A DNA stretch of 58,105 nt, taken from an uncultured Pseudomonadales bacterium (lineage in GTDB: Bacteria; Patescibacteriota; Microgenomatia; UBA1400; MFAQ01). Below the pieces are notes generated by a model, which was not told the DNA's origin, did not search any database, and saw only the letters and a list, made by a program, of their open reading frames with translations. Location of the stretch: positions 6,800 through 64,904 of the forward strand of contig CAZMCB010000003.1 of the NCBI GenBank assembly GCA_964564895.1, in the 5' to 3' direction. This document shows, piece after piece, positions 1-58,105 of the stretch (its first letter is position 1; the number at the start of each line of letters is the position of its first letter). The position numbers and the translations under genes were made by a program.

Positions 1-32
1 TGTGAATCTCCCGTGATAAAATTGTTTTGTTC

Positions 33-440
33 ATGAAACGCCGAATTCTTATTATCTCGTTAATTTTTATCTCCTTCTTATTTACGATTGCAGGATCTAC
101 CCATGCTCTTCCTGGTCCTTTTTGTACCCCAGAAGGAGGTGAAGCTGATAGTGGTATCCGCACCGCCCTTGGTTGTATCAAAGTTATCGGAGATAATGCC
201 GGAAACGATCTCGTCAAAACAATTCTTCAGATAGCCACCGGTCTTGGTGGTGGAATTGCTCTCGCCCTTATTCTTTATGGTGTCTTTATCGTCACCACCT
301 CAGCCGGCATGCCCGACAAACTGAAAGCGGGCGGTGAAATTATTACTTCAGCCGTCATTGGTCTCATCTTTATCCTTCTCTCTGTATTTTTGGTAAATTT
401 AATTGGTATTAATATTCTGGGTATACCCGGACTAACCTAA
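33..440 (+). CDS. TrbC/VirB2-type (T4SS) pilin-like protein 1
   Basis: Two long hydrophobic helices flanking SAGMPDKLKAG..ITSAVIGL, aligning with the other 8 array members; N-terminal signal ending STHA-LP. ATG at 33 preferred over TTG at 27 (TG-a-TAAAAT at 14-22). Confidence 0.75.
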   Translation: MKRRILIISLIFISFLFTIAGSTHALPGPFCTPEGGEADSGIRTALGCIKVIGDNAGNDLVKTILQIATGLGGGIALALILYGVFIVTTSAGMPDKLKAGGEIITSAVIGLIFILLSVFLVNLIGINILGIPGLT

Positions 441-444
441 TAAT

Positions 445-795
445 ATGCTTACTTCCTATGCATTAGCCGCCACCCTTGGACCAACTGTCAATATTTCCGC
501 CATTACCAGTACTGCAACCAATATTGGTAACAATATGAAAATTGGTGATCTTCTCAAAGGAAAAGATGGTGGTCTGGATATTATCAATTTAGTATTCATA
601 ATTGTCGGACTCATTTTCTTTGCTAACCTAATTATGGTTGGCTGGGAATACATGATGAGTTCCGGAGATCCCAAAAAGACTCAATCTGCTGGTATTCGTA
701 TCGTCAATGGCCTCATTGGTCTTATTCTTGCTTTTGTCGCCTTTATAGTTGTTAGGTTAATCACTAATATTCTTGGACTTGGTACTCTTGTATAG
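445..795 (+). CDS. TrbC/VirB2-type pilin-like protein 2
   Basis: YMMSSGDPKKTQSA..IVNGLIGL motif between two TM helices; leader MLTSYALA-A. Confidence 0.8.
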   Translation: MLTSYALAATLGPTVNISAITSTATNIGNNMKIGDLLKGKDGGLDIINLVFIIVGLIFFANLIMVGWEYMMSSGDPKKTQSAGIRIVNGLIGLILAFVAFIVVRLITNILGLGTLV

Positions 796-818
796 CCTCA
801 TCTTGGTATAATCAAACC

Positions 819-1529
819 ATGCAATCTCCTATAAAACATGTTGCAATCATTATGGACGGTAATCGTCGTTGGGCCAAGGCCAAAGGTTTCGACTCAGTTA
901 AAGGTCACGAACAAGCCGCCAAAAACGCCGTTGAGCCTCTTATCGAAAAGTGTGTCGAGCTAGGTATTCCCTACGTCACTTTCTGGGCATTTTCTACTGA
1001 AAACTGGAAAAGAGACGAAGATGAACTCAAAGGATTGTTTGATGTTTTTCGTTTTGCTCTTGGTCAGCTAGCTCTTCGTTTCATTCAAAGAGGTGCTCGT
1101 CTAAGAATACTAGGCGATGTCAGTCGTTTTCCCAAAGATATTGCCCAAAAATCTCTCGAGATGATCAGTAAATCCGCCAACAACCACAAAATTACTGTTA
1201 CTTTTGCTCTAAACTATGGTGGACGAGACGAAATCCTAAGAGCGGTGAAAAAAATGATTTCAGACAATGTGTCTCCAGAAAAAATTGATGATGAACTTTT
1301 TTCGTCTTACCTAGACACTTCCGGCATTCCTGACCCAGACTTAGTTATTCGCACTGGCGGAGAAAAGCGTCTTTCCGGTTTTTTGCCTTGGCAATCTGTC
1401 TACTCCGAGTTTTATTTCACTCCTGTCCTCTTTCCTGACTTCTCTCCCAACGAGCTCGTCTTGGCTATTGATGATTTTCTCATAAGAGACCGACGCTTCG
1501 GAGGCGACACTTCCAAACAGTCTAAATAA
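819..1529 (+). CDS. uppS: Undecaprenyl diphosphate synthase (cis-prenyltransferase)
   Basis: HVAIIMDGNRRWA, FSTENWKR, ALNYGGRDEI, PDPDLVIRTGGEKRLSGFLPWQ, RRFGG motifs. Confidence 0.97.
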   Translation: MQSPIKHVAIIMDGNRRWAKAKGFDSVKGHEQAAKNAVEPLIEKCVELGIPYVTFWAFSTENWKRDEDELKGLFDVFRFALGQLALRFIQRGARLRILGDVSRFPKDIAQKSLEMISKSANNHKITVTFALNYGGRDEILRAVKKMISDNVSPEKIDDELFSSYLDTSGIPDPDLVIRTGGEKRLSGFLPWQSVYSEFYFTPVLFPDFSPNELVLAIDDFLIRDRRFGGDTSKQSK

Positions 1530-1721
1530 TATCTCCTCGATTACTTCAGGCTTAAACCCTTTATCTTCAAATCGAGAATATATTTCTTCATATGTGCCAC
1601 TTAAGGTTATCTCTCCTCCCGGAAATTTAAAATAAGCCGGCTCAACTCCAAACTCACCAACTTCCCTTCCAGTAAAGCTAGTATTTGTTTTCATTTCCCT
1701 CCAGTGTCGTGGTACTTCCAT
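1341..1721 (-). CDS. Hypothetical protein, convergently overlapping the uppS 3' end by 189 nt
   Basis: 126-aa ORF; TATTAT 7 nt upstream of ATG matches the window-wide promoter-start spacing; N-terminal half lies in otherwise empty DNA. Confidence 0.5.
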   Translation of the reverse strand: MEVPRHWREMKTNTSFTGREVGEFGVEPAYFKFPGGEITLSGTYEEIYSRFEDKGFKPEVIEEILFRLFGSVASEASVSYEKIINSQDELVGREVRKEDRSEIKLGVDRLPRQKTGKTLFSASANN

Positions 1722-1772
1722 GTTATTGATAATAATTCCAAATTTCTTTCAAGCACTCTCAACATTCACCTT

Positions 1773-1810
1773 CGTCATTGCGAGGAGAGTACTCACGACG
1801 TGGCAATCTC
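1773..1810 (+). repeat. REP-like palindromic unit (GTCATTGCGAG...GCAATC class)
   Basis: CGTCATTGCGAGGAGAGTACTCACGACGTGGCAATCTC: ATTGC/GCAAT arms, inner palindrome GAGTACTC; intergenic between divergent genes. Confidence 0.55.
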
Positions 1811-1861
1811 ATACCAATCAAAATACAATATATTCAAGATTTTGCTGTAAAATGATACTTA

Positions 1862-2185
1862 ATGTTAGTAAAACAAGTACTTGCCGCCATAGATTTAACA
1901 TCAGAAGATGTTTATGCTCCTGCACATGCTCTCGGTGGAAATAACGCGACCCTTTCCACACTTATAAATCCCATTATTGCAAACGTATTAATTGTCTCCG
2001 GCATTATTGCTTTAGGTGCAATTCTTGTTTCTGGATTCTCATTTGTAGCCGCCAATGGAGACAAGGCCAAAACAGCTCAAGCATCACAAGCCCTAACTTA
2101 TGGCATAATTGGCTTAGTCGTGGTTGTCGCCGCCTTTATAATTACCAGAATTATGGGTGAAATCCTCGGTTTTAAATTCTTTTAA
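1862..2185 (+). CDS. TrbC/VirB2-type pilin-like protein 3
   Basis: FVAANGDKAKTAQASQALTYGIIGL; two TM helices. Confidence 0.82.
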   Translation: MLVKQVLAAIDLTSEDVYAPAHALGGNNATLSTLINPIIANVLIVSGIIALGAILVSGFSFVAANGDKAKTAQASQALTYGIIGLVVVVAAFIITRIMGEILGFKFF

Positions 2186-2187
2186 TC

Positions 2188-2571
2188 ATGAACACACTTC
2201 TAAACTTTTTATCCAAGCCAGTCTACGCCGAAGATATTATTGGCACCATTGAACTTCCCGAAGGAGTTCCTTCAGATATTGGTCAAACAGGTGGTTTAAT
2301 TACTTCCATTGTTCGTTTCTTCATTATTATTGGAGGTCTTTTTACTCTCTGGGCATTCCTAAGTGGTGGATTTAAATACATCACCTCAAACGGAGACAAA
2401 GCCAAGGTTCAAGAAGCAAGCAATATGATCACCATGAGTATAGTTGGGCTTGTCATCATGGCAGCCAGTTTTGTCATTATTGCCATTGTCAGTCAGTTGT
2501 TGTTTGGCAGTTTCACGGCCATTCTCGCCCCCGAATTCTCTACAGTAGTAGCACCTGTCACCACACCATGA
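2188..2571 (+). CDS. TrbC/VirB2-type pilin-like protein 4
   Basis: YITSNGDKAKVQEASNMITMSIVGL; leader ..SKPVYA-ED. Confidence 0.82.
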   Translation: MNTLLNFLSKPVYAEDIIGTIELPEGVPSDIGQTGGLITSIVRFFIIIGGLFTLWAFLSGGFKYITSNGDKAKVQEASNMITMSIVGLVIMAASFVIIAIVSQLLFGSFTAILAPEFSTVVAPVTTP

Positions 2572-2590
2572 TTATAATAACTTCAAATAT

Positions 2591-3004
2591 ATGGATCCAA
2601 AAGTAACTATTGGCAGTATTGTGGGAATAGGTGATATTGGTCTTGAAGACAAAGTCATTACCAACGAAACAGTAAAGGCTCAATTTTCAGGCACCATTTC
2701 CATGATAATTACATCTCTCACTGTTGTTGGTGGTCTAGCTTTCGTTATTTTCTTCACCCTTGGTGGCCTCAAATGGCTCACTGCCGGAGGAGACAAAGCC
2801 AAAGTCCAAGAAGCCCAGCAACAAATGACCCAAGGAGTCATTGGTTTAGTTGCCATGGTTGCCGGCCTTTTTGTTGTCGGCATTGTTGGTGGAGTACTTG
2901 GAATCGACATTCTCAATCCGTTCAGTACTCTTATGAAGTCAGTGAGTAGTGGTCTTTCGGGCGGAGGAGGAGGAGTTGATGTCAACATACCCATGACCCA
3001 ATAA
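2591..3004 (+). CDS. TrbC/VirB2-type pilin-like protein 5
   Basis: WLTAGGDKAKVQEAQQQMTQGVIGL; no AxA leader; Gly-rich tail. Confidence 0.82.
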   Translation: MDPKVTIGSIVGIGDIGLEDKVITNETVKAQFSGTISMIITSLTVVGGLAFVIFFTLGGLKWLTAGGDKAKVQEAQQQMTQGVIGLVAMVAGLFVVGIVGGVLGIDILNPFSTLMKSVSSGLSGGGGGVDVNIPMTQ

Positions 3005-3009
3005 AAAAT

Positions 3010-3333
3010 ATGAACGAAATAGTAAACAATTCTCTTCCAACTAACATTCAGGCAATGTCACCTGCATCAGGGTTGGCGTTTTATATTTCTATTCTTTGGC
3101 GCTCTGTGGTTACCTTAGGAGGAGTTGCCTTTATTATTTTCCTGATCTGGGGAGGCATCGAATGGCTTACTGCTGGAGGAGACAAAGGAAGAGTTGAAAC
3201 AGCACAAAAAATGATTAGTAACGCCGTCATTGGTCTTGCTGTTCTAGTCGGTTCATATGCTATCGCCTTTTTCATTGAAAGTGCTTTTAAAATTAACATT
3301 CTTGCCCCGATATTTCCTAACAATATTCAATAA
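3010..3333 (+). CDS. TrbC/VirB2-type pilin-like protein 6
   Basis: WLTAGGDKGRVETAQKMISNAVIGL; stop overlaps next ATG (TAATG). Confidence 0.82.
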   Translation: MNEIVNNSLPTNIQAMSPASGLAFYISILWRSVVTLGGVAFIIFLIWGGIEWLTAGGDKGRVETAQKMISNAVIGLAVLVGSYAIAFFIESAFKINILAPIFPNNIQ

Positions 3334-3686
3334 TGAACATAATTTCCCCAGCATACGCAGCAGATCAAATTGTCTATATCGGTAGAGAAGTTACCAAGGG
3401 TGGTTTTTTTGCTTATACTTGTATTGGAAATCTCATTAGCAATATCATTGGAGTCGCTTTTATTGTTGCAGCAGTCGTCACTTTTGTTCTTTTGGTTATC
3501 GGTGGTATTAACTGGATTACTTCCGGTGGAGATAAAGCCAAAATAGATACGGCCCAAAAAATGATTACTAATGCCATTATTGGTCTAGCTATTGTTGCCG
3601 CAAGTTACGCTATTTATACTCTCGTTCTCGACTTCTTTGGAATTGATCTCAGTCAACTTTGTTCTGACAACCCTGTCGGCAGTTGA
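3333..3686 (+). CDS. TrbC/VirB2-type pilin-like protein 7
   Basis: WITSGGDKAKIDTAQKMITNAIIGL; leader MNIISPAYA-AD; Cys pair (YTCIG / QLCSD). Confidence 0.82.
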   Translation: MNIISPAYAADQIVYIGREVTKGGFFAYTCIGNLISNIIGVAFIVAAVVTFVLLVIGGINWITSGGDKAKIDTAQKMITNAIIGLAIVAASYAIYTLVLDFFGIDLSQLCSDNPVGS

Positions 3687-3708
3687 CAAGCTACCAAAAC
3701 ACTATAAT
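3683..3708 (+). promoter_or_regulatory. Candidate sigma70 promoter for pilin 8
   Basis: TTGACA (3683-3688, overlapping the previous stop) and TATAAT (3703-3708); the 14-nt spacer is short, so the -35/-10 pairing is uncertain. Confidence 0.45.
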
Positions 3709-3747
3709 AATAAATACAGTCTCTATTAATTAATAATAAGAAAAAAT

Positions 3748-4083
3748 ATGTCACTAATTCCTCAAGCCTACGCAGCATCTCTCGATATCATGAAACCTTC
3801 TAATATGCAGATCACCGATATTGGTAAACTCATTTCCAGCGCCATCTCAGTCGCTTTTATCGTTGCCGGAATTTTAACTTTCGTCTTCCTTGTAATTGGA
3901 GGTATCGAATGGCTCACCTCTGGAGGAGACAAATCCAAAACTGAACAAGCCAGAAACCGCATTACCGCAGCCCTTGTTGGTTTAGCAATTATTGCCGCTT
4001 CATGGGCACTCATGCAACTTATCTCCACCTTCTTCGGAATCAACGTTTTTGAGGGAAACATACAACTTCCCACAGCTTATTAA
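3748..4083 (+). CDS. TrbC/VirB2-type pilin-like protein 8 (candidate major pilin)
   Basis: WLTSGGDKSKTEQARNRITAALVGL; leader MSLIPQAYA-AS; flanked by its own promoter and terminator. Confidence 0.85.
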   Translation: MSLIPQAYAASLDIMKPSNMQITDIGKLISSAISVAFIVAGILTFVFLVIGGIEWLTSGGDKSKTEQARNRITAALVGLAIIAASWALMQLISTFFGINVFEGNIQLPTAY

Positions 4084-4102
4084 TTGTATCTAGAATTAAT
4101 AG

Positions 4103-4127
4103 AAAACCCCGGGCAACCGGGGTTTTT
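4103..4127 (+). terminator. Intrinsic terminator
   Basis: AAAACCCCGG-GCAA-CCGGGGTTTTT: perfect stem, GNRA loop, U-tract. Confidence 0.9.
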
Positions 4128-4146
4128 GTTAGGATATAATCAAACT

Positions 4147-4503
4147 ATGATCTTATCTTTAATCCCTCAAGCATATGCTGCCTCAACCTGGTCAGAAGAG
4201 TGTGTCAGTCCAGAAGGTGTCGCCACCATAAAAGGTATCGAGTGTTTATTTAAAAACCTCATTAGTCCTGTTCCAGCTCTTCTTGCTCTCGTCGCTGTCG
4301 GCATGATTGTTTTTGCTGGAATTCGTCTTCTCGCTGCAGGTGCAGACCCCAAGGCCATTAAATCTGCTTGGAACACTTTCACCTGGGCCGTCATAGGTCT
4401 CATTCTACTCGCCGCAGCTTGGATTATTATTGTTTTTATTGGCAAGTTCACCGGCGCTGATGTCTCTACCTTCAACATATCACTCCCCACACCAACACCG
4501 TAG
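4147..4503 (+). CDS. TrbC/VirB2-type pilin-like protein 9
   Basis: LLAAGADPKAIKSAWNTFTWAVIGL; ATG 4147 (MILSLIPQAYA-AS) preferred to ORF-track 4084, which runs through the terminator; TATAAT 6 nt upstream. Confidence 0.82.
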   Translation: MILSLIPQAYAASTWSEECVSPEGVATIKGIECLFKNLISPVPALLALVAVGMIVFAGIRLLAAGADPKAIKSAWNTFTWAVIGLILLAAAWIIIVFIGKFTGADVSTFNISLPTPTP

Positions 4504-4522
4504 CCGTTTATAATTGTTTCTA

Positions 4523-7051
4523 GTGAAGAAATTTCTAATCGCCATCATCTTTTTATTGACTGCAGGAATAGTTTTTTCGTCACACGTTTTTTCTGCTCCT
4601 CCTATTTCTGTACCCCAAGGTGCTCCAACGATTGAACCTACTCCCACCATCGAACTTTTACCAATAAACGACAGGGTGTGTGACCCTATTGGCATTAGCA
4701 CCGTTTATCCTCCCAATAGTGTTTGTCATGATGTGGTTGATAAAGTTGAAACGCTTGGGGTGAATCTTGTAGACTCTAATGAGGCTCTTCTATCCTATCC
4801 CCTCACCTGTATCTCCGCTCCTTCAATTACCTACTCGGAAACTATTGCTGGTGGAATTTTTGCCGAAATTCTTGATCGAACACCTCTTAATTCTCCTCTT
4901 TTAGCACCTTTACTACTACGTGCTGTCGACGTAAAAACTGATATTACAAATGCCCAACTTGGTTTCTTGGGCCCTGATAGTACCACCCTAGCCACGACTA
5001 GTCCTGATAAAATCGCTCAAAAATATCTTTTTAATGCCCTTTTTGACCGCCCAGGAGCCGATCCGGAAGCCGCCAAAGAGTCTTTTCGTACTTACTGGCG
5101 TATGCTCGATAGCCTTTCACAGGCTCAGCTCAAAGCCTATTTTATTGAAAAGACAGCTCTCCACACTTATTACTATGTTGGCCAAGACAAAAAACAACAC
5201 GAGGTCAGTATGCTCAAATTAAAAGCTGACTTGTTTCCATATCCCTGTCTCAGAACATTTGGTGTTGAAGTTGACAATTTTATTGTTAACTGTTGGAAAA
5301 ACGGTCAGTATTTGGATCAGTACGAAAAGTTGGGAAAAAACAACCCCCAAGCTCAGGAAGAATATGACCAGCTTCTCCCTTTCGATTTCAACAACGCTCG
5401 TGGTTATACATCGAGTGGACTAAATGTGTCTGAAGAGAACATTCCCTATCTCAGAGCCATTCTGACTGGACTAAAAGGTTTTCGTGGTGATATTACCCTA
5501 CCAGTTATCACTCCTTTTGGTCTAGTAAATGTTCCCAAAACTGATATCCCTGGTTTATTTGACTTCTACACTCCTGGATGGGCCACTGACTATCTCGCTC
5601 AGTATCCAACCACTCTTACCGGACAAAATGGCCTAGGTATTCTCACTGATTTAAATAACTTAAATGAATTCCTTCAGTATCCTCTACTTCTACTCGTTGC
5701 GGCCAATCCTCAACTAAACGGTAACTGTACTGCCCCCTCAACAAATTCATCACAGTCAACCCCCAGAACCTATCCCAACGATCCTATTACTAATCAAATT
5801 ATTACCTTTTCAACAGTTCCCACCTTAATAAGTAGAACAGAAAATGAGTGTTATTGTAATTACGGCGACTCAATTTGCTATCAATATGGCAGTTGTGGAA
5901 GTTATGCTGAAAATGAATCAACTTGCCTCGAAAATAATGGCTACAACTGTCTCTTCAAAAAAGGCGAGTCCACTTACGAGCTTACTGGAGCGGCAAAAGG
6001 CAAACCCATAACTGTTTTTAACAATCCTTACATTAATTCTCTAACCGATCTTGTTATGGGTGGAAAACCAGCACTTCCCAAAACTTCATCATACCCGCTA
6101 ACTGAGGCTGCCCGGCAAATACTTAATTGGATATCAGACAAAATCTTTAACCCTGTTCAGCCATCTTTCTACAAAATGCTCCTTCCAGATTTTGCCTCAG
6201 AATCGGCATCTCCCAAAAAGCTCATAGGGGCTCCAGCCGTCGACACCACCGCCACCCCAATTGTTACCGATGCCACTGTAACGGTTGATGGGGCAAATGC
6301 TATCAATCGAGAAAACAATCTTGCCCAAGATGCCATGCATCTTCTCCAAAACTGTTGGCTCGTGCCCTCTGACCAACAATCCTCATCCAAATGTGGTCGT
6401 GTCATTCAACCCGCTGGCGAGTGTGCTCTATCCGAAGAACCACTTACCGAATTATGTAACAAATCATCTTTTACTAATTATGCGGCTGGTCAGGGTGTTC
6501 CTCTTAGTTCATTTATTCCCCTTGTTCCCCCAGAACTCTCTGCTGTCTATGCAGAAGCCGAAAAAGTAACCGGCACTTCCTGTGTAATTCTCGCTGCTAT
6601 TCACTATCGTGAAGGAAGCAATGGTCTCTGTACTTCACTAATAAGTGGTAGAAAAATTGGTGAACCAGAGCCAGACAATGGAGGCGCCGTCTACTCAACT
6701 CTTCTAGAAACTGCCATCGCCGCCGGAAATGAGTTTCAGGGGAAACTTAATTTTGCGAGAGGAGCTCTCGGGGCTGGCGCCAGCGACTATCAACTCCTTA
6801 CCACCGCCTTATCGTTCTATAACGGTGGTGGTAACTCCAACTGTCTCAGTGATCCACCATCCTCTGATTATGGTCAGTGTCCACCTCTTTTTAGAGGAGA
6901 AGACGATCCATATCCATTAAACTTTATTGACCCCAAACATTCCAATATGTATCTTCGCTGTCTTAGAGATCACGATTGTTCTTCCTCGGTTCCCGATCCA
7001 CGCCCGGGAGTTTATACTGCCGCTTTAAATTATTACAATTCACTTCCATAA
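4523..7051 (+). CDS. Large secreted Cys-containing protein with C-terminal lysozyme/lytic-transglycosylase-like domain
   Basis: Signal peptide (VFS/VFA); C-terminal AVYAEAEKVTGTSCVILAAIHYREGSNG...FYNGGG resembles the lysozyme-like fold with catalytic Glu. GTG 4523 is 8 nt after TATAAT. Confidence 0.55.
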   Translation: MKKFLIAIIFLLTAGIVFSSHVFSAPPISVPQGAPTIEPTPTIELLPINDRVCDPIGISTVYPPNSVCHDVVDKVETLGVNLVDSNEALLSYPLTCISAPSITYSETIAGGIFAEILDRTPLNSPLLAPLLLRAVDVKTDITNAQLGFLGPDSTTLATTSPDKIAQKYLFNALFDRPGADPEAAKESFRTYWRMLDSLSQAQLKAYFIEKTALHTYYYVGQDKKQHEVSMLKLKADLFPYPCLRTFGVEVDNFIVNCWKNGQYLDQYEKLGKNNPQAQEEYDQLLPFDFNNARGYTSSGLNVSEENIPYLRAILTGLKGFRGDITLPVITPFGLVNVPKTDIPGLFDFYTPGWATDYLAQYPTTLTGQNGLGILTDLNNLNEFLQYPLLLLVAANPQLNGNCTAPSTNSSQSTPRTYPNDPITNQIITFSTVPTLISRTENECYCNYGDSICYQYGSCGSYAENESTCLENNGYNCLFKKGESTYELTGAAKGKPITVFNNPYINSLTDLVMGGKPALPKTSSYPLTEAARQILNWISDKIFNPVQPSFYKMLLPDFASESASPKKLIGAPAVDTTATPIVTDATVTVDGANAINRENNLAQDAMHLLQNCWLVPSDQQSSSKCGRVIQPAGECALSEEPLTELCNKSSFTNYAAGQGVPLSSFIPLVPPELSAVYAEAEKVTGTSCVILAAIHYREGSNGLCTSLISGRKIGEPEPDNGGAVYSTLLETAIAAGNEFQGKLNFARGALGAGASDYQLLTTALSFYNGGGNSNCLSDPPSSDYGQCPPLFRGEDDPYPLNFIDPKHSNMYLRCLRDHDCSSSVPDPRPGVYTAALNYYNSLP

Positions 7052-7052
7052 A

Positions 7053-7571
7053 ATGTTAAGAAAAATAAAACTTTTCCTACTCATCGGTTCAGTGATTATT
7101 CTTATCGCTATTGTTACTCTTTTAATTTCTAAATCAATTTCTCCAAAAACAAACATAGAAACTACTCCAGTTCTTACCGAAATCACAACACCTGGAATTT
7201 CCCTTCTCACTCAATCAGACTCTACCAAGGCACTTGAAATAAAGAAAACTCTTCTTCCCAAACTACCTATTTACATATATAGTTTCCAGACCTCTGTTGG
7301 AATCACTACAGATATTGCAATTTCTTCTTATTTAAACGATACCGAAGAGACAGTTAGGATTGAAATCTTTGGTCTCAATTATGTCTACGATCAAAACGAT
7401 CCTCAAACTAATCCCAACATGATTGCCTTCAAAGAATCATTTGAAAAAGTGAAGGAAATTTTCGCAGAAAACAATGTCAATATTAACGAACTTCACATTT
7501 CCTTAGGAAACAAGAAGTATATTCGTGATATTGCCGAAACCTGGATAAAGACTCTTAATCTTCTGCCTTAA
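7053..7571 (+). CDS. Single-TM hypothetical protein
   Basis: Basic N-terminus, one hydrophobic helix, Thr-rich linker; translationally coupled to the upstream gene. Confidence 0.7.
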   Translation: MLRKIKLFLLIGSVIILIAIVTLLISKSISPKTNIETTPVLTEITTPGISLLTQSDSTKALEIKKTLLPKLPIYIYSFQTSVGITTDIAISSYLNDTEETVRIEIFGLNYVYDQNDPQTNPNMIAFKESFEKVKEIFAENNVNINELHISLGNKKYIRDIAETWIKTLNLLP

Positions 7572-7603
7572 ACTCCTTCACTCGTGTATAATAATTTTTG
7601 AAT

Positions 7604-9538
7604 ATGCTACGCCGCCTTGCCTCAACTCTTACCATAATTTTCCTCGTTTTTATCTCTCTTTTTTTCGTACCTAAAGTTTTTGCCGCTCCGCCAGCAGAAC
7701 CTTCACCAACCCCAGAAGACTCTGTTGAACTACTCCTTGAACTAGACAATAAAGTTAGTGATAATCCCTTCAATAAAAACCTTGAAGATTTTTGTAAAAA
7801 GCGCACCGGTAACCAAATGAACCTGGAAACCTGGTATTCCGGTAAATGTACTGATGATACTTTCTCTGGAGAAGGTGTGGGGTTTTCTGATATCGTCATT
7901 CTCGATTTAGCCGAAAAGCTTAGCGGCAAAAGTGATCCCGGAAATTCTTTTTCAAGTACTCTACTGAAAGTTTTCAAAAATCTTGACGAGCAAACATACG
8001 ATACTCCCGAAAAACAAGAGATTGCTTTTAACTACGTTCGTCAAGAACTTGTATATGGTAATAGCACCGGACTTATTAGTCAGTCCGGAAAAATAATTGG
8101 TCTACTTTTTCAAAATCCGCCAGCATCTACCAATTCTTATCTTGCTCACGTTACCCAAAACCTCGCCAAACACAAAGTCATCCCTTCGGCTATAGCTGCT
8201 GACTCAGCAAACGGGGCTGGGTTTGATACTTTTTCACCCTTTTTAGGTATCTGGATGGTTATGAGGAATCTCGCCTATCTCGGTCTTGTCGTCTTCTTTG
8301 TCGTTTATGGTTTTATGATGATGTTCCGTATTAATCTTGGCCAAAAAACAGTCATCTCTGTTCAGCTTGCCATACCCAAGCTTATTGTTACTCTTTTGGT
8401 AATCACTTTTTCTTATGCCATCGTCGGCCTAGTATTTGATCTAATGTGGGTATTAATTTATTTTGCTTTAAGTTATCTTGCTAGCCAAGGCTTGATTGTT
8501 TTTGGACCTACTTGGCATCCGGCCGTCACCGCTTCTGGCGCTGGTTTCTTTGGTTTGTTTGGTTCGCTTATTCTTAATGCTGTTATTTCCGGACCGGCGG
8601 CCATTTTTGGCGTCCTCAATCTCGTACTTGGTGGTCTAGGTGCTGCTGCTGGCACCATTGCTGGCTACTTTGGTATGATCAATTTTATTGTTGGACTCTT
8701 TGTCATGATTGCTGTTCTTATCTCTTACGGCAAACTTTTCTTTAAACTAATTACCGCTTTCGTCTCTGTTATTATTTCGCTTGTTATTGCCCCTTTAATG
8801 CTTCTCGGCAACGCTTTTCCTGGTTCGGGTACCATCGGCAACTGGCTAAGAAATATTGTCGCCAATCTTGCAGTCTTCCCTGTCACCATGATTCTACTTC
8901 TATTCTCTTATCTACTTATGATTCAACCACTTGTTGGTATTTGCACAAATACTACAAATAATGGATTGACTCTTGTCAATGATGTACTAAATAAAATCGG
9001 TGTTCCCAATATTGATATTGTCGGTATGGGCCCGTGTGAAAAACTCTTTGGGGTAAAAAGTCTTGTAGGAAGTAATGTAGCAATTACGGGCATCCCCCTA
9101 ATTACTCCCACTTCATTAACCTTTGGCGATAATAATAATAATATTATTAATGGTATTGATGCCAGAGGACTTCTTGCACTCGTTGGCGTCGGTCTCCTAC
9201 TTATGTCAGCCAAGTATGTGGAAATGGTGAAAGACGCTCTCAAAGTCCCTGCCTTTAAGTATGGCTCAGCTATTAGCGATGCTCTCACTCAGTCCAGAGG
9301 TTTTGTTTCGGATGCCAGAAAAGGAATCCAACAAATCTCGACCACCAGAACTGCTGGAGGTCAACCTGGAGGATCCAACACCTCTCAAACGCAAATCTCG
9401 ACCACCAGAACAGCTGGAGGTCAACCTGGAGGATCCAACACCTCCCAAACAGTGTCTACTAACCGACAAACTGTAACAAATCCCAATCCTGCATCGTCCA
9501 CTGCTCAAACAGCAGGAACTCCTCCTCCCATTCATTAA
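7604..9538 (+). CDS. Polytopic membrane protein, VirB6/TrbL-like
   Basis: Signal peptide, soluble N-domain, then about 6-7 TM helices (WMVMRNLAY...PKLIVTLLVITFSYAI...GNWLRNIVANLAVFP); T4SS context. Confidence 0.55.
   Translation: MLRRLASTLTIIFLVFISLFFVPKVFAAPPAEPSPTPEDSVELLLELDNKVSDNPFNKNLEDFCKKRTGNQMNLETWYSGKCTDDTFSGEGVGFSDIVILDLAEKLSGKSDPGNSFSSTLLKVFKNLDEQTYDTPEKQEIAFNYVRQELVYGNSTGLISQSGKIIGLLFQNPPASTNSYLAHVTQNLAKHKVIPSAIAADSANGAGFDTFSPFLGIWMVMRNLAYLGLVVFFVVYGFMMMFRINLGQKTVISVQLAIPKLIVTLLVITFSYAIVGLVFDLMWVLIYFALSYLASQGLIVFGPTWHPAVTASGAGFFGLFGSLILNAVISGPAAIFGVLNLVLGGLGAAAGTIAGYFGMINFIVGLFVMIAVLISYGKLFFKLITAFVSVIISLVIAPLMLLGNAFPGSGTIGNWLRNIVANLAVFPVTMILLLFSYLLMIQPLVGICTNTTNNGLTLVNDVLNKIGVPNIDIVGMGPCEKLFGVKSLVGSNVAITGIPLITPTSLTFGDNNNNIINGIDARGLLALVGVGLLLMSAKYVEMVKDALKVPAFKYGSAISDALTQSRGFVSDARKGIQQISTTRTAGGQPGGSNTSQTQISTTRTAGGQPGGSNTSQTVSTNRQTVTNPNPASSTAQTAGTPPPIH
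9331..9450 (+). repeat. 2 x 60-bp in-frame tandem repeat
   Basis: 9331-9390 and 9391-9450 differ at 3 positions; encode QISTTRTAGGQPGGSNTSQT twice. Confidence 0.95.
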
Positions 9539-9597
9539 AGTAAATTTAGTCAAGCATACAGAAAACATTCTGGCATTTTTTTCGCCCCAAAAAGGAA

Positions 9598-12087
9598 TTA
9601 AGGTTTCGTTATTATATCGATAAACTTGCCAAGCATATCTCCGGCTACTCCCAACACTTCTCTTCTTCCTTGAGGCTCACCCATAAGTTTCTTTCCGACC
9701 GTTTTGATATTACTCATTTCTTTTTCCCTGGCAGTTATTGGTAAACCATATTTCTTCATGAAATCAGTCAGCTCTTTTTCTGACTTAAACAAAAAGCCTG
9801 CTTTTCTATATTCTTCAAGCTCAGTGGCAATCTGTGTTGGGTTCATAGAGTTTGACTTCAAATTAAACTCCACCAAATCACCCAGTCTTTCTACAAGATA
9901 CTGTTCTCTGTTGATTGTTATTGTGTCTGGTTCCCCATTTGGCTTTAAAATCACCTTTCCATCACTGCCCACCTTTTCTCTACTTTTAATATAAATCGGA
10001 TAGTAATCAACCCCAATTACACTCTGGAACCCTTTAAAGCTAGGTGAACCGATAAAGGTTCTTTCTTTTGACATGGTACTGGATATTCTTCCGATATCGT
10101 CCATCCATACATTAAACTTAATTTCATTGTCTATACATACTTTTCCTGGCTCTTCTACTCCCAATCTCAAATTTCTTAAAGCATCAACTGTTAGCATGGC
10201 ATATTTCCTAGGTGGAATTCGTGCCTCAATATCCATCTTCAATCTAATTTCTTTCTTGTAAGTAAATTTGTTTTTCAACTCCTCGGGTGCGTCGCTCTTC
10301 TCTGCTTTTTTCCAAATATTTTCCCAGAAACTGCTGATACCTGGGTCTAGGTGTTTCAATAGTTCCGGCCAGTATCTTAATCTATAGGTTCCATCCAAAG
10401 CGGAGTCCACTGCACCTCCAAAATCCCTTCTTCTATTCAAAGCCCCTCTATAGAAGTCACCGTTGTTTTCATCATCATTCTTTTTCATCACCCAAGAGTT
10501 TCCTTTATCAGGGTCTTGAATGGGGTGTCCTGAAATTCCATAGCGAGCTTCGCCGCCAGTCACTCTGTAAAGATCTCGTGCTATTAGGTAATTAAGTCTT
10601 CCACCCCCTACTTCTCCCAGAATTTTTGCTTCCAAAGATGGTTTCTCCAGCACAAAAAACTGACCTGGTACTTCGTGATAAATTCTTCTGGCTTCTTCGT
10701 CAATTGCCGCCAAATCTTGCGTTACAAAATCATTATCTGTTTTTCTCTTTGAGAGTCTATCTTGAAGATGAATTAGAGTGTCAAAATTTTGTCCTTTCAA
10801 CAAAGCCGCGTACTCTGTCATACTCTTGTCCACCGAGTCTCTGTTGTTGATCATAATTCTCAAATCATGCAAAATTCCAATATCAAACAGCTCTTTTTCC
10901 AGCACACCGGATAGTTCCTCACCATCAGCACCAACGGCCTTCATATTCAAAAGCAATTTTGACAATTCAAAATCAGGTGTTTTTTGGTAAAAATTTACCA
11001 TATTTCCACCGGAGTCATACTTCTTCTCAAGTTCTGCATAGTAGTGTTCCACAGCCTCTCTTAACTCTGGCCTCATCTCTCCTCTATCTTTGTAAGCTTG
11101 AATTTCTATGTTTTCCGCCACTCTCAGTTCTTCTATTGCTGCCTCAACTTCTTTAATTTCGGCAATTGAAGCTCCTTTTTTCTCAAGTGACAATTTTAAG
11201 CTGTTAAGTGACTTTTTCTTGGCCAATGAACCTTCGTAACCGCTAATGTTTTTCAACTGTTCCTCTATACTATTTTTTTTTGCAGGTTTATTCTCCGGTT
11301 GAGTTTCTGATGCTTTTTTATGTTCTTCAGCTTTTACGATTATGACATCTTCGTCTCTGAGAATATCTTCCTCTTTAATACCCACATACTCCGCCAAGGC
11401 TTGTTCTTCGTCACTTAAGTCTTTCTCTGCTCGCATCTTATTAATAATTCTCAATAAGAATTTTTTTCTATTGTTTAGTTCATTTAGAGATTCTTTGCTG
11501 TTTACTTCGATTTTTAAGTAGTCTTTTGTATCAATTCCTTGTTCTTTAAGTCTATCTATTGCTGGGTAAACATTCTCTTGCATATACTCTTCCCGTTTCA
11601 CAGGGCTTCCACCATGTGCTATTTCTGCTGGTACAGCTCCAAAAGCCATATCCAAGTCTTCGCTAATTTGTCTTTTTCTCTGTAATTCTTCCTCTTCTGC
11701 TTTACTATCCCTTTCTTTTTTATCGGGTTTTTCTTCAGTTTTTTCTTCCTCTTTTTTAACAATGTTTAGACACCAGTCACTTAACTCATTAATTTTCCTT
11801 AGTCCTTCTTCAGTATCTTGATCTAAGCCTTCCTTGTCTACCGCCTCCGCAAACTTTTCCGGGTACTCAACTTTAAGCAAATCTTGAATTTTTTCTTCTC
11901 GGGTAAGAGGTCTTCCAAACGCCAACTCTTTGAGCTTCATCCCTTTTCTTGCTTTCACTATCTCAGGTCCCATCAACTCTTCAAAATGTTTTTCTTTTTC
12001 TGCATGAGAAATTTCTGTCGTACCACCCGAACCGCTATCGTCTCTTGAGAAAAAGCGTCCTCTTTCAAACCCCGAATTTGTTTCCAT
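9598..12087 (-). CDS. Large highly charged hypothetical protein
   Basis: 829-aa ORF, E/K-rich, no TM or signal, no recognised motif; TG-c-TATAAT upstream on the minus strand (12126-12134). Confidence 0.75.
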   Translation of the reverse strand: METNSGFERGRFFSRDDSGSGGTTEISHAEKEKHFEELMGPEIVKARKGMKLKELAFGRPLTREEKIQDLLKVEYPEKFAEAVDKEGLDQDTEEGLRKINELSDWCLNIVKKEEEKTEEKPDKKERDSKAEEEELQRKRQISEDLDMAFGAVPAEIAHGGSPVKREEYMQENVYPAIDRLKEQGIDTKDYLKIEVNSKESLNELNNRKKFLLRIINKMRAEKDLSDEEQALAEYVGIKEEDILRDEDVIIVKAEEHKKASETQPENKPAKKNSIEEQLKNISGYEGSLAKKKSLNSLKLSLEKKGASIAEIKEVEAAIEELRVAENIEIQAYKDRGEMRPELREAVEHYYAELEKKYDSGGNMVNFYQKTPDFELSKLLLNMKAVGADGEELSGVLEKELFDIGILHDLRIMINNRDSVDKSMTEYAALLKGQNFDTLIHLQDRLSKRKTDNDFVTQDLAAIDEEARRIYHEVPGQFFVLEKPSLEAKILGEVGGGRLNYLIARDLYRVTGGEARYGISGHPIQDPDKGNSWVMKKNDDENNGDFYRGALNRRRDFGGAVDSALDGTYRLRYWPELLKHLDPGISSFWENIWKKAEKSDAPEELKNKFTYKKEIRLKMDIEARIPPRKYAMLTVDALRNLRLGVEEPGKVCIDNEIKFNVWMDDIGRISSTMSKERTFIGSPSFKGFQSVIGVDYYPIYIKSREKVGSDGKVILKPNGEPDTITINREQYLVERLGDLVEFNLKSNSMNPTQIATELEEYRKAGFLFKSEKELTDFMKKYGLPITAREKEMSNIKTVGKKLMGEPQGRREVLGVAGDMLGKFIDIITKP

Positions 12088-12180
12088 TTTGGATAGATGA
12101 TATTTATAGCCCTATAACTGTCTAAATTATAGCATCAATCTGTCGTTTCGCCACAAATTCGCTATACTAGATGTAGACTT

Positions 12181-13035
12181 ATGGCTATTCAACAGCATCC
12201 ACTACCCCAAGACATTAGTAGCTACCGCTTCAGGCTCATTGGTGACATGACCCTCAAACAGTTTGCTTCTCTAGGAATTTGCATTATTCTGGCAATTATT
12301 TCTTACAGTCTTCCTTTGCCTTTTTTCTTCAAATATCCCATTGTTTTTGCCTTTCTATTGCTTGGAGTCGGCATGGCTTTTGTCCCAGTTCAGGGGCGCT
12401 CTCTTGATATCTGGCTAGTTGCCTTTATAAAATCCATCTACTCACCTACTCAATACACATGGAAAAGAACCCTTGCCGAAACAACGAGCTCCGAAACCGC
12501 AGTTCCTACCAAAGAAAACAACCTAGCTGTTGCTCAGCCGGAAACAAATGCCAGAATTGAACTAACTCAAGCACCTGTCGCCCCACAGCCAGCAGCTCCA
12601 AATCCAGTTATCACAACCGAGCCAGAAATCACCATTAAAGAATCTCCCTCTCCTGTTGAAAAACCCTCGACGACTCCTCAACCTACGTCCCAACCCATTC
12701 CCCAACCACAAACTCAACCAGCACCAGCCACTCAAGCTCCTGTTCCCTCAGTCAATCTTCCCATTCCTTTTACTCCAACAACCCCAAATACTTTAGTTGG
12801 TCTTACTCTCACAAACACAGGGCATATTCTCGACTCAGTCATGGTAGAAATCAAAAAAGACAACCTCACTCTTAGAGCAACCAAAAGCAACAAGCTTGGC
12901 CAATTTATGTTTGCGAGACCCCTAGACTCGGGGCTTTTCCAAATTCTTGCTGAAAAAGAAGGTTTTTCTTTTGCTCCTTACTCACTTCAGTTAACTGGAG
13001 AAATTGTCAAACCTCTAAAAATTCAAGCCCAATAA
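12181..13035 (+). CDS. PrgI-family (VirB3-like) protein with Pro-rich linker and C-terminal beta-domain
   Basis: QHPLPQDISSYRFRLIGDMTLKQF plus two TM helices typical of PrgI; immediately upstream of VirB4. Confidence 0.75.
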   Translation: MAIQQHPLPQDISSYRFRLIGDMTLKQFASLGICIILAIISYSLPLPFFFKYPIVFAFLLLGVGMAFVPVQGRSLDIWLVAFIKSIYSPTQYTWKRTLAETTSSETAVPTKENNLAVAQPETNARIELTQAPVAPQPAAPNPVITTEPEITIKESPSPVEKPSTTPQPTSQPIPQPQTQPAPATQAPVPSVNLPIPFTPTTPNTLVGLTLTNTGHILDSVMVEIKKDNLTLRATKSNKLGQFMFARPLDSGLFQILAEKEGFSFAPYSLQLTGEIVKPLKIQAQ

Positions 13036-13037
13036 CC

Positions 13038-13679
13038 ATGCCTGACAACATCAAAGCCTCAACCCAAGAACATCTCGATATCTATGCCATTAAAGATCAT
13101 TTGGTGTTTCTTAAAGATGGTTCTGCCGCCTTAGTTTTAAAAACAACTGCCATAAACTTCAATCTTCTTTCAGAAGAAGAGCAAGATGCCATCATTTATG
13201 CCTATGCTGGTCTATTAAACTCGCTCTCCTTCCCAATTCAAATTCTTATTCGCTCCCAAAGAAAAAACATCTCAGATTATCTTGGTCTTATCGACACGAG
13301 AATTCAATCAACTTCATCTCAAAAAATCAAAGAGCAGCTTCTTGCCTATCGTCAATTTGTAAAGTCACTAGTCAAAGAAAATCGCGTGTTAGAAAAAAAA
13401 TTCTACGTCGTTATTCCTTTCTCGGCAGTAGAACTAGGTATTTCCAAGTCGACCTTTAATCCATTTACCAAAGCTCCTCAGAAACCTCCCTTTGACTTAG
13501 TTTATATTGAAGAAAAGGCCTCAACCACACTCTATCCGCGCCGAGACCACCTGATTCGCCAGTTCGCCCGCTTAGGTCTCAAGGCCTCACAACTAACAAC
13601 CAGCGAGTTAGTTACTTTCTTTTACTCCATCTACAATCAAGGTACTTCCTCTCAATCAATTCCACCTACCCAACCATAA
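13038..13679 (+). CDS. T4SS-associated protein resembling the VirB4/TraC N-terminal region
   Basis: STQEHLDIYAIKDHLVFLKDG..AINFNLLSEEEQDAIIYAY..LNSLSFPIQI; lies between prgI and virB4. Confidence 0.55.
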   Translation: MPDNIKASTQEHLDIYAIKDHLVFLKDGSAALVLKTTAINFNLLSEEEQDAIIYAYAGLLNSLSFPIQILIRSQRKNISDYLGLIDTRIQSTSSQKIKEQLLAYRQFVKSLVKENRVLEKKFYVVIPFSAVELGISKSTFNPFTKAPQKPPFDLVYIEEKASTTLYPRRDHLIRQFARLGLKASQLTTSELVTFFYSIYNQGTSSQSIPPTQP

Positions 13680-13706
13680 ATTACCCTCTTTCGGTTATAC
13701 TTAATC

Positions 13707-15551
13707 ATGGGTTTAAATCTCTTTTCTCTTGGTGCCAAAAAGACTCAAACTACAGCCACACCTGTGGTTTCCCAAGACACACCCAAACAAGAAAAACCTC
13801 GAGCTCCTCTCTCAGCAATAAAAGACACCGCCAACGCCACTTCAATTCAAGATGTCTTAGCTCCATCTGCTATAGAGGTTGATTTTTCTTTTATCAAAAT
13901 CGACGATAACTACATCCGTACTCTATTCGTTACTGGCTACCCTCGATATGTCTCTGCCAACTGGCTTGCCCCTCTTGTTAACTTCAATCATTCGCTCGAT
14001 ATTTCCATGTACGTTTATCCTAGCGACTCCAAAGACACTCTTGATAATCTCCGTCGACGCCTTGCGGAGATGGAAGCCGAAATTAATACCGACATAGAAA
14101 GAGGTCGTATTCCTCAAGCGGCCACAGAAGCAGCTCTAGAAGACGCTAAAACCCTCCAAGAACAGCTTGTCAAAGGAGCCGAACGTTTCTTTCAATTCTC
14201 TCTTTACATCAGTATTTCCGCCGAGTCCGAGAAAGAGCTAAATACTGTCACTTCACAAGTTCAAAGTATGCTTGCCTCACTTCTTATCATTAGTAAAGTT
14301 GCCTCCCTTTCTATGGAAGATGCCTTCAAAACCACACTTCCGTACTGCAAAGACAAACTAATGATTACCAGAAACATGGACACCACCGCCCTGTCCACCA
14401 CTTTTCCATTTACAAGCTCAGAACTCTCCGACAACCAAGGAATTCTCTACGGCATCAATGCTCACAACGATTCTTTGGTAATCTTTGATCGTTTCTCCCT
14501 AGAAAACGCCAACATGCTAGTTTTGGCTACAGCAGGTGCCGGAAAGTCTTATGCTGTCAAGCTTGAAATTCTTCGGTCTCTTATGTTTGACACTCAAATA
14601 ATTATTCTCGACCCAGAAAACGAATACGAGATGGTTACCAAGGCTGTCGGAGGAAACTATATTTCATTCTCGTCCACTTCTCCTCACAAAATTAATCCTT
14701 TTCAGATTGCTCGTCCGGCTGAAAGTACTGAAGACGAAATGGGTTACAAATATCTCTTTCTTATGTCTCTACTTAAAATCATGATTGGTGAGATGTCACC
14801 TATGGAAGAGGCTACTATGAATCGAGCTCTAGTTCTCACTTATCGCCAAAAAAATATCACCGAAGACCCTGCCACTCACACTCAAGAACCACCCCGTATG
14901 GAAGATCTCTATCGCGCCATTATTGGTATGGAAGATGCCACAGCGAAAACTCTAGCTGCCAGACTTGAGCGTTACGTCATGGGTAGTATTAAAGGCACTT
15001 TTGACCAACAATCAAATATCAATATCGACGCTCCTGTTACTGTTTTCTCCATGCGTGATCTTGCTGACGAAATCCGACCAATTGTTATGTTTATGATTCT
15101 AGACTTTGTCTGGACCGAGATCAGAAAGAATCTTCGAAAGAGAATGCTCATTGTTGATGAAGCTTGGTATCTTATGCGTTACGAAGACTCAGCCAAAATT
15201 CTTCAAGGTTTTGTCAAACGTGCACGTAAATACTATCTTGGTGTCACCGTCATTTCTCAAAACGTTGATGATTTCTTAGCCTCACCCTACGGAAAAGCCA
15301 TTATTACCAACTCAGCCCTCAAATTCCTTCTCAAACAATCCTCAGCCGCTATAAACCAAATTGCCGAAGTTTTTTATCTCTCTCAAGGCGAAAAGCAGCT
15401 TCTTGTCTCGGCAGGCGTTGGAGAAGGAATCTTCTTTGCCGGTCAAAACCACGTCGCCATTAGAGTTATTTCTTCACCAGACGAGCATGCTTTAGCCACC
15501 ACCAAACCTTCAGAAATTCTTGAACGTCAAAAACAAGCAGCGACTTTGTAA
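13707..15551 (+). CDS. virB4: VirB4-like T4SS ATPase
   Basis: Walker A ATAGAGKS, IILDPENEY, Walker B LIVDEAW, RARKYYLG..ISQ, GEG motif. Confidence 0.85.
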   Translation: MGLNLFSLGAKKTQTTATPVVSQDTPKQEKPRAPLSAIKDTANATSIQDVLAPSAIEVDFSFIKIDDNYIRTLFVTGYPRYVSANWLAPLVNFNHSLDISMYVYPSDSKDTLDNLRRRLAEMEAEINTDIERGRIPQAATEAALEDAKTLQEQLVKGAERFFQFSLYISISAESEKELNTVTSQVQSMLASLLIISKVASLSMEDAFKTTLPYCKDKLMITRNMDTTALSTTFPFTSSELSDNQGILYGINAHNDSLVIFDRFSLENANMLVLATAGAGKSYAVKLEILRSLMFDTQIIILDPENEYEMVTKAVGGNYISFSSTSPHKINPFQIARPAESTEDEMGYKYLFLMSLLKIMIGEMSPMEEATMNRALVLTYRQKNITEDPATHTQEPPRMEDLYRAIIGMEDATAKTLAARLERYVMGSIKGTFDQQSNINIDAPVTVFSMRDLADEIRPIVMFMILDFVWTEIRKNLRKRMLIVDEAWYLMRYEDSAKILQGFVKRARKYYLGVTVISQNVDDFLASPYGKAIITNSALKFLLKQSSAAINQIAEVFYLSQGEKQLLVSAGVGEGIFFAGQNHVAIRVISSPDEHALATTKPSEILERQKQAATL

Positions 15552-15557
15552 ACTGTT

Positions 15558-18335
15558 ATGCCAACAATAAACAATTTTCCAGAAATTAGATTGCTTCAAT
15601 TATCGTTGCCCTATTTCACAACCAAAGCAGAAAAACTCTCAACTAGTGACTTAAAAACATTAAACAATGTTTATGAATATTACGAAAAAAAATGTGAAAA
15701 AACACTCGGTTATAGTATTGATCCACGAATAACTGATGTTTATTCTTTTCATAAATATGTCAAGACGTCAGAAATAAACAATCTCATTTCAAAACTAATT
15801 GAAGAAGATACCAAAAGAGAGGAAAAAGAAAGAGAGGAAAAGAAAAGAGAGGAAAAAGAAAGAAGGGATCGAGAAATTAAAGAGCAAGAAGTTTCTATTC
15901 CCCCTGAACTTGAATCCTTGGTAGCCGAATACGAACAAAATCAGGCTTTACTTAAAAGCGAAGAGGTTAAGGCCAGTTCTCAAAAATCTGTCGCTATGCA
16001 AGTAAAGATTGCCATTGCCCATACCAAAATAAAAGAACAAGCTCGTTTAAACAGACAAAGGCGCTCTTCAATAGAAAATTTTCAAAAACCAGATGAAGCT
16101 TTTGTAGAGTATGGTTCTCCCAAATCAGGTTCCATCAATTCTGCTCTCTCTCCTTCTTACAAAGCTGTCCAAGAAGTAGCTTATACCTATGGAGGTTTCT
16201 CTGTCCTTCCCCCTGATCTTCAAAACGAAATTATCACCTCAGCGGTTGAGCTAAACACTGTCGGTGTTTCTGATATTGATACTGCCATTCAGGCAGCAAC
16301 TCTGCAAGTTGATATCTCCACCCTCGATGAACCGGTCAGGAAAAATCTCGCTACCATTCCTGGTGGTTTTATCTCATCTGTATACCAAGAAGTTGTTTCT
16401 CTTGACAAAAAAACAACAGAATATGAAACAAAAATATCCAACAATGAACAAGAGTTAGTAAGGCTTCAAAATGAAATCTCCAATCTGCCCGAAAAATCAA
16501 GAATTGCCGAGTCTCTTAAAATCAAAAACATCATTGCAGAAAATGAAAATATTTCTGCTTCCCTCGAAGCACAAGAAACTAGACTAACCAACTCTATCGC
16601 CAAACAAACAGTCGCTTTTAAAGATTTTGAAAAAAATCGAGAATCAAGACTGTCAAGAGACCCTGATCTCAAAGATCGTATCGAGCTTGCGAACAAAACT
16701 GTTTCTACTATTCAAGAAAATCTTGGAAGAAATGTCGAAGCTCATTTATACTCACCTACCGACGATATTCATCTTCTCGAAAAAGCTCTTCGTCATAATC
16801 TTCCTGGCAATCTTCTACCTCATGCTACTTACCAAGCAGAGTATGCTGCCGCACTCATCAACAATCCAAAAACACAAAGTTTAAAACTTTCTCCCCAAGC
16901 CATTCTTCTCTATAGCAAAGATCTTACTCCAGAACTATTAGCCAAAGCTCGTCTGTTTGCCATAAATAATCCCAAATCAGAATTAGGTATTCTTTTTCAA
17001 AACAGAAAGGATCTTTTTGATTCTACAGGTTCTCAATTAAGAAAAATTGCCGGTTCTCCCTTGGCCAAAGAAATATCCGTGTCAAAAACTGGTTTGAGTA
17101 ATGTTTTTTCTTCTGTTTCAAAATCTCTTGGTAAAGTGTCTGACAAAATACCCGGAGGTATTGGTACTATCTTCTCGGTAATCCAAGATCCGTGGGGAAC
17201 ACTTCGTTCTTGGGCGGGTCGAAAAGCTGGAGAAATCATCATTAAACAAATTATCCAAAGCATCACTAACGAATCCTTAAAAAAGGGCGCTGAAATGCTT
17301 CTCAAAAACGGCCTCAAAGAGACCATGAAAAAAATGTTGGTTCAAGCTGCCACTAAAGCCGCAGCCAAAGCTGGTGCTAAAGCAGGTATAAAAGTAGCTC
17401 TTGAAGCTGGTGCCCAAGCCGCCAACGCTGTTCCTGGTCTTGGAATTCTTCTTGCAATAGTCATCGACATCCTTTTTTGGATTGGAGAAAAAGTGATCGG
17501 TGCCATTAAATCTTTCAACAGAGCATTGTATGGCGAAGATGTTAAAACTCGAGACTTTCTCGCCACTCCAGTAATGGCCGTTTCCGGTGTTGTTGGTGGC
17601 GTTATTACTTTTATTTCCAGACTTGGTACTGCCACAGCTGCAGCTGCCAGTTCAGCTCTCGGTACTATCACTGCTGGCATTGTTGTTGGTTTTGTTTTTT
17701 ACATTACTTCAATCGCTGTCGCCCCTCTAATATCTACCCTTGTTCAATTAGAATCAACTCAAAGAACTCAACCCATTAATAGCTGTGCAAATATTGAAGG
17801 TAATTTTATTTCCCAACGCGATCCTATATGGGGAAGCACATACTGTTCAAACTGTACCTCTTCTGGTTCTTGCAGTATTGGTGGATCAGGTTGTAGTAGT
17901 GCTTCGATCACAATGATATTAAATTCGTTCGGTATTGAATCAAGTGTAGTAGATATTTGGAATTTACAACACAACACAGGAGGTTATTACTACTACGATG
18001 AAGATAAAGAGGAAGATACTTCGATCCCCTTTTTTGGTTGTGGAGGAACAGCTGAAGGTGCAATAGATATTCTTAGTGACAAAAGTCTTGCTGTTACAAA
18101 TATTGGAACCAACTTAGATGAAGCTGATAGGGTTCTTTCTGAATGCGGACTAATTCTAACCCTTGGTTATATGGCTTGCGAAAATGGTAGTTTGGCGTGT
18201 GGACATTTTATTGTTATAAATGGCCACAATGGCGATCAAATTACAACTATGGATCCTTGGAAACTAGAAGAGAACTTTGTTCACACTCTTGGTAGCACTT
18301 TTCAAATTAGACAGATGTGGGCTGTAGTACCATAA
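15558..18335 (+). CDS. Large coiled-coil/membrane protein with C-terminal C39-like cysteine peptidase domain
   Basis: Helical N-region, Ala/Lys-rich and hydrophobic segments, then SQRDPIWG...GSGCSSASITMIL...GHFIVING...MDPW (Cys-His-Asp). Confidence 0.65.
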   Translation: MPTINNFPEIRLLQLSLPYFTTKAEKLSTSDLKTLNNVYEYYEKKCEKTLGYSIDPRITDVYSFHKYVKTSEINNLISKLIEEDTKREEKEREEKKREEKERRDREIKEQEVSIPPELESLVAEYEQNQALLKSEEVKASSQKSVAMQVKIAIAHTKIKEQARLNRQRRSSIENFQKPDEAFVEYGSPKSGSINSALSPSYKAVQEVAYTYGGFSVLPPDLQNEIITSAVELNTVGVSDIDTAIQAATLQVDISTLDEPVRKNLATIPGGFISSVYQEVVSLDKKTTEYETKISNNEQELVRLQNEISNLPEKSRIAESLKIKNIIAENENISASLEAQETRLTNSIAKQTVAFKDFEKNRESRLSRDPDLKDRIELANKTVSTIQENLGRNVEAHLYSPTDDIHLLEKALRHNLPGNLLPHATYQAEYAAALINNPKTQSLKLSPQAILLYSKDLTPELLAKARLFAINNPKSELGILFQNRKDLFDSTGSQLRKIAGSPLAKEISVSKTGLSNVFSSVSKSLGKVSDKIPGGIGTIFSVIQDPWGTLRSWAGRKAGEIIIKQIIQSITNESLKKGAEMLLKNGLKETMKKMLVQAATKAAAKAGAKAGIKVALEAGAQAANAVPGLGILLAIVIDILFWIGEKVIGAIKSFNRALYGEDVKTRDFLATPVMAVSGVVGGVITFISRLGTATAAAASSALGTITAGIVVGFVFYITSIAVAPLISTLVQLESTQRTQPINSCANIEGNFISQRDPIWGSTYCSNCTSSGSCSIGGSGCSSASITMILNSFGIESSVVDIWNLQHNTGGYYYYDEDKEEDTSIPFFGCGGTAEGAIDILSDKSLAVTNIGTNLDEADRVLSECGLILTLGYMACENGSLACGHFIVINGHNGDQITTMDPWKLEENFVHTLGSTFQIRQMWAVVP

Positions 18336-18339
18336 ATAT

Positions 18340-18795
18340 ATGGATATCAAAAAACTATTATCCAAAAAGAATTTATATTTAATTGGTATTGTTCTAATGA
18401 TTATATTAATTATTGTTTTACAAACAATAACTAAAAATAATTCCACAACACCAACTACAACAATAAAACCAACTCCTACGATAGAAAGTAATTTAGATTC
18501 CAACCCTGTTCAAAACACAGATGCTTGGAATGAGGCTTTCAACAAAGATCTTGATAACTTTGAAAAATCAAGAAATGTTGTCGCCGACAAGTCTCTCTCA
18601 GAAATAAGACTAAACTCACCTATCGATGTTTTTGGAAATACAATTGAATACAGTTACAGAACAGCCACTTACAATATTTCTTTATTAACTCCGTACACTG
18701 ACAATCAAAATATTGTATTGTCTTGGTTTAACCAAAAAGGAGTAACCCAAGAAATAATTAAAGACTTAAGGATAAACTGGATTCAAGAAAAATAA
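18340..18795 (+). CDS. Single-TM hypothetical protein
   Basis: Basic N-terminus, TM helix, TTPTTT linker; same layout as 7053-7571. Confidence 0.7.
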   Translation: MDIKKLLSKKNLYLIGIVLMIILIIVLQTITKNNSTTPTTTIKPTPTIESNLDSNPVQNTDAWNEAFNKDLDNFEKSRNVVADKSLSEIRLNSPIDVFGNTIEYSYRTATYNISLLTPYTDNQNIVLSWFNQKGVTQEIIKDLRINWIQEK

Positions 18796-18796
18796 A

Positions 18797-19909
18797 TTAA
18801 TCCTGTACTCTTACAGGCATTACTACCTGAACCCAAGTATCTTCATCCTCATTTCTAAAAACACTAGGTTTTAGTTCTCCTTCTGTTTCCCAAATTACTT
18901 TTTCAGAAGTACAGCTAGCTAAATAATCTAGTAAATATCGTGCATTAAAAGCAACCATCAGTTCATCTCCTTCAATTGTTGCGGCAATCTTACTCACACT
19001 AGTTCCAACTTGAGAGCTTTCAGCTCGAACAACTACTCCATCTTTTTCCATTTGTAATTTAACAATATTGGCATTGTCCCGAGCAAACAAACTAGCTCTT
19101 TTAACGCCCTCTAATATCTCTGCTTTACCAAACACAGCCCTAGACGAGTAAGTGTTCGGCATGATCTGTTGATAAGGAGGAAACTCGCCCGCAATAAGTC
19201 TTGAAGTAACTTCAATATCTCCTACTTTAAAAATAACTTGATGATTTTCTTTACTAAACTCTAAAGAAAAATCATCAGCACCTGTCTCTCCAAGCATTTT
19301 TGAAACTTCTTGCAGTGACCTTGCAGGTAAAATCAATCGCGTTTCCTTTTCTAACTCTGTTTTTGACAAAGTTAGTTTATCAACAGAAAGTCGATATCCA
19401 TCTGTCGCAACAAGAGAAATTTTTTCTTCATTAATCTCCCACAACACACCAGTCAAAACAGGTCTAGTATCATCTCTTGCCGCACTCACACATACTCTAT
19501 CCACTTTTTGCCTAAAATCTCCACTTCTAAGAACCAACTGCGGTTTACTAGCTCTTGGTACACTGGGAAAATCTTCAGCTCCCTGACCTACAATCTCAGA
19601 AACAATTCCATCGACTTCAATTTTTACTACGTGTTTTTCAACAGTTAAAGTTACACTCCCTGAGGGAAATCCGGAAACAAGTTCTGAAAATAACTTTGCA
19701 GGAACAACAACTTCACCTTCTTCTTCAACTTTTGCTGAAATACTAAGCCAAAAACTTACTTCCAGATCAGTTGCCACCAAACTTACTCCATCTTTATCTG
19801 CTTTTAAAAGAACTCCAGACAATATAGGTAACTGAGGTCTCGAACTTACTCCCCTACTTACTATACCTAAGGTTCTTTTAAGCTCTTCTGATTGAACGAT
19901 AATTTTCAT
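18797..19909 (-). CDS. dnaN: DNA polymerase III beta clamp
   Basis: RPQLPILSGVLL, ATDLE, DDTRPVLTGV, ATDGYRL, SRLIAGEFPPY, FNARYLLD, VMPVR. Confidence 0.97.
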   Translation of the reverse strand: MKIIVQSEELKRTLGIVSRGVSSRPQLPILSGVLLKADKDGVSLVATDLEVSFWLSISAKVEEEGEVVVPAKLFSELVSGFPSGSVTLTVEKHVVKIEVDGIVSEIVGQGAEDFPSVPRASKPQLVLRSGDFRQKVDRVCVSAARDDTRPVLTGVLWEINEEKISLVATDGYRLSVDKLTLSKTELEKETRLILPARSLQEVSKMLGETGADDFSLEFSKENHQVIFKVGDIEVTSRLIAGEFPPYQQIMPNTYSSRAVFGKAEILEGVKRASLFARDNANIVKLQMEKDGVVVRAESSQVGTSVSKIAATIEGDELMVAFNARYLLDYLASCTSEKVIWETEGELKPSVFRNEDEDTWVQVVMPVRVQD

Positions 19910-20216
19910 AGATTTTCCTTCTAATTATTATATTAATCTAAAAACTAGTAACAATAGTAATAAGGTATGTTGATTTGTTGATTATACGCACGAGTCAATC
20001 TTGATTTTTGTGTTAATAAATATTGTTCAATTGTTATATCGCGCTTTTTAAAGCATTTTTACAATTTCGGAAGACTGAAAAGTTCAGAACAACCGATTTA
20101 TCTTGTTGATAATTTTCTGGATAACTTTGTATCCTTATCAACATTTCTTTTTAATGACCCTTATTTAATCCACCATTTTCGAAGTTATCCACGCTCTGGG
20201 GATAAGTTGTGGATAT
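19910..20216. other. oriC (dnaA-dnaN intergenic part) with DnaA boxes, DnaA-trios and AT cluster
   Basis: DnaA-box-like 9-mers at 20104-12, 20116-24, 20135-43, 20185-93, 20197-205, 20208-16; tandem boxes 19968-84; TAG/TAA/CAA trios 19946-63; AT cluster 19925-36. Confidence 0.8.
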
Positions 20217-21596
20217 TTACGTGTATAACGCTTGTTTAATGGCAGTCACTTTTCGCCTTATATCGCTATTTTGGTCAACTTCACTTTTTACTTTTTCTAC
20301 TGCGTGCATCACTGTTGTATGATCTCTTCCACCCATAATTTCTCCGACCTTCTCGAGCTGTATATTTAAAGAGTCTCTAAGTAAAAACATAGCAATATGT
20401 CGAGCCACCACCAAGTCCGCTTTTCTACTAGTTCCCAAAAGATCTTTATTTCTATAGTCAAAATACTTAGCAACTGTTGAAATAACTTTAATTGGTCTCA
20501 CTTTAATTTCCTTTACAAAATTTGCGGGCAAACCCATTGTCTGTTGAACCATTTCTTTAGTGAGAATCCCCGCATCTAAACTAGCTCCGACGGCAAGCTT
20601 TACAAAAGTACCTTCGAGCTCTCTAGCATTGGTATTAAAGTTGTTTGCCATTAACTCATATGCACCATCTTCAACGTTTACATTTATTTCTTGAGCTTTC
20701 TGGCGCAAGATAGCCAGTCTCATTTCATAATCTGGCAATCCAATATCCACAGCCATTCCCCCAAGAAATCTACTCTTCAATCTATCCTCCAACCCTTCAA
20801 TATCTTGCGGTTTTCGGTCACTAGTCATCACAATTTGTGCAGATTTATTTGTAAGCTCATTAAAAGTATGAAAGAACTCTTCTTGGGTTGAGTCTTTTCC
20901 TCCAAAGAATTGAACATCATCAATTAAGAGTGCCCCAACTTGACGATACTTCTTTTTAAAAGCATCTGTCATTTTTGATCTGAGTGACCCTACCAAATCA
21001 TTTGTGAACTGTTCCGAAGTTACATATACAACCTTACCAACCCCTTTTTTTACTAACTCATGTCCCACCGCATGCATCAAATGTGTTTTTCCTACCCCTA
21101 CTCCTCCATAAATAAACAACGGATTGTGTCTGGTTCCAGGGAAATCTACGACTGCTTTTCCTGCAGCAAAAGCTAAGCGGTTTGAACTACCTACTACGTA
21201 ATTATCAAATAAATATCGAGGGTTCAAATTGTTACCTACCTGTTTGTCTGGTTCAGGTGAAACAAACAAATTCATATTAGGTTCTTCTTTTACCGTCTTA
21301 CTAGGTTTACTTTCTTTCTCTGTTTTGCTCTGTTCAACCACAATTAGAGCGACATCACACCTCTTATGAGAAATTTTTTCCATTACCTGTTTTATGGTGC
21401 TGAAGTATTTTTCGTCGATTGTTCTCACATGATAGGCTGTCGGTGCAGCAAGCTCTACAATTATTCTTTCGTTATCTATTGGAGTAATAGTTTTAATAAA
21501 ACAAGGTTTTACAAAACCGTTAAAACCAGCCTGAGACATCGAGACTGAAAGCTCTCCGCATACTGCTTGCCATAAATGATTGGCGTCAATTTCCAT
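20217..21596 (-). CDS. dnaA: Chromosomal replication initiator DnaA
   Basis: NPLFIYGGVGVGKTHL, LLIDDVQF, QEEFFHTFN, DRLKSRF, NARELEG, GGRDHTTVMHA. Confidence 0.98.
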   Translation of the reverse strand: MEIDANHLWQAVCGELSVSMSQAGFNGFVKPCFIKTITPIDNERIIVELAAPTAYHVRTIDEKYFSTIKQVMEKISHKRCDVALIVVEQSKTEKESKPSKTVKEEPNMNLFVSPEPDKQVGNNLNPRYLFDNYVVGSSNRLAFAAGKAVVDFPGTRHNPLFIYGGVGVGKTHLMHAVGHELVKKGVGKVVYVTSEQFTNDLVGSLRSKMTDAFKKKYRQVGALLIDDVQFFGGKDSTQEEFFHTFNELTNKSAQIVMTSDRKPQDIEGLEDRLKSRFLGGMAVDIGLPDYEMRLAILRQKAQEINVNVEDGAYELMANNFNTNARELEGTFVKLAVGASLDAGILTKEMVQQTMGLPANFVKEIKVRPIKVISTVAKYFDYRNKDLLGTSRKADLVVARHIAMFLLRDSLNIQLEKVGEIMGGRDHTTVMHAVEKVKSEVDQNSDIRRKVTAIKQALYT

Positions 21597-21643
21597 AACG
21601 AAAAATAATAATAAGGGGGCAGGTGTAGTTCAGTTTTACCATG

Positions 21644-21652
21644 TTATCCACA
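21644..21652 (+). promoter_or_regulatory. Perfect DnaA box upstream of dnaA
   Basis: TTATCCACA in the dnaA-rpmH intergenic region (autoregulation or second half of a bipartite origin). Confidence 0.75.
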
Positions 21653-21810
21653 ATCTACAACCCCCAAAATACCCATCAAGAATACATCACAGAACATCAC
21701 CATGCCCAATCTCCGCAAAAACTTCTTCAATCGATCTACTGCTATATCCAACACATACAAACAAAAGTTTAAGGTATAATAACCTCCGTTCATCAATGAT
21801 AAAATAAAAC

Positions 21811-21948
21811 ATGCCAAAAAGAGTCTACCAACCCAAGAAAAAGAAACGTATTCGCACACACGGTTTCCGTATTAAAATGGCCTCCCATGATGGCCGAAAT
21901 GTCATCAAGCGCCGTCGCGCCAAAGGTAGGACAAAGTTATCGGTTTAA
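21811..21948 (+). CDS. rpmH: 50S ribosomal protein L34 (missing from the ORF track)
   Basis: My translation: [45 protein letters not shown]; TG-a-TAAAAT 5 nt before ATG. Confidence 0.97.
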
Positions 21949-21951
21949 TTT

Positions 21952-22290
21952 ATGGCTCTTCCAAAGAGTCATCGCCTTTCCCTTCGCTTCAACAGAGAAC
22001 GCTTAACCAATACAGGCAAAACTTTATATGGTAAGTTTTTTACCCTAGTTGTTTCTGATACTCCCGAAAGCGAAAAATCAACATCTCCCCGACTAGCAAT
22101 TCTTTTATCAAAAAAAACGGCTACTCTTGCCACAGGCAGAAACAAAATCAAAAGAATTACTTCGGGTATTATTGAAAAACTATTTTCCTCCATTCCCCCA
22201 AAAGATTATCTTGTCATCCCCAAAAAACAAGTTTTAACAGAAGATAACAAAAATATTTCCGAAGATCTTCAAAACCTATTTGTTAAATAA
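21952..22290 (+). CDS. rnpA: Ribonuclease P protein component
   Basis: LPKSHRL, RLAILLSKK..ATGRNKIKR (RNR motif); position after rpmH. Confidence 0.9.
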   Translation: MALPKSHRLSLRFNRERLTNTGKTLYGKFFTLVVSDTPESEKSTSPRLAILLSKKTATLATGRNKIKRITSGIIEKLFSSIPPKDYLVIPKKQVLTEDNKNISEDLQNLFVK

Positions 22291-22522
22291 TATGCTGGCT
22301 TTCTATCATAAGTATTTATCACCCATCTATCATTTGTTAGGCAAAACTTTGTTTGGCTCCTCCTTTGCTTGTCGATTTTCCCCTACTTGTTCTGTCTATG
22401 CTAAGACAGCCTATCGTCGATATGGTATTATTCAAGGGACAAAACTGTCACTTAATAGAATACTAAGATGTAACCCCCTATTCAAAGGTGGTTTCGACCC
22501 CGTTCCTGATAAAATCAAATAA
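22280..22522 (+). CDS. yidD: Membrane protein insertion efficiency factor YidD
   Basis: CRFSPTCSVYA...RILRCNPLFKGGFDPVP. Confidence 0.92.
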   Translation: MLNNMLAFYHKYLSPIYHLLGKTLFGSSFACRFSPTCSVYAKTAYRRYGIIQGTKLSLNRILRCNPLFKGGFDPVPDKIK

Positions 22523-22524
22523 CT

Positions 22525-23277
22525 ATGCTCGCACCAATAAACGGAATCCTTTATCAAGCACTCCTATTTTTCTACCAACTCTTTGGGGGAAATCTTGGTC
22601 TCTCAATTATTGCCATCACTCTAATTACCAAAGTTATTCTCCTTCCTTTAGTTATTCCTTCTCTTAAGTCTGCCAAAAAGATGCAAGATCTAAAGCCTGA
22701 GTTAGACAGGCTCAAAGCAAAAATCACCGATAAAACAGCCTTTCAGCAAGCTCAAATTGCACTCTATAAAGAAAAGGGAATTAATCCAGCTGCAGGCTGT
22801 CTTCCTCAGATTTTTCAAATTATTATTCTTATTTCTCTTTATCAGGTCTTCATGTACTTCCTCAAACAGACATCTGTCGAAGGCACTGTTCTCAATCCAT
22901 ATTTTCTCTATCTAGACCTTACCAAGCCAGACAGAACCTACATAATGCCAATTCTCGCAGGTGTTTCACAGCTCGTTTTCTCTTTAATGATGCAATCAGG
23001 GGTAATTTCTGAAGTAAAAAATCCCAAAAAGAAAGATGAAAAGAAAAAAGAAGAAAACAAACTCGAAATGGCTACCAGCATGCAGCAACAAATGGTATAT
23101 ATGATGCCTCTTATGACCGTCATAATTTCAATTAACTTCCAGTCAGGTCTTGTCCTCTATTGGGTGTTGTCTACCATCTTCTCTTTAGTCCAACAATATT
23201 TCTTCTCTGGTTGGGGTGGTCTAATTCCTGCGATAAACAAAGCCAAACTTTTTCTATTCCGTATAACCGGAAAATAA
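22525..23277 (+). CDS. yidC: Membrane protein insertase YidC/Oxa1
   Basis: GLSIIAIT..K..LLP, LYKEKGINPAAGCLP..Q, GLVLYW, QQ motif. Confidence 0.92.
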   Translation: MLAPINGILYQALLFFYQLFGGNLGLSIIAITLITKVILLPLVIPSLKSAKKMQDLKPELDRLKAKITDKTAFQQAQIALYKEKGINPAAGCLPQIFQIIILISLYQVFMYFLKQTSVEGTVLNPYFLYLDLTKPDRTYIMPILAGVSQLVFSLMMQSGVISEVKNPKKKDEKKKEENKLEMATSMQQQMVYMMPLMTVIISINFQSGLVLYWVLSTIFSLVQQYFFSGWGGLIPAINKAKLFLFRITGK

Positions 23278-23307
23278 TTAACTTGAATATAAATTAAAAA
23301 AACAAAA

Positions 23308-23772
23308 ATGGATCAGTCAAAAATCAAAGAAATTTTATCCAACGTTCTTTCTCAACTAGCCCTAGATGAAGACCAAATCAAAATCGATCTCGCCGACGAT
23401 GAAAATGTAAACATCTCACTTTCCCTCCCCCAAGAATCAGCAGGTGTCTTTGTTGGTCATCACGGAGAAGGACTCTCTGCCCTTCGAATGATATTCTCAC
23501 TCATCATTTTCCAACGCTTTGGTGTTTGGCCAAAACTTCACCTTAACGTCAATGACTACCAAGAGCGTCGAGAAGAAACCCTCAAAGAACTAGCACAAGA
23601 TGCCGCAGAGAGATCTGTCAGTCTTCAAAAGGAAATCATTCTACCAAACTTAAGCTCTTACGAGCGTCGTATCATCCACATGTTCCTTTCAGAGTTCCCA
23701 GGAATCAAAACTGAGTCTCGTGGCGAAGCTCCTTTCCGTCAGATGGTAATCGTCCCTGTAGTCCAAGAATAA
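23308..23772 (+). CDS. jag: Jag/KhpB (KH + R3H) RNA-binding protein lacking the Jag N-domain
   Basis: FVGHHGEGLSAL (KH), LSSYERRIIHMFL...TESRGEAPFR (R3H). Confidence 0.85.
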   Translation: MDQSKIKEILSNVLSQLALDEDQIKIDLADDENVNISLSLPQESAGVFVGHHGEGLSALRMIFSLIIFQRFGVWPKLHLNVNDYQERREETLKELAQDAAERSVSLQKEIILPNLSSYERRIIHMFLSEFPGIKTESRGEAPFRQMVIVPVVQE

Positions 23773-23793
23773 TTTTCTTGTACAATCGGGGCA

Positions 23794-24936
23794 GTGCTAA
23801 GCAACTTCTTGATCAAGATTATTGTGTTCTTGTTACCTACACAGTTAGGTCTTCATTTTTGGCCTTCATTTTCACGGGTCGCTGGAATTAAGGTCGATTA
23901 CCTCTCCCCCACACTTTATTTCATAGATGTTCTCTTAATATTCTTGTTGGTATTAAACATAAAGAGAATTCATAAATATATTAAGGACAACTGGCTAGCG
24001 GTCATTGTTATTCTTTTCTTTGCAACACTAAATACCACTCTTTCGGTATCCCCTCTCAACTCTCTATTTTGGTGGTTGAGAACCACCTTTTACATTCTAG
24101 TCTTCATTGTTTTTCGTCTTCGAAATCTCAGTTGGGAACAAATTAGAAATCCCCTGTTCTATAGCACAGTATTAGTTGTCCTATTAGAAATAGCTCAGTT
24201 TATTAACCAGTCCTCGATTGGAGGCATTTTCTATTATCTAGGTGAAAGAGCATACGGAGCCACCACCCCAGCTATTGGTCGTCTAAATCTTCTCGGTCAA
24301 GAAATTCTTCGTCCAATTAGCACTTTCTCTCACGCAAACTCCTTGGCTGGATATCTGCTTGTAGTCTTTTATATGTTTTCAAAAATGAGTTCCTTTTCTT
24401 GGAAGAAAGTTGCCCCTTTTTTAGGAATTCTTCTAACATTTTCGAAAACCGCCATTTTTGGTCTTGCCATAGTCATCTTTAATATCAGATCCGAAATAAC
24501 AATAATTGTTTCCGTTATTTTGACAACAATTCAACCTTTCATTCAAAATATCACTTCGAATGCCCAATCAATATCTGATCGTTTGTTTTTCTTTAACTAT
24601 CAAAAAAAGATAATGCTTCAAAACATATTTTCAGGGGTTGGCCTTGGCGGATACATTCCGTCTCTAGGTAATCAACTACCAGGTTCTTTTCTCACCCCAG
24701 CAAAACTACAGCCAATTCACAATCTTCCTATTTTGATGTTTACAGAGATTGGAATTATAGGAACTGCACTATCACTGTTTACAATAATCAAGAAAAAAGT
24801 ATGGCAGCTAATCACCAACCCACTAGTTCTTGGACTAATTGCCATAGTAATATTCACAGGTGTGTTTGATCACTATTCGTGGACACTTCCTCAAAATAGA
24901 CTTATCTTTCTCCTTGCGTTAGCTATAATGCTTTAA
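23794..24936 (+). CDS. O-antigen ligase / O-oligosaccharyltransferase-like polytopic membrane protein
   Basis: About 10 TM helices; RPISTFSHANSLAG, TFSKTA, GVGLGGY, QPIHN..L...E.GIIG, FDHY motifs. Confidence 0.7.
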   Translation: MLSNFLIKIIVFLLPTQLGLHFWPSFSRVAGIKVDYLSPTLYFIDVLLIFLLVLNIKRIHKYIKDNWLAVIVILFFATLNTTLSVSPLNSLFWWLRTTFYILVFIVFRLRNLSWEQIRNPLFYSTVLVVLLEIAQFINQSSIGGIFYYLGERAYGATTPAIGRLNLLGQEILRPISTFSHANSLAGYLLVVFYMFSKMSSFSWKKVAPFLGILLTFSKTAIFGLAIVIFNIRSEITIIVSVILTTIQPFIQNITSNAQSISDRLFFFNYQKKIMLQNIFSGVGLGGYIPSLGNQLPGSFLTPAKLQPIHNLPILMFTEIGIIGTALSLFTIIKKKVWQLITNPLVLGLIAIVIFTGVFDHYSWTLPQNRLIFLLALAIML

Positions 24937-24939
24937 AAT

Positions 24940-25377
24940 ATGATCATGCAAGAAAAATACAGCCTTCTAGAAATAAAAACTGATGGAGGTTCACGTGGCA
25001 ATCCTGGGCCTGCCGGAATTGGAGTTTATGCCACATCAAATGGTGAAATAGTCTTCACTCTATCCGAAACCATAGGAGAAACAACCAACAATGTCGCAGA
25101 GTACACTGCCGTAATTAGAAGTCTAGAGACACTGCTCGAGAAGAAAATTTTTACGGAAAAATTAAAATATGTTTTGGACTCAGAACTAATAGTTCGCCAG
25201 ATAGTAGGAAAATACAAAGTAAAACTCCCCCACCTTAAATTGCTTCGCCAGCAAGTAGTTGATCTAGTTAAAGAACTTCGTGAAAAGAAACAAATTGAAC
25301 TAATGTCGTTTATTACTGTTCCCCGTGAACAAAACAAAGAAGCTGACTCCCTAGTAAACGAAGCCCTCGACAAATAG
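24940..25377 (+). CDS. rnhA: Ribonuclease HI
   Basis: TDGGSRGNPGPAGIG, TNNVAEY, DSELIVRQ..GKYKVK, PREQNKEADSLVN. Confidence 0.9.
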   Translation: MIMQEKYSLLEIKTDGGSRGNPGPAGIGVYATSNGEIVFTLSETIGETTNNVAEYTAVIRSLETLLEKKIFTEKLKYVLDSELIVRQIVGKYKVKLPHLKLLRQQVVDLVKELREKKQIELMSFITVPREQNKEADSLVNEALDK

Positions 25378-25395
25378 TCTTACATAAGTAAATAT

Positions 25396-25419
25396 AGCCC
25401 CGCTCTTTCGGGGCTTTTT
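25396..25419 (+). terminator. Intrinsic terminator
   Basis: AGCCCCG-CTCTTT-CGGGGCT-TTTT after rnhA. Confidence 0.85.
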
Positions 25420-25433
25420 GTTGACTCAAACTC

Positions 25434-25442
25434 TGTGGATAA
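25434..25442 (-). promoter_or_regulatory. Perfect DnaA box
   Basis: TGTGGATAA (= TTATCCACA) in the 200-nt intergenic region upstream of the DUF4012-like gene. Confidence 0.5.
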
Positions 25443-25576
25443 CTTTAAACAGCCTCGTGCTTAGATTTTCATGTGTGAAAAGTAAGTACAGAATAATAAT
25501 TTAGTTAGGCATAAAACGAAAAAGAAATCAAGCGTAAATTAAAATAATAATAATGTAAATACTAATAGAGCAAGAA

Positions 25577-28240
25577 ATGCTTCACGTTCTTTCTTCGTTT
25601 ATACTAAAAGTAATGCCCAATAAAGAGGTAGAACTGTCCATAAGTAGCAACAACTCTGAATTAGAGTCGTTTCTGTTGGAAGATAGTCATTTACCAGAAA
25701 TTAAGTTTGTAAAGGAAAACAAACAATGTGGTTACAGAATATTTTTAATAGACCTTTCACAAGATCTCTCAAATATCAGCCAGAGCCTGATTAATCAGTA
25801 CGGAATATGTCGTGAAAAAGAAGCAAAATTTTTAGCAATCATTCTTCACGGTGAAGCTATTGACACAGAAAAAAATCACTATTTTCAAAAGATGCTTGAT
25901 GACTTGGGGAAAGACAGCCCTCTACACCGTCTAATATTTACAAAAGATCTCTACCAAAAAACATCAAGCTCCCCCATCACCCCATTAGATAAATACATTT
26001 ACGAATCGATTAACACAAGCAATATAAATATCTCAGAAAAAGGTGAAAATTTAGTATTTCCTCTTAGTATTTCCGACTTCGTCAGAGCCATAACAAAAAC
26101 ATTGTTTTTGACAAATACCGCCGGTCAAAGTTTTTGGATATTAGGAGATCCAATTAAAGATCTCGAATTTGCCTATTTAATTAAGAAAAATATCAACAAT
26201 CCTGAGGGTGGTGAGTCAGACATAAACACCTCAAAAAAGAACGATCCAAAAACAAACTCTCTTTTGGGAATCGGGAACAAAACAAGAGGCGAATTAAACT
26301 GGAATCCTGAAAACGAAATATACGAAGACTTAAAGCAAATCATAGGACAATATTCAAATGGCGAAAACAAAATAGAAATAAAACCAGCAAAATTAAACAT
26401 AATTCACAGACTAATTCTTTGGGCTTACAAGCCAAGAAAGAAAAGAGAAAAATCCCTCCCTTCGATAAAAAAAATTGCAATTAAATTGATTGCCTTGCTA
26501 CTGATTGTCATTTCTGCAACGGGAATTGTTTGTGTTGCCTCGACAGGAATGGCTCTAAAGCAACTAGAAGTGTCGCTTAATCAGACACTAAATGGCAATA
26601 TAGAAAAATCAGTAAATAGTCTTCAGTCATCCATAAAACTCAAAAGAATAGGGGAATATGCTTTTTCGACGATTACACCTCTAGCAAACATAATTTCTCC
26701 AAAAGACACGGTAAAAATTGCTAATACCTACTCATTTATTGACTATAGTTCAACTAGCCTAGGAAATCTTCATCAGACCTATGTACTGGCGGAAAGACTA
26801 CTACTTTCTCTAAATCCTTCAGAGCCAACTATAAACTATAGCGATTTAAGCCTAGCTCTTCACTCAAATCTAAGTCAGATTTATGAAAATCTTAATCAAA
26901 TAATTATCTTAAGCAACAACAAGCTACCATCCTTCCTAGATAAAAAAATTAAAGAAAATAAAGAATTCCAAAATCTCAAGTTACTTGAAGATCAAATTGT
27001 TCAGTTCATAAAAATATCGGATGTAATTCCTGCGGTTTTCTCAAACGAGAAACCAAAAAATATTCTTGTTCTCTTGCAAAACTCACAAATTAGTAAACCA
27101 AGTGGGGGAGAGCTAGATTATTTTCTTCTTCTAACGCTAAATGAAGGCAAGCTTCTATCAAAAAAATACTTCACCCCTGAGGAAATTAACACACTGTATG
27201 AGGCATCTGTCTCTTCGTCTATCAAAACCAAAAGAAATGTCCCTCCACCACCAACAGTTCAAGATCTAGCAGAAAATCCAAACTTTCCAATTTCAGCAAA
27301 TGATGTATCTCTAAGAATTGAAAAAACAATCAACACAAAACCCGATTTTGTAATAGCCACGAATGATCATCTGATTAAACAACTATTATCAGAAGAAAAA
27401 TCAGCAAGCATTGATCAGTTTTCTGAAGAATTTATTGCGTCCTCAGGTGCCACGATCTACAAAGAAACTGTGGACGGATTTCTAGATCGACTATTCAAAA
27501 ACAATATTCCGTTACCAGTAATTGGCAGAACTTTAGCAAAAATGATTGGAGAAAACCACATTCTTCTTTGGTCAAGCAGTCAAGAAATTCAAAAAATAAT
27601 TTCCACACAGTCATACTCTGGCATTGTTATTCCACATCAATGCAATGTCAGTATCGGGTCAGGAAACAGTTGTATAGCAGAGACTAGTTACATAAGTGAA
27701 ACAATGGACAATATTTCTCGTAAATCACCATGGGATAATCGTCAAATCACTCATAAAATTGATATTTCTTCAAACATAAGCCACGAGTACCAAATAGATT
27801 ATCAACCCACAGAATTAAAGGCAACTCCGTCTGCCATTCTTACAAAATTTGATCTCTATCAAACAACTCCATCGACGATTGATCAAATATTACTCAACGA
27901 CCTACCTACATCAATGAAGGATATTGTAAAAACCCAAGAAGGTAGGCTCGATCGTTATCAAATAACCCTAGGTCTGAAACCAAATCAAAACAACTCCATA
28001 ATTTTTAAGACAACTACTTTTTCAGTAGATCTATCTACTCAAATCAACGCCTATTCTCTAACAGAGTATCGTCAGCCGGGGATTGTAGACAATGGAATTA
28101 GTTTAATAATCAACTATCCAAAAAACCTTCGACCTTCGATAGTGACATCTTCGTTTGAAGCTCAGCCCGAGCAAATGAGACTTACTCTTCCTCTACACAT
28201 CTCAACATTTGGCTTCACTCTCGAACAAAACACCCAGTAA
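25577..28240 (+). CDS. Membrane-anchored protein: degenerate epimerase-like N-domain + TM + DUF4012-like extracellular domain
   Basis: Single TM (KKIAIKLIALLLIVISATGIVCV); ILVLLQNSQISKPSGGELDYF resembles the DUF4012 LxxxQNxxExRxxGG motif; N-part GENLVFPLSISDFVRAI..GQSFWILG resembles an SDR C-terminal segment. Confidence 0.5.
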   Translation: MLHVLSSFILKVMPNKEVELSISSNNSELESFLLEDSHLPEIKFVKENKQCGYRIFLIDLSQDLSNISQSLINQYGICREKEAKFLAIILHGEAIDTEKNHYFQKMLDDLGKDSPLHRLIFTKDLYQKTSSSPITPLDKYIYESINTSNINISEKGENLVFPLSISDFVRAITKTLFLTNTAGQSFWILGDPIKDLEFAYLIKKNINNPEGGESDINTSKKNDPKTNSLLGIGNKTRGELNWNPENEIYEDLKQIIGQYSNGENKIEIKPAKLNIIHRLILWAYKPRKKREKSLPSIKKIAIKLIALLLIVISATGIVCVASTGMALKQLEVSLNQTLNGNIEKSVNSLQSSIKLKRIGEYAFSTITPLANIISPKDTVKIANTYSFIDYSSTSLGNLHQTYVLAERLLLSLNPSEPTINYSDLSLALHSNLSQIYENLNQIIILSNNKLPSFLDKKIKENKEFQNLKLLEDQIVQFIKISDVIPAVFSNEKPKNILVLLQNSQISKPSGGELDYFLLLTLNEGKLLSKKYFTPEEINTLYEASVSSSIKTKRNVPPPPTVQDLAENPNFPISANDVSLRIEKTINTKPDFVIATNDHLIKQLLSEEKSASIDQFSEEFIASSGATIYKETVDGFLDRLFKNNIPLPVIGRTLAKMIGENHILLWSSSQEIQKIISTQSYSGIVIPHQCNVSIGSGNSCIAETSYISETMDNISRKSPWDNRQITHKIDISSNISHEYQIDYQPTELKATPSAILTKFDLYQTTPSTIDQILLNDLPTSMKDIVKTQEGRLDRYQITLGLKPNQNNSIIFKTTTFSVDLSTQINAYSLTEYRQPGIVDNGISLIINYPKNLRPSIVTSSFEAQPEQMRLTLPLHISTFGFTLEQNTQ

Positions 28241-28242
28241 AC

Positions 28243-28271
28243 TTGAGAAGCGGAGCCTAATCGGTTACAAT
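28243..28271 (+). promoter_or_regulatory. sigma70 promoter of rplY
   Basis: TTGAGA-17 nt-TACAAT, 7 nt before ATG (leaderless geometry). Confidence 0.8.
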
Positions 28272-28278
28272 ACACCTC

Positions 28279-28968
28279 ATGCAAAAGTTTATATTGAAAG
28301 CTGATAAAAGAACCGTTTTAGGAAGTAAAGTTAAACAACTCCGTCGAACCGGTGTAGTTCCTGCCAACCTATTTGGTAAAACTATCGACAGTCAAGCCAT
28401 TCAGGTAAATGCAGTCGAATTCAACCGTGTCTACAAAGAGGCTGGTGAAACTAGCCTTATCTGGGTTTCTGTCGAAGGAGAAGACAAAGAGAGACCAACA
28501 CTCGTTACTTCTGTTCATTTTAATCCGGTCACAGGAGACAAACTCCATGTAGATTTCCATCAGGTTAATTTGAAAGAAAAAGTTACAGCCAATGTTCCTG
28601 TTGAAATTATTGGACAATCCGAGATTGTTGAAGCAAACGAAGCCGTTCTTTCTCAATCTCTCAACGAAATTGAAATTGAGGCACTACCTACCGAGATTCC
28701 AGAAAGTATTACTTTCGATATCTCCTCACTTAAAGCTATCGGTGACCACCTTTTGGTTTCCGACGCCAAAGTGTCAGCTGATGTTGAAATCAAAACAGAT
28801 CCAGAACAAATGGTTGTTTCCTTACAAGAACCTATGAAGGAAGAAGTCATTGAAGTTGAGGAAGTCGCCGAAGACGCAACTGGTGCAGAGACTCCTGCCG
28901 AAGGCGCTGAAGGAGAAGTTCCAGCCGAAGGCGAAGCTAAGTCCGAAGAGGCTCCAAAAGAAGAATAA
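28279..28968 (+). CDS. rplY: 50S ribosomal protein L25 / Ctc
   Basis: VKQLRRTGVVPANLFGK, HVDFHQVNLKEKV..VPVEIIG, IEALP..IP, acidic tail. Confidence 0.95.
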   Translation: MQKFILKADKRTVLGSKVKQLRRTGVVPANLFGKTIDSQAIQVNAVEFNRVYKEAGETSLIWVSVEGEDKERPTLVTSVHFNPVTGDKLHVDFHQVNLKEKVTANVPVEIIGQSEIVEANEAVLSQSLNEIEIEALPTEIPESITFDISSLKAIGDHLLVSDAKVSADVEIKTDPEQMVVSLQEPMKEEVIEVEEVAEDATGAETPAEGAEGEVPAEGEAKSEEAPKEE

Positions 28969-28982
28969 GAAATTAGTTAGTC

Positions 28983-29013
28983 AAAAAAAAGACCCGCTTC
29001 TGCGGGTCTTTTT
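28983..29013. terminator. Bidirectional intrinsic terminator (rplY / valS)
   Basis: A8-GACCCGC-TTCT-GCGGGTC-T5. Confidence 0.9.
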
Positions 29014-29023
29014 GTATATTGAT

Positions 29024-31075
29024 CTATTTAGGCCAAGAATAGGATATTAAATATCCCTCGTTTTTAAACATTTCTTGCCACACAGCTTCTGTTACAAAAG
29101 GTACAAAAGGGTGAAGTAGTGCCAGCATTGTTTTATATCCATTTTTCAAAACAGCATCACTAACCAGTTTCTGTTTGTTCATCTCGATGGCCTCATCACA
29201 AAACCAGTGCCAGAACTCGTTGTAAGCCGTCTCAGACGCCAAACCCACCTTCATCTGATCAAGGAGCTTGGTAACTTCTGTAGTGACAGCTGAAAGCTTA
29301 TTCTCAAACTCTTCATCCATTTCACCTTTAAGCACAATTTCTGCTTCCGGTTTTTCTACAATAAATCTTCCGGCATTCCATATCTTATTTCCAAAATTTC
29401 TCATTCCACGAACTTTATTTTCTCCTGTATTACTATCTTGACCTGCTGTTGTGCTCATGACAAGAGCCATACGTAGAGAGTCTGTGCCATACTTGGCGCA
29501 AAGCTCCAATGGATTAATCGCATTTCCCTTGCTCTTGCTCATTTTTTGCCCCTTTTCATCTCTTACCAGCCCATGAAGATAAACAGATTTAAAAGGAGAC
29601 TTTCTTGTTAAATAAATACCCAACAGCATCATTCTCATTACCCAAAAGGGGAGAATATCATAAGCGGTTTCCATCACATCAGTTGGATAATATGCCTCAA
29701 AATCACCAACCAAGTTTGTTTTTAGAGTAACCACAGGCCACTGTCCTGAAGAAAACCATGTATCAAAAGTATCGGTTTCTTGGATATATCCTTCTCCTGG
29801 AGAGGTCTCTGAGACGACAAAATCAGTCTTACTTGAGTCGCGATACCAAACAGGAATCTGAATTCCCCAAACAATCTGACGACTAATATTCCAGTCGCGA
29901 AGGTTCATAAGCCAATGTCGCAAGATTTTATCTCTTCCTGCCCCCAATATTTTGGTTTCTTTCGTATCAAGAGCCGACAATGCTTTCTCAGCTAGAGGCT
30001 TAACTTTGATAAAAAATTGTTTAATTGGAAGAGGCTCGATTGCTCTATTGCAGCGATAACAGACACCCACACTATGAGAATATGGTTTCACCTCAACAAG
30101 ACTACTTCCAAGATCAGTAATTATTTTCTCTCTACACGCGAACACAGATAAGCCAGCATAATCACCTGCCGCTTCAGTCATCTTTCCATTTGTGCCAATA
30201 ACCGAAATTACTTCTAAATTGTGTCGCAACCCAACCTCCCAATCATTTGGGTCATGCGCCGGAGTAATTTTAACTGCACCTGTTCCAAACTCCATGTCTA
30301 CCATTTCGTCACCCACAATTGGAATTTCTCTGTCGATTAATGGAATTCTTACTGTTTTACCTATTAAACTACTAAATCGCTTATCCTTAGGGTTCACAGC
30401 CACTGCAGTATCTCCAAGCATGGTTTCTGGTCTGGTTGTAGCCACTTTGAGCAAACCATAATCAATCGTATAAAGCTTGTCTTCTCGGTCTTCGTGTTCA
30501 ACTTCAAGTTCAGAATACGCAGTCCCGCATTTTGTACAGTAATTAACCAATTTTTCATCTCGATAAATGAGCCCGTCTTCATGGAGCTTCTTAAATGTCT
30601 TAATTACTTCTTTTACGATCAAGGGGTCAAGAGTAAATTTGTATCTACTCCAGTCTGCGCTTGCGCCTAGCTTTTTCATTTGATTCAAAGCAACCCCTGT
30701 ATTTTCTTGAACATAATCCCAAATCATTTTGTACAAAGTCCCACGATCAAAATCAAATCTACTCTTACCTTCCTTAGCCAGTTTTTTTTCGAAAACAAAC
30801 TGAGTTTCTATTCCCGCATGGTCTGTACCGGGAAGCCAAAGAGCAGCCTCGCCCTTCATCCTGTGATAGCGGATAAAGATATCTTCAACTGTTACAAACA
30901 TCGCGTGCCCAATATGCAAAGGATCGTTAGCATTTGGAGGAGGCATGATAATGGTGTATGGCTTCTTTCCGCTTTTCAAAAGTTCTTCTCCTGTTGGAGG
31001 AGTAAACGCACCACTCTCCTCCCAAGTTTTATAGAGTTTATCTTCGTACTGTGTATGATCGTAATTTTTTTGCAT
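29024..31075 (-). CDS. valS: Valine--tRNA ligase (compact, no C-terminal coiled-coil arm)
   Basis: PPPNANDPLHIGHA (HIGH), PGTDHAGIETQ, DWNISRQIVWG, DTFDTWFSSG, KMSKSKGN. Confidence 0.96.
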   Translation of the reverse strand: MQKNYDHTQYEDKLYKTWEESGAFTPPTGEELLKSGKKPYTIIMPPPNANDPLHIGHAMFVTVEDIFIRYHRMKGEAALWLPGTDHAGIETQFVFEKKLAKEGKSRFDFDRGTLYKMIWDYVQENTGVALNQMKKLGASADWSRYKFTLDPLIVKEVIKTFKKLHEDGLIYRDEKLVNYCTKCGTAYSELEVEHEDREDKLYTIDYGLLKVATTRPETMLGDTAVAVNPKDKRFSSLIGKTVRIPLIDREIPIVGDEMVDMEFGTGAVKITPAHDPNDWEVGLRHNLEVISVIGTNGKMTEAAGDYAGLSVFACREKIITDLGSSLVEVKPYSHSVGVCYRCNRAIEPLPIKQFFIKVKPLAEKALSALDTKETKILGAGRDKILRHWLMNLRDWNISRQIVWGIQIPVWYRDSSKTDFVVSETSPGEGYIQETDTFDTWFSSGQWPVVTLKTNLVGDFEAYYPTDVMETAYDILPFWVMRMMLLGIYLTRKSPFKSVYLHGLVRDEKGQKMSKSKGNAINPLELCAKYGTDSLRMALVMSTTAGQDSNTGENKVRGMRNFGNKIWNAGRFIVEKPEAEIVLKGEMDEEFENKLSAVTTEVTKLLDQMKVGLASETAYNEFWHWFCDEAIEMNKQKLVSDAVLKNGYKTMLALLHPFVPFVTEAVWQEMFKNEGYLISYSWPK

Positions 31076-31097
31076 CTACTTTACATTGTATATGTAT

Positions 31098-31161
31098 AAA
31101 AAGCCCTCGTTAATCTCCGGCAAAGGGGACTAACGAGGGCCATCTCAGGCGGTACCACCTC
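31098..31161 (-). ncRNA. T-box riboswitch antiterminator/terminator core upstream of valS
   Basis: Minus strand GAGG-[UGGUACC]-GCC-UGAGAU-GGC-CCUC (31161-31135) overlapping terminator GCCCUCGUUAGUC...GAUUAACGAGGGC-UUUUU (31140-31098). Stem I/specifier not resolved by eye. Confidence 0.85.
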
Positions 31162-31202
31162 GTATTTTACTCATTTATTTTTTTGGGTTCTATTTTCCTT
31201 TC

Positions 31203-31231
31203 GGATTTCTTCCCTTGCTCCCGAAGTGACA
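31203..31231 (-). repeat. Second REP-like unit (GTCAYTTCG...GAAATC class) inside the valS leader
   Basis: TGTCACTTCGGGAGCAAGGGAAGAAATCC; shares GTCAYT start and AATC end with 1773-1810. Confidence 0.35.
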
Positions 31232-31283
31232 AGCCTCGATCAAAGCTCCTCTATTTTATCACCAAGCGATTATCATCTCTGAA

Positions 31284-31592
31284 CTAGACCCCAGTTTGAA
31301 CAATTAAGGCCTGTATTTTTGCTCGAATCTTTGGCAACTCCTCGGCGATATATTTATCGTCTTCTTCCCGAACAATCTCATAAACCATTTCCGACAGCTC
31401 ACCGATTTGATCATCAAGCCGGGGAAGTAGAGCCTTAATTTGTTCGTCGGTAATGTCTTCAGGTAGTCTTTCCAATATCATTTGAGCAATTTCTTTGGCC
31501 CGGTCGCCGCTAATTTCCTTAAGCGCTAATTTCTTTCCAATAGTCGCAACAATCGCTGACTCTAACTGTTCTCTAGTAATGTTTATTTTCAT
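31284..31592 (-). CDS. Small acidic helical hypothetical protein
   Basis: 102-aa ORF, co-oriented with neighbours, 6-nt gap to the upstream gene. Confidence 0.7.
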   Translation of the reverse strand: MKINITREQLESAIVATIGKKLALKEISGDRAKEIAQMILERLPEDITDEQIKALLPRLDDQIGELSEMVYEIVREEDDKYIAEELPKIRAKIQALIVQTGV

Positions 31593-31598
31593 ATCTGA

Positions 31599-32984
31599 TT
31601 ATTTGATTAATTCATTAACTATTTTTAAATAGGCATCTCTTGCCTCAGGATTCTCGGGAGACCTTGCCCCGTGAATTAAACCAAACCCGTATGCATTAAC
31701 TGACAATAATCTTTTATATGTGTCAGTATCCCCGGAATCTCTTGCTGTCTTTAATGCACTATTAAGTTTCGTCAATAGACCGAGATAATCCTGAGAGGAT
31801 ATTTTTTCAGGAATTACAGCTTCTTTTGTGGGGGTCGCTTTTTCAAGCGATACCTCATTTTTCTTTGTAGATAGTTCTACTGGTTGTTCTTTTCCTGAGG
31901 CTATCCCGATTACTTGTCTTTCTGAGAGCTTTTCAATTTGCTCTGAGGGAATTATCCAACCATCCTGGGAGTCCTTTTTCCATCCCATCTTATCTCCAAC
32001 ATAATTTATGTATTCTGTATCGTCATGCGTTTCCTTCGCCAATCGATGAGCTTCCTGTTCAATTTCTTCAGGAATATTGATTCCAAAATTATTACGTTTA
32101 CTGTAATCAGCTTTAGGGTCAAATTCTCCTGAAAGGGGCTGTGAACCAGGTCGACTCATTCTCCCCAAAATGGCGAGTCCCAGCGAAAAATTTCCATTAT
32201 CATCAAACACAGCACCCTCTCTTACCCAGGTAGCTCTTTTCCCTGAAGGCAAAATAGGATCAACCTTTGTTTTCTCCGCAGGAGCTATCTCTTTCTGAAT
32301 AACACCGACCCCTTTACTTTCGAGTGTATTTCGAAGCTGATCAACAGGCACTCCTGATTCCTTGGCAAAGGTTAATAATGTTTGAAATGCATCCTGAGAC
32401 AACTCACCTGATATAACCAGCGGAATTTGTTTATCAATCTCTGATAAATAACCCCGAATTTGGTCGTCATTCAAAGATGAATTCTCTGGCTTGTTGGTTG
32501 TATCTTCAGTAATCTTCACACTCTCATCTTTTTTTTCAAACGACCGAACAGGTGCTTCTGTCTCCGGCATTTCAGCTCGTCGTCTTCTTTTGTCTGCTTC
32601 AATTTCTTCTTCAGTTGTTCCAATATCAAACGGCTTTGTGTTTATGCTACTCTCATAGGCGTTTTCCACCTTTGCTGCGTCTATTCCTCTTTGCTCTGCC
32701 GCTTTTGTTCCGACTTCACCTACTCTTACAGCGGTAGGGGAGGCTAATTTTCCGTCAATTATAGGAGTTTTGTCAAAATCATCGCCAATATTGAAGTTCG
32801 ACGGCTCTGTTCCTGCCAATCGTACTAAGTCAGCCCTGTCTGGAATTCCGGGTGTCTCTTTGTTTAAGGCATTTAAAGCCGCCTCTGTTCCCAGATGATC
32901 GACAGGTTTGGCTTGTTCAACTTGAGGTACTTTAGAAATCTCGGTCGTTTTTTGACCTTCAGAATTGTTTTCGTTTGAATCCAT
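31599..32984 (-). CDS. Acidic low-complexity hypothetical protein
   Basis: 461-aa ORF, no TM; TATAAT 6 nt before ATG. Confidence 0.75.
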   Translation of the reverse strand: MDSNENNSEGQKTTEISKVPQVEQAKPVDHLGTEAALNALNKETPGIPDRADLVRLAGTEPSNFNIGDDFDKTPIIDGKLASPTAVRVGEVGTKAAEQRGIDAAKVENAYESSINTKPFDIGTTEEEIEADKRRRRAEMPETEAPVRSFEKKDESVKITEDTTNKPENSSLNDDQIRGYLSEIDKQIPLVISGELSQDAFQTLLTFAKESGVPVDQLRNTLESKGVGVIQKEIAPAEKTKVDPILPSGKRATWVREGAVFDDNGNFSLGLAILGRMSRPGSQPLSGEFDPKADYSKRNNFGINIPEEIEQEAHRLAKETHDDTEYINYVGDKMGWKKDSQDGWIIPSEQIEKLSERQVIGIASGKEQPVELSTKKNEVSLEKATPTKEAVIPEKISSQDYLGLLTKLNSALKTARDSGDTDTYKRLLSVNAYGFGLIHGARSPENPEARDAYLKIVNELIK

Positions 32985-33002
32985 AAAAATATTATAGCTT
33001 GT

Positions 33003-34034
33003 TTAAACCGTCGTCACGCTTGGATTCGGTTTTAACTCAACCGGTTTTACTTCGTGTGGTGCCAAAATAGCTACCGCACCAACCATCGCTGCATTATCAC
33101 TACAGTATCTTAACTCTGGACAAAAAAACTTAGTTCCTCCAACATTATCCACCGCAGATTTCAACTCTTCTCTAAGTTGTTTATTTGCCGCCACACCACC
33201 AGCCATAAGAACACTTTTTGGTTGATATTTTTCTACCGCCTTCATTGTTTTTTTAATCAAAACTTCAATAATCGCTTCGGAAAACTCCCAAGCTAACATG
33301 TCGCGGACTTCTTCGTTCAAAGTTCCAATCTCCGTTACGGTTTTGGCTATTGCCGCTTTTAGTCCCGAAAAACTCATATCCAGGTTATCCTCGTTTATCA
33401 AAGGCCTCGGTAATTTATATTTTCTCCCAAATTTACTCTTCATTTCTTCGGTTACTCTTTCTGCTGCCTTAGAAATTTCTGGGCCTCCAGGGTAGGGTAG
33501 TTCCAAAAGTCTTGCCGCTTTATCAAATGCCTCACCTACAGCATCGTCTCTGGTTCCACCAATCCACTCCCAGTTTTTTATATCCTTCATCAATACTAAA
33601 TCCGTGTGACCTCCGCTCACTACCAAAGCTACAGCAGGGAACTGTGGCACTTTTGTTTTATCATCTTCCACAATCCAGTTAGCAAAAATATGTGCCGCCA
33701 TATGATTAACGGCATACAAAGGTTTCTTCCATGACCAGGCAAGTGCTTTGGCAGACTCTACTCCAACTAACAAACTGCCCATCAATCCAGGGCCATAACT
33801 GACTGCTATTCCCTGAATATTTTCTTTATCTTCTCCAGCCGCTTCCATTACCACGGGAACAATACTTTTAATTTGTTCCCTGGCTGCCACTTCTGGCACA
33901 ATTCCACCATATTTCTGGTGCATTAGTACCGAGCTAGCCACAATGTTACTCACAATTTTTACTCCCGCTCCACAGTTTTCTACCACAGCTGCTGCCGTTT
34001 CGTCACACGTACTCTCGATGGCTAATATTTTCAT
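33003..34034 (-). CDS. tsaD: tRNA N6-threonylcarbamoyladenosine biosynthesis protein TsaD
   Basis: ILAIESTCDETAAAV, GGIVPEVAARE, VNHMAAH, VSGGHT, TRDDAVGEAFDK, AGGVAAN, SDNAAMVG. Confidence 0.96.
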   Translation of the reverse strand: MKILAIESTCDETAAAVVENCGAGVKIVSNIVASSVLMHQKYGGIVPEVAAREQIKSIVPVVMEAAGEDKENIQGIAVSYGPGLMGSLLVGVESAKALAWSWKKPLYAVNHMAAHIFANWIVEDDKTKVPQFPAVALVVSGGHTDLVLMKDIKNWEWIGGTRDDAVGEAFDKAARLLELPYPGGPEISKAAERVTEEMKSKFGRKYKLPRPLINEDNLDMSFSGLKAAIAKTVTEIGTLNEEVRDMLAWEFSEAIIEVLIKKTMKAVEKYQPKSVLMAGGVAANKQLREELKSAVDNVGGTKFFCPELRYCSDNAAMVGAVAILAPHEVKPVELKPNPSVTTV

Positions 34035-34043
34035 TTTGCTATT

Positions 34044-35759
34044 TTAACTCTTTGTCCCTTTAAGATACACCGCCGCCCATGGCTGATAGTTACTATAAAA
34101 AGTCTTTTCAATAAGCGTTTCAGTTCCCTTCATCACCTTGTAATTGAAAGATACTTTTGCTCCCCAAGCCGACCAATCAATTTGCTTTGTTTGTCCAGCA
34201 GGGAGTGTAGGATCGTCAACATATATTGTTGGAAGGGGGGAAGACTGTCCAGAAATCTTTGGTTCAGATACCACAGACACTCTTCCGTCTTTTGTTCCAT
34301 AAATCTGCACACTCATTTTGTAATTTTTGGTATCTACTTTTGTCTGAATTAATATATGATTTTCAGTGTCATTTAAAAATTTCAAATCCACACTAGGGTT
34401 GTAAACTGTAGCGTCAATTCCAGGCTTACTATCTTGCTCGTAATATCCAACACGATAAGCGTGAGCTTTTCTCTCGGTAATGGGGAAACCAGCATTTAAT
34501 GCAGCTCTAAAAACAGTAGTTGAAACCTGACAAACTCCACCACCATCGCCCAATATTGTTTTCCCTCCACTAATAATATAAGCAGATTGATACCCAGATG
34601 CACGAGAAATATCTCCAACTGACTTGTTAAAAGAAAACTCTTCTCCTGGAGCCACAATAGTACTATTTATTCGACTTGAAGCCAGATTTACATTAAAGAC
34701 TCTTCCGGGGATTGAATGAAAAAATGTCGACTTTCCTTCTCCAATAAGTTCTTTTATACCCAAGTTGTTGATATCACCAGTTTTAATTCTTGGATTTGTG
34801 ATGATCACTGGAATTTCCAGCCCCTCTTCTTCAGCCGACACAATAGTCTGGGCAAGTTTTTCATTAAAACTAGGCACATCAATTATTTTTCCAACTACCT
34901 CTGGTTTAAACTCGAGAACATTGCCTTCTTCGAACTGAAAGACAGCGTCGCGTGGCTCAGTCTCGACCTGTTGCTGTATTCTCGCCATCAATGTTTCAAA
35001 CTGATCAGGATCAATGGTGCTGTTTATTAAGCCAAACAAAGACATTATTTCAGATTTGTCGAGTTTTTCTTCAAAGCCAGACTGTTTCAGTGTTAGACTT
35101 CTCTCACCCCACTTGTTTAATTATTCAATAGCCTGATCTGTAAGTTCCTTATTTTCCTTAGCAGAAACAACCTCTCGAGGTATATCAACAATTTGTTTGT
35201 CTGGTAATGACCAGTGATAAACAATGTCTTTTATGAGTCTGTTTTTTACAATTTCTACACCATCTTTTCCAGAAACAACCTCGACATTATTGTTATTTAT
35301 CACAAGCTTTGGCCACACAGGCTTTTGGTTGAAATCTGAAGCCAATTGATCAACATATCCGAGCAAATCATCTTCGCTATAGCTGATTGGTACAGAGATG
35401 TTTCTTGAGGAAAATAGAATATCTATTTGTTCAGAAAGTTGTGTAAGTAAATTACCATTTCTACCCACAGAGTAAGCTTGCTCAACTGCCCAAACAAAGT
35501 CTCTCTCAACCTTTATTTCACTAAGTTTATCTATTTCCTTATCATTAATTCTCAAAATTACGCTATTTGGGTTTGTTGAATAATACTTTCCGATAAGTTT
35601 TAAAGCAGTTATTTTGTCCATTCCTCCAACATTTATTCCAGAAATTGCAACTTTGGGAAATATTAGATTTCTATATGCTAGCCTAAAACCAGCATATGAG
35701 GCGCAAACCACTAAAAGGATTATTACTAAAACCCACAGAAAGTTCTTTAATCTATTCAT
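34044..35759 (-). pseudogene. VanW-family protein (TM + PG-binding repeats + VanW + G5-like) interrupted by an in-frame TAA
   Basis: ORFs 35121-35759 and 34044-35045 are in the same frame separated by 25 sense codons (AIE*LNKWGERSLTL...EIMSLF); VanW motif GGGVCQVSTTVFRAAL..ERKAHAYRVGYY..PGIDATVY. Confidence 0.75.
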
Positions 35760-35825
35760 TCTTGCTATAATTTAAATCGGTGTCGTGTATCATTGCGACT
35801 CTACTATTTTAGCTTAAATTTATTT

Positions 35826-37310
35826 ATGGACAATCAATTTCCTCTCCCCGGACCAATCACACCTGGGAACACAACTCCAATAGAGCCAGCCCCACTTCCT
35901 ACTCCAGAAGAAGCAGCTCCACCTCCTCCGAGTTACGTTGCTCCAGACTCCAAAAAACCACCCGTTGTCAAGCCGTCTCCTCTTAAAGTCATTCTTCCGA
36001 TTTTTGCAGGAGTTCTTGTGATTGGAGGAATAGTTTTCGGTATCACCAAGCTAATTAGTTCTCGCTCATCAACGAGCTCAACCCAACCCGGACAAGCCAT
36101 TACCATTACATACTATGGTTTATGGGAACCATCGTCTGTGATGAAACCGGTAATAGATGAGTTTGAAAAACAAAATCCAAATATCAAAATTAGTTATCAA
36201 TTGCAAAGCCCTCAAGATTATCAAGATCGTGTAAAAACAGCCCTCGAAGGTCAAAACTCTCCTGACATCGTAAGACTTCACTCCACGTGGCTTCCAATTT
36301 TTGCAAAAAGCCTTTTACCAGCACCTGCTAATTCTGTTTCAGCTACCGAAATTTCCACAAACTTTTATCCTATTGTTGCCAAAACTCTAGTCGCTGGTAC
36401 TCAAGTATATGGAATTCCTATGACCATGGAGGGCCTCGCTCTCTTTATGAACAACTCTATGTTCCAGCAGAAGTCACTTCAACCACCAAAAACTTGGGAA
36501 GATGTTCTTTCTTCAGCCAAGGCTCTCAAAGAAGTAGACCCTCTTACTGGAAAAATTGTTCGAGCAGGAATAGCGCTCGGAAATACTGCCAATATTGATC
36601 ACTGGCCAGATATTGTAAGCCTCATGCTTCTTCAAGCAGGCGTCAAACTCACCAATCTCACCGGACCCGAAGTCGCCGCTACCCTAAATTACTACACTGA
36701 TTTTGTAACAAAACACAGGGTTTGGGACGACACCATGCCACCATCTACAGTCGCTTTTGCCAATGAGAAAGTAGCCATGATAATTGCCCCCGCTTGGAGA
36801 GCCGCTGAAATAAAAGCCATTAACCCTTCTCTTTCTTGGCAAACAGTCTCTGTCCCTCAGCTTCCTGACTCAGACATAGTCAACTGGACATCTTTTTGGT
36901 TTGAAGCCGTCGGCAAAAATAGTAAACATCCAGCTGAAGCTTGGAAATTTGTAAGCTTCTTAGCCTCAGCCAAAGCTCAACAAATTCTATTTGACTCTGC
37001 AACTACAGAGAGAGAGTTTCCTCAACCTCCAGCCAACAAAGCTGTGGCTGCTCTAGCTCAAAACAATCCTGTTATTGCTCCCTTCGTCACCAGTCTTGAT
37101 ACAGCCCGTACTTTCTATACTGCCAGTCACACTCGAGACTCAAAAACGGCTTTAAACTCTCGTCTTATAAAGTATCTTGAAGACGCAGTCAACGCGGTGG
37201 CTCAAAACCAAGACTCAGTCAAATCTCTTGAAACTTTAAACAGTGGATTTATTCAGGTTTTATCCCAGTACGGCTTAGTTGCAGCTCCCATCTCCACCCC
37301 CACACCATAA
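35826..37310 (+). CDS. ABC-type (sugar family 1) solute-binding protein with Pro-rich N-terminus and TM anchor
   Basis: ITYYGLWEP, FEKQNPNIKI, PDIV, YGIPMTMEGLALFMN, FANEKVAM, EAWKFVSFL. ATG 35826 preferred. Confidence 0.8.
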   Translation: MDNQFPLPGPITPGNTTPIEPAPLPTPEEAAPPPPSYVAPDSKKPPVVKPSPLKVILPIFAGVLVIGGIVFGITKLISSRSSTSSTQPGQAITITYYGLWEPSSVMKPVIDEFEKQNPNIKISYQLQSPQDYQDRVKTALEGQNSPDIVRLHSTWLPIFAKSLLPAPANSVSATEISTNFYPIVAKTLVAGTQVYGIPMTMEGLALFMNNSMFQQKSLQPPKTWEDVLSSAKALKEVDPLTGKIVRAGIALGNTANIDHWPDIVSLMLLQAGVKLTNLTGPEVAATLNYYTDFVTKHRVWDDTMPPSTVAFANEKVAMIIAPAWRAAEIKAINPSLSWQTVSVPQLPDSDIVNWTSFWFEAVGKNSKHPAEAWKFVSFLASAKAQQILFDSATTEREFPQPPANKAVAALAQNNPVIAPFVTSLDTARTFYTASHTRDSKTALNSRLIKYLEDAVNAVAQNQDSVKSLETLNSGFIQVLSQYGLVAAPISTPTP

Positions 37311-37313
37311 TTT

Positions 37314-38129
37314 ATGGATCTAGCCAATGCAGTTTCCAAAACCAAGGCTTATGCGGGCTTCTTTAATTATCCTCTTTCAGAAGAGGAAACTCATCACTGG
37401 TTAATCTCAAAAAACGTCGTTTCTAAAGCATCTATCAAAAAGTTTTTTTCACCTTTAAATTCAAAAGAGCTAATCTACAAAAAGAATTTACTAAAAAATA
37501 CCAAAACAAAAGAAAAACTAGCTCTAGAAATATTAAAAATTACCCGATTTATCCCCTTTATCCGTCTTATTGCCCTTACAGGATCCGTCGCAGCAAACAA
37601 CTCAAAAAAAGAAGACGATTTAGATCTTTTAATTATTACTCAAGAGAACTCTCTTTGGTTAGTTAGACCATTATTTTTACTACTTCTGTCTTGTAATTTT
37701 TCTCGTCGACATCCAAGGGACGCCTCGCGCAAAACATCAAATGCCTTTTGTCCAAATCTCTGGTTAGACACTTCTTCTTTAAAAATTCCGGCAAATCGAC
37801 AGAATTTATATACAGCCCATGAAGTTCTTCAAATTAAACCACTCTTTGATAGGGGACAAACCTATCTTAATTTCATTTCAGCCAACCGCTGGACCAAGCA
37901 TTATCTTGCAAACGCTTATTATTCTTTCTCACAAAAAATTCCAGTCCAAAAACAAACACAACTCTATTCATATATTTTGTTTCCTCTAAATTTGCTATTG
38001 TTTTTTCTTCAATTTGTTTATATGTTACCTAAAAAAACCACTGAAACCGTTACTCTTCATACAGCTTTTTTTCACAAAAATAATCTTTCAAAAACACTCA
38101 ATAATCATCTCAAAAACAACTCGTTATAA
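37314..38129 (+). CDS. Pol-beta-superfamily nucleotidyltransferase-like protein
   Basis: IRLIALTGSVAANNSKKEDDLDLLII (GS-x-A..DxD); C-terminal hydrophobic helix. Confidence 0.6.
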   Translation: MDLANAVSKTKAYAGFFNYPLSEEETHHWLISKNVVSKASIKKFFSPLNSKELIYKKNLLKNTKTKEKLALEILKITRFIPFIRLIALTGSVAANNSKKEDDLDLLIITQENSLWLVRPLFLLLLSCNFSRRHPRDASRKTSNAFCPNLWLDTSSLKIPANRQNLYTAHEVLQIKPLFDRGQTYLNFISANRWTKHYLANAYYSFSQKIPVQKQTQLYSYILFPLNLLLFFLQFVYMLPKKTTETVTLHTAFFHKNNLSKTLNNHLKNNSL

Positions 38130-38140
38130 TTACCTAAGAC

Positions 38141-38947
38141 ATGGACATCTTTACTACCTATTTTTATCAGCCGTTTTTTAATATTTTAGTTGGAATTTAT
38201 TGGTTAGTTGGTCAAGTATTTCCAAACCCAGACATGGGAATTGCCGTTATTTTGTTTGCTGTTGCTGTTCGCATAATTCTTCTACCTATCGACCTAGCCG
38301 GAGATCGTTCTGCAGAGGACAAATACAAGATTTCCGAAAAAATCAAAGAACTTAAAAAAGAACTTGCAGCAGATCCTATCCGACTTAGATCAGAGATGAA
38401 GAAAGTTATGCGTACTCGTCCTGGAGCCATTATTTCCGAAATCATCAATGTCATTATTCAGGTACTGGTTATCTTGATGCTTTATCGCATATTTGTAACA
38501 GGGCTCGAGGGAGCTGATCTTCACCTTCTTTACAGCTTCATGCCCAAAATTCAAACACCAATTAATCTAATGTTCCTTGGGGTTTATGATCTATCACACA
38601 CAAACAACTCTCTAAACGTTCTTCAGAGCGTCATGATTGCCGCAAATGAGGCTATGCATTTATATTTTTCTCCTGTAAAACCAGACAAGAAAGATTTTGT
38701 ATCTTTAGTTATTCTATTTCCAATAGTCTGTTTTATTGTCTTTATGTTCCTTCCTGCCGGTAAAAAAATATATATTATTACCTCAATTGCCTTTACCATG
38801 ACAGTACGAATCGTCAAGCAGCTTATGTACCTCGTATATTCTTTTCAAAAAAAACCAGCTCCTGTGCCTGTTGAAGATACCTCATCCGTCTCGGAAAAAG
38901 ACCTTCCCTCAATGCCAACCCCAACATCTGACGAAAAGAAGATATAA
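38141..38947 (+). CDS. Second YidC/Oxa1-family insertase
   Basis: DMGIAVILFAVAVRIILLP, MFLG.YDL, LPAGKKIYIITS; divergent paralogue of 22525-23277. Confidence 0.75.
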   Translation: MDIFTTYFYQPFFNILVGIYWLVGQVFPNPDMGIAVILFAVAVRIILLPIDLAGDRSAEDKYKISEKIKELKKELAADPIRLRSEMKKVMRTRPGAIISEIINVIIQVLVILMLYRIFVTGLEGADLHLLYSFMPKIQTPINLMFLGVYDLSHTNNSLNVLQSVMIAANEAMHLYFSPVKPDKKDFVSLVILFPIVCFIVFMFLPAGKKIYIITSIAFTMTVRIVKQLMYLVYSFQKKPAPVPVEDTSSVSEKDLPSMPTPTSDEKKI

Positions 38948-38958
38948 TATGAAAAGCT

Positions 38959-39570
38959 ATGGCAGATTTTGATAAATTGGTTGTATCCTTCCTCGTTGAC
39001 GAAATCGTCGGCGGATTTTTCATTTCAGTTCCTCCAGGACATGTTGCCTGTGTTTATGATCGTGGTCGTGGAGTTCTCAAGAGTGTATGGGGTCCGGGTC
39101 TTCATCTCAAAATCCCCTTTTGGCAAATAGCTAAGTTATTTAACGCTCAAATTCTCGAATACACCATTCGTCATGGTTTTGATTTATCCCAAAAAGAGTC
39201 TTTAGGAGATGAACCTATTGTAGCCATGACCAAAGATGGTAAAACTATCTCTATCGAAGGCTCAATTCTATTCAAACTAGATAAAGCCAACGCCCCCGAA
39301 CTTTGGGAAAATATTGGAGACAATTTTATCTCAAAAGTTGTTCGTCCTTATTCTCGAAGCCGAATTTCCTCTGGCTTTAGTAAACATAATGCAGGAGATA
39401 TAAGCTCCGAAAGATCAAAAATTGAAAACACCATCAAAGAAGAGCTCAATAAACTATTTGAAGACAAAGGTCTTATTATTGAGAGCGTTCTTTTGTCCGA
39501 GATAAAAATTGTTGATTCCGGTTCAAAACAACCCGTTCAGACAATAGTCTCCACTCCCGCAACAGCTTAA
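38959..39570 (+). CDS. SPFH/prohibitin (band 7) domain protein without TM anchor
   Basis: VPPGHVACVYDRGRGV..WGPGLHLKIPF, MTKDGKTISIEGSILF, ERSKIE..IKEEL..KGLIIESVLLSEI. Confidence 0.8.
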   Translation: MADFDKLVVSFLVDEIVGGFFISVPPGHVACVYDRGRGVLKSVWGPGLHLKIPFWQIAKLFNAQILEYTIRHGFDLSQKESLGDEPIVAMTKDGKTISIEGSILFKLDKANAPELWENIGDNFISKVVRPYSRSRISSGFSKHNAGDISSERSKIENTIKEELNKLFEDKGLIIESVLLSEIKIVDSGSKQPVQTIVSTPATA

Positions 39571-39589
39571 GTTTGTATATACTAATATC

Positions 39590-42500
39590 ATGGCCTCGCC
39601 CAACTATTCTGTACTGCAGATTCGTCCTGCCAAAGACTCGCTTACTGGCCAAGCTGCCTTTGTTGAGTTTTTAGCCTCAATCAAGTCTTCTCTCAAGGCT
39701 GGTTTCATTGATAGACTTTTAAACACCTTTGAAACAATTACCTTAGAGATAGCTAATCTCAACCAAACAACATATTTTGTTATAGCTTGTCCTCCACGAC
39801 TTGAACACCTAGTTCGCTCACAAGTAGCCGCTCAGTATCCTACAGCTCTTATTACTCCAATGAAAGACTATCTTTCTGACTGGCTTACTCACGGTGAACC
39901 TCAGATGGGTCAACTAGTTCTCACCGGCCCATCAACCTTACCCATAAACGTCACTGAGGACGAAAAGGTTGACCAAATGACAGCTATTTTGGGTAGTCTC
40001 TCGAGAATTCCAACCGGACAAGCCGCAGTAATTCAAATCTGTCTATTTGCCGCTCCAGAAAACTGGCAAAAAGCATTACGAAAGACACTTGAACCAAAGC
40101 CTGTTGCCGAAGGTCAGCCCAAACCACCACCTAGTGCAGAAAAAACAATGGTCGAACGAAAGCTTGCCTACCAAGCTTTTGGTTGTGATATTCGTCTCGT
40201 TGCAGTTTCGCCCAGCGAAGCAACCTCTGGTCAGCTTTTATCGCAGATTGCAGCTGCTTTTGGAACTTACTCTCTTTCAGAGGGAAATGGTTTCAAGCTA
40301 AAAGTCGTCAAACCTGCCTCTGCCAAAAAATTAAGTGAAATGATCATCGAGCGATCCGCTAAGTTCTCAAATCAATATCAATTTTTAAATTACTCAGAAA
40401 TCTCCGCCATTTATCACTTCCCAGGTTTTAACTTAGCCAATATTAAGGGTATTGCCTGGGGAAAAACCCTCAGAGGAGAGCCTCCAGTCAATCTTCCCAT
40501 CGCCGAAGACATGACCGAAGAGGAAAAAAAGGAAGTAAATTTCTTTGCCAAAACCGAGTTCAAAAACAGAATGGTCTCTTTTGGAATGAAAAAAGGGGAA
40601 GATCGTCGCCGCCATGTTTATGTCTTGGGTAAATCTGGTACTGGTAAATCAACCCTCCTAGCTAACATGGCCATAAGTGATATTCGTCACGGTGAAGGAA
40701 TGGCTCTTGTTGATCCTCATGGTGACACCGCCGAACATCTTCTTGATTACATTCCTGCAGACAGAATTCAAGACGTCGCGTATCTTGACCCATCAGTTGT
40801 CGGCAAATCTTTTCATCTAAACCCTCTATATGTCAAAAACCAAGCCTACGCCGAGCTTGTTGCCTCAGGCATCGTTTCTATTTTTAGTAAGCTCTATGGC
40901 AATTCATGGGGTCCTCGTTTGGAATATATTTTGCGTAACTGTTTGTTGACTTTAGTTGCCAAGCCAGGTGCAACACTTCTTGACGTTCCTCGCATACTAA
41001 CCAACAAAGTTTTTCGTGAAGAGTATCTTGCTGCCGTTCAAGATCCAGTACTTCATAACTTTTGGCACGATGAGTATGACAAATACTCCGAAAAGTTCCA
41101 ATCTGAGGCTATTTCACCTATTTTAAACAAGGTTGGTCAGTTTATTACTTCACCCACAATTAGAGACATCATCAGCCATCCAACATCTACAGTTGATTTT
41201 GAAGACTTAATGAACAATGGCAAAATTATTATTCTCAATCTTCCTCAAGGAAAAATTGGTGAAGACAATGCAGCCTTACTAGGTGCCATGTTCATTTCTC
41301 AAATTCAGATCGCCGCCATGAATCGTGCCAACATGGCCGAGTCAGAACGAAAAGATTTCTTCCTTTACGTCGATGAGTTCCAAAACTTTGCCACAACTTC
41401 GTTTATAAAGATTCTCTCTGAGGCACGTAAGTATCGTCTCAATTTAATTCTTGCAAACCAGTATACTGCCCAGCTTCCCATAGAAATTCAAGATGCCATT
41501 TTTGGGAACGCCGGAACGCTCATTAGTTTTGTGGTTGGTGCAGCAGATGCAAACCGTCTCATGAACGAGCTCGGAAACTTTTACACTCAAGATGATCTCG
41601 TCGGCTTAGCTCGATATCAAATAATCGTTAAAATCTCCGTCAACGCTTCGATTTCTAATCCTTTCTCAGCCACAACGCTTCCTCTTCCAGAAGACAAGAG
41701 TGGTAATCGCCAACGAATCATTGAAATGAGCGAAGAACAATTTTATAGAAAAACTGAAGCACTCGATATGACTCAAGCGTCAATTTATGCTCCTAGTCCA
41801 CCTCCAGCCCCCAAGAGGGAATATCGCCCTAACCCCCAGCCATACTCAAATCAAAGATCTGAAGACCGCTCATACTTTCAGGCTACTCCTTACAGACCTC
41901 AACAACAGCCTCCACGCCCCAATTATTCTCCTCCGTCACATCCGGTAGAGAGACCTACTTCTCAAACACACACACTCCCTTCAAGGCCAATTCCTCCAGT
42001 TGCAAAGATTACTTCTAAAGAACCAACTCTTGAAGACTTAGACAAAGACAGGGCTGAAGGTCTTCGACCGAGTGTGGTTGGGTGTTTCTTAAACTCTGGC
42101 AAGATACTTTTTGTCTATCAAAAAAATCACAAACTCTGGCAGCTACCTCAAGGGGGAGTAGACAATCGAGAGAACATAGTCCAAGCATTCAAACGTGAAA
42201 TGACCGAAGAACTTGGAGAAAATTTTGTAAAACAAACAAGCTTCAAGCCAACTTTAATTATTGTCGATAAGATTGAGTTCCCGCCAGACAAACAAGGTCT
42301 GCGCGATATGCAGACAGACGCAGGTGTAGATGTAGTAATGAAAGGGAAAAAATACTATTTTCTTTACGCCACCTCTTCCTCATCCAATTTGATATTTCCA
42401 AGCGATGAAGAATACAATGATTTTAAGTGGGTAAGTTATGACGAGGCTGTAGAACTATCAAAGTCATCGTCTCAAGGAGGTAAGCTCAGAATTACCACAG

Positions 42501-42784
42501 CTGCCCTTGAAGCTCTAAAAACAAAAAATCTTCTTAATTCAGAAACCAAAGTTATTAATCAAAACAAAAAAGATGAATCCAGATCAACCAATCGACCCCC
42601 AAGGTCAAATTCCAAGCCAGCCTCTTTCACCAACCCCCCCAGAGCCAACACCACAACAGACTTGGCCAATCGACCAGAATCAACCATCACTACCTCCAGC
42701 GGAGGAGACAGCCTCCCAACCGTTACCCCAGAGCCAGGAGCCAACCTCCCAGCCTCCATCCCCAGTAACCCCACCTCAGCCTAA
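39590..42784 (+). CDS. VirD4/TraG-like coupling ATPase fused to a C-terminal Nudix hydrolase
   Basis: RRRHVYVLGKSGTGKS, DPHGD, FLYVDEFQNF, SEARKYRL; then P/Q-rich linker and LWQLPQGGVDNRENIVQAFKREMTEELG (Nudix box). Confidence 0.8.
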   Translation: MASPNYSVLQIRPAKDSLTGQAAFVEFLASIKSSLKAGFIDRLLNTFETITLEIANLNQTTYFVIACPPRLEHLVRSQVAAQYPTALITPMKDYLSDWLTHGEPQMGQLVLTGPSTLPINVTEDEKVDQMTAILGSLSRIPTGQAAVIQICLFAAPENWQKALRKTLEPKPVAEGQPKPPPSAEKTMVERKLAYQAFGCDIRLVAVSPSEATSGQLLSQIAAAFGTYSLSEGNGFKLKVVKPASAKKLSEMIIERSAKFSNQYQFLNYSEISAIYHFPGFNLANIKGIAWGKTLRGEPPVNLPIAEDMTEEEKKEVNFFAKTEFKNRMVSFGMKKGEDRRRHVYVLGKSGTGKSTLLANMAISDIRHGEGMALVDPHGDTAEHLLDYIPADRIQDVAYLDPSVVGKSFHLNPLYVKNQAYAELVASGIVSIFSKLYGNSWGPRLEYILRNCLLTLVAKPGATLLDVPRILTNKVFREEYLAAVQDPVLHNFWHDEYDKYSEKFQSEAISPILNKVGQFITSPTIRDIISHPTSTVDFEDLMNNGKIIILNLPQGKIGEDNAALLGAMFISQIQIAAMNRANMAESERKDFFLYVDEFQNFATTSFIKILSEARKYRLNLILANQYTAQLPIEIQDAIFGNAGTLISFVVGAADANRLMNELGNFYTQDDLVGLARYQIIVKISVNASISNPFSATTLPLPEDKSGNRQRIIEMSEEQFYRKTEALDMTQASIYAPSPPPAPKREYRPNPQPYSNQRSEDRSYFQATPYRPQQQPPRPNYSPPSHPVERPTSQTHTLPSRPIPPVAKITSKEPTLEDLDKDRAEGLRPSVVGCFLNSGKILFVYQKNHKLWQLPQGGVDNRENIVQAFKREMTEELGENFVKQTSFKPTLIIVDKIEFPPDKQGLRDMQTDAGVDVVMKGKKYYFLYATSSSSNLIFPSDEEYNDFKWVSYDEAVELSKSSSQGGKLRITTAALEALKTKNLLNSETKVINQNKKDESRSTNRPPRSNSKPASFTNPPRANTTTDLANRPESTITTSSGGDSLPTVTPEPGANLPASIPSNPTSA

Positions 42785-43040
42785 AAAATCTGGTTTCTTA
42801 AAAACGTTTTTTATTGTCATTGCCTTAATTCTTTTTGGAATTCTTCTTGGTGTCCTCGCTGCCAGATATATCCCAATGCCAAGTGCTGTCGTTACGCCAA
42901 CGCCCACACCAACCACATTAATTACACCCACACCCACCGTGTCGGTTAATCCTTCAGCTTCAATCTCTGGCGTAATAGTACAGAACGCTTCAATCTCTGG
43001 TGAGCTGGTTAAAGACGCATCAAGCTCAGCTCAGTTGTAA
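42573..43040 (+). CDS. Pro/Gln-rich single-TM protein
   Basis: Pro-rich N-terminus, KKSGFLK-TM, TPTPTP linker; overlaps the last 212 nt of the VirD4-Nudix ORF in another frame. Confidence 0.7.
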   Translation: MNPDQPIDPQGQIPSQPLSPTPPEPTPQQTWPIDQNQPSLPPAEETASQPLPQSQEPTSQPPSPVTPPQPKKSGFLKTFFIVIALILFGILLGVLAARYIPMPSAVVTPTPTPTTLITPTPTVSVNPSASISGVIVQNASISGELVKDASSSAQL

Positions 43041-43106
43041 AAGAAGCTCTAAAACTAAACAATTGTTCAGTCATAAAGAGACAGACGATGATTTAAATAG
43101 ATAAAA

Positions 43107-44012
43107 ATGGATAATCAGATTGTCAATCAATCCACCCAAACGAGCGAAACTCCGCCGCAGATAAACACGCCCACACCTCAGCCAATATCTCAACATATCC
43201 AAAACCCTCCCAAAAACTCAAACTTATTAATAATCATCCTTGTTGTAGCCATAGTTGTTACTGGTATTGTTTTTGGAATTCTCGTCACCAAACTCCTTTC
43301 GGATGCTAACAAATCAGCCTCAGTAACAAATATTGAAGGAACAGAAAGCTGGCTTACGTACACAAACAAAGCTTTAAAATACTCCATAAGCTATCCTTCT
43401 TCTTGGACGCTTCAAAATTTGTCAAACGGAAAGTTAATTAAAATTTACAATCAACCAGATAAAACAAAACCGGTAGGCGAGATATTTATAGAAAAAGTTT
43501 CCTTAGTCCCAATAAATATTAATGAGTATGTCGATACTGTGGCGATTGGGAATACTCAATTTCGGTGCTATTCCGATCAAGTGTCAAAGACGTGGTGCTA
43601 TCTTGAAAATGGAAAGTCCATAAAAATATCTCTTTTGATAATAAAAGATCAGGATGAAACATACAATCTTGTTTTGTATAAGATTCTTTCTACATTCAAT
43701 CTCAGGTCTGAGCTGGCAAAGATTTCTACAGAGCAGTTAACTGCCGGCTGGTACTGGGGGAACAAAGAGCAAAAACTCCCTGGGACTCCACTAACATGGA
43801 CATATACCGAAGCAGGCAAAAGCTCTTGTTGGCACAAGGCAGGAGTAACTTGTAAGGAAGTATCAAATACTACGGTAAATTATTCTTGCCCAGCGAGTGG
43901 TTGGGTTGACTGTATGCCCGTACTTGATGCCACCAAAACTGCTGCTTGTTCCTTCGAGGCGATGGAATGGTACAAAACCAACTGCCCCAATTTCCAAGGT
44001 GCGGCTCTCTAG
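43107..44012 (+). CDS. Single-TM surface protein (PsbP-like domain + Cys/Trp-rich tail)
   Basis: TM helix; WLTYTNKALKYSISYPSSW; tail GWYWG..KLPGTP..W and CP..GWVDCMP...NCP. Confidence 0.55.
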   Translation: MDNQIVNQSTQTSETPPQINTPTPQPISQHIQNPPKNSNLLIIILVVAIVVTGIVFGILVTKLLSDANKSASVTNIEGTESWLTYTNKALKYSISYPSSWTLQNLSNGKLIKIYNQPDKTKPVGEIFIEKVSLVPININEYVDTVAIGNTQFRCYSDQVSKTWCYLENGKSIKISLLIIKDQDETYNLVLYKILSTFNLRSELAKISTEQLTAGWYWGNKEQKLPGTPLTWTYTEAGKSSCWHKAGVTCKEVSNTTVNYSCPASGWVDCMPVLDATKTAACSFEAMEWYKTNCPNFQGAAL

Positions 44013-44043
44013 GTCTTGACAAATATATTTGTTTTGTTTAAAA

Positions 44044-44070
44044 ATAGCACTCATAAGAGGAGAGTGCTAG
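44044..44070. promoter_or_regulatory. CIRCE operator (HrcA site)
   Basis: ATAGCACTC-N9-GAGTGCTAG upstream of groES; TTGACA at 44016-21, TATACT at 44078-83. Confidence 0.9.
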
Positions 44071-44117
44071 CATAGTGTATACTCAACTCTTAGGTCTTAT
44101 CAATTAAATTAATACGT

Positions 44118-46048
<1,931 letters not shown>

Positions 46049-46064
46049 TTAAATGTAATGTTTT

Positions 46065-46094
46065 AAAAAGAGCCTCTCTCGAGGCTCTTTTTTT
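46065..46094 (+). terminator. Intrinsic terminator after groEL
   Basis: A5-GAGCCTC-TCTC-GAGGCTC-T7. Confidence 0.9.
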
Positions 46095-46134
46095 GATATA
46101 ATCGCTCCAATCTGCACTCTAAAAGGAGAACAAA

Positions 46135-46461
46135 ATGTCCCCACAAGCTGATCAAGGGCTCGAGAAGGAAATTGTCAACATAAAATTAAGACAAGAACAA
46201 TCTCTAAATAATTACTTTGATAACTATGTTTGCAAAACCGCCCTTCATATTGCCGAAACCCGACAAAAATTTGAAAAAGAAAACCCAGGAATAGATTTTG
46301 AACAGTCGTTTTTAATAGGCTTTCTTGATGATAATAAATCTCTTGTCGTTTTTCGTTTTACCAATGGACAATGGAGCTGCTATGCCACTGGTTACGAGAG
46401 TTACAAAGAAAGAGACAGTTGTCTGATTAATCTCCTCGATAAATTTCTCCACGTAAAATAA
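46135..46461 (+). CDS. Hypothetical protein with canonical Shine-Dalgarno
   Basis: TG-a-TATAAT at 46094-46102, AAGGAG at 46123-28, 108 aa. Confidence 0.7.
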   Translation: MSPQADQGLEKEIVNIKLRQEQSLNNYFDNYVCKTALHIAETRQKFEKENPGIDFEQSFLIGFLDDNKSLVVFRFTNGQWSCYATGYESYKERDSCLINLLDKFLHVK

Positions 46462-46462
46462 C

Positions 46463-46492
46463 AAAAGCCCCCTAAAGATAGGGGGCCTTTTT
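46463..46492. terminator. Bidirectional terminator
   Basis: AAAA-GCCCCCT-AAAGAT-AGGGGGC-C-TTTTT between convergent genes. Confidence 0.8.
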
Positions 46493-46512
46493 ATTACTTG
46501 TTTAATAATATC

Positions 46513-46580
46513 TTATCCACAAAAAACATTAGTTTTCCACACAAGATAAATGATTGATAAATCAATCCATATTATGCACA
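46513..46580 (+). promoter_or_regulatory. Cluster of three co-oriented DnaA boxes
   Basis: TTATCCACA 46513-21, TTTTCCACA 46533-41, TTATGCACA 46572-80. Confidence 0.6.
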
Positions 46581-46597
46581 AAACTGTTGGAAACTCT

Positions 46598-47194
46598 TTA
46601 CCTCTTGTTTACCGTACCTAAAGCGAGGTAAGGCTGAGGGTTAATATTCTTTTCGTTTTTGATCACTTCCAAATGAAGGTGGGGGCCGGTAGTTTTTCCT
46701 GTAAGTCCAACCTCACCAATAGGTTTATCGGTTGTGACAGTATCTCCTTCGTTTACGAAGACTTTACCCATGTGTCCATATAGAGATACGATTCCGTTTC
46801 CGTTATCAATAGATACATATCTTCCATAACCATATCTAAGGTATGAAACCTTAATAACCACACCATCTTTAATAGGATAAATCTTAGATCCCAAAGGAGC
46901 TGTAAGGTCAATTCCTGGGTGTCCATAATGGAACCCCTGAGAAATACCTGTGTATTCAGGAAGAACATTGGCAAAACTTTTACGGGTCTCAACAGGAATC
47001 TCTGAGTTTAGAGACTGCATGTTAGCTGTAGCCACTGTTTGGTCGATAGGAAGAAAAACTAAACCAGAAGCAAGGGAGGTCACCGAGATGACTCCGCCCA
47101 AGACGGATTTAAAAGTTTTTCCTTCGAACATCGGTCTAATAAGTTTTGAGACGGGGTTAGATGTTCTGGTTTTAGGTAGTATGTTTAGTATCAT
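46598..47194 (-). CDS. M23-family metallopeptidase (peptidoglycan endopeptidase)
   Basis: ISQGFHYGHPGIDL, YGHM, TGKTTGPHLHLE; N-terminal hydrophobic segment. Confidence 0.9.
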   Translation of the reverse strand: MILNILPKTRTSNPVSKLIRPMFEGKTFKSVLGGVISVTSLASGLVFLPIDQTVATANMQSLNSEIPVETRKSFANVLPEYTGISQGFHYGHPGIDLTAPLGSKIYPIKDGVVIKVSYLRYGYGRYVSIDNGNGIVSLYGHMGKVFVNEGDTVTTDKPIGEVGLTGKTTGPHLHLEVIKNEKNINPQPYLALGTVNKR

Positions 47195-47223
47195 AAACGC
47201 GGGTATAAGCCCACCTTAGGTAC

Positions 47224-47247
47224 AAAAAAAGCTTGAATTTCTCAAGC
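47224..47247 (-). terminator. Terminator-like hairpin at the very start of the M23 transcript
   Basis: Minus strand GCTTGA-GAAAT-TCAAGC-TTTTTTT, 7 nt after the -10 box. Confidence 0.7.
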
Positions 47248-47254
47248 GAACGGT

Positions 47255-47283
47255 ATCATACCATATCAAAATTGAAATGTCAA
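47255..47283 (-). promoter_or_regulatory. Near-consensus sigma70 promoter
   Basis: TTGACA (47283-78)-17 nt-TATGAT (47260-55) preceded by TGG. Confidence 0.85.
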
Positions 47284-47332
47284 GCCTATAGCACTCAAAC
47301 GACACTCCGTTTGGTGTATCCTTAATTTATCT

Positions 47333-48304
47333 ATGCTAACCAAAGAGCTAATTCAAAATAAGAATGTTTTGCTTCGAGCTGATCTTGATGTGCCCCTAAA
47401 AGAGGGAAGAGTAGAAAACGATTTTCGCCTCAAAGCTCTGCTTCCAACCATCAACTTTTGTCTCGAGCACGCCAAAAAAACCATAATAATTGGCCATCTA
47501 GGTCGTCCGGAAGGGGAGGAGGCTGGCTTGAGCCTAGCTCCAGTCGTAGAAACACTAAAAAGCTTGCTAAATCAACCCATTCAGCTTATACCTTCGGGTT
47601 TCTCTCCAGGGGAGAGATGGGGAGGGGAATCCCCCCTAGCCGTCATGGAAAACATTCGCTTTGACCCCCGTGAAGAAAATATTGATAGGGGATACGCAAA
47701 TTTTTTGTCTAAAGGTGCCGATATCTATATATACGAATCGTTCGCAAATTACCGTAAATCGACCAGTTTAAGCCTAATACCCGAAGTTTTACCGACCGTG
47801 ACTGGTTTTAGGTTCGATTTGGAAGTAGAGGCTCTCCTAAAAGTGCTTACCAATCCCCTTCATCCCACCCTTCTTTTAGCCTCAGGCGCGAAGCTAGACA
47901 AGCTCGAAATAATTAAACAAATCGAGCCTAAATTTGATCAAGTTCTTCTCGGTGGTTTACTAGGAAAACCAGAAGAGCGTACACCTGACGGTCTTGACCT
48001 CTCAGAAGAGACCACTTCCCTATTTATACAGCGCATTAATGAAGCTAAAACAATCGTCATCAATGGTCCTGTAGGCATGTACGAAGACGGATTGCACGAT
48101 AAAGCCACTAAGGCAGTCTTTGAAGCTATTATTTCCTCAGGAGCCTATTCAGTAGTCGGTGGTGGTGACACCCTAGCCGCAATACCCTCTCTGGGTCTTT
48201 CCTATGCCTCTTTTAGCTTCGTCAGTACCGGTGGTGGTGCAATGCTCGAGTATTTAGCTACAGGCACTCACCCAGTACTAGAGGTCCTCAAGGGGGCAAA
48301 ATAA
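47333..48304 (+). CDS. pgk: Phosphoglycerate kinase (shortened)
   Basis: LRADLDVP, GHLGRP, ENIRF, INGPVGMYE, VGGGDT, STGGGAMLEYL; 323 aa. Confidence 0.9.
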   Translation: MLTKELIQNKNVLLRADLDVPLKEGRVENDFRLKALLPTINFCLEHAKKTIIIGHLGRPEGEEAGLSLAPVVETLKSLLNQPIQLIPSGFSPGERWGGESPLAVMENIRFDPREENIDRGYANFLSKGADIYIYESFANYRKSTSLSLIPEVLPTVTGFRFDLEVEALLKVLTNPLHPTLLLASGAKLDKLEIIKQIEPKFDQVLLGGLLGKPEERTPDGLDLSEETTSLFIQRINEAKTIVINGPVGMYEDGLHDKATKAVFEAIISSGAYSVVGGGDTLAAIPSLGLSYASFSFVSTGGGAMLEYLATGTHPVLEVLKGAK

Positions 48305-48343
48305 ACCTGTTTTTATTGTTTTTGTTCTATACAATAAATATTA

Positions 48344-50434
48344 ATGGGTGCCTTAATCGCCACTATTTTTACGGTTATAACGCTAGCTATTTCCTCAATT
48401 TTTGTTTCTAATGAGTTAGCTACAAGAAGATCCGTTTCACCCAACTCTCCAGAAAGTAAACCTGCAGCTTCGAGTTGTAAACCATGTAGTGACGACGAAA
48501 AAGGCGCTGGTAAAGATGCTAACGGCTGTTATATCTGTGTAAAAACTAATGGTTCAAGCCCTACGACCAATAATAGTTCTACCTCTAACTCGAGTAATTC
48601 TTGTGCAGGTCCACTCTCAGCTTCGTTGTGCAAAAACAAAAATGTTGGAGATACAGAATGTGTTGGCGGTGTGATTTTAAAGTGCTTACGTACAAGTGGC
48701 TTAAACTGTTCTGCTTATGACACAAAAGTACCGTGCGGAAATTCTCCAGTTACCACATCAACTCTTACCCCCACCCCAAGACCTACTGCCTCACCTACTT
48801 CCTATAAAACACCTAGCCCAACTTCCTCCTGTGCCTGTATTGGTGGTTACCTTGTAAACTGTGGAGCAGGTTCTGGTGCTCCTTGTTCTGTCAACATTGT
48901 TCCTACCGCCACCCCCAAACCCACAAATACAATCGCAACTACAACCGACACAGAAGAGGCCTCCAGTCTAAATGCTGAGAGGAAAGAGTGTCAATTAAAT
49001 GGTGGTGCTTGGACAAACAATAAGTGTGTTTACCCCACCTCTACAGCCTCTCTTCCCAAGCCTTCTCCCACACCCAAACCTACTAGCTTAGTCAATACTC
49101 AGATTAGTGTCACTCCTACTCCTACAAAAATCATTAGTACAACCATAGCTCCATCTCCAACAAAAATATGTAACGTCGAACTGTTAAAAACTTCAAGTTG
49201 TGGCGCCAATGGTTGTTTGTCAAATCAAGTTCAGCAAACATGGAAAGATGTTAATTGTCAAATAAAAAATATTTGTCAGGATAGCGAAAGTTGTAATAAG
49301 GATGTCTGTAAGGTTGGCCAATATCAATGTGATGGTATTATTTCAGTGGCCTGTATAAATGGTAAATTTAATGGAGTAAAACAAAACTGTGGTAGTCTGG
49401 GATGTAACTCAATCACAGGAAAATGTAACCCGACCCCAACCCCGATAAAGACTCCTACCTCCACACCTCTTCCTGATGTCCATTTGGGTGTATCTGGCAT
49501 TCCCTCCAACACTCCAACAGTTACGCCCTCTCCTACTCCATACTGTAAGTTAATTAAAAAAATAATATGTGGCAGTCTTGGTTGTGAAGAAACTCTTGAT
49601 GGTGGCACCTGTAAATACAACACCTCCTCTGCCTTAATGGTTCCTGTAATCAGTATTTCTCCAAGTATTTCTCCCACTGTTACAACAATTCCTTATGATG
49701 ACAACTATTTTCTCGCTCGAGAAAGATTATTGTGTAAAAGAGATGGAGGTGTTTGGAAAAACAACCAGTGTCAAGATCCTATAATCAATATTGTGACTCC
49801 AACTCCCACACCGACGATAATTCCTCTTCCTGATCCAAAAACTCTTGATAACTATAAAAACTCAGGTGATAGTCAAACCTTTGCCAATACTACAGATGAA
49901 ATAGCTGGTGTAATTTATTCTTGTCAAAAAAAGGGAAACATCTCGGGTATTGCCCTCAGAAACTGTCTCTGTGACTCAATCGATTGCAACACCAAGGCTG
50001 GTCAGGTAATTTCTGACAGCATTTTCACCTATTCAAGTGACGGAAACGGGCTCCAGTGTGTTGAGTTTGTAAGTGCTTTAGAGACACTTCAAAAAAACTC
50101 TTCAACTAGTAATTGTTCTAATAATGGTGCACAAACTGGGGATGAAATGGCAGACTGTGCTGAGCCAGGATATCTAAGGTGTGATAGGGGAAACGGAGCA
50201 TCTTTTATAGAAGGAGATATTGTTGTTTGGGATGGTGAACCAGGTCACAGTGAGGGTCATGTAGCCATTTGCGTGGAAGTAAAAAACAATGGTGAAGACT
50301 GTGTTGTGGCAGAATCAAATTGGAACAATGACCAAACGGTTGGTTTCCGCACTATTCACTCAGATGGTTCAGATTCATACAATCACCACTCAATTCTCCG
50401 TCGCACATCGGTTGACAACCAGTCTTGTTATTAA
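48344..50434 (+). CDS. Modular Cys/Thr/Pro-rich surface protein A with C-terminal CHAP amidase/peptidase domain
   Basis: N-term MGALIATIFTV..AISS anchor; QCVEFV (Cys 50057), GDIVVW..GH..GHVAI (His 50258), ESNW (50312). Confidence 0.75.
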   Translation: MGALIATIFTVITLAISSIFVSNELATRRSVSPNSPESKPAASSCKPCSDDEKGAGKDANGCYICVKTNGSSPTTNNSSTSNSSNSCAGPLSASLCKNKNVGDTECVGGVILKCLRTSGLNCSAYDTKVPCGNSPVTTSTLTPTPRPTASPTSYKTPSPTSSCACIGGYLVNCGAGSGAPCSVNIVPTATPKPTNTIATTTDTEEASSLNAERKECQLNGGAWTNNKCVYPTSTASLPKPSPTPKPTSLVNTQISVTPTPTKIISTTIAPSPTKICNVELLKTSSCGANGCLSNQVQQTWKDVNCQIKNICQDSESCNKDVCKVGQYQCDGIISVACINGKFNGVKQNCGSLGCNSITGKCNPTPTPIKTPTSTPLPDVHLGVSGIPSNTPTVTPSPTPYCKLIKKIICGSLGCEETLDGGTCKYNTSSALMVPVISISPSISPTVTTIPYDDNYFLARERLLCKRDGGVWKNNQCQDPIINIVTPTPTPTIIPLPDPKTLDNYKNSGDSQTFANTTDEIAGVIYSCQKKGNISGIALRNCLCDSIDCNTKAGQVISDSIFTYSSDGNGLQCVEFVSALETLQKNSSTSNCSNNGAQTGDEMADCAEPGYLRCDRGNGASFIEGDIVVWDGEPGHSEGHVAICVEVKNNGEDCVVAESNWNNDQTVGFRTIHSDGSDSYNHHSILRRTSVDNQSCY

Positions 50435-50565
50435 CAACTCTCACGTCGGTATATCTACTGTTTTTCAAAAGACAATAACGTCTCCAACAAATCAACACCA
50501 ACTCCATCCTTTTGATGTAGTCGATCTTCCCATGCTAAACTAGATTAGTTAATAAACAGCCTGTC

Positions 50566-51651
50566 ATGGTTAATTTTTCGATCAACGGTTTTGGAAGAAT
50601 AGGACGCTCTGTCATGAGAGTCTGGCTTCAATCGCACATAGATGATGCGACACTCGTTGCCATAAACACTTCTGGTTCGTTAAATGTGGCTGGTTGGGCA
50701 CACCTCCTTCGTTACGATACCGCTTACGGTACTCTTCCCTACTCAATTTCCTCTGAAGAAGTTCAAGACCTCAAAGAAGTAACAGACGCAAAGCCATTAA
50801 TTGGGTACATTACGATTGAGTTAAAAGATAAATCATTCAAGATCCCCGTATTAGCTCAGCGTGATCCAGCCAAGATTCCTTGGGTTGAGTTCGGTGCCGA
50901 AATCGTAATCGAGTCCACCGGAGCTTTCACCAGTCTCGACAAAGCTATTCTTCATATTCAAGGAGGTGCTCGCTTCGTAGTTCTTTCTGCTCCAGCAAAA
51001 GGCGAAGGCGTGCCTACGGCTGTGCTCGGGGTTAACGATAATGAAGTCATCACCAAAGATCGTACAGGCACACTTTCAGTCATCAGCAACGCCTCTTGTA
51101 CTACCAATAGTGTGGCTCCTGTCGCCGACATACTCCATTCCAAGGTAGGTATCCTCAAGGCCATGTTGACTACAGTTCACGGCTATACTGACGATCAAAA
51201 CCTCCAAGATAATTCACATAGAGATCTAAGAAGGGCCCGTGCAGCCGCCCAAAACATAGTTCCGACAAGTACCGGTGCCGCCATTGCCGCAACTCAAGCG
51301 ATTCCTGAACTTCAAGGTCTTTTTGATGGAATTTCTCTTCGTGTGCCCGTTATCACAGGTTCAATTACCGACTTTACTTTTGTCACCCGTCGCTCCACTT
51401 CTGTCGAAGAAATTAATCAGATTTTTATTGACGCCGCCAGAGACCCTAGGTATCGAGGCATTTTAGCTGTTACCGACGAACCTCTTGTTTCCTCCGACAT
51501 TGTCGGGAGACCGGAGTCAAGTATTGTTGATCTTGATATGACTAGAGTTGTTGACGGCACTCTTGTAAAAGTCTTGGCTTGGTACGACAATGAATGGGGT
51601 TACTCAAATAGATTAATTGAAGAAGTTATTAAAGCAGGTGAACTATATTAA
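50566..51651 (+). CDS. gap: Glyceraldehyde-3-phosphate dehydrogenase type I
   Basis: INGFGRIGR, IESTGAF, SNASCTTN, TTVHGYT.DQ, RRARAA, WYDNEWGYS. Confidence 0.97.
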   Translation: MVNFSINGFGRIGRSVMRVWLQSHIDDATLVAINTSGSLNVAGWAHLLRYDTAYGTLPYSISSEEVQDLKEVTDAKPLIGYITIELKDKSFKIPVLAQRDPAKIPWVEFGAEIVIESTGAFTSLDKAILHIQGGARFVVLSAPAKGEGVPTAVLGVNDNEVITKDRTGTLSVISNASCTTNSVAPVADILHSKVGILKAMLTTVHGYTDDQNLQDNSHRDLRRARAAAQNIVPTSTGAAIAATQAIPELQGLFDGISLRVPVITGSITDFTFVTRRSTSVEEINQIFIDAARDPRYRGILAVTDEPLVSSDIVGRPESSIVDLDMTRVVDGTLVKVLAWYDNEWGYSNRLIEEVIKAGELY

Positions 51652-51665
51652 TTAACTTAAACAAA

Positions 51666-52436
51666 ATGGAAACACAATTTCCTTACAACACTGTTAACAC
51701 TCCTCTTGTTTCTCCACAGACGCCAGTTAATCCTTCGGTGCCACATATTACACATTCAGAACAGAAATTTGATATAAAACCACTACTTACAATTTTTAAA
51801 ATTGGTCTAGGCATCGGTTTGTTATTTTTCCTCAGTCAAATATTCAAACCAGCCACACTTACGGTTTCTGGAATAGGCAAAGTATCTACAGTACCCCAAA
51901 GCGTTTCCCTTATCGTTACCAGAACCAATGTTGCCCTCGACCCGGCACTTGCCATTGACGCAGGTGAGTCTGGTTTAGTTGCTCTCATTAATGAAGCCAA
52001 AAATATTGTCGGAGCAGATGCAAAAGTAGAAAAATCTTTTTACACTACATCTGTCACTTCTGCTCAACAAGCCTCAGGTGTTGTCAAAGTATTCCAGATA
52101 GCAAATGGGTTCAAAATCACCTTTAATGATGTGTCCAAAACAAACGAACTAATAAAAACTTTATATTCAAAAGGTGCCACGTCCATTTCCTCTGTTTCCT
52201 TTATTCCTGCCGACAAAGATCAGACAGAAAGAGACGCCAGAAAACTAGCCATAGCCAATGCCAAAGAAGAAGCAGTAAAAATTGCTAAATCAATGGGTAA
52301 GCGTGTGGGTAGAGTAGTCTCCTTTGCAGACGATCAAGTTGATGCTTCAAGCACTATTAGTTCTAGCGAAGGAAGTTTTGGAACTGAAAGTATTGACATC
52401 ACCAAGGCTGTTTCAGTCATATACGAGATCTGGTAA
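51666..52436 (+). CDS. SIMPL (DUF541)-domain membrane-anchored protein
   Basis: LTVSGIGKVSTVP..., ARKLAIANAKEEAVKIAKSMGKRVGRVV, ITKAVSVIYEI. Confidence 0.8.
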   Translation: METQFPYNTVNTPLVSPQTPVNPSVPHITHSEQKFDIKPLLTIFKIGLGIGLLFFLSQIFKPATLTVSGIGKVSTVPQSVSLIVTRTNVALDPALAIDAGESGLVALINEAKNIVGADAKVEKSFYTTSVTSAQQASGVVKVFQIANGFKITFNDVSKTNELIKTLYSKGATSISSVSFIPADKDQTERDARKLAIANAKEEAVKIAKSMGKRVGRVVSFADDQVDASSTISSSEGSFGTESIDITKAVSVIYEIW

Positions 52437-52455
52437 ACCTATACAATAAACCTTA

Positions 52456-54984
52456 ATGGGTGCCTTAATCGCCACAATATTTACAGTCATTGTCGTAGCG
52501 ATTTCTTCTGTTGTCATCACCAGTCCTAATATCAACTTTGATAATCGTTCCAAAGCATCCACTTCCTCTTGTGCCTGTGTCGGTGGTTATCTCCAAAACT
52601 GTGGTGCTGGTTCTGGTTCTCCCTGTTCTCCCAGCACTACCCCCATTCCTTTAAGGGTTACTCCTACCGCTAGTGTTACCCCTAGTCCCAACGTTTACCA
52701 TCCCCCTGCTCCAACACAATCAGTCGTCACACCCACTTCTCCACCAACAGAAACTTCCACTACAACATCTTCACCACCAACACCATCCTGTGCCTGTGTC
52801 GGTGGTTACCTCCAAAACTGTGGTGCTGGTTCTGGTTCTCCCTGTTCTGCCAGCACTACCCCCATTCCTCTAGACGTCACTCCTACACCAGTTTGCCAAT
52901 CAAAATCTTGTATCGAGACCTGCACTCGTACAGTTCACCAATCTGGTTCTTGTGTAAATGACCAGTGTGTTTGTAATCAGCCTACTCCAACTCCGACACC
53001 CTCCTGCTCTTGTGTTGACGGTATCTATGGTGGCGAAAATTGTGACAAGGAAGGTAAAAAATGTGGACCAACACCGACACCCGTCCAATGCGCTAAGGAT
53101 CAAAAAAAGTGTCAAAAAGAGGGACTAAGTCATTTTGAATATATCTGTGATGCAAGTGGAAATTTCCAGAAAAACAAACGTTGTGATTTTGGATGTGACA
53201 CAGAAAATAACTGTGTAAAAAGATGCACCCCCGGTGAAAAGTCTTGTGCATATGATAAGGATATCGGTAATTACCTCTCTATTTGTTCACCGGATGGTAG
53301 TCAATGGATAAAAACACAGTGCTCTGGAACGTGTGACAAAGGCAAAGACGGCCCTCAATGCTTCGCAGACACAAAATATGATCACTGCGACAACAACAAG
53401 AAGGTCGCTATCCGTTATGACAAGGATGGAAACGAAACTAGAACCACCTGTACCTATGGTTGCAGTGACTCCTTCTGGGAAGGTTCCAAACCAGAAGCAA
53501 CATGCGTTGATAAGTTATATTTTGCCTGTACATCAGACCCTTCGTGTGCTAGTGGAAGCAGGCTGGTAGGAACAAACACCGTCAACGGTTCACTGTATAC
53601 AGGTGTCTCCCAATGTTGTAACTCCGGCGAGTCGTGCGACAAGAATCAGGGAATATGTGCCCCTTCAAACAAAAAAGATCTCGGTAAACCTTGTAAAGAT
53701 GGTGGCGAATGTAGTAGTGGCTACTGTTATTCTAACGACGAAATACAGTTGGCCAGTGTTGTCAGCAATCTCAATCCTCTCGCTCCATTTTGGACAGAAA
53801 ACTCTGCGATAGGATCTTTTGTTCCAGGTATAAAAGCAGATATAAATATCATCGCAAATACCTCTCCCGACGTCTGTCAAAGCCAGTCACTCACGTCTTT
53901 AGCCACGTCAGCCGTCGGTTCAACTTTTACCAACACTATGAATACTCTTGTCCCCGTCGATGCTTTAGAGAACTGTGGACGTTCCGATGGTATTCTAAAT
54001 CTTGATTGCGCCGTCTCTGGTATGGTTTTAGTTCCAGGAGGTACACAAGTAGCTGTTGGTAGTTTGGGTGAAGTGGTTGGAACAGCGAAATCTATTTGGA
54101 ATGTTGCTGGGGGAAATGTTTTAAAGGTCCCAAGCGCAACATACACATATGGGTCTAACATGCTTTCAGATATACCTCAGTGGGTCGGGCAAGCAGTTAC
54201 TGTCGCCAGCACTCTTCCTGGGGCATATTACGCAGGCAAATGTCTCTACGAATCATGTACTCCAGACGAACAAATGGCGGCATTTCTAACAGGAGTAGGT
54301 ATCCAAGATATTCAAGCACAGCAAATGATCGACAGTTCCGCCAGATATCCGAATAAGAAAACTGAAGCTAATTTGACTCTTAACAGACTGACTGATGATC
54401 TCTTTTACGATGTAAACAAAAACTACGGGGTGACGAAAATTGTTCTCGACAAAGATCAGATGGAAAAATATGTTATCGATAATCAAATCGTGCTAGGTAA
54501 TGGAGTTAAACCCAGTGATGCATTAGGTTGGTTCCAACCATCAAACAATGTGATTGTGCTGAGGAGTGGCTATGATCAACCAAGTCTATATCACGAGACA
54601 ACTCACGCTTTTAGATTCAACAACGGAGCAAATCAAAACATTTTGAAAAATTATATAGCACCACTGAACACAAGTAATGAATCAAAAATGGCCATCTACC
54701 AAGCTTTAGAGGAGGTTGGAACAATCTCCGAAGAGCTGAGGCTTCTTAACTCCATACCGAATTTGCCAGAAGAATACGTTTGGGGAGCAGAGAATTACAT
54801 GCAATACAGTGTTGATAGGTACGTGCGCGGGCTGGTCGATCTTCCCTCGGCTCCTCCGGAAGTTCTAAAATATCTCGATGAGCTGAAGGTTGTCGATCCA
54901 GCAACTTACGCTAAGATTACAGTACCATTAAGCGTTCCCCCTCCTGTTCCAGCCGTTCCCGTCACCCCTCCTCCATTACCTTAA
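52456..54984 (+). CDS. Modular Cys/Thr/Pro-rich surface protein B with C-terminal HExxH zinc-metallopeptidase domain
   Basis: Same N-terminus (..PNINFDNRSKA); ALGWFQPSNNVIVL..LYHETTH (54592-606)..YQALEEV. Confidence 0.7.
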   Translation: MGALIATIFTVIVVAISSVVITSPNINFDNRSKASTSSCACVGGYLQNCGAGSGSPCSPSTTPIPLRVTPTASVTPSPNVYHPPAPTQSVVTPTSPPTETSTTTSSPPTPSCACVGGYLQNCGAGSGSPCSASTTPIPLDVTPTPVCQSKSCIETCTRTVHQSGSCVNDQCVCNQPTPTPTPSCSCVDGIYGGENCDKEGKKCGPTPTPVQCAKDQKKCQKEGLSHFEYICDASGNFQKNKRCDFGCDTENNCVKRCTPGEKSCAYDKDIGNYLSICSPDGSQWIKTQCSGTCDKGKDGPQCFADTKYDHCDNNKKVAIRYDKDGNETRTTCTYGCSDSFWEGSKPEATCVDKLYFACTSDPSCASGSRLVGTNTVNGSLYTGVSQCCNSGESCDKNQGICAPSNKKDLGKPCKDGGECSSGYCYSNDEIQLASVVSNLNPLAPFWTENSAIGSFVPGIKADINIIANTSPDVCQSQSLTSLATSAVGSTFTNTMNTLVPVDALENCGRSDGILNLDCAVSGMVLVPGGTQVAVGSLGEVVGTAKSIWNVAGGNVLKVPSATYTYGSNMLSDIPQWVGQAVTVASTLPGAYYAGKCLYESCTPDEQMAAFLTGVGIQDIQAQQMIDSSARYPNKKTEANLTLNRLTDDLFYDVNKNYGVTKIVLDKDQMEKYVIDNQIVLGNGVKPSDALGWFQPSNNVIVLRSGYDQPSLYHETTHAFRFNNGANQNILKNYIAPLNTSNESKMAIYQALEEVGTISEELRLLNSIPNLPEEYVWGAENYMQYSVDRYVRGLVDLPSAPPEVLKYLDELKVVDPATYAKITVPLSVPPPVPAVPVTPPPLP
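52570..52869 (+). repeat. Intragenic 81-bp direct repeat (CACVGGYLQNCGAGSGSPCS module)
   Basis: 52570-52650 vs 52789-52869, 2 mismatches; a more diverged copy starts at 48830 in protein A and another lies near 55790-55855 in protein C. Confidence 0.9.
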
Positions 54985-54995
54985 AATTTAGATAT

Positions 54996-55550
54996 ATGGA
55001 AATCACAGAAAAAAACATAACCTACGACCTAGTGTCAAATTTATCAAAAAAACGTCTTGTTTTCCAAGAGGCGATTATTGTTGCAGACAAGAATACGGTA
55101 GATATCGCCTCAAACTCGATTAAAAAGGAGTCCGAAAACCTACTGTCTATTTATGCACCAATTCCTTCAAACACGGAAGATGGCTATCTGGTCTGTGAAC
55201 TGCTAAATAGGTATTACAACCAATTCTTTGATCAACAAAAACTCGACTTTTTGAAACAAAATATTGCTCTTGGTAGAGAAAAATATCCAATAAATACCGA
55301 GATTAAAAAAGACATCGACGAAATAAACACAGCTTCATTCCAATATTTTGGATCGAAAGACATAATTGGAGAGAAGACGATCGAACTAAAAAAAATGTCA
55401 AATCCAATTGCAAATGCTATCTTGAACACTCACATTGAAGAACTTTCATCAAGACACAAGATGGCAAACAAAATCATGAACATGCCAATAACCAATAGAA
55501 TATCTTGCTCAGAAAGCCAAACACATCTAATTGTCAATTTTAATAAATAA
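54996..55550 (+). CDS. Soluble hypothetical protein, candidate immunity/partner
   Basis: 184 aa, no signal or TM; between proteins B and C, its stop overlaps the ATG of C (TAATG). Confidence 0.6.
   Translation: MEITEKNITYDLVSNLSKKRLVFQEAIIVADKNTVDIASNSIKKESENLLSIYAPIPSNTEDGYLVCELLNRYYNQFFDQQKLDFLKQNIALGREKYPINTEIKKDIDEINTASFQYFGSKDIIGEKTIELKKMSNPIANAILNTHIEELSSRHKMANKIMNMPITNRISCSESQTHLIVNFNK

Positions 55551-58105: not shown

Follow-up and report, generated by a model that had tools for sequence, protein, structure and literature searches.

The valS leader of a Collierbacteria bacterium is a genuine, conserved and heavily reduced T-box

T-boxes are a model for one structured RNA reading another. 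In the stretch of DNA analysed here (58,105 nucleotides, hereafter the window), which belongs to a tiny-celled Collierbacteria bacterium of the candidate phyla radiation (CPR), the gene for valine-tRNA ligase is preceded by a leader with a T-box-like bulge and a terminator, spanning about 150 nt from the predicted start site to the U-tract. This locus raises the question of whether so short a leader is a T-box at all and, if so, whether it could still sense tRNA. The original prediction of a T-box on valS of a CPR bacterium is borne out by the anatomy of the leader, its conservation in 18 genomes and its covariation: the element is a genuine and conserved, albeit heavily reduced, T-box.

Anatomy of the leader

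The regulated gene, valS (29,024–31,075; minus strand, like all features described below), encodes a protein of 683 amino acids that matches NCBIfam valS equivalogs at 837 and 806 bits, both over cut-off, and contains the Pfam domains tRNA-synt_1 and Anticodon_1. A search of the host's own assembly, which is incomplete and comprises 769 kb with only 16 assembled tRNAs, returned no ilvD and no ilvE over cut-off, and the amino-acid auxotrophy proposed for the host is plausible in the case of valine.

The predicted pair of mutually exclusive structures, an antiterminator with a UGGUACC bulge and a 13-bp terminator, is present. The antiterminator (31,162–31,134) matches the RF00230 T-box core and consists of helix A1 (CGAGG/CCUCG, 31,162–31,158 with 31,138–31,134), the 7-nt bulge UGGUACC (31,157–31,151) and helix A2 (GCC/GGC) with the loop UGAGAU. 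This core, AGGUGGUACCGCC, overlaps the intrinsic terminator (31,140–31,098), whose 5' arm is built from the 3' strands of A2 and A1, rendering the two conformers mutually exclusive. The terminator hairpin (31,140–31,103) has 13 contiguous pairs, a C·A mismatch and two further pairs, and is followed by UUUUU (31,102–31,098), ending about 24 nt before the ATG, with no Shine-Dalgarno sequence within or downstream. Its computed energy is −25.7 kcal/mol, compared to −10.8 kcal/mol for the antiterminator.

At gathering thresholds, the whole window yielded no Rfam matches. In the RF00230 search that had been suggested as a check, the alignment matched the T-box core, but the score of 15.5 bits (E = 0.35 in a 501-nt search) stayed far under the gathering cut-off of 93. 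Over the whole genome, RF00230 returned a single 11-bit match on contig 4 and overlooked both real T-boxes. Other local Rfam matches in the region (CyaR, CopA, miRNAs) were at chance level and were rejected as terminator-driven noise.

Upstream of the antiterminator, MFE folding and RNAalifold independently predicted an ultrashort, covarying Stem I of 30 nt in total (31,246–31,217). It comprises a C-stem (GC/GC), a 3-nt bulge (UUU), tandem G·A/A·G pairs, a 6-bp helix (UCGAGG/CUUCGG) and a 7-nt apical loop (CUUGUCA). Judged by its sequence, GC-UUU-GA ... GA-GC, the base of Stem I is a predicted K-turn (GA motif); the tandem pairs are invariant in ten aligned leaders, the C-stem covaries, and the helix shows double compensatory changes in five of its six pairs. 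The apical loop carries the valine specifier GUC (31,230–31,228), followed by the conserved purine A31,227. This GUC-A, which the original prediction overlooked and had left as a point to be checked, is kept in 18/18 family valS leaders examined. A different Stem I had been proposed at 31,238–31,290, based on AGAGA and GGUGAUAA; we reject it because AGAGA is not conserved in relatives and GGUGAUAAAAU coincides with a conserved promoter. A long canonical Stem I is absent, together with its AG bulge, distal loop and elbow platform: the RF00230 alignment deletes 76 model positions, leaving 9 nt.

Stem I is followed by a conserved and covarying Stem II (31,214–31,185), with a GGG/CCC base, an internal loop and an apical UCC-GAAA-GGA hairpin. 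The internal loop is purine-rich and S-turn-like, with AAGAAA opposite AAAUAGAA, and in the aligned leaders its bases are invariant except where the bulged G would be: this position holds A here, U in genome G001, C in G003 and G in the seven others. The AGUA motif of these seven thus reads AAUA, AUUA and ACUA, respectively, while the helix and the purine loop are conserved and covary; base pair 42-107, for instance, changes from G-C to A-U in two genomes. An earlier reading placed a REP-like unit at the position of Stems II and III. As blastn detects no second copy in the 769-kb genome, this reading is rejected, and the unit corresponds to Stem II. A genuine repeated hairpin does occur elsewhere, but only in relatives.

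Where a canonical T-box has its IIA/B pseudoknot and Stem III, there is an A-rich linker of 22 nt (31,184–31,163) that can form neither and in which the motif AUGAG-UAA-AAUA is conserved across the family. This linker has no CGGG..CCCGU element, and the RF00230 alignment offers no credible IIA/B pairing; the element is present in the ileS leader of the same genome and in leaders L044 and L053. Likewise, no hairpin is predicted between Stem II and A1, and the RF00230 alignment shrinks Stem III to 1 nt, so that of this region the flanking purine motif AUGAG..AAUA alone persists. The 5' half is atypical, as originally claimed, but not for the reasons given: it is made up of an ultrashort Stem I and a Stem II, without elbow platform, IIA/B pseudoknot or Stem III.

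Conservation, covariation and the cognate tRNA

To what extent this architecture is maintained is seen in an alignment of ten leaders from four genera, with 500 shuffles as control. Of all cells, 97% are paired, with double changes in 10 pairs of the antiterminator structure and in 14 of the terminator structure. None of the 500 shuffles reached this level, and slid controls were 31–53% paired, which puts the element far outside what chance would produce. RNAalifold independently predicts Stem I, including the 7-nt loop, as well as the base of Stem II and the terminator. Covariation is seen in both stems, in helix A1 and in the terminator, where five pairs show double changes. The 7-nt bulge between A1 and A2 is invariant. 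In genome G021, an A1 pair changes from C-G to A-U, and column 159 changes in step with its partner in A1 as well as with the one in the terminator; this covariation with two alternative partners indicates that both conformers are under selection. More generally, although three parts are missing, the codon loop, the bulge and the two alternative helices are all under strong purifying selection.

The element is conserved in 18 family genomes. A model derived from the family leaders picks up matches in 33 of the 44 genomes of the family and in 71 of 301 genomes of the class. A further weak match (contig 10, 21,868–21,987) has a K-turn-like start but no T-box bulge, and was judged to be an ordinary terminator after a gene. 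The leader of the neighbouring sister genus lacks Stem II and measures about 120 nt. Whether the valS leader is remodelled or decaying had been left undecided. Remodelled is the better word; decay is disfavoured, since the specifier, the K-turn G·A pairs and the bulge are invariant and compensatory changes are found in every helix across genera. The suggested comparison with the valS leaders of relatives thus showed GUC-A, the G·A pairs and the T-box bulge to be kept.

The tRNA side fits this picture. The UGGU of the bulge had been matched to A73 of tRNA-Val, and indeed tRNA-Val(GAC) carries the discriminator A73, complementary to the U of UGGU, in 7/7 relatives searched. In the host's own assembly, incomplete as it is, neither ARAGORN nor blastn found a tRNA-Val. 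The same genome contains a sister Ile T-box on ileS, and in related genomes the genes for the Arg, Trp and Asp synthetases carry versions of their own; these sister leaders share the architecture, and in each case the loop triplet is cognate to the gene (AUC for ileS, CGC for argS, UGG for trpS and GAC for aspS). In the Trp and Asp leaders, whose tRNAs have G73, the bulge reads UGGC in place of UGGU. Fuller valS leaders exist in Gottesmanbacteria and Chisholmbacteria; they also have the specifier in the apical loop, retain IIA/B and Stem III, and match RF00230 at E = 6e-7 and 1e-4. These forms link the reduced leaders to the canonical T-box family.

These data also bear on the notion that the hairpins serve not as a tRNA sensor but as a protein-binding operator, recognized by ValRS or some other protein in the manner of E. 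coli thrS. The loop of Stem I is as large as an anticodon loop, and we found no encoded protein of the L7Ae/YbxF type, a K-turn protein that would fit the role of the classical T-box helper. However, the loop holds the codon GUC and not the anticodon GAC, and therefore does not mimic tRNA-Val. Moreover, across amino-acid classes the UGGNACC bulge changes together with the discriminator base of the tRNA, for which direct pairing with the tRNA 3' end is the sole explanation. We thus consider protein-mediated control highly improbable.

Promoters and the proposed switch

We favour, at a probability of roughly 0.8, a functional though strongly reduced T-box that couples valS transcription to the charging of tRNA-Val(GAC). 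From the anatomy, conservation, covariation, concordance of specifier and gene, and matching tRNA, we infer tRNA binding, discrimination of the charging state and read-through. Transcription would begin from promoter P1, an extended −10 box (TG-A-TAAAAT, 31,261–31,253) with a predicted start site around 31,246, the first pair of the K-turn. The box, which the original prediction had noted as an alternative reading, is the promoter of this leader, TGATAAAAT, and is conserved in relatives: the family leaders keep TGnTAnAAT at 7–12 nt ahead of Stem I. In the host's own genome, promoters with an extended −10 are the enriched type. The first 30 nt of the transcript would then fold into the K-turn and the short hairpin, with the 7-nt apical loop displaying GUC and the stacking A. 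By analogy with the solved actinobacterial ileS T-boxes, the S-turn-like purine loop of Stem II may clamp the codon-anticodon duplex. The 3' ACCA of an uncharged tRNA would pair with UGGU and stabilize the weak antiterminator, allowing RNA polymerase to read through into valS; with the tRNA charged or absent, the far more stable terminator would form and halt transcription at the U-tract, some 24 nt short of the start codon. Switching would thus proceed without an elbow-binding Stem I platform, a IIA/B pseudoknot or a Stem III hairpin. A near-leaderless promoter at TACAAT may in addition provide basal, T-box-independent expression.

No RNA runs containing the locus were found. Separately, a 287-nt contig from a run labelled metagenomic RNA-Seq, in which DNA carry-over is possible, spans 31,031–31,223 in a relative of about 95% identity. 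It joins leader, terminator and the start of valS on one molecule.

The TACAAT downstream of the terminator, which had been pointed out as a potential bypass promoter, is present at 31,090–31,085 and forms, with TTAACG at a distance of 17 nt, the candidate promoter P2 (31,113–31,085). As the box ends 9 nt before the ATG, a valS mRNA originating there would be almost leaderless and would bypass the T-box. A bypass promoter is plausible here, and it bears on a refinement of our main explanation, dual control, in which the T-box works as an inducible boost while valS is mainly expressed constitutively from P2. Across 685 crude gene starts of the genome, −10 boxes 5–11 nt before the ATG are enriched 2- to 5-fold (TANNNT, 311 versus about 140 expected; stringent form, 73 versus about 14), and TACAAT fits the stringent form with its gap of 9 nt. 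It is kept at a gap of 7–9 nt in six genomes (the genus and G031), in congeners that lack a T-box TGATAAAAT lies 10 nt ahead of the valS start codon, and SD-like motifs are rare, at 12% of starts compared to a background of 7.6%. Against this, P2 matches 9/12 consensus positions, which is no better than shuffled sequence, and TACAAT lacks the TG extension that marks the dominant promoter type. Furthermore, the six genomes are close relatives in which the entire leader is conserved, and other family members (G003, G028, G013) have no box at that place. We therefore regard an active P2 as quite possible, at slightly under even odds.

Taken further, a bypass promoter could render the switch marginal. 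Counting against a functional switch are also the absence of elbow platform, IIA/B and Stem III, the A in place of the bulged G and the RF00230 score of only 15.5 bits. In a rival explanation, the leader would be a relic that no longer responds to tRNA; its terminator would act constitutively, ending the upstream operon and attenuating P1 transcripts, and valS would be transcribed from TACAAT. The loss of IIA/B and Stem III would fit such a relic, as would the substitution of the S-turn bulged G, with a different base in each of the three closest genomes, and the position of TACAAT in the window of genome-wide −10 enrichment. So would the loss of the leader in half of the genus: five of ten congeners lack it, and the switch must therefore be dispensable. 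A relic does not, however, explain why GUC-A, the K-turn G·A pairs and the 7-nt bulge are invariant across 18 genomes of several genera, nor why compensatory changes were fixed in Stem I, Stem II and A1, which are relevant only to the tRNA-bound state. The dedicated promoter P1 is conserved too, and genomes with a repeat inserted between terminator and ATG lack a −10 box near the ATG and must therefore depend on read-through. On balance, we consider a relic unlikely and retain the reduced, functional T-box as our preferred reading.

Comparison with known T-boxes

In the searchable literature, we found no paper on T-boxes in Patescibacteria, the candidate phyla radiation or Saccharibacteria. 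Compared to a canonical RF00230 T-box, such as the valS leader L097 from Clostridia (129 bits), the leader described here shares the UGGNACC bulge between A1 and A2, the mutually exclusive terminator, the K-turn at the base of Stem I, the codon plus purine, with the codon ending in C as per the 'C rule', and the regulated gene itself. It differs in that about 76 nt of Stem I are gone, that the specifier is located in the apical instead of an internal loop, and that the F-box/IIA/B element and Stem III are missing.

Its closest counterparts in Stem I are the actinobacterial ileS T-boxes of Nocardia farcinica and Mycobacterium tuberculosis, whose Stem I is short or 'ultrashort' (Sherwood et al. 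2015, reviewed in PMC7583486) and which are listed as class II in TBDB (PMC7778990). They share with the valS leader the specifier in the apical loop of a short K-turn Stem I, the lack of an elbow platform, and a subsequent Stem II, with an S-turn there and an S-turn-like loop here. However, the actinobacterial T-boxes are specific for isoleucine and act translationally by sequestering the Shine-Dalgarno sequence, whereas the CPR leader is specific for valine and ends in an intrinsic terminator with a U-tract. They also keep the IIA/B pseudoknot and Stem III, both absent here, and while Stem II and IIA/B together compensate for the missing elbow contact in that class, only Stem II is available in the valS leader.

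A natural precedent for a transcriptional T-box without Stem II and IIA/B is provided by the glyQS T-boxes of Bacilli (PMC7583486). The loss of modules is comparable, as Stem II is also missing in the sister genus of our leader, but glyQS keeps a long Stem I with elbow platform as well as Stem III, neither of which is found here, and relies on strong GGC-GCC codon-anticodon pairing where the valS leader uses GUC. According to current understanding, terminator-type T-boxes need the Stem I platform to capture the tRNA elbow fast enough, platform-less T-boxes need Stem II and the IIA/B pseudoknot, deletion of the latter reduces binding about 1,200-fold, and a discriminator without Stem III cannot bind the tRNA 3' end (PMC7583486).

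Set against these requirements, it is a tentative proposal, with chances approaching but not reaching one half, that this leader of about 150 nt is fully functional in sensing the charging of tRNA co-transcriptionally, for which it would need no more than a codon loop mounted on a K-turn, the T-box bulge and a small helix with an S-turn. If so, elbow platform, IIA/B pseudoknot and Stem III would not be required for transcriptional T-box function, and the sister form without Stem II, at about 120 nt, would need still less. Either the minimal needs of tRNA sensing would be much smaller than thought, or CPR bacteria would supply a helper yet to be found. The leader would then belong to an uncatalogued class, widespread in Microgenomatia/CPR, that covers at least Val, Ile, Arg, Trp and Asp and includes non-synthetase targets, such as an archaeal-type PEP carboxylase. 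Standard annotation (Rfam, TBDB) overlooks a whole class of amino-acid-responsive regulation in organisms unable to make their own amino acids. What sets the valS leader apart from the systems above, as read from its predicted architecture, is the combination of a transcriptional, terminator-ending T-box with the lack of three parts that are currently treated as essential.

Anatomy, alternative folds and covariation

Comparison of the 5′ half across ten congeners and further family members placed the start of the conserved block of the valS leader at an extended −10 box, TGATAAAAT (31261-31253; minus strand, as are all leader features), here called P1. The leader itself opens with a short Stem I, GC-UUU-GA-UCGAGG-[CUUGUCA]-CUUCGG-GA-GC (31246-31217), in which a K-turn carries a 6-bp helix capped by a 7-nt apical loop with GUC (31230-31228) and A31227. 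It is followed by Stem II (31214-31185), which rises from a GGG/CCC base, is interrupted by a purine-rich internal loop in which AAGAAA faces AAAUAGAA, and closes with a UCC-GAAA-GGA tip. A 22-nt, A-rich linker with the conserved motif AUGAG-UAA-AAUA (31184-31163) then abuts helix A1 of the antiterminator; neither an IIA/B-type hairpin or pseudoknot nor a Stem III can form in this linker. Unguided, both the MFE fold of the single sequence and RNAalifold on the alignment recovered the terminator, the base of Stem II and a Stem I capped by the 7-nt loop. The original prediction had sought a possible stem I, with AGAGA and GGUGAUAA motifs, at 31238-31290, a region that turned out to be promoter plus non-conserved sequence; what it called a 'REP-like unit' corresponds to Stem II, a single-copy feature of the genome.

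The 3′ half was borne out on the minus strand as predicted, namely as an antiterminator with a UGGUACC bulge that overlaps a terminator. Within the antiterminator (31162-31134), helix A1 (CGAGG/CCUCG, 31162-31158 with 31138-31134) is joined by the T-box bulge (31157-31151) and helix A2 (GCC/GGC), and the 3′ strands of A2 and A1 double as the 5′ arm of the terminator, which comprises 13 contiguous pairs plus 2 (31140-31103) and ends in a UUUUU tract (31102-31098). Since the terminator is computed to be more stable than the antiterminator (−25.7 versus −10.8 kcal/mol), the default state is 'off', as in known T-boxes.

Covariation was counted on A4, an alignment of 10 leaders from four genera. 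Standard pairs filled 97.0% of the cells of the antiterminator structure and 96.7% of those of the terminator structure, with 10 and 14 pairs, respectively, changed on both sides; for each structure, none of 500 shuffles reached even one of the two observed values, and slid controls were only 31-53% paired. Compensatory changes were found in five of the six pairs of the Stem I helix, and one base pair of Stem II changed from G-C to A-U. In one relative (G021), column 159 switched from G to U together with both of its alternative partners, in A1 (C to A) and in the terminator (C to A), a double switch that testifies directly to selection on both conformers. No change was seen in the K-turn's tandem G.A/A.G, in GUCA or anywhere in the bulge. 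At the bulged G of the S-turn (AGUA), the source genome has A, G001 has U, G003 has C and the seven others have G; this substitution is the sole sign of relaxation, everything else that is needed being, to judge by its sequence, intact in the source genome.

Specifier matching, sister leaders and distribution

In keeping with the proposed sensing of tRNA-Val, each of the 18 family valS leaders examined carries a Val specifier, GUC-A, in the Stem I apical loop. The matching tRNA-Val has the anticodon GAC and is identical in seven relatives, including congeners with and without the leader; it bears discriminator A73, complementary to the U of the UGGU bulge, and its CCA end is not encoded. The corresponding gene was not found in the source assembly, which holds only 16 tRNA genes. 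Among sister leaders of the family and class, the loop triplets CGC (argS) and AUC (ileS) are accompanied by UGGU bulges, and UGG (trpS) and GAC (aspS, archaeal-type PEP carboxylase) by UGGC. The tRNAs for Trp and Asp carry G73, so that the UGGC bulges of their leaders fit. The triplet follows the gene and the bulge follows the discriminator base, a concordance that, at the level of sequence, would be predicted by a tRNA sensor and by no other model.

The established features, that is anatomy, conservation and covariation, specifier-gene and bulge-discriminator concordance and a matching tRNA, lend themselves to the following mechanism. Transcription would be initiated from P1 at about 31246, Stem I and Stem II would fold, and the GAC anticodon of tRNA-Val would pair with GUC; pairing of the uncharged 3′ ACCA end with UGGU would then hold the antiterminator and permit polymerase read-through, and without this pairing the terminator would form. 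We consider it probable (roughly 0.8) that the leader is a tRNA-Val sensor maintained by selection.

R1, a covariance model built from valS leaders, revealed a second T-box in the source genome, outside the window and before ileS (contig 22:5191-5359, minus strand). Its apical loop reads AAAUCAC (AUC-A), its minimal Stem II contains GAA/AGUA and its bulge is UGGU; it further has a terminator and an IIA/B-like element, CGGGUAGCCCGUAAUAGC, but no Stem III. A weak match of 21.7 bits on contig 10 (21868-21987, minus strand), which is preceded by a coding region and followed by a phosphomannomutase-like gene, has a K-turn-like start (AGCGAUGA) and a strong terminator, with no T-box bulge, and is probably a chance match or a far-decayed relic. 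In relatives, T-box-type leaders also precede non-synthetase genes (L142, L144, L148, L149, L154, L155, L157; L147, L156; L176), encoding an uncharacterised protein (about 345 aa) and one of 766 aa that has a PPDK_N ATP-binding domain, GUGUCAC standing in both of these leaders, as well as an uncharacterised 431-aa protein with a CGC (Arg) loop ahead, and the archaeal-type PEP carboxylase with its GAC (Asp) loop.

R1 matched 33 of 44 family genomes, with valS leaders above 90 bits in 17 plus one variant, and, at class level, at least 71 of 301 genomes and at least 61 of 234 genera, strict filters making these class-level counts a lower bound. Within the genus, the valS leader is present in five of ten genomes and absent from the other five; from this pattern, the switch is ancestral in the family and was repeatedly lost. 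Two leader-less genomes have 13 nt between tsaD and the valS start, and three others carry an TGATAAAAT box 10 nt before the valS ATG. Upstream of valS in three genomes with no T-box (L003, L004 and L005, from G005, G008 and G002) stands GTGATGATAAAATCAAGGAGTAAATG, compared with GGTGATAAAATAGAGGAGC in the promoter region of the source leader, a likeness which suggests that the riboswitch was deleted between promoter and ATG. Some valS leaders of relatives, L008 (G003), L014 (G028), L024 (G021), L015 (G013) and L122 (G034), contain an inserted hairpin repeat about 30-45 nt long (TATAGATTCCGGATCAAGTCCGGAATGAC and variants), at the Stem II tip in four genomes and between terminator and ATG in three. 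This repeat is absent from the source genome's leader and resembles a mobile or REP-like element of small size, accepted at tolerated riboswitch positions.

Genomic setting and the candidate bypass promoter

The source assembly comprises 769 kb in 50 contigs at 39% G+C, the window being contig 3, 6800-64904. The valS ORF (29024-31075, minus strand) exceeds the cut-off of the NCBIfam valS equivalog, at 837 bits; the encoded ValRS is short (683 aa), terminating with the anticodon-binding domain, without the C-terminal extension that reference models of 860 aa have. Between tsaD and the leader, all on the minus strand, lie ORFs of 461 and 102 aa without Pfam or NCBIfam matches. The segment with both ORFs (31284-32984, minus strand) has no counterpart at this locus in nine congeners, in all of which tsaD is immediately upstream of valS, and looks like a 1.7-kb insertion peculiar to the source genome. 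Neither ilvD nor ilvE was found above cut-off in the assembly, which fits a valine auxotroph that tunes synthetase supply to tRNA charging.

The candidate bypass promoter P2, TTAACG-17 nt-TACAAT (31113-31085, with TACAAT at 31090-31085), agrees with 9 of 12 consensus positions, no better than shuffled sequence. Enrichment of −10 boxes was examined 5-11 nt before the ATG at 685 crude gene starts: TANNNT was observed 311 times (expected about 140), peaking at a 6-nt gap (82, about 20 expected), and TA[TC]A[AT]T 73 times (expected about 14). Such boxes often have a TG extension. As SD-like motifs are also rare (12% of starts versus 7.6% background), leaderless or near-leaderless mRNAs appear to be widespread in the source genome. 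The TACAAT before valS, at a 9-nt gap, conforms to this pattern; it is kept at a 7-9-nt gap in the genus and in G031, and is missing in G003, G028 and G013, genomes in which the repeat has inserted ahead of the ATG. Activity of P2 is thinkable, at slightly less than even odds; if active, it would give valS a constitutive floor, with a T-box-controlled boost on top.

Relation to known T-boxes

By its mechanism-defining features, the leader is a real T-box, as originally proposed for valS. RF00230, the Rfam T-box leader model, aligned the T-box core, at a score of 15.5 bits that stays below the cut-off of 93 because the alignment deletes 76 Stem I positions along with the IIA/B element and Stem III. 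The leader is outside RF00230 as currently modelled and outside the actinobacterial translational class. Transcriptional T-boxes generally require a long Stem I with an elbow platform, and apical-loop specifiers are a feature of actinobacterial T-boxes, mostly translational, that have a short Stem I; deletion of the IIA/B pseudoknot entails an approximately 1,200-fold loss in binding, and without Stem III the antiterminator does not bind tRNA appreciably (PMC7583486). The short-stem model of TBDB was applied only to Actinobacteria and Rfam-model matches (PMC7778990). Our full-text literature search found no paper on T-boxes in Patescibacteria, the candidate phyla radiation or Saccharibacteria.

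Scores against RF00230 fall from 129 bits for a Clostridia valS leader to 44.8 bits (E = 6e-7) for that of a Gottesmanbacteria MAG and 36 bits (E = 1e-4) for that of a Chisholmbacteria MAG, both below cut-off. The latter two have the same short Stem I as the source leader, with apical loops CCAGUCA and UUCGUCA, but keep an IIA/B-type element and Stem III, both of which the Collierbacteria form of the source genome lacks. The Collierbacteria leader thus stands at the reduced end of a series. Reduction goes further still in a sister genus, where the valS T-box of five genomes (L123 and L125-L128, from G035, G032, G061, G018 and G013) is about 122 nt long and dispenses with Stem II, running from K-turn and specifier hairpin through an 18-nt linker to the antiterminator/terminator.

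Follow-up and report, generated by a model that had tools for sequence, protein, structure and literature searches.

A VirB4/VirD4-family ATPase with a C-terminal RppH-like Nudix domain and an out-of-frame overlap with a membrane-protein gene in Candidatus Collierbacteria

Results

The window analyzed here, a stretch of 58,105 nucleotides, carries on its plus strand an open reading frame (ORF) of 1064 amino acids (39590..42784) that joins a DUF8128 domain, a P-loop ATPase, a linker, a Nudix domain and a C-terminal tail. The soluble alpha/beta domain formed by residues 1-290 (39590..40459) corresponds to Pfam DUF8128 in the precomputed annotation, and its predicted fold resembles the N-terminal domain of VirB4/TrwK. 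The ATPase of the VirB4/VirD4/HerA type follows (aa ~300-720, 40487..41749), then the P/Q/R-rich linker (aa 726-806, 41765..42007), the Nudix hydrolase domain of the RppH/Ap4A-hydrolase type (aa 810-980, 42017..42529) and the tail (aa 986-1064, with the TAA stop 42545..42784). The three globular domains are confident in the AF2 model; the linker (pLDDT 33-48) and the tail (pLDDT ~30) are predicted to be disordered. Upstream of the ATPase gene are a YidC-like insertase paralogue (38141..38947), which is a conserved neighbour, and an SPFH/Band_7 protein (38959..39570). Downstream, a 155-aa ORF in the +1 frame (42573..43040) encodes a membrane protein with a single transmembrane (TM) helix, followed by a paralogous single-pass membrane protein of 301 aa (43107..44012) that has a PsbP-like outer domain and a Cys-rich C-terminal motif (CPxxGWVDCMP...NCPNFQGAAL). 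All these genes are on the plus strand, as is a patescibacterial T4SS core (12181..15551) located 24 kb upstream of the ATPase. This core comprises a PrgI/VirB3-like ORF (12181-13035; Pfam PrgI 2e-7), an intervening ORF (13038-13679) and a true VirB4 (13707-15551; Pfam P-loop_TraG 1.5e-28) that matches the NCBIfam VirB4-like CD1110 family with 376 bits, above the cut-off of 325.

An ORF containing the ATPase, a P/Q/R linker, a Nudix box and a read-through into the next gene had been reported in a preliminary description of this sequence, and it is present as described. The linker has ~80 residues (aa ~726-806) and is predicted to be disordered, the intact Nudix box placed at ~42140-42217 is the motif WQLPQGGVDNRENIVQAFKREMTEELGE (aa 850-877, nt 42137-42220), and the 212 nt said to be read into the next gene are exact, that is 70 codons plus the stop. 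Continuity over the linker and fusion region was checked with independent contigs, and neither a stop nor a frameshift was found there. Logan contigs from four other metagenome runs align on 41500-43100 without indel. One covers the end of the ATPase, the linker and the Nudix box (41666-42177) and a second one the overlap and stop (42564-42859), both with 0 differences. A contig from a variant strain shows 24 differences to the window across 42269-42516; of those listed, almost all are at third codon positions of frame 0, the pattern expected with purifying selection on the Nudix reading frame. The ATPase-Nudix fusion is one genuine ORF. A misassembly or frameshift error that merged two or three genes (ATPase, Nudix, membrane protein) would be suggested only by the unusual length and the overlap, and by the A6 run just before the ATG at 42573. 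This A-run is not conserved, whereas the overlap is, and assemblies from NCBI, JGI, ENA and Logan provide 99 homologous clusters with the fused architecture. With these clusters and the indel-free independent contigs, such an origin of the fusion is refuted, and we give it practically no credence.

Of the 120 best homologue clusters, 99 (49-93% identity) have the fusion architecture. They share a syntenic locus, and those that are named come from Candidatus Collierbacteria/Microgenomates. The fusion is fixed in a whole clade and is not recent, contrary to the recent domain capture initially proposed. The gene order VanW-SBP-x-YidC-Band_7-ATPase-(TM protein)-GroES-GroEL is shared by the window and the loci L001, L003, L014 and L015, and L019 keeps the YidC-Band_7-ATPase core together with GroES/EL. 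All relatives examined have Band_7 upstream of the ATPase, and only in L019 is it not the direct neighbour, a 122-aa ORF lying between them. The C-terminal modules found in the 150 best 50%-identity representatives are Nudix (1), S1 (8) and treble-clef zinc finger (14), the S1 or zinc-finger modules of the relatives occupying the same position as the Nudix domain. In a deeper clade with the Nudix fusion, the protein ends right after the Nudix domain, without overlap. The tail is therefore not required for the fusion.

The assignment of the ATPase comes from Pfam, PDB sequence and Foldseek matches and from invariant columns. Pfam detects DUF87/HerA at aa 340-553, with weaker matches to TraG-D_C (20.0 versus a cut-off of 22) and TrwB_AAD_bind (18.3 versus 20.5), both below threshold. 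In NCBIfam the best match is the VirD4-like CD1115 family, yet it scores 40.6 versus a cut-off of 250. Relatives clear the Pfam thresholds of TrwB_AAD_bind (29-65 bits) and T4SS-DNA_transf (33 bits). TrwB (4e-6) and DotL (3e-5) are the best PDB sequence matches of the motor, and its model retrieves VirB4, HerA, DotL, TrwB and Cag-beta with Foldseek. The Walker A (GKSGTGKS, aa 347-354, nt 40628-40651) and Walker B (FLYVDE, aa 591-596, nt 41360-41377) motifs are invariant across 57 homologues. The AF2 model predicts a helical insertion at aa 418-528, with seven helices between core strands; as predicted, this is the all-alpha domain inserted in the nucleotide-binding domain of type IV coupling proteins (T4CPs). 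The N-domain (aa 1-290) is modelled with a pLDDT of 90.8 and a pTM of 0.90. Its sole significant Foldseek matches are TrwK/VirB4 chains (E 3e-7 to 2e-5, probability 1.0), with a modest TMq of 0.44-0.51, and the full-length model aligns to TrwK/VirB4 over 800-890 columns. At the sequence level, the VirB4 model TIGR00929 gives 16.2 bits on this ATPase for a cut-off of 643, and a BLASTP comparison of the ORF with the VirB4 of the same genome (13707-15551) gave nothing significant. No hydrophobic segment or TM anchor is found in the whole ORF (Kyte-Doolittle 19-residue maximum 1.37; 3.0-3.3 for the neighbouring TM proteins). The ATPase is a member of the VirB4/VirD4 superfamily, T4CP-like in sequence and with a VirB4-like predicted N-domain.

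The gene is in a housekeeping neighbourhood, and VirB4/PrgI are in the same window but not adjacent. The earlier designation as a VirD4-like coupling protein holds at the superfamily level. It does not extend further, given the missing TM anchor, the VirB4-like N-domain, the T4CP models that stay below their cut-offs, and a housekeeping neighbourhood at a distance of 24 kb from the virB4 cluster. No relaxase gene turned up in the scanned ORFs. According to passages of one study, 5,713 VirD4-like homologues are present in 2,918 Patescibacteria genomes, only 148 of them near virB4, and the orphan homologues may have been exapted, as its authors suggest (PMC12102498). The same passages describe the patescibacterial virB4 cluster as adjoining dnaA/dnaN (PMC12102498), and so does the virB4 cluster of the window. 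They contain no mention of a Nudix fusion, of a DUF8128/VirB4-like N-domain or of a Band_7/YidC/GroES neighbourhood.

The Nudix domain is recognized by Pfam (PF00293, aa 827-955, E 5.4e-12) with 46.3 bits for a gathering cut-off of 21.1. Its Nudix box (G855-E877, nt 42152-42220) reads G855-x5-E861-x7-R869 E870 M T E873 E874 L G876 E and agrees with the consensus GX5EX7REUXEEXGU, the final U position being a glutamate and not a hydrophobic residue. The WQxPQGG signature is present as W850-Q-L-P-Q-G-G. By alignment, the metal-ligand residues would be E870, E873 and E874, plus E941, which aligns with the glutamate of 'TPEFDGWRW' in E. coli RppH; we take the latter to be E120, the fourth catalytic glutamate, located outside the box. 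The best PDB sequence matches are the lupin Ap4A hydrolase 1f3y (5.5e-8) and E. coli RppH (1e-6). The model of aa 810-980 (pLDDT ~90) matches RppH structures with a TM of 0.67-0.73, the best ones being E. coli RppH (0.71-0.73). The RppH models of NCBIfam (PRK00714 equivalogs) are the top matches, yet with 44.2 bits versus cut-offs of 116-259. RppH and Ap4A hydrolases are thus the nearest matches of the domain in sequence and in predicted structure, which bears out the type originally assigned to it from its box.

The window and 37 clusters of its subclade have the complete E861/R869/E870/E873/E874/E941 pattern. In sister clades the box is partly degenerate, with R869 replaced by K, Q or H, E861 by K or Q, G876 by T, and E873 missing in some. 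Among the fusion clusters, 14 have E861K/R869Q, 12 have E861Q/R869K, 58 have G876T and ~20 lack E873 or another ligand. More than half of them depart from the canonical box, while WxLPQGG and the core are conserved. This degeneracy suggests that catalysis is not essential everywhere. It could also mean that ligand binding or regulation is the main role of the Nudix domain, which would sense a nucleotide, a dinucleoside polyphosphate or an RNA 5' end and gate the ATPase. We consider this improbable because all canonical residues are intact in the window and the 37 subclade clusters, about three quarters of the fusion clusters retain the E870/E873/E874 triad, and the changes at E861/R869 look less like a loss of function than like a compensated salt-bridge swap.

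The downstream gene starts with the ATG at 42573, in the +1 frame relative to the ATPase-Nudix gene, and as the latter stops with TAA at 42782-42784 the overlap (42573..42784) is exactly 212 nt. Frame 0 encodes the tail of the ATPase-Nudix protein and frame +1 the N-terminus of the downstream protein. This protein begins with MNPD..., and has a cytoplasmic P/Q-rich N-terminal tail, a TM helix at aa ~76-98 (nt 42798-42866) and a T/P-rich stretch; the corresponding TM protein of the relatives is longer (191-424 aa). In 11 distinct species-level loci (63-93% protein identity), the downstream ATG lies 212-335 nt before the ATPase stop, the sequence ATG RAY CCA RAY is conserved at the downstream start, and the ATPase stop is always found just before the codons of the TM helix. 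Such conservation of overlap, start codon and stop position does not fit an accidental out-of-frame tail. Given the +1 protein and the genome codon usage, the probability that frame 0 stays open is 0.001-0.04 per locus. The overlap has 0 stops and a T3 of 0.10-0.16. The overlap is conserved across species, and both frames are kept open against codon-usage expectation. Codon-position divergence is flat in the overlap and frame-specific on either side, tracking the +1 frame past the ATPase stop. The synonymous share in the overlap is 0.17 for frame 0, 0.19 for frame +1 and 0.13 for the control frame, versus 0.41-0.54 in the singly coding flanks; the amino-acid constraint on either frame of the overlap is weak. 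A search for RNA-seq runs returned none.

The tail could nevertheless be a functionless by-product of composition, frame 0 running on through the C/A-rich, T-poor codons of the downstream N-terminus until it reaches the T-rich codons of the TM helix. The stop is indeed always at this change in composition, the tail is predicted to be disordered, the deeper clade does without it, the constraint on frame 0 barely exceeds that on the control frame, and within-region synonymous shuffles leave frame 0 open in 5-44% of the trials. This explanation deserves to be kept in mind, but we regard it as unlikely. The third forward frame has 1-6 stops over the same stretch in every locus, and genome codon usage leaves frame 0 open in only 0.1-4% of trials. 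In the same genomes, P/Q-rich control regions without overlap contain 1-4 stops in the equivalent frame, and their T3 is two- to three-fold higher (0.23-0.36). Moreover, the tail motif LANRPES...LPTVTPEPGANLPA recurs in homologues, and the motifs LAxRPxS, LPA, EPGAxLPA and the C-terminal SL[IV][IV] do so in homologues at 74-81% identity. Programmed ribosomal frameshifting, which would add the downstream TM helix to the ATPase-Nudix protein and so provide the membrane anchor that it lacks, appears very improbable. In +1 the reading is already open ahead of the ATG, and an AAAAAAG is present at the ATG in the window, but in the other 10 loci neither the ATG nor the sequence before it has a conserved slippery motif, and the last sense codon (GTC, ATC, GCC or ACC, then TAA) should not be able to re-pair in +1. 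Independent initiation of the downstream gene is favoured by its conserved ATG and the M[ND]P[DN] that begins its product.

Discussion

We propose, with a probability of about 45%, that this gene encodes a chromosomal, vertically inherited orphan ATPase of the VirB4/VirD4 family in a tiny-celled Candidatus Collierbacteria bacterium (Microgenomatia, Patescibacteria), acting as a nucleic-acid motor with a tethered Nudix enzyme. The ATPase, having no anchor of its own, would form a ring motor at the membrane through recruitment by a partner. Such partners could be Band_7 and YidC, whose genes are its invariable neighbours, as well as the downstream membrane protein and perhaps the VirB4 machine. 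The C-terminal appendage of the ATPase would be a substrate-engaging module. The S1 and zinc-finger modules found at this position in relatives suggest a single-stranded nucleic acid as the most likely substrate; these accessory domains are what the suggestion is drawn from. At the motor, the tethered Nudix domain might then take a pyrophosphate or an Np4 cap off the 5' end, or it might cleave dinucleoside polyphosphates. The processing of substrates at a secretion gate, raised in the preliminary description, would be a hypothesis of the same kind. By analogy, the protein would thus combine a nucleic-acid-handling motor with an end-processing enzyme.

The Nudix domain could also have remained what its relatives are. 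The closest ones are ordinary free-standing CPR proteins of 172-176 aa (42-53% identity) in unrelated contexts, one of them beside RNase Y and TruB, and in these other CPR genomes no linkage to the ATPase was found. The fusion could therefore be functionally neutral: the ordinary RppH-type gene of the clade would have joined a neighbouring ATPase gene and would still serve general RNA 5'-end decay or Np4N clearance, uncoupled from the motor. The long disordered linker, which imposes no fixed geometry between motor and Nudix domain, would be in line with this. However, a clade with 49-93% identity has kept the fusion, and the S1 and zinc-finger modules at the same C-terminal position point to a functional accessory slot. 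The drift of the box in sister clades, with the fold and LPQGG kept, is also atypical for an essential housekeeping RppH. We therefore rank such a housekeeping fusion clearly behind the motor with its tethered enzyme, as a possibility with perhaps half its weight.

A more specific version of the motor proposal is rather doubtful. The motor may belong to a dedicated system for import, export or salvage, probably of RNA or ssDNA, in these biosynthetically poor epibionts, the RppH-like enzyme preparing 5' ends at the channel and the overlap being truly dual-coding. If so, one DNA segment would encode both the C-terminal tail of the motor and the N-terminal tail of its membrane partner, and the two tails would interact and co-evolve.

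The ATPase can be compared with the T4CPs VirD4, TrwB, TraD and DotL and with the VirD4-like CD1115 family of Firmicutes elements. It shares with them a motor of the FtsK/HerA/VirB4/VirD4 clade with a helical insertion, they are its best sequence matches in the PDB (TrwB, DotL), Pfam and NCBIfam (CD1115), and a variable C-terminal module is found, likewise, at the place of their substrate- or adaptor-binding tail. The genome of the window also encodes a VirB4/PrgI T4SS. However, T4CPs have an N-terminal TM anchor, in place of which the protein described here has a soluble VirB4-like domain of 290 aa; it also scores below the family cut-offs, is encoded in a housekeeping locus 24 kb from virB4 and carries a Nudix domain. 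VirB4 (TrwK of R388) has the same layout, with an N-domain and a C-terminal ATPase domain, and gives the best Foldseek matches for the full-length model and the N-domain. In contrast, VirB4 sequence models miss the protein, and a separate bona fide VirB4 is encoded in the same genome. Long out-of-frame gene overlaps (overprinting) are familiar from viruses and uncommon in bacteria. Here, likewise, two ORFs on one strand have more than 200 nt in common, in different frames, and remain open across species, but both products of the shared stretch are, as predicted from sequence, low-complexity disordered tails with weak amino-acid constraint.

The Nudix domain has in common with E. coli RppH (NudH) and the lupin Ap4A hydrolase 1f3y the WQxPQGG box, the aligned catalytic glutamates and the fold. 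It differs by an identity of ~20%, by scores below the RppH equivalog cut-offs and by being embedded in a 1064-aa protein, and we saw no evidence of a counterpart to the DapF-type partner of RppH. Another Nudix hydrolase, Pif of the Streptomyces element pSAM2, is involved in conjugal immunity, the translocase of this element being the FtsK-like TraSA (PMC3218068). Although Pif is a separate protein encoded on a mobile element and not a fusion, it provides, by its description, a likeness in that a Nudix enzyme is functionally tied to DNA-translocase-based transfer (PMC3218068).

Conservation and age of the ATPase-Nudix fusion

The fusion is encoded by a single unbroken plus-strand ORF (39590-42784, 1064 aa) that ends with a TAA codon at 42782-42784. 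Pfam assigns aa 340-553 to a DUF87/HerA P-loop region and aa 827-955 to NUDIX (46.3 bits versus a cut-off of 21.1); TraG-D_C and TrwB_AAD_bind also match, more weakly. The Nudix motif WQLPQGGVDNRENIVQAFKREMTEELGE lies at nt 42137-42220, where the preliminary description had located it, and that description was also accurate about the feature as a whole, including the 212-nt overlap with the next gene. Independent contigs from four other metagenome runs (wastewater or sludge) cover parts of 41500-43100 with no insertion or deletion; one of them crosses the linker (41666-42177) and another the overlap and the stop codon (42564-42859). A contig from a divergent strain differs at 24 positions over 42269-42516, and those listed are nearly all third codon positions of frame 0, the frame of the fusion ORF. 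Misassembly or a frameshift as the source of the fusion is ruled out by the independent contigs and by 99 homologues. The fusion is thus real and conserved. An arrangement as neighbouring genes, with a free-standing Nudix gene beside the ATPase, was sought in other CPR genomes; the three free-standing homologues found are located in unrelated contexts.

More than 3,000 relatives were recovered when 5.8 billion proteins were searched. In 99 of the 120 best clusters the protein exceeds 900 aa and carries the Nudix PQGG motif; these 99 are 49-93% identical to the window protein. Their listed Pfam annotation is mostly DUF8128, DUF87 and NUDIX and, where sources give names, they belong to Candidatus Collierbacteria or Microgenomates. 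The gene order in the loci examined is VanW, SBP, an uncharacterised gene, YidC, Band_7, the ATPase, a membrane protein, GroES and GroEL. The YidC-Band_7-ATPase core and GroES/EL are also kept in L019, a locus of a deeper Nudix-fusion clade. These comparisons indicate that the fusion is old and clade-wide; the recent domain capture proposed earlier does not fit a fusion present in 99 of 120 clusters, at this range of identity and in a syntenic locus.

At the orthologous position, two more distant relatives have an ATPase without Nudix, one carrying an S1 RNA-binding domain (L014) and the other no extra domain at all (L015). The ATPase family comprises 21,947 representatives (50% identity, E ≤ 0.001). 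Among the 150 best of these, Nudix occurs only in the window's own cluster, while 85 have a C-terminal extension of at least 100 aa; S1 domains are found in eight of these extensions, and 14 others belong to one cluster whose two tested members contain a treble-clef zinc finger. With Nudix, S1 and zinc-finger extensions among these 150 representatives, the ATPase C-terminus is an exchange slot for accessory modules.

Our literature search found no papers on DUF8128 and, for coupling proteins with Nudix, only co-occurring separate genes such as Pif of pSAM2. No description of the fusion was found in the literature searched, and databases label it only as "NUDIX domain-containing protein". Orphan VirD4-like ATPases of Patescibacteria and RppH-type Nudix domains are both known kinds; it is their fusion for which no literature description was found.

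The ATPase and its genomic context

The closest solved proteins by sequence are TrwB (4e-6) and DotL (3e-5). Among NCBIfam models the VirD4-like CD1115 family ranks first, with 40.6 bits versus a cut-off of 250, and the Pfam T4CP models fall just under threshold for the window protein and over it for family relatives. AlphaFold predicts aa 1-290, 300-720 and 810-980 with confidence, and aa 726-806 and 986-1064 as disordered. Foldseek matches of the predicted motor are VirB4, HerA, DotL, TrwB and Cag-beta. Modelled alone, the N-terminal 300 aa reach a pLDDT of 90.8 and, in Foldseek, significantly match only the VirB4/TrwK N-terminal domain (E 3e-7). No hydrophobic segment was found across the whole fusion ORF. 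Sequence and predicted structure thus assign the protein to the VirB4/VirD4 superfamily. Classical coupling proteins are defined by a membrane anchor, whereas this ATPase lacks one although its motor is T4CP-like; with VirB4 it would share the predicted layout and a soluble N-domain. The initial label of VirD4-like coupling protein therefore holds for the superfamily and the T4CP-like motor, but not for the missing anchor, the VirB4-like soluble layout and the T4CP models below cut-off. A paralogous relationship with the window's own VirB4 was rejected, as BLASTP between them gave nothing significant.

That VirB4 (13707-15551) scores above the cut-off of the NCBIfam CD1110 equivalog (376 versus 325 bits) and belongs to a patescibacterial T4SS core located 24 kb from the fusion. 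The core also includes a PrgI/VirB3-like gene (12181-13035), an unassigned 213-aa ORF, possibly TrsD-like (13038-13679), and the gene for a 925-aa protein in which a C39-like peptidase domain is present (15558-18335). After the core come dnaN, dnaA and a first YidC gene (22525-23277), in a region listed with 18797-21596 on the minus strand. This layout (12181-18335) matches the dnaA/dnaN-linked arrangement of a 2025 survey (PMC12102498). The survey counts 5,713 VirD4-like homologues in Patescibacteria, only 148 of them near virB4; thousands of these CPR ATPases have no linkage to a T4SS, and its authors suggest that those away from virB4 may be exapted. The part of it available to us does not mention a Nudix fusion.

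Two YidC/60KD_IMP paralogues lie within 16 kb. The second (38141-38947) is much more divergent (E 3e-17 versus 5e-46) and always accompanies Band_7 and the ATPase. Upstream of YidC-Band_7-ATPase, all relatives examined have the gene for a conserved 271-aa protein (37314-38129 in the window) with weak Pol-beta/NTP_transf_2 nucleotidyltransferase similarity. Several very large ORFs (645-845 aa) at 4514-12087 and 52456-57724 have no Pfam match; some lie beside T4SS genes and may encode unrecognised components of the T4SS or the cell surface.

The Nudix domain

The best sequence matches of the Nudix domain are lupin Ap4A hydrolase and E. coli RppH, the best structural matches of its model are RppH structures (Foldseek, TM 0.71-0.73), and its best NCBIfam matches are RppH equivalogs, with scores far under their cut-offs. 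These three lines agree on the RppH/Ap4A type proposed initially. The nearest relatives overall are free-standing CPR Nudix proteins (172-176 aa, 42-53% identity), whose gene contexts are unrelated to the ATPase. A housekeeping fusion, functionally uncoupled from the motor, is thus possible for a domain that is nonetheless kept on this ATPase across the clade.

The Nudix box (42167-42220, aa 860-877) was compared with homologues P0033-P0115. E861, R869, E870, E873, E874, G876 and E941, the last aligning with RppH E120, are all present in the window and in the 37 clusters of its subclade, and the domain in the window probably has hydrolase activity. In sister clades the E861/R869 pair is replaced in a correlated manner by K/Q (14 clusters) or Q/K (12 clusters), which looks like a compensated salt-bridge swap. 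G876 is replaced by T in 58 of the 99 fusion clusters, and a metal-binding Glu is lost in about 20, in sister subclades. It is possible that the domain is a ligand-sensing pseudo-enzyme, for which such losses and the intact residues of the window's subclade have both to be considered. The free-standing relatives retain every one of these canonical residues, and we conclude from this comparison that catalysis is under more relaxed selection across the whole fusion clade than it is among free-standing enzymes.

The overlap with the downstream gene

The downstream ORF (42573-43040) starts with an ATG at 42573 in the +1 frame. Same-strand out-of-frame overlaps of more than 200 nt that are kept across bacterial species are uncommon. 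This one is kept in 11 distinct loci with 63-93% protein identity (the window, L001, L003, L005-L007 and L009-L013). In all of them the +1 ORF starts with ATG RAY CCA RAY (M[ND]P[DN]), 212-335 nt ahead of the ATPase stop, and runs on through a conserved transmembrane helix (KKSGFLKTFFIVIALILFG). The codons immediately before this helix always contain the ATPase stop. A few motifs recur in the tails, namely EPGAxLPA and a C-terminal SL[IV][IV]. An accidental out-of-frame tail thus does not fit the conserved start, stop position and pair of open frames. Because of the overlap, gene callers overlook or shorten the downstream gene: no overlapping gene is called in L003, and in L001 it is shortened to an internal ATG.

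The third forward frame has 1-6 stops over the same stretch. Conditional on the +1 protein and the genome's codon usage, the probability that frame 0 stays open is 0.001-0.04 per locus; under synonymous shuffles within the region it is 0.05-0.44. The latter values leave a purely compositional origin of the tail possible. In P/Q-rich controls outside any overlap (the linker and the N-terminal tail of the 43107 paralogue), the equivalent frame contains 1-4 stops and T3 is 0.23-0.36, versus no stop and T3 of 0.10-0.16 in the overlap itself. Divergence at frame-0 positions 1/2/3 follows the frame-0 coding pattern upstream of the overlap (0.21/0.16/0.50) and the +1 pattern downstream (0.59/0.37/0.23), and is flat inside (0.48/0.39/0.41). 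The synonymous share of differing codons in the overlap is 0.17 for frame 0, 0.19 for +1 and 0.13 for the control frame, versus 0.41-0.54 in the singly coding flanks. Openness, control regions and divergence together indicate that both frames are kept open, with weak amino-acid constraint in both. A look for RNA-seq runs in support of expression returned none.

Programmed frameshifting at the A-run before ATG 42573 is unlikely, since the run is not kept in the other 10 loci and there is no conserved slippery site. No Shine-Dalgarno-like motif was found at any of eight starts checked (37314, 38141, 38959, 39590, 42573, 43107, 44118 and 44429), whose upstream regions are A/T-rich, and its lack at 42573 is therefore uninformative. 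A minus-strand 71-aa ORF (42559-42774) inside the overlap is most likely a by-product of T-poor composition; reverse frames in other loci contain 0-7 stops and this ORF is not conserved.

In the deeper Nudix-fusion clade (P0098-P0102; L019) the protein ends directly after Nudix without overlap, which suggests that the overlap arose after the fusion. In the Nudix-less L015, the P/H/Q-rich C-tail of the ATPase (6001-8433) overlaps a membrane-protein homologue (8132-8776; C-terminus CPSTSWIDCMP...NCPGFKGAAY) by 20 to 300 nt, its start codon being ambiguous, and the ATPase stop is also just ahead of the TM helix. Some overlap may thus be older than the Nudix insertion, from a locus with this ambiguous start and a tail that has no motif in common with fusion-clade tails.

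The downstream gene itself varies. L001 (12951-13985) and L008 have a single 344-aa gene with an MNPD tail, a TM helix and a PsbP-like/Cys-rich outer domain. The first ORF of the window and of L003 (155-169 aa) holds only the tail, the TM helix and a T/P-rich stretch, and the outer domain is on a second paralogue (43107-44012 in the window) with its own tail and TM helix. It looks as if the gene was duplicated or split in the window's lineage.

Proposed function and comparison with known systems

Given the S1 and zinc-finger appendages of relatives and the RppH/Ap4A-type Nudix, the most economical reading is a motor working on single-stranded nucleic acid, whose Nudix domain would process ends or clear dinucleoside polyphosphates. 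Partners would bring the anchorless ring ATPase to the membrane, candidates being the always adjacent Band_7 and YidC, the single-pass protein encoded downstream and, possibly, the VirB4 machine. The C-terminal appendage would contact the substrate, and Nudix would strip 5'-terminal pyrophosphate or Np4 caps, or clear dinucleoside polyphosphates.

The locus offers three handles on orphan patescibacterial VirD4-like ATPases: a predicted VirB4-like soluble N-domain in place of a membrane anchor, a C-terminal swap site where modules related to nucleic acids (S1, zinc finger and an RppH/Ap4A-type Nudix with intact catalytic residues) are exchanged, and a constant Band_7/YidC/membrane-protein/GroES neighbourhood. 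Together they make a nucleic-acid-handling role directly testable. As a test case for dual coding, the conserved overlap is a clean one, with a disordered tail in each frame. Pif of pSAM2 (PMC3218068) sets a precedent for linking a Nudix enzyme to a transfer system, but Pif is a separate protein, whereas here the Nudix domain is fused to the ATPase.
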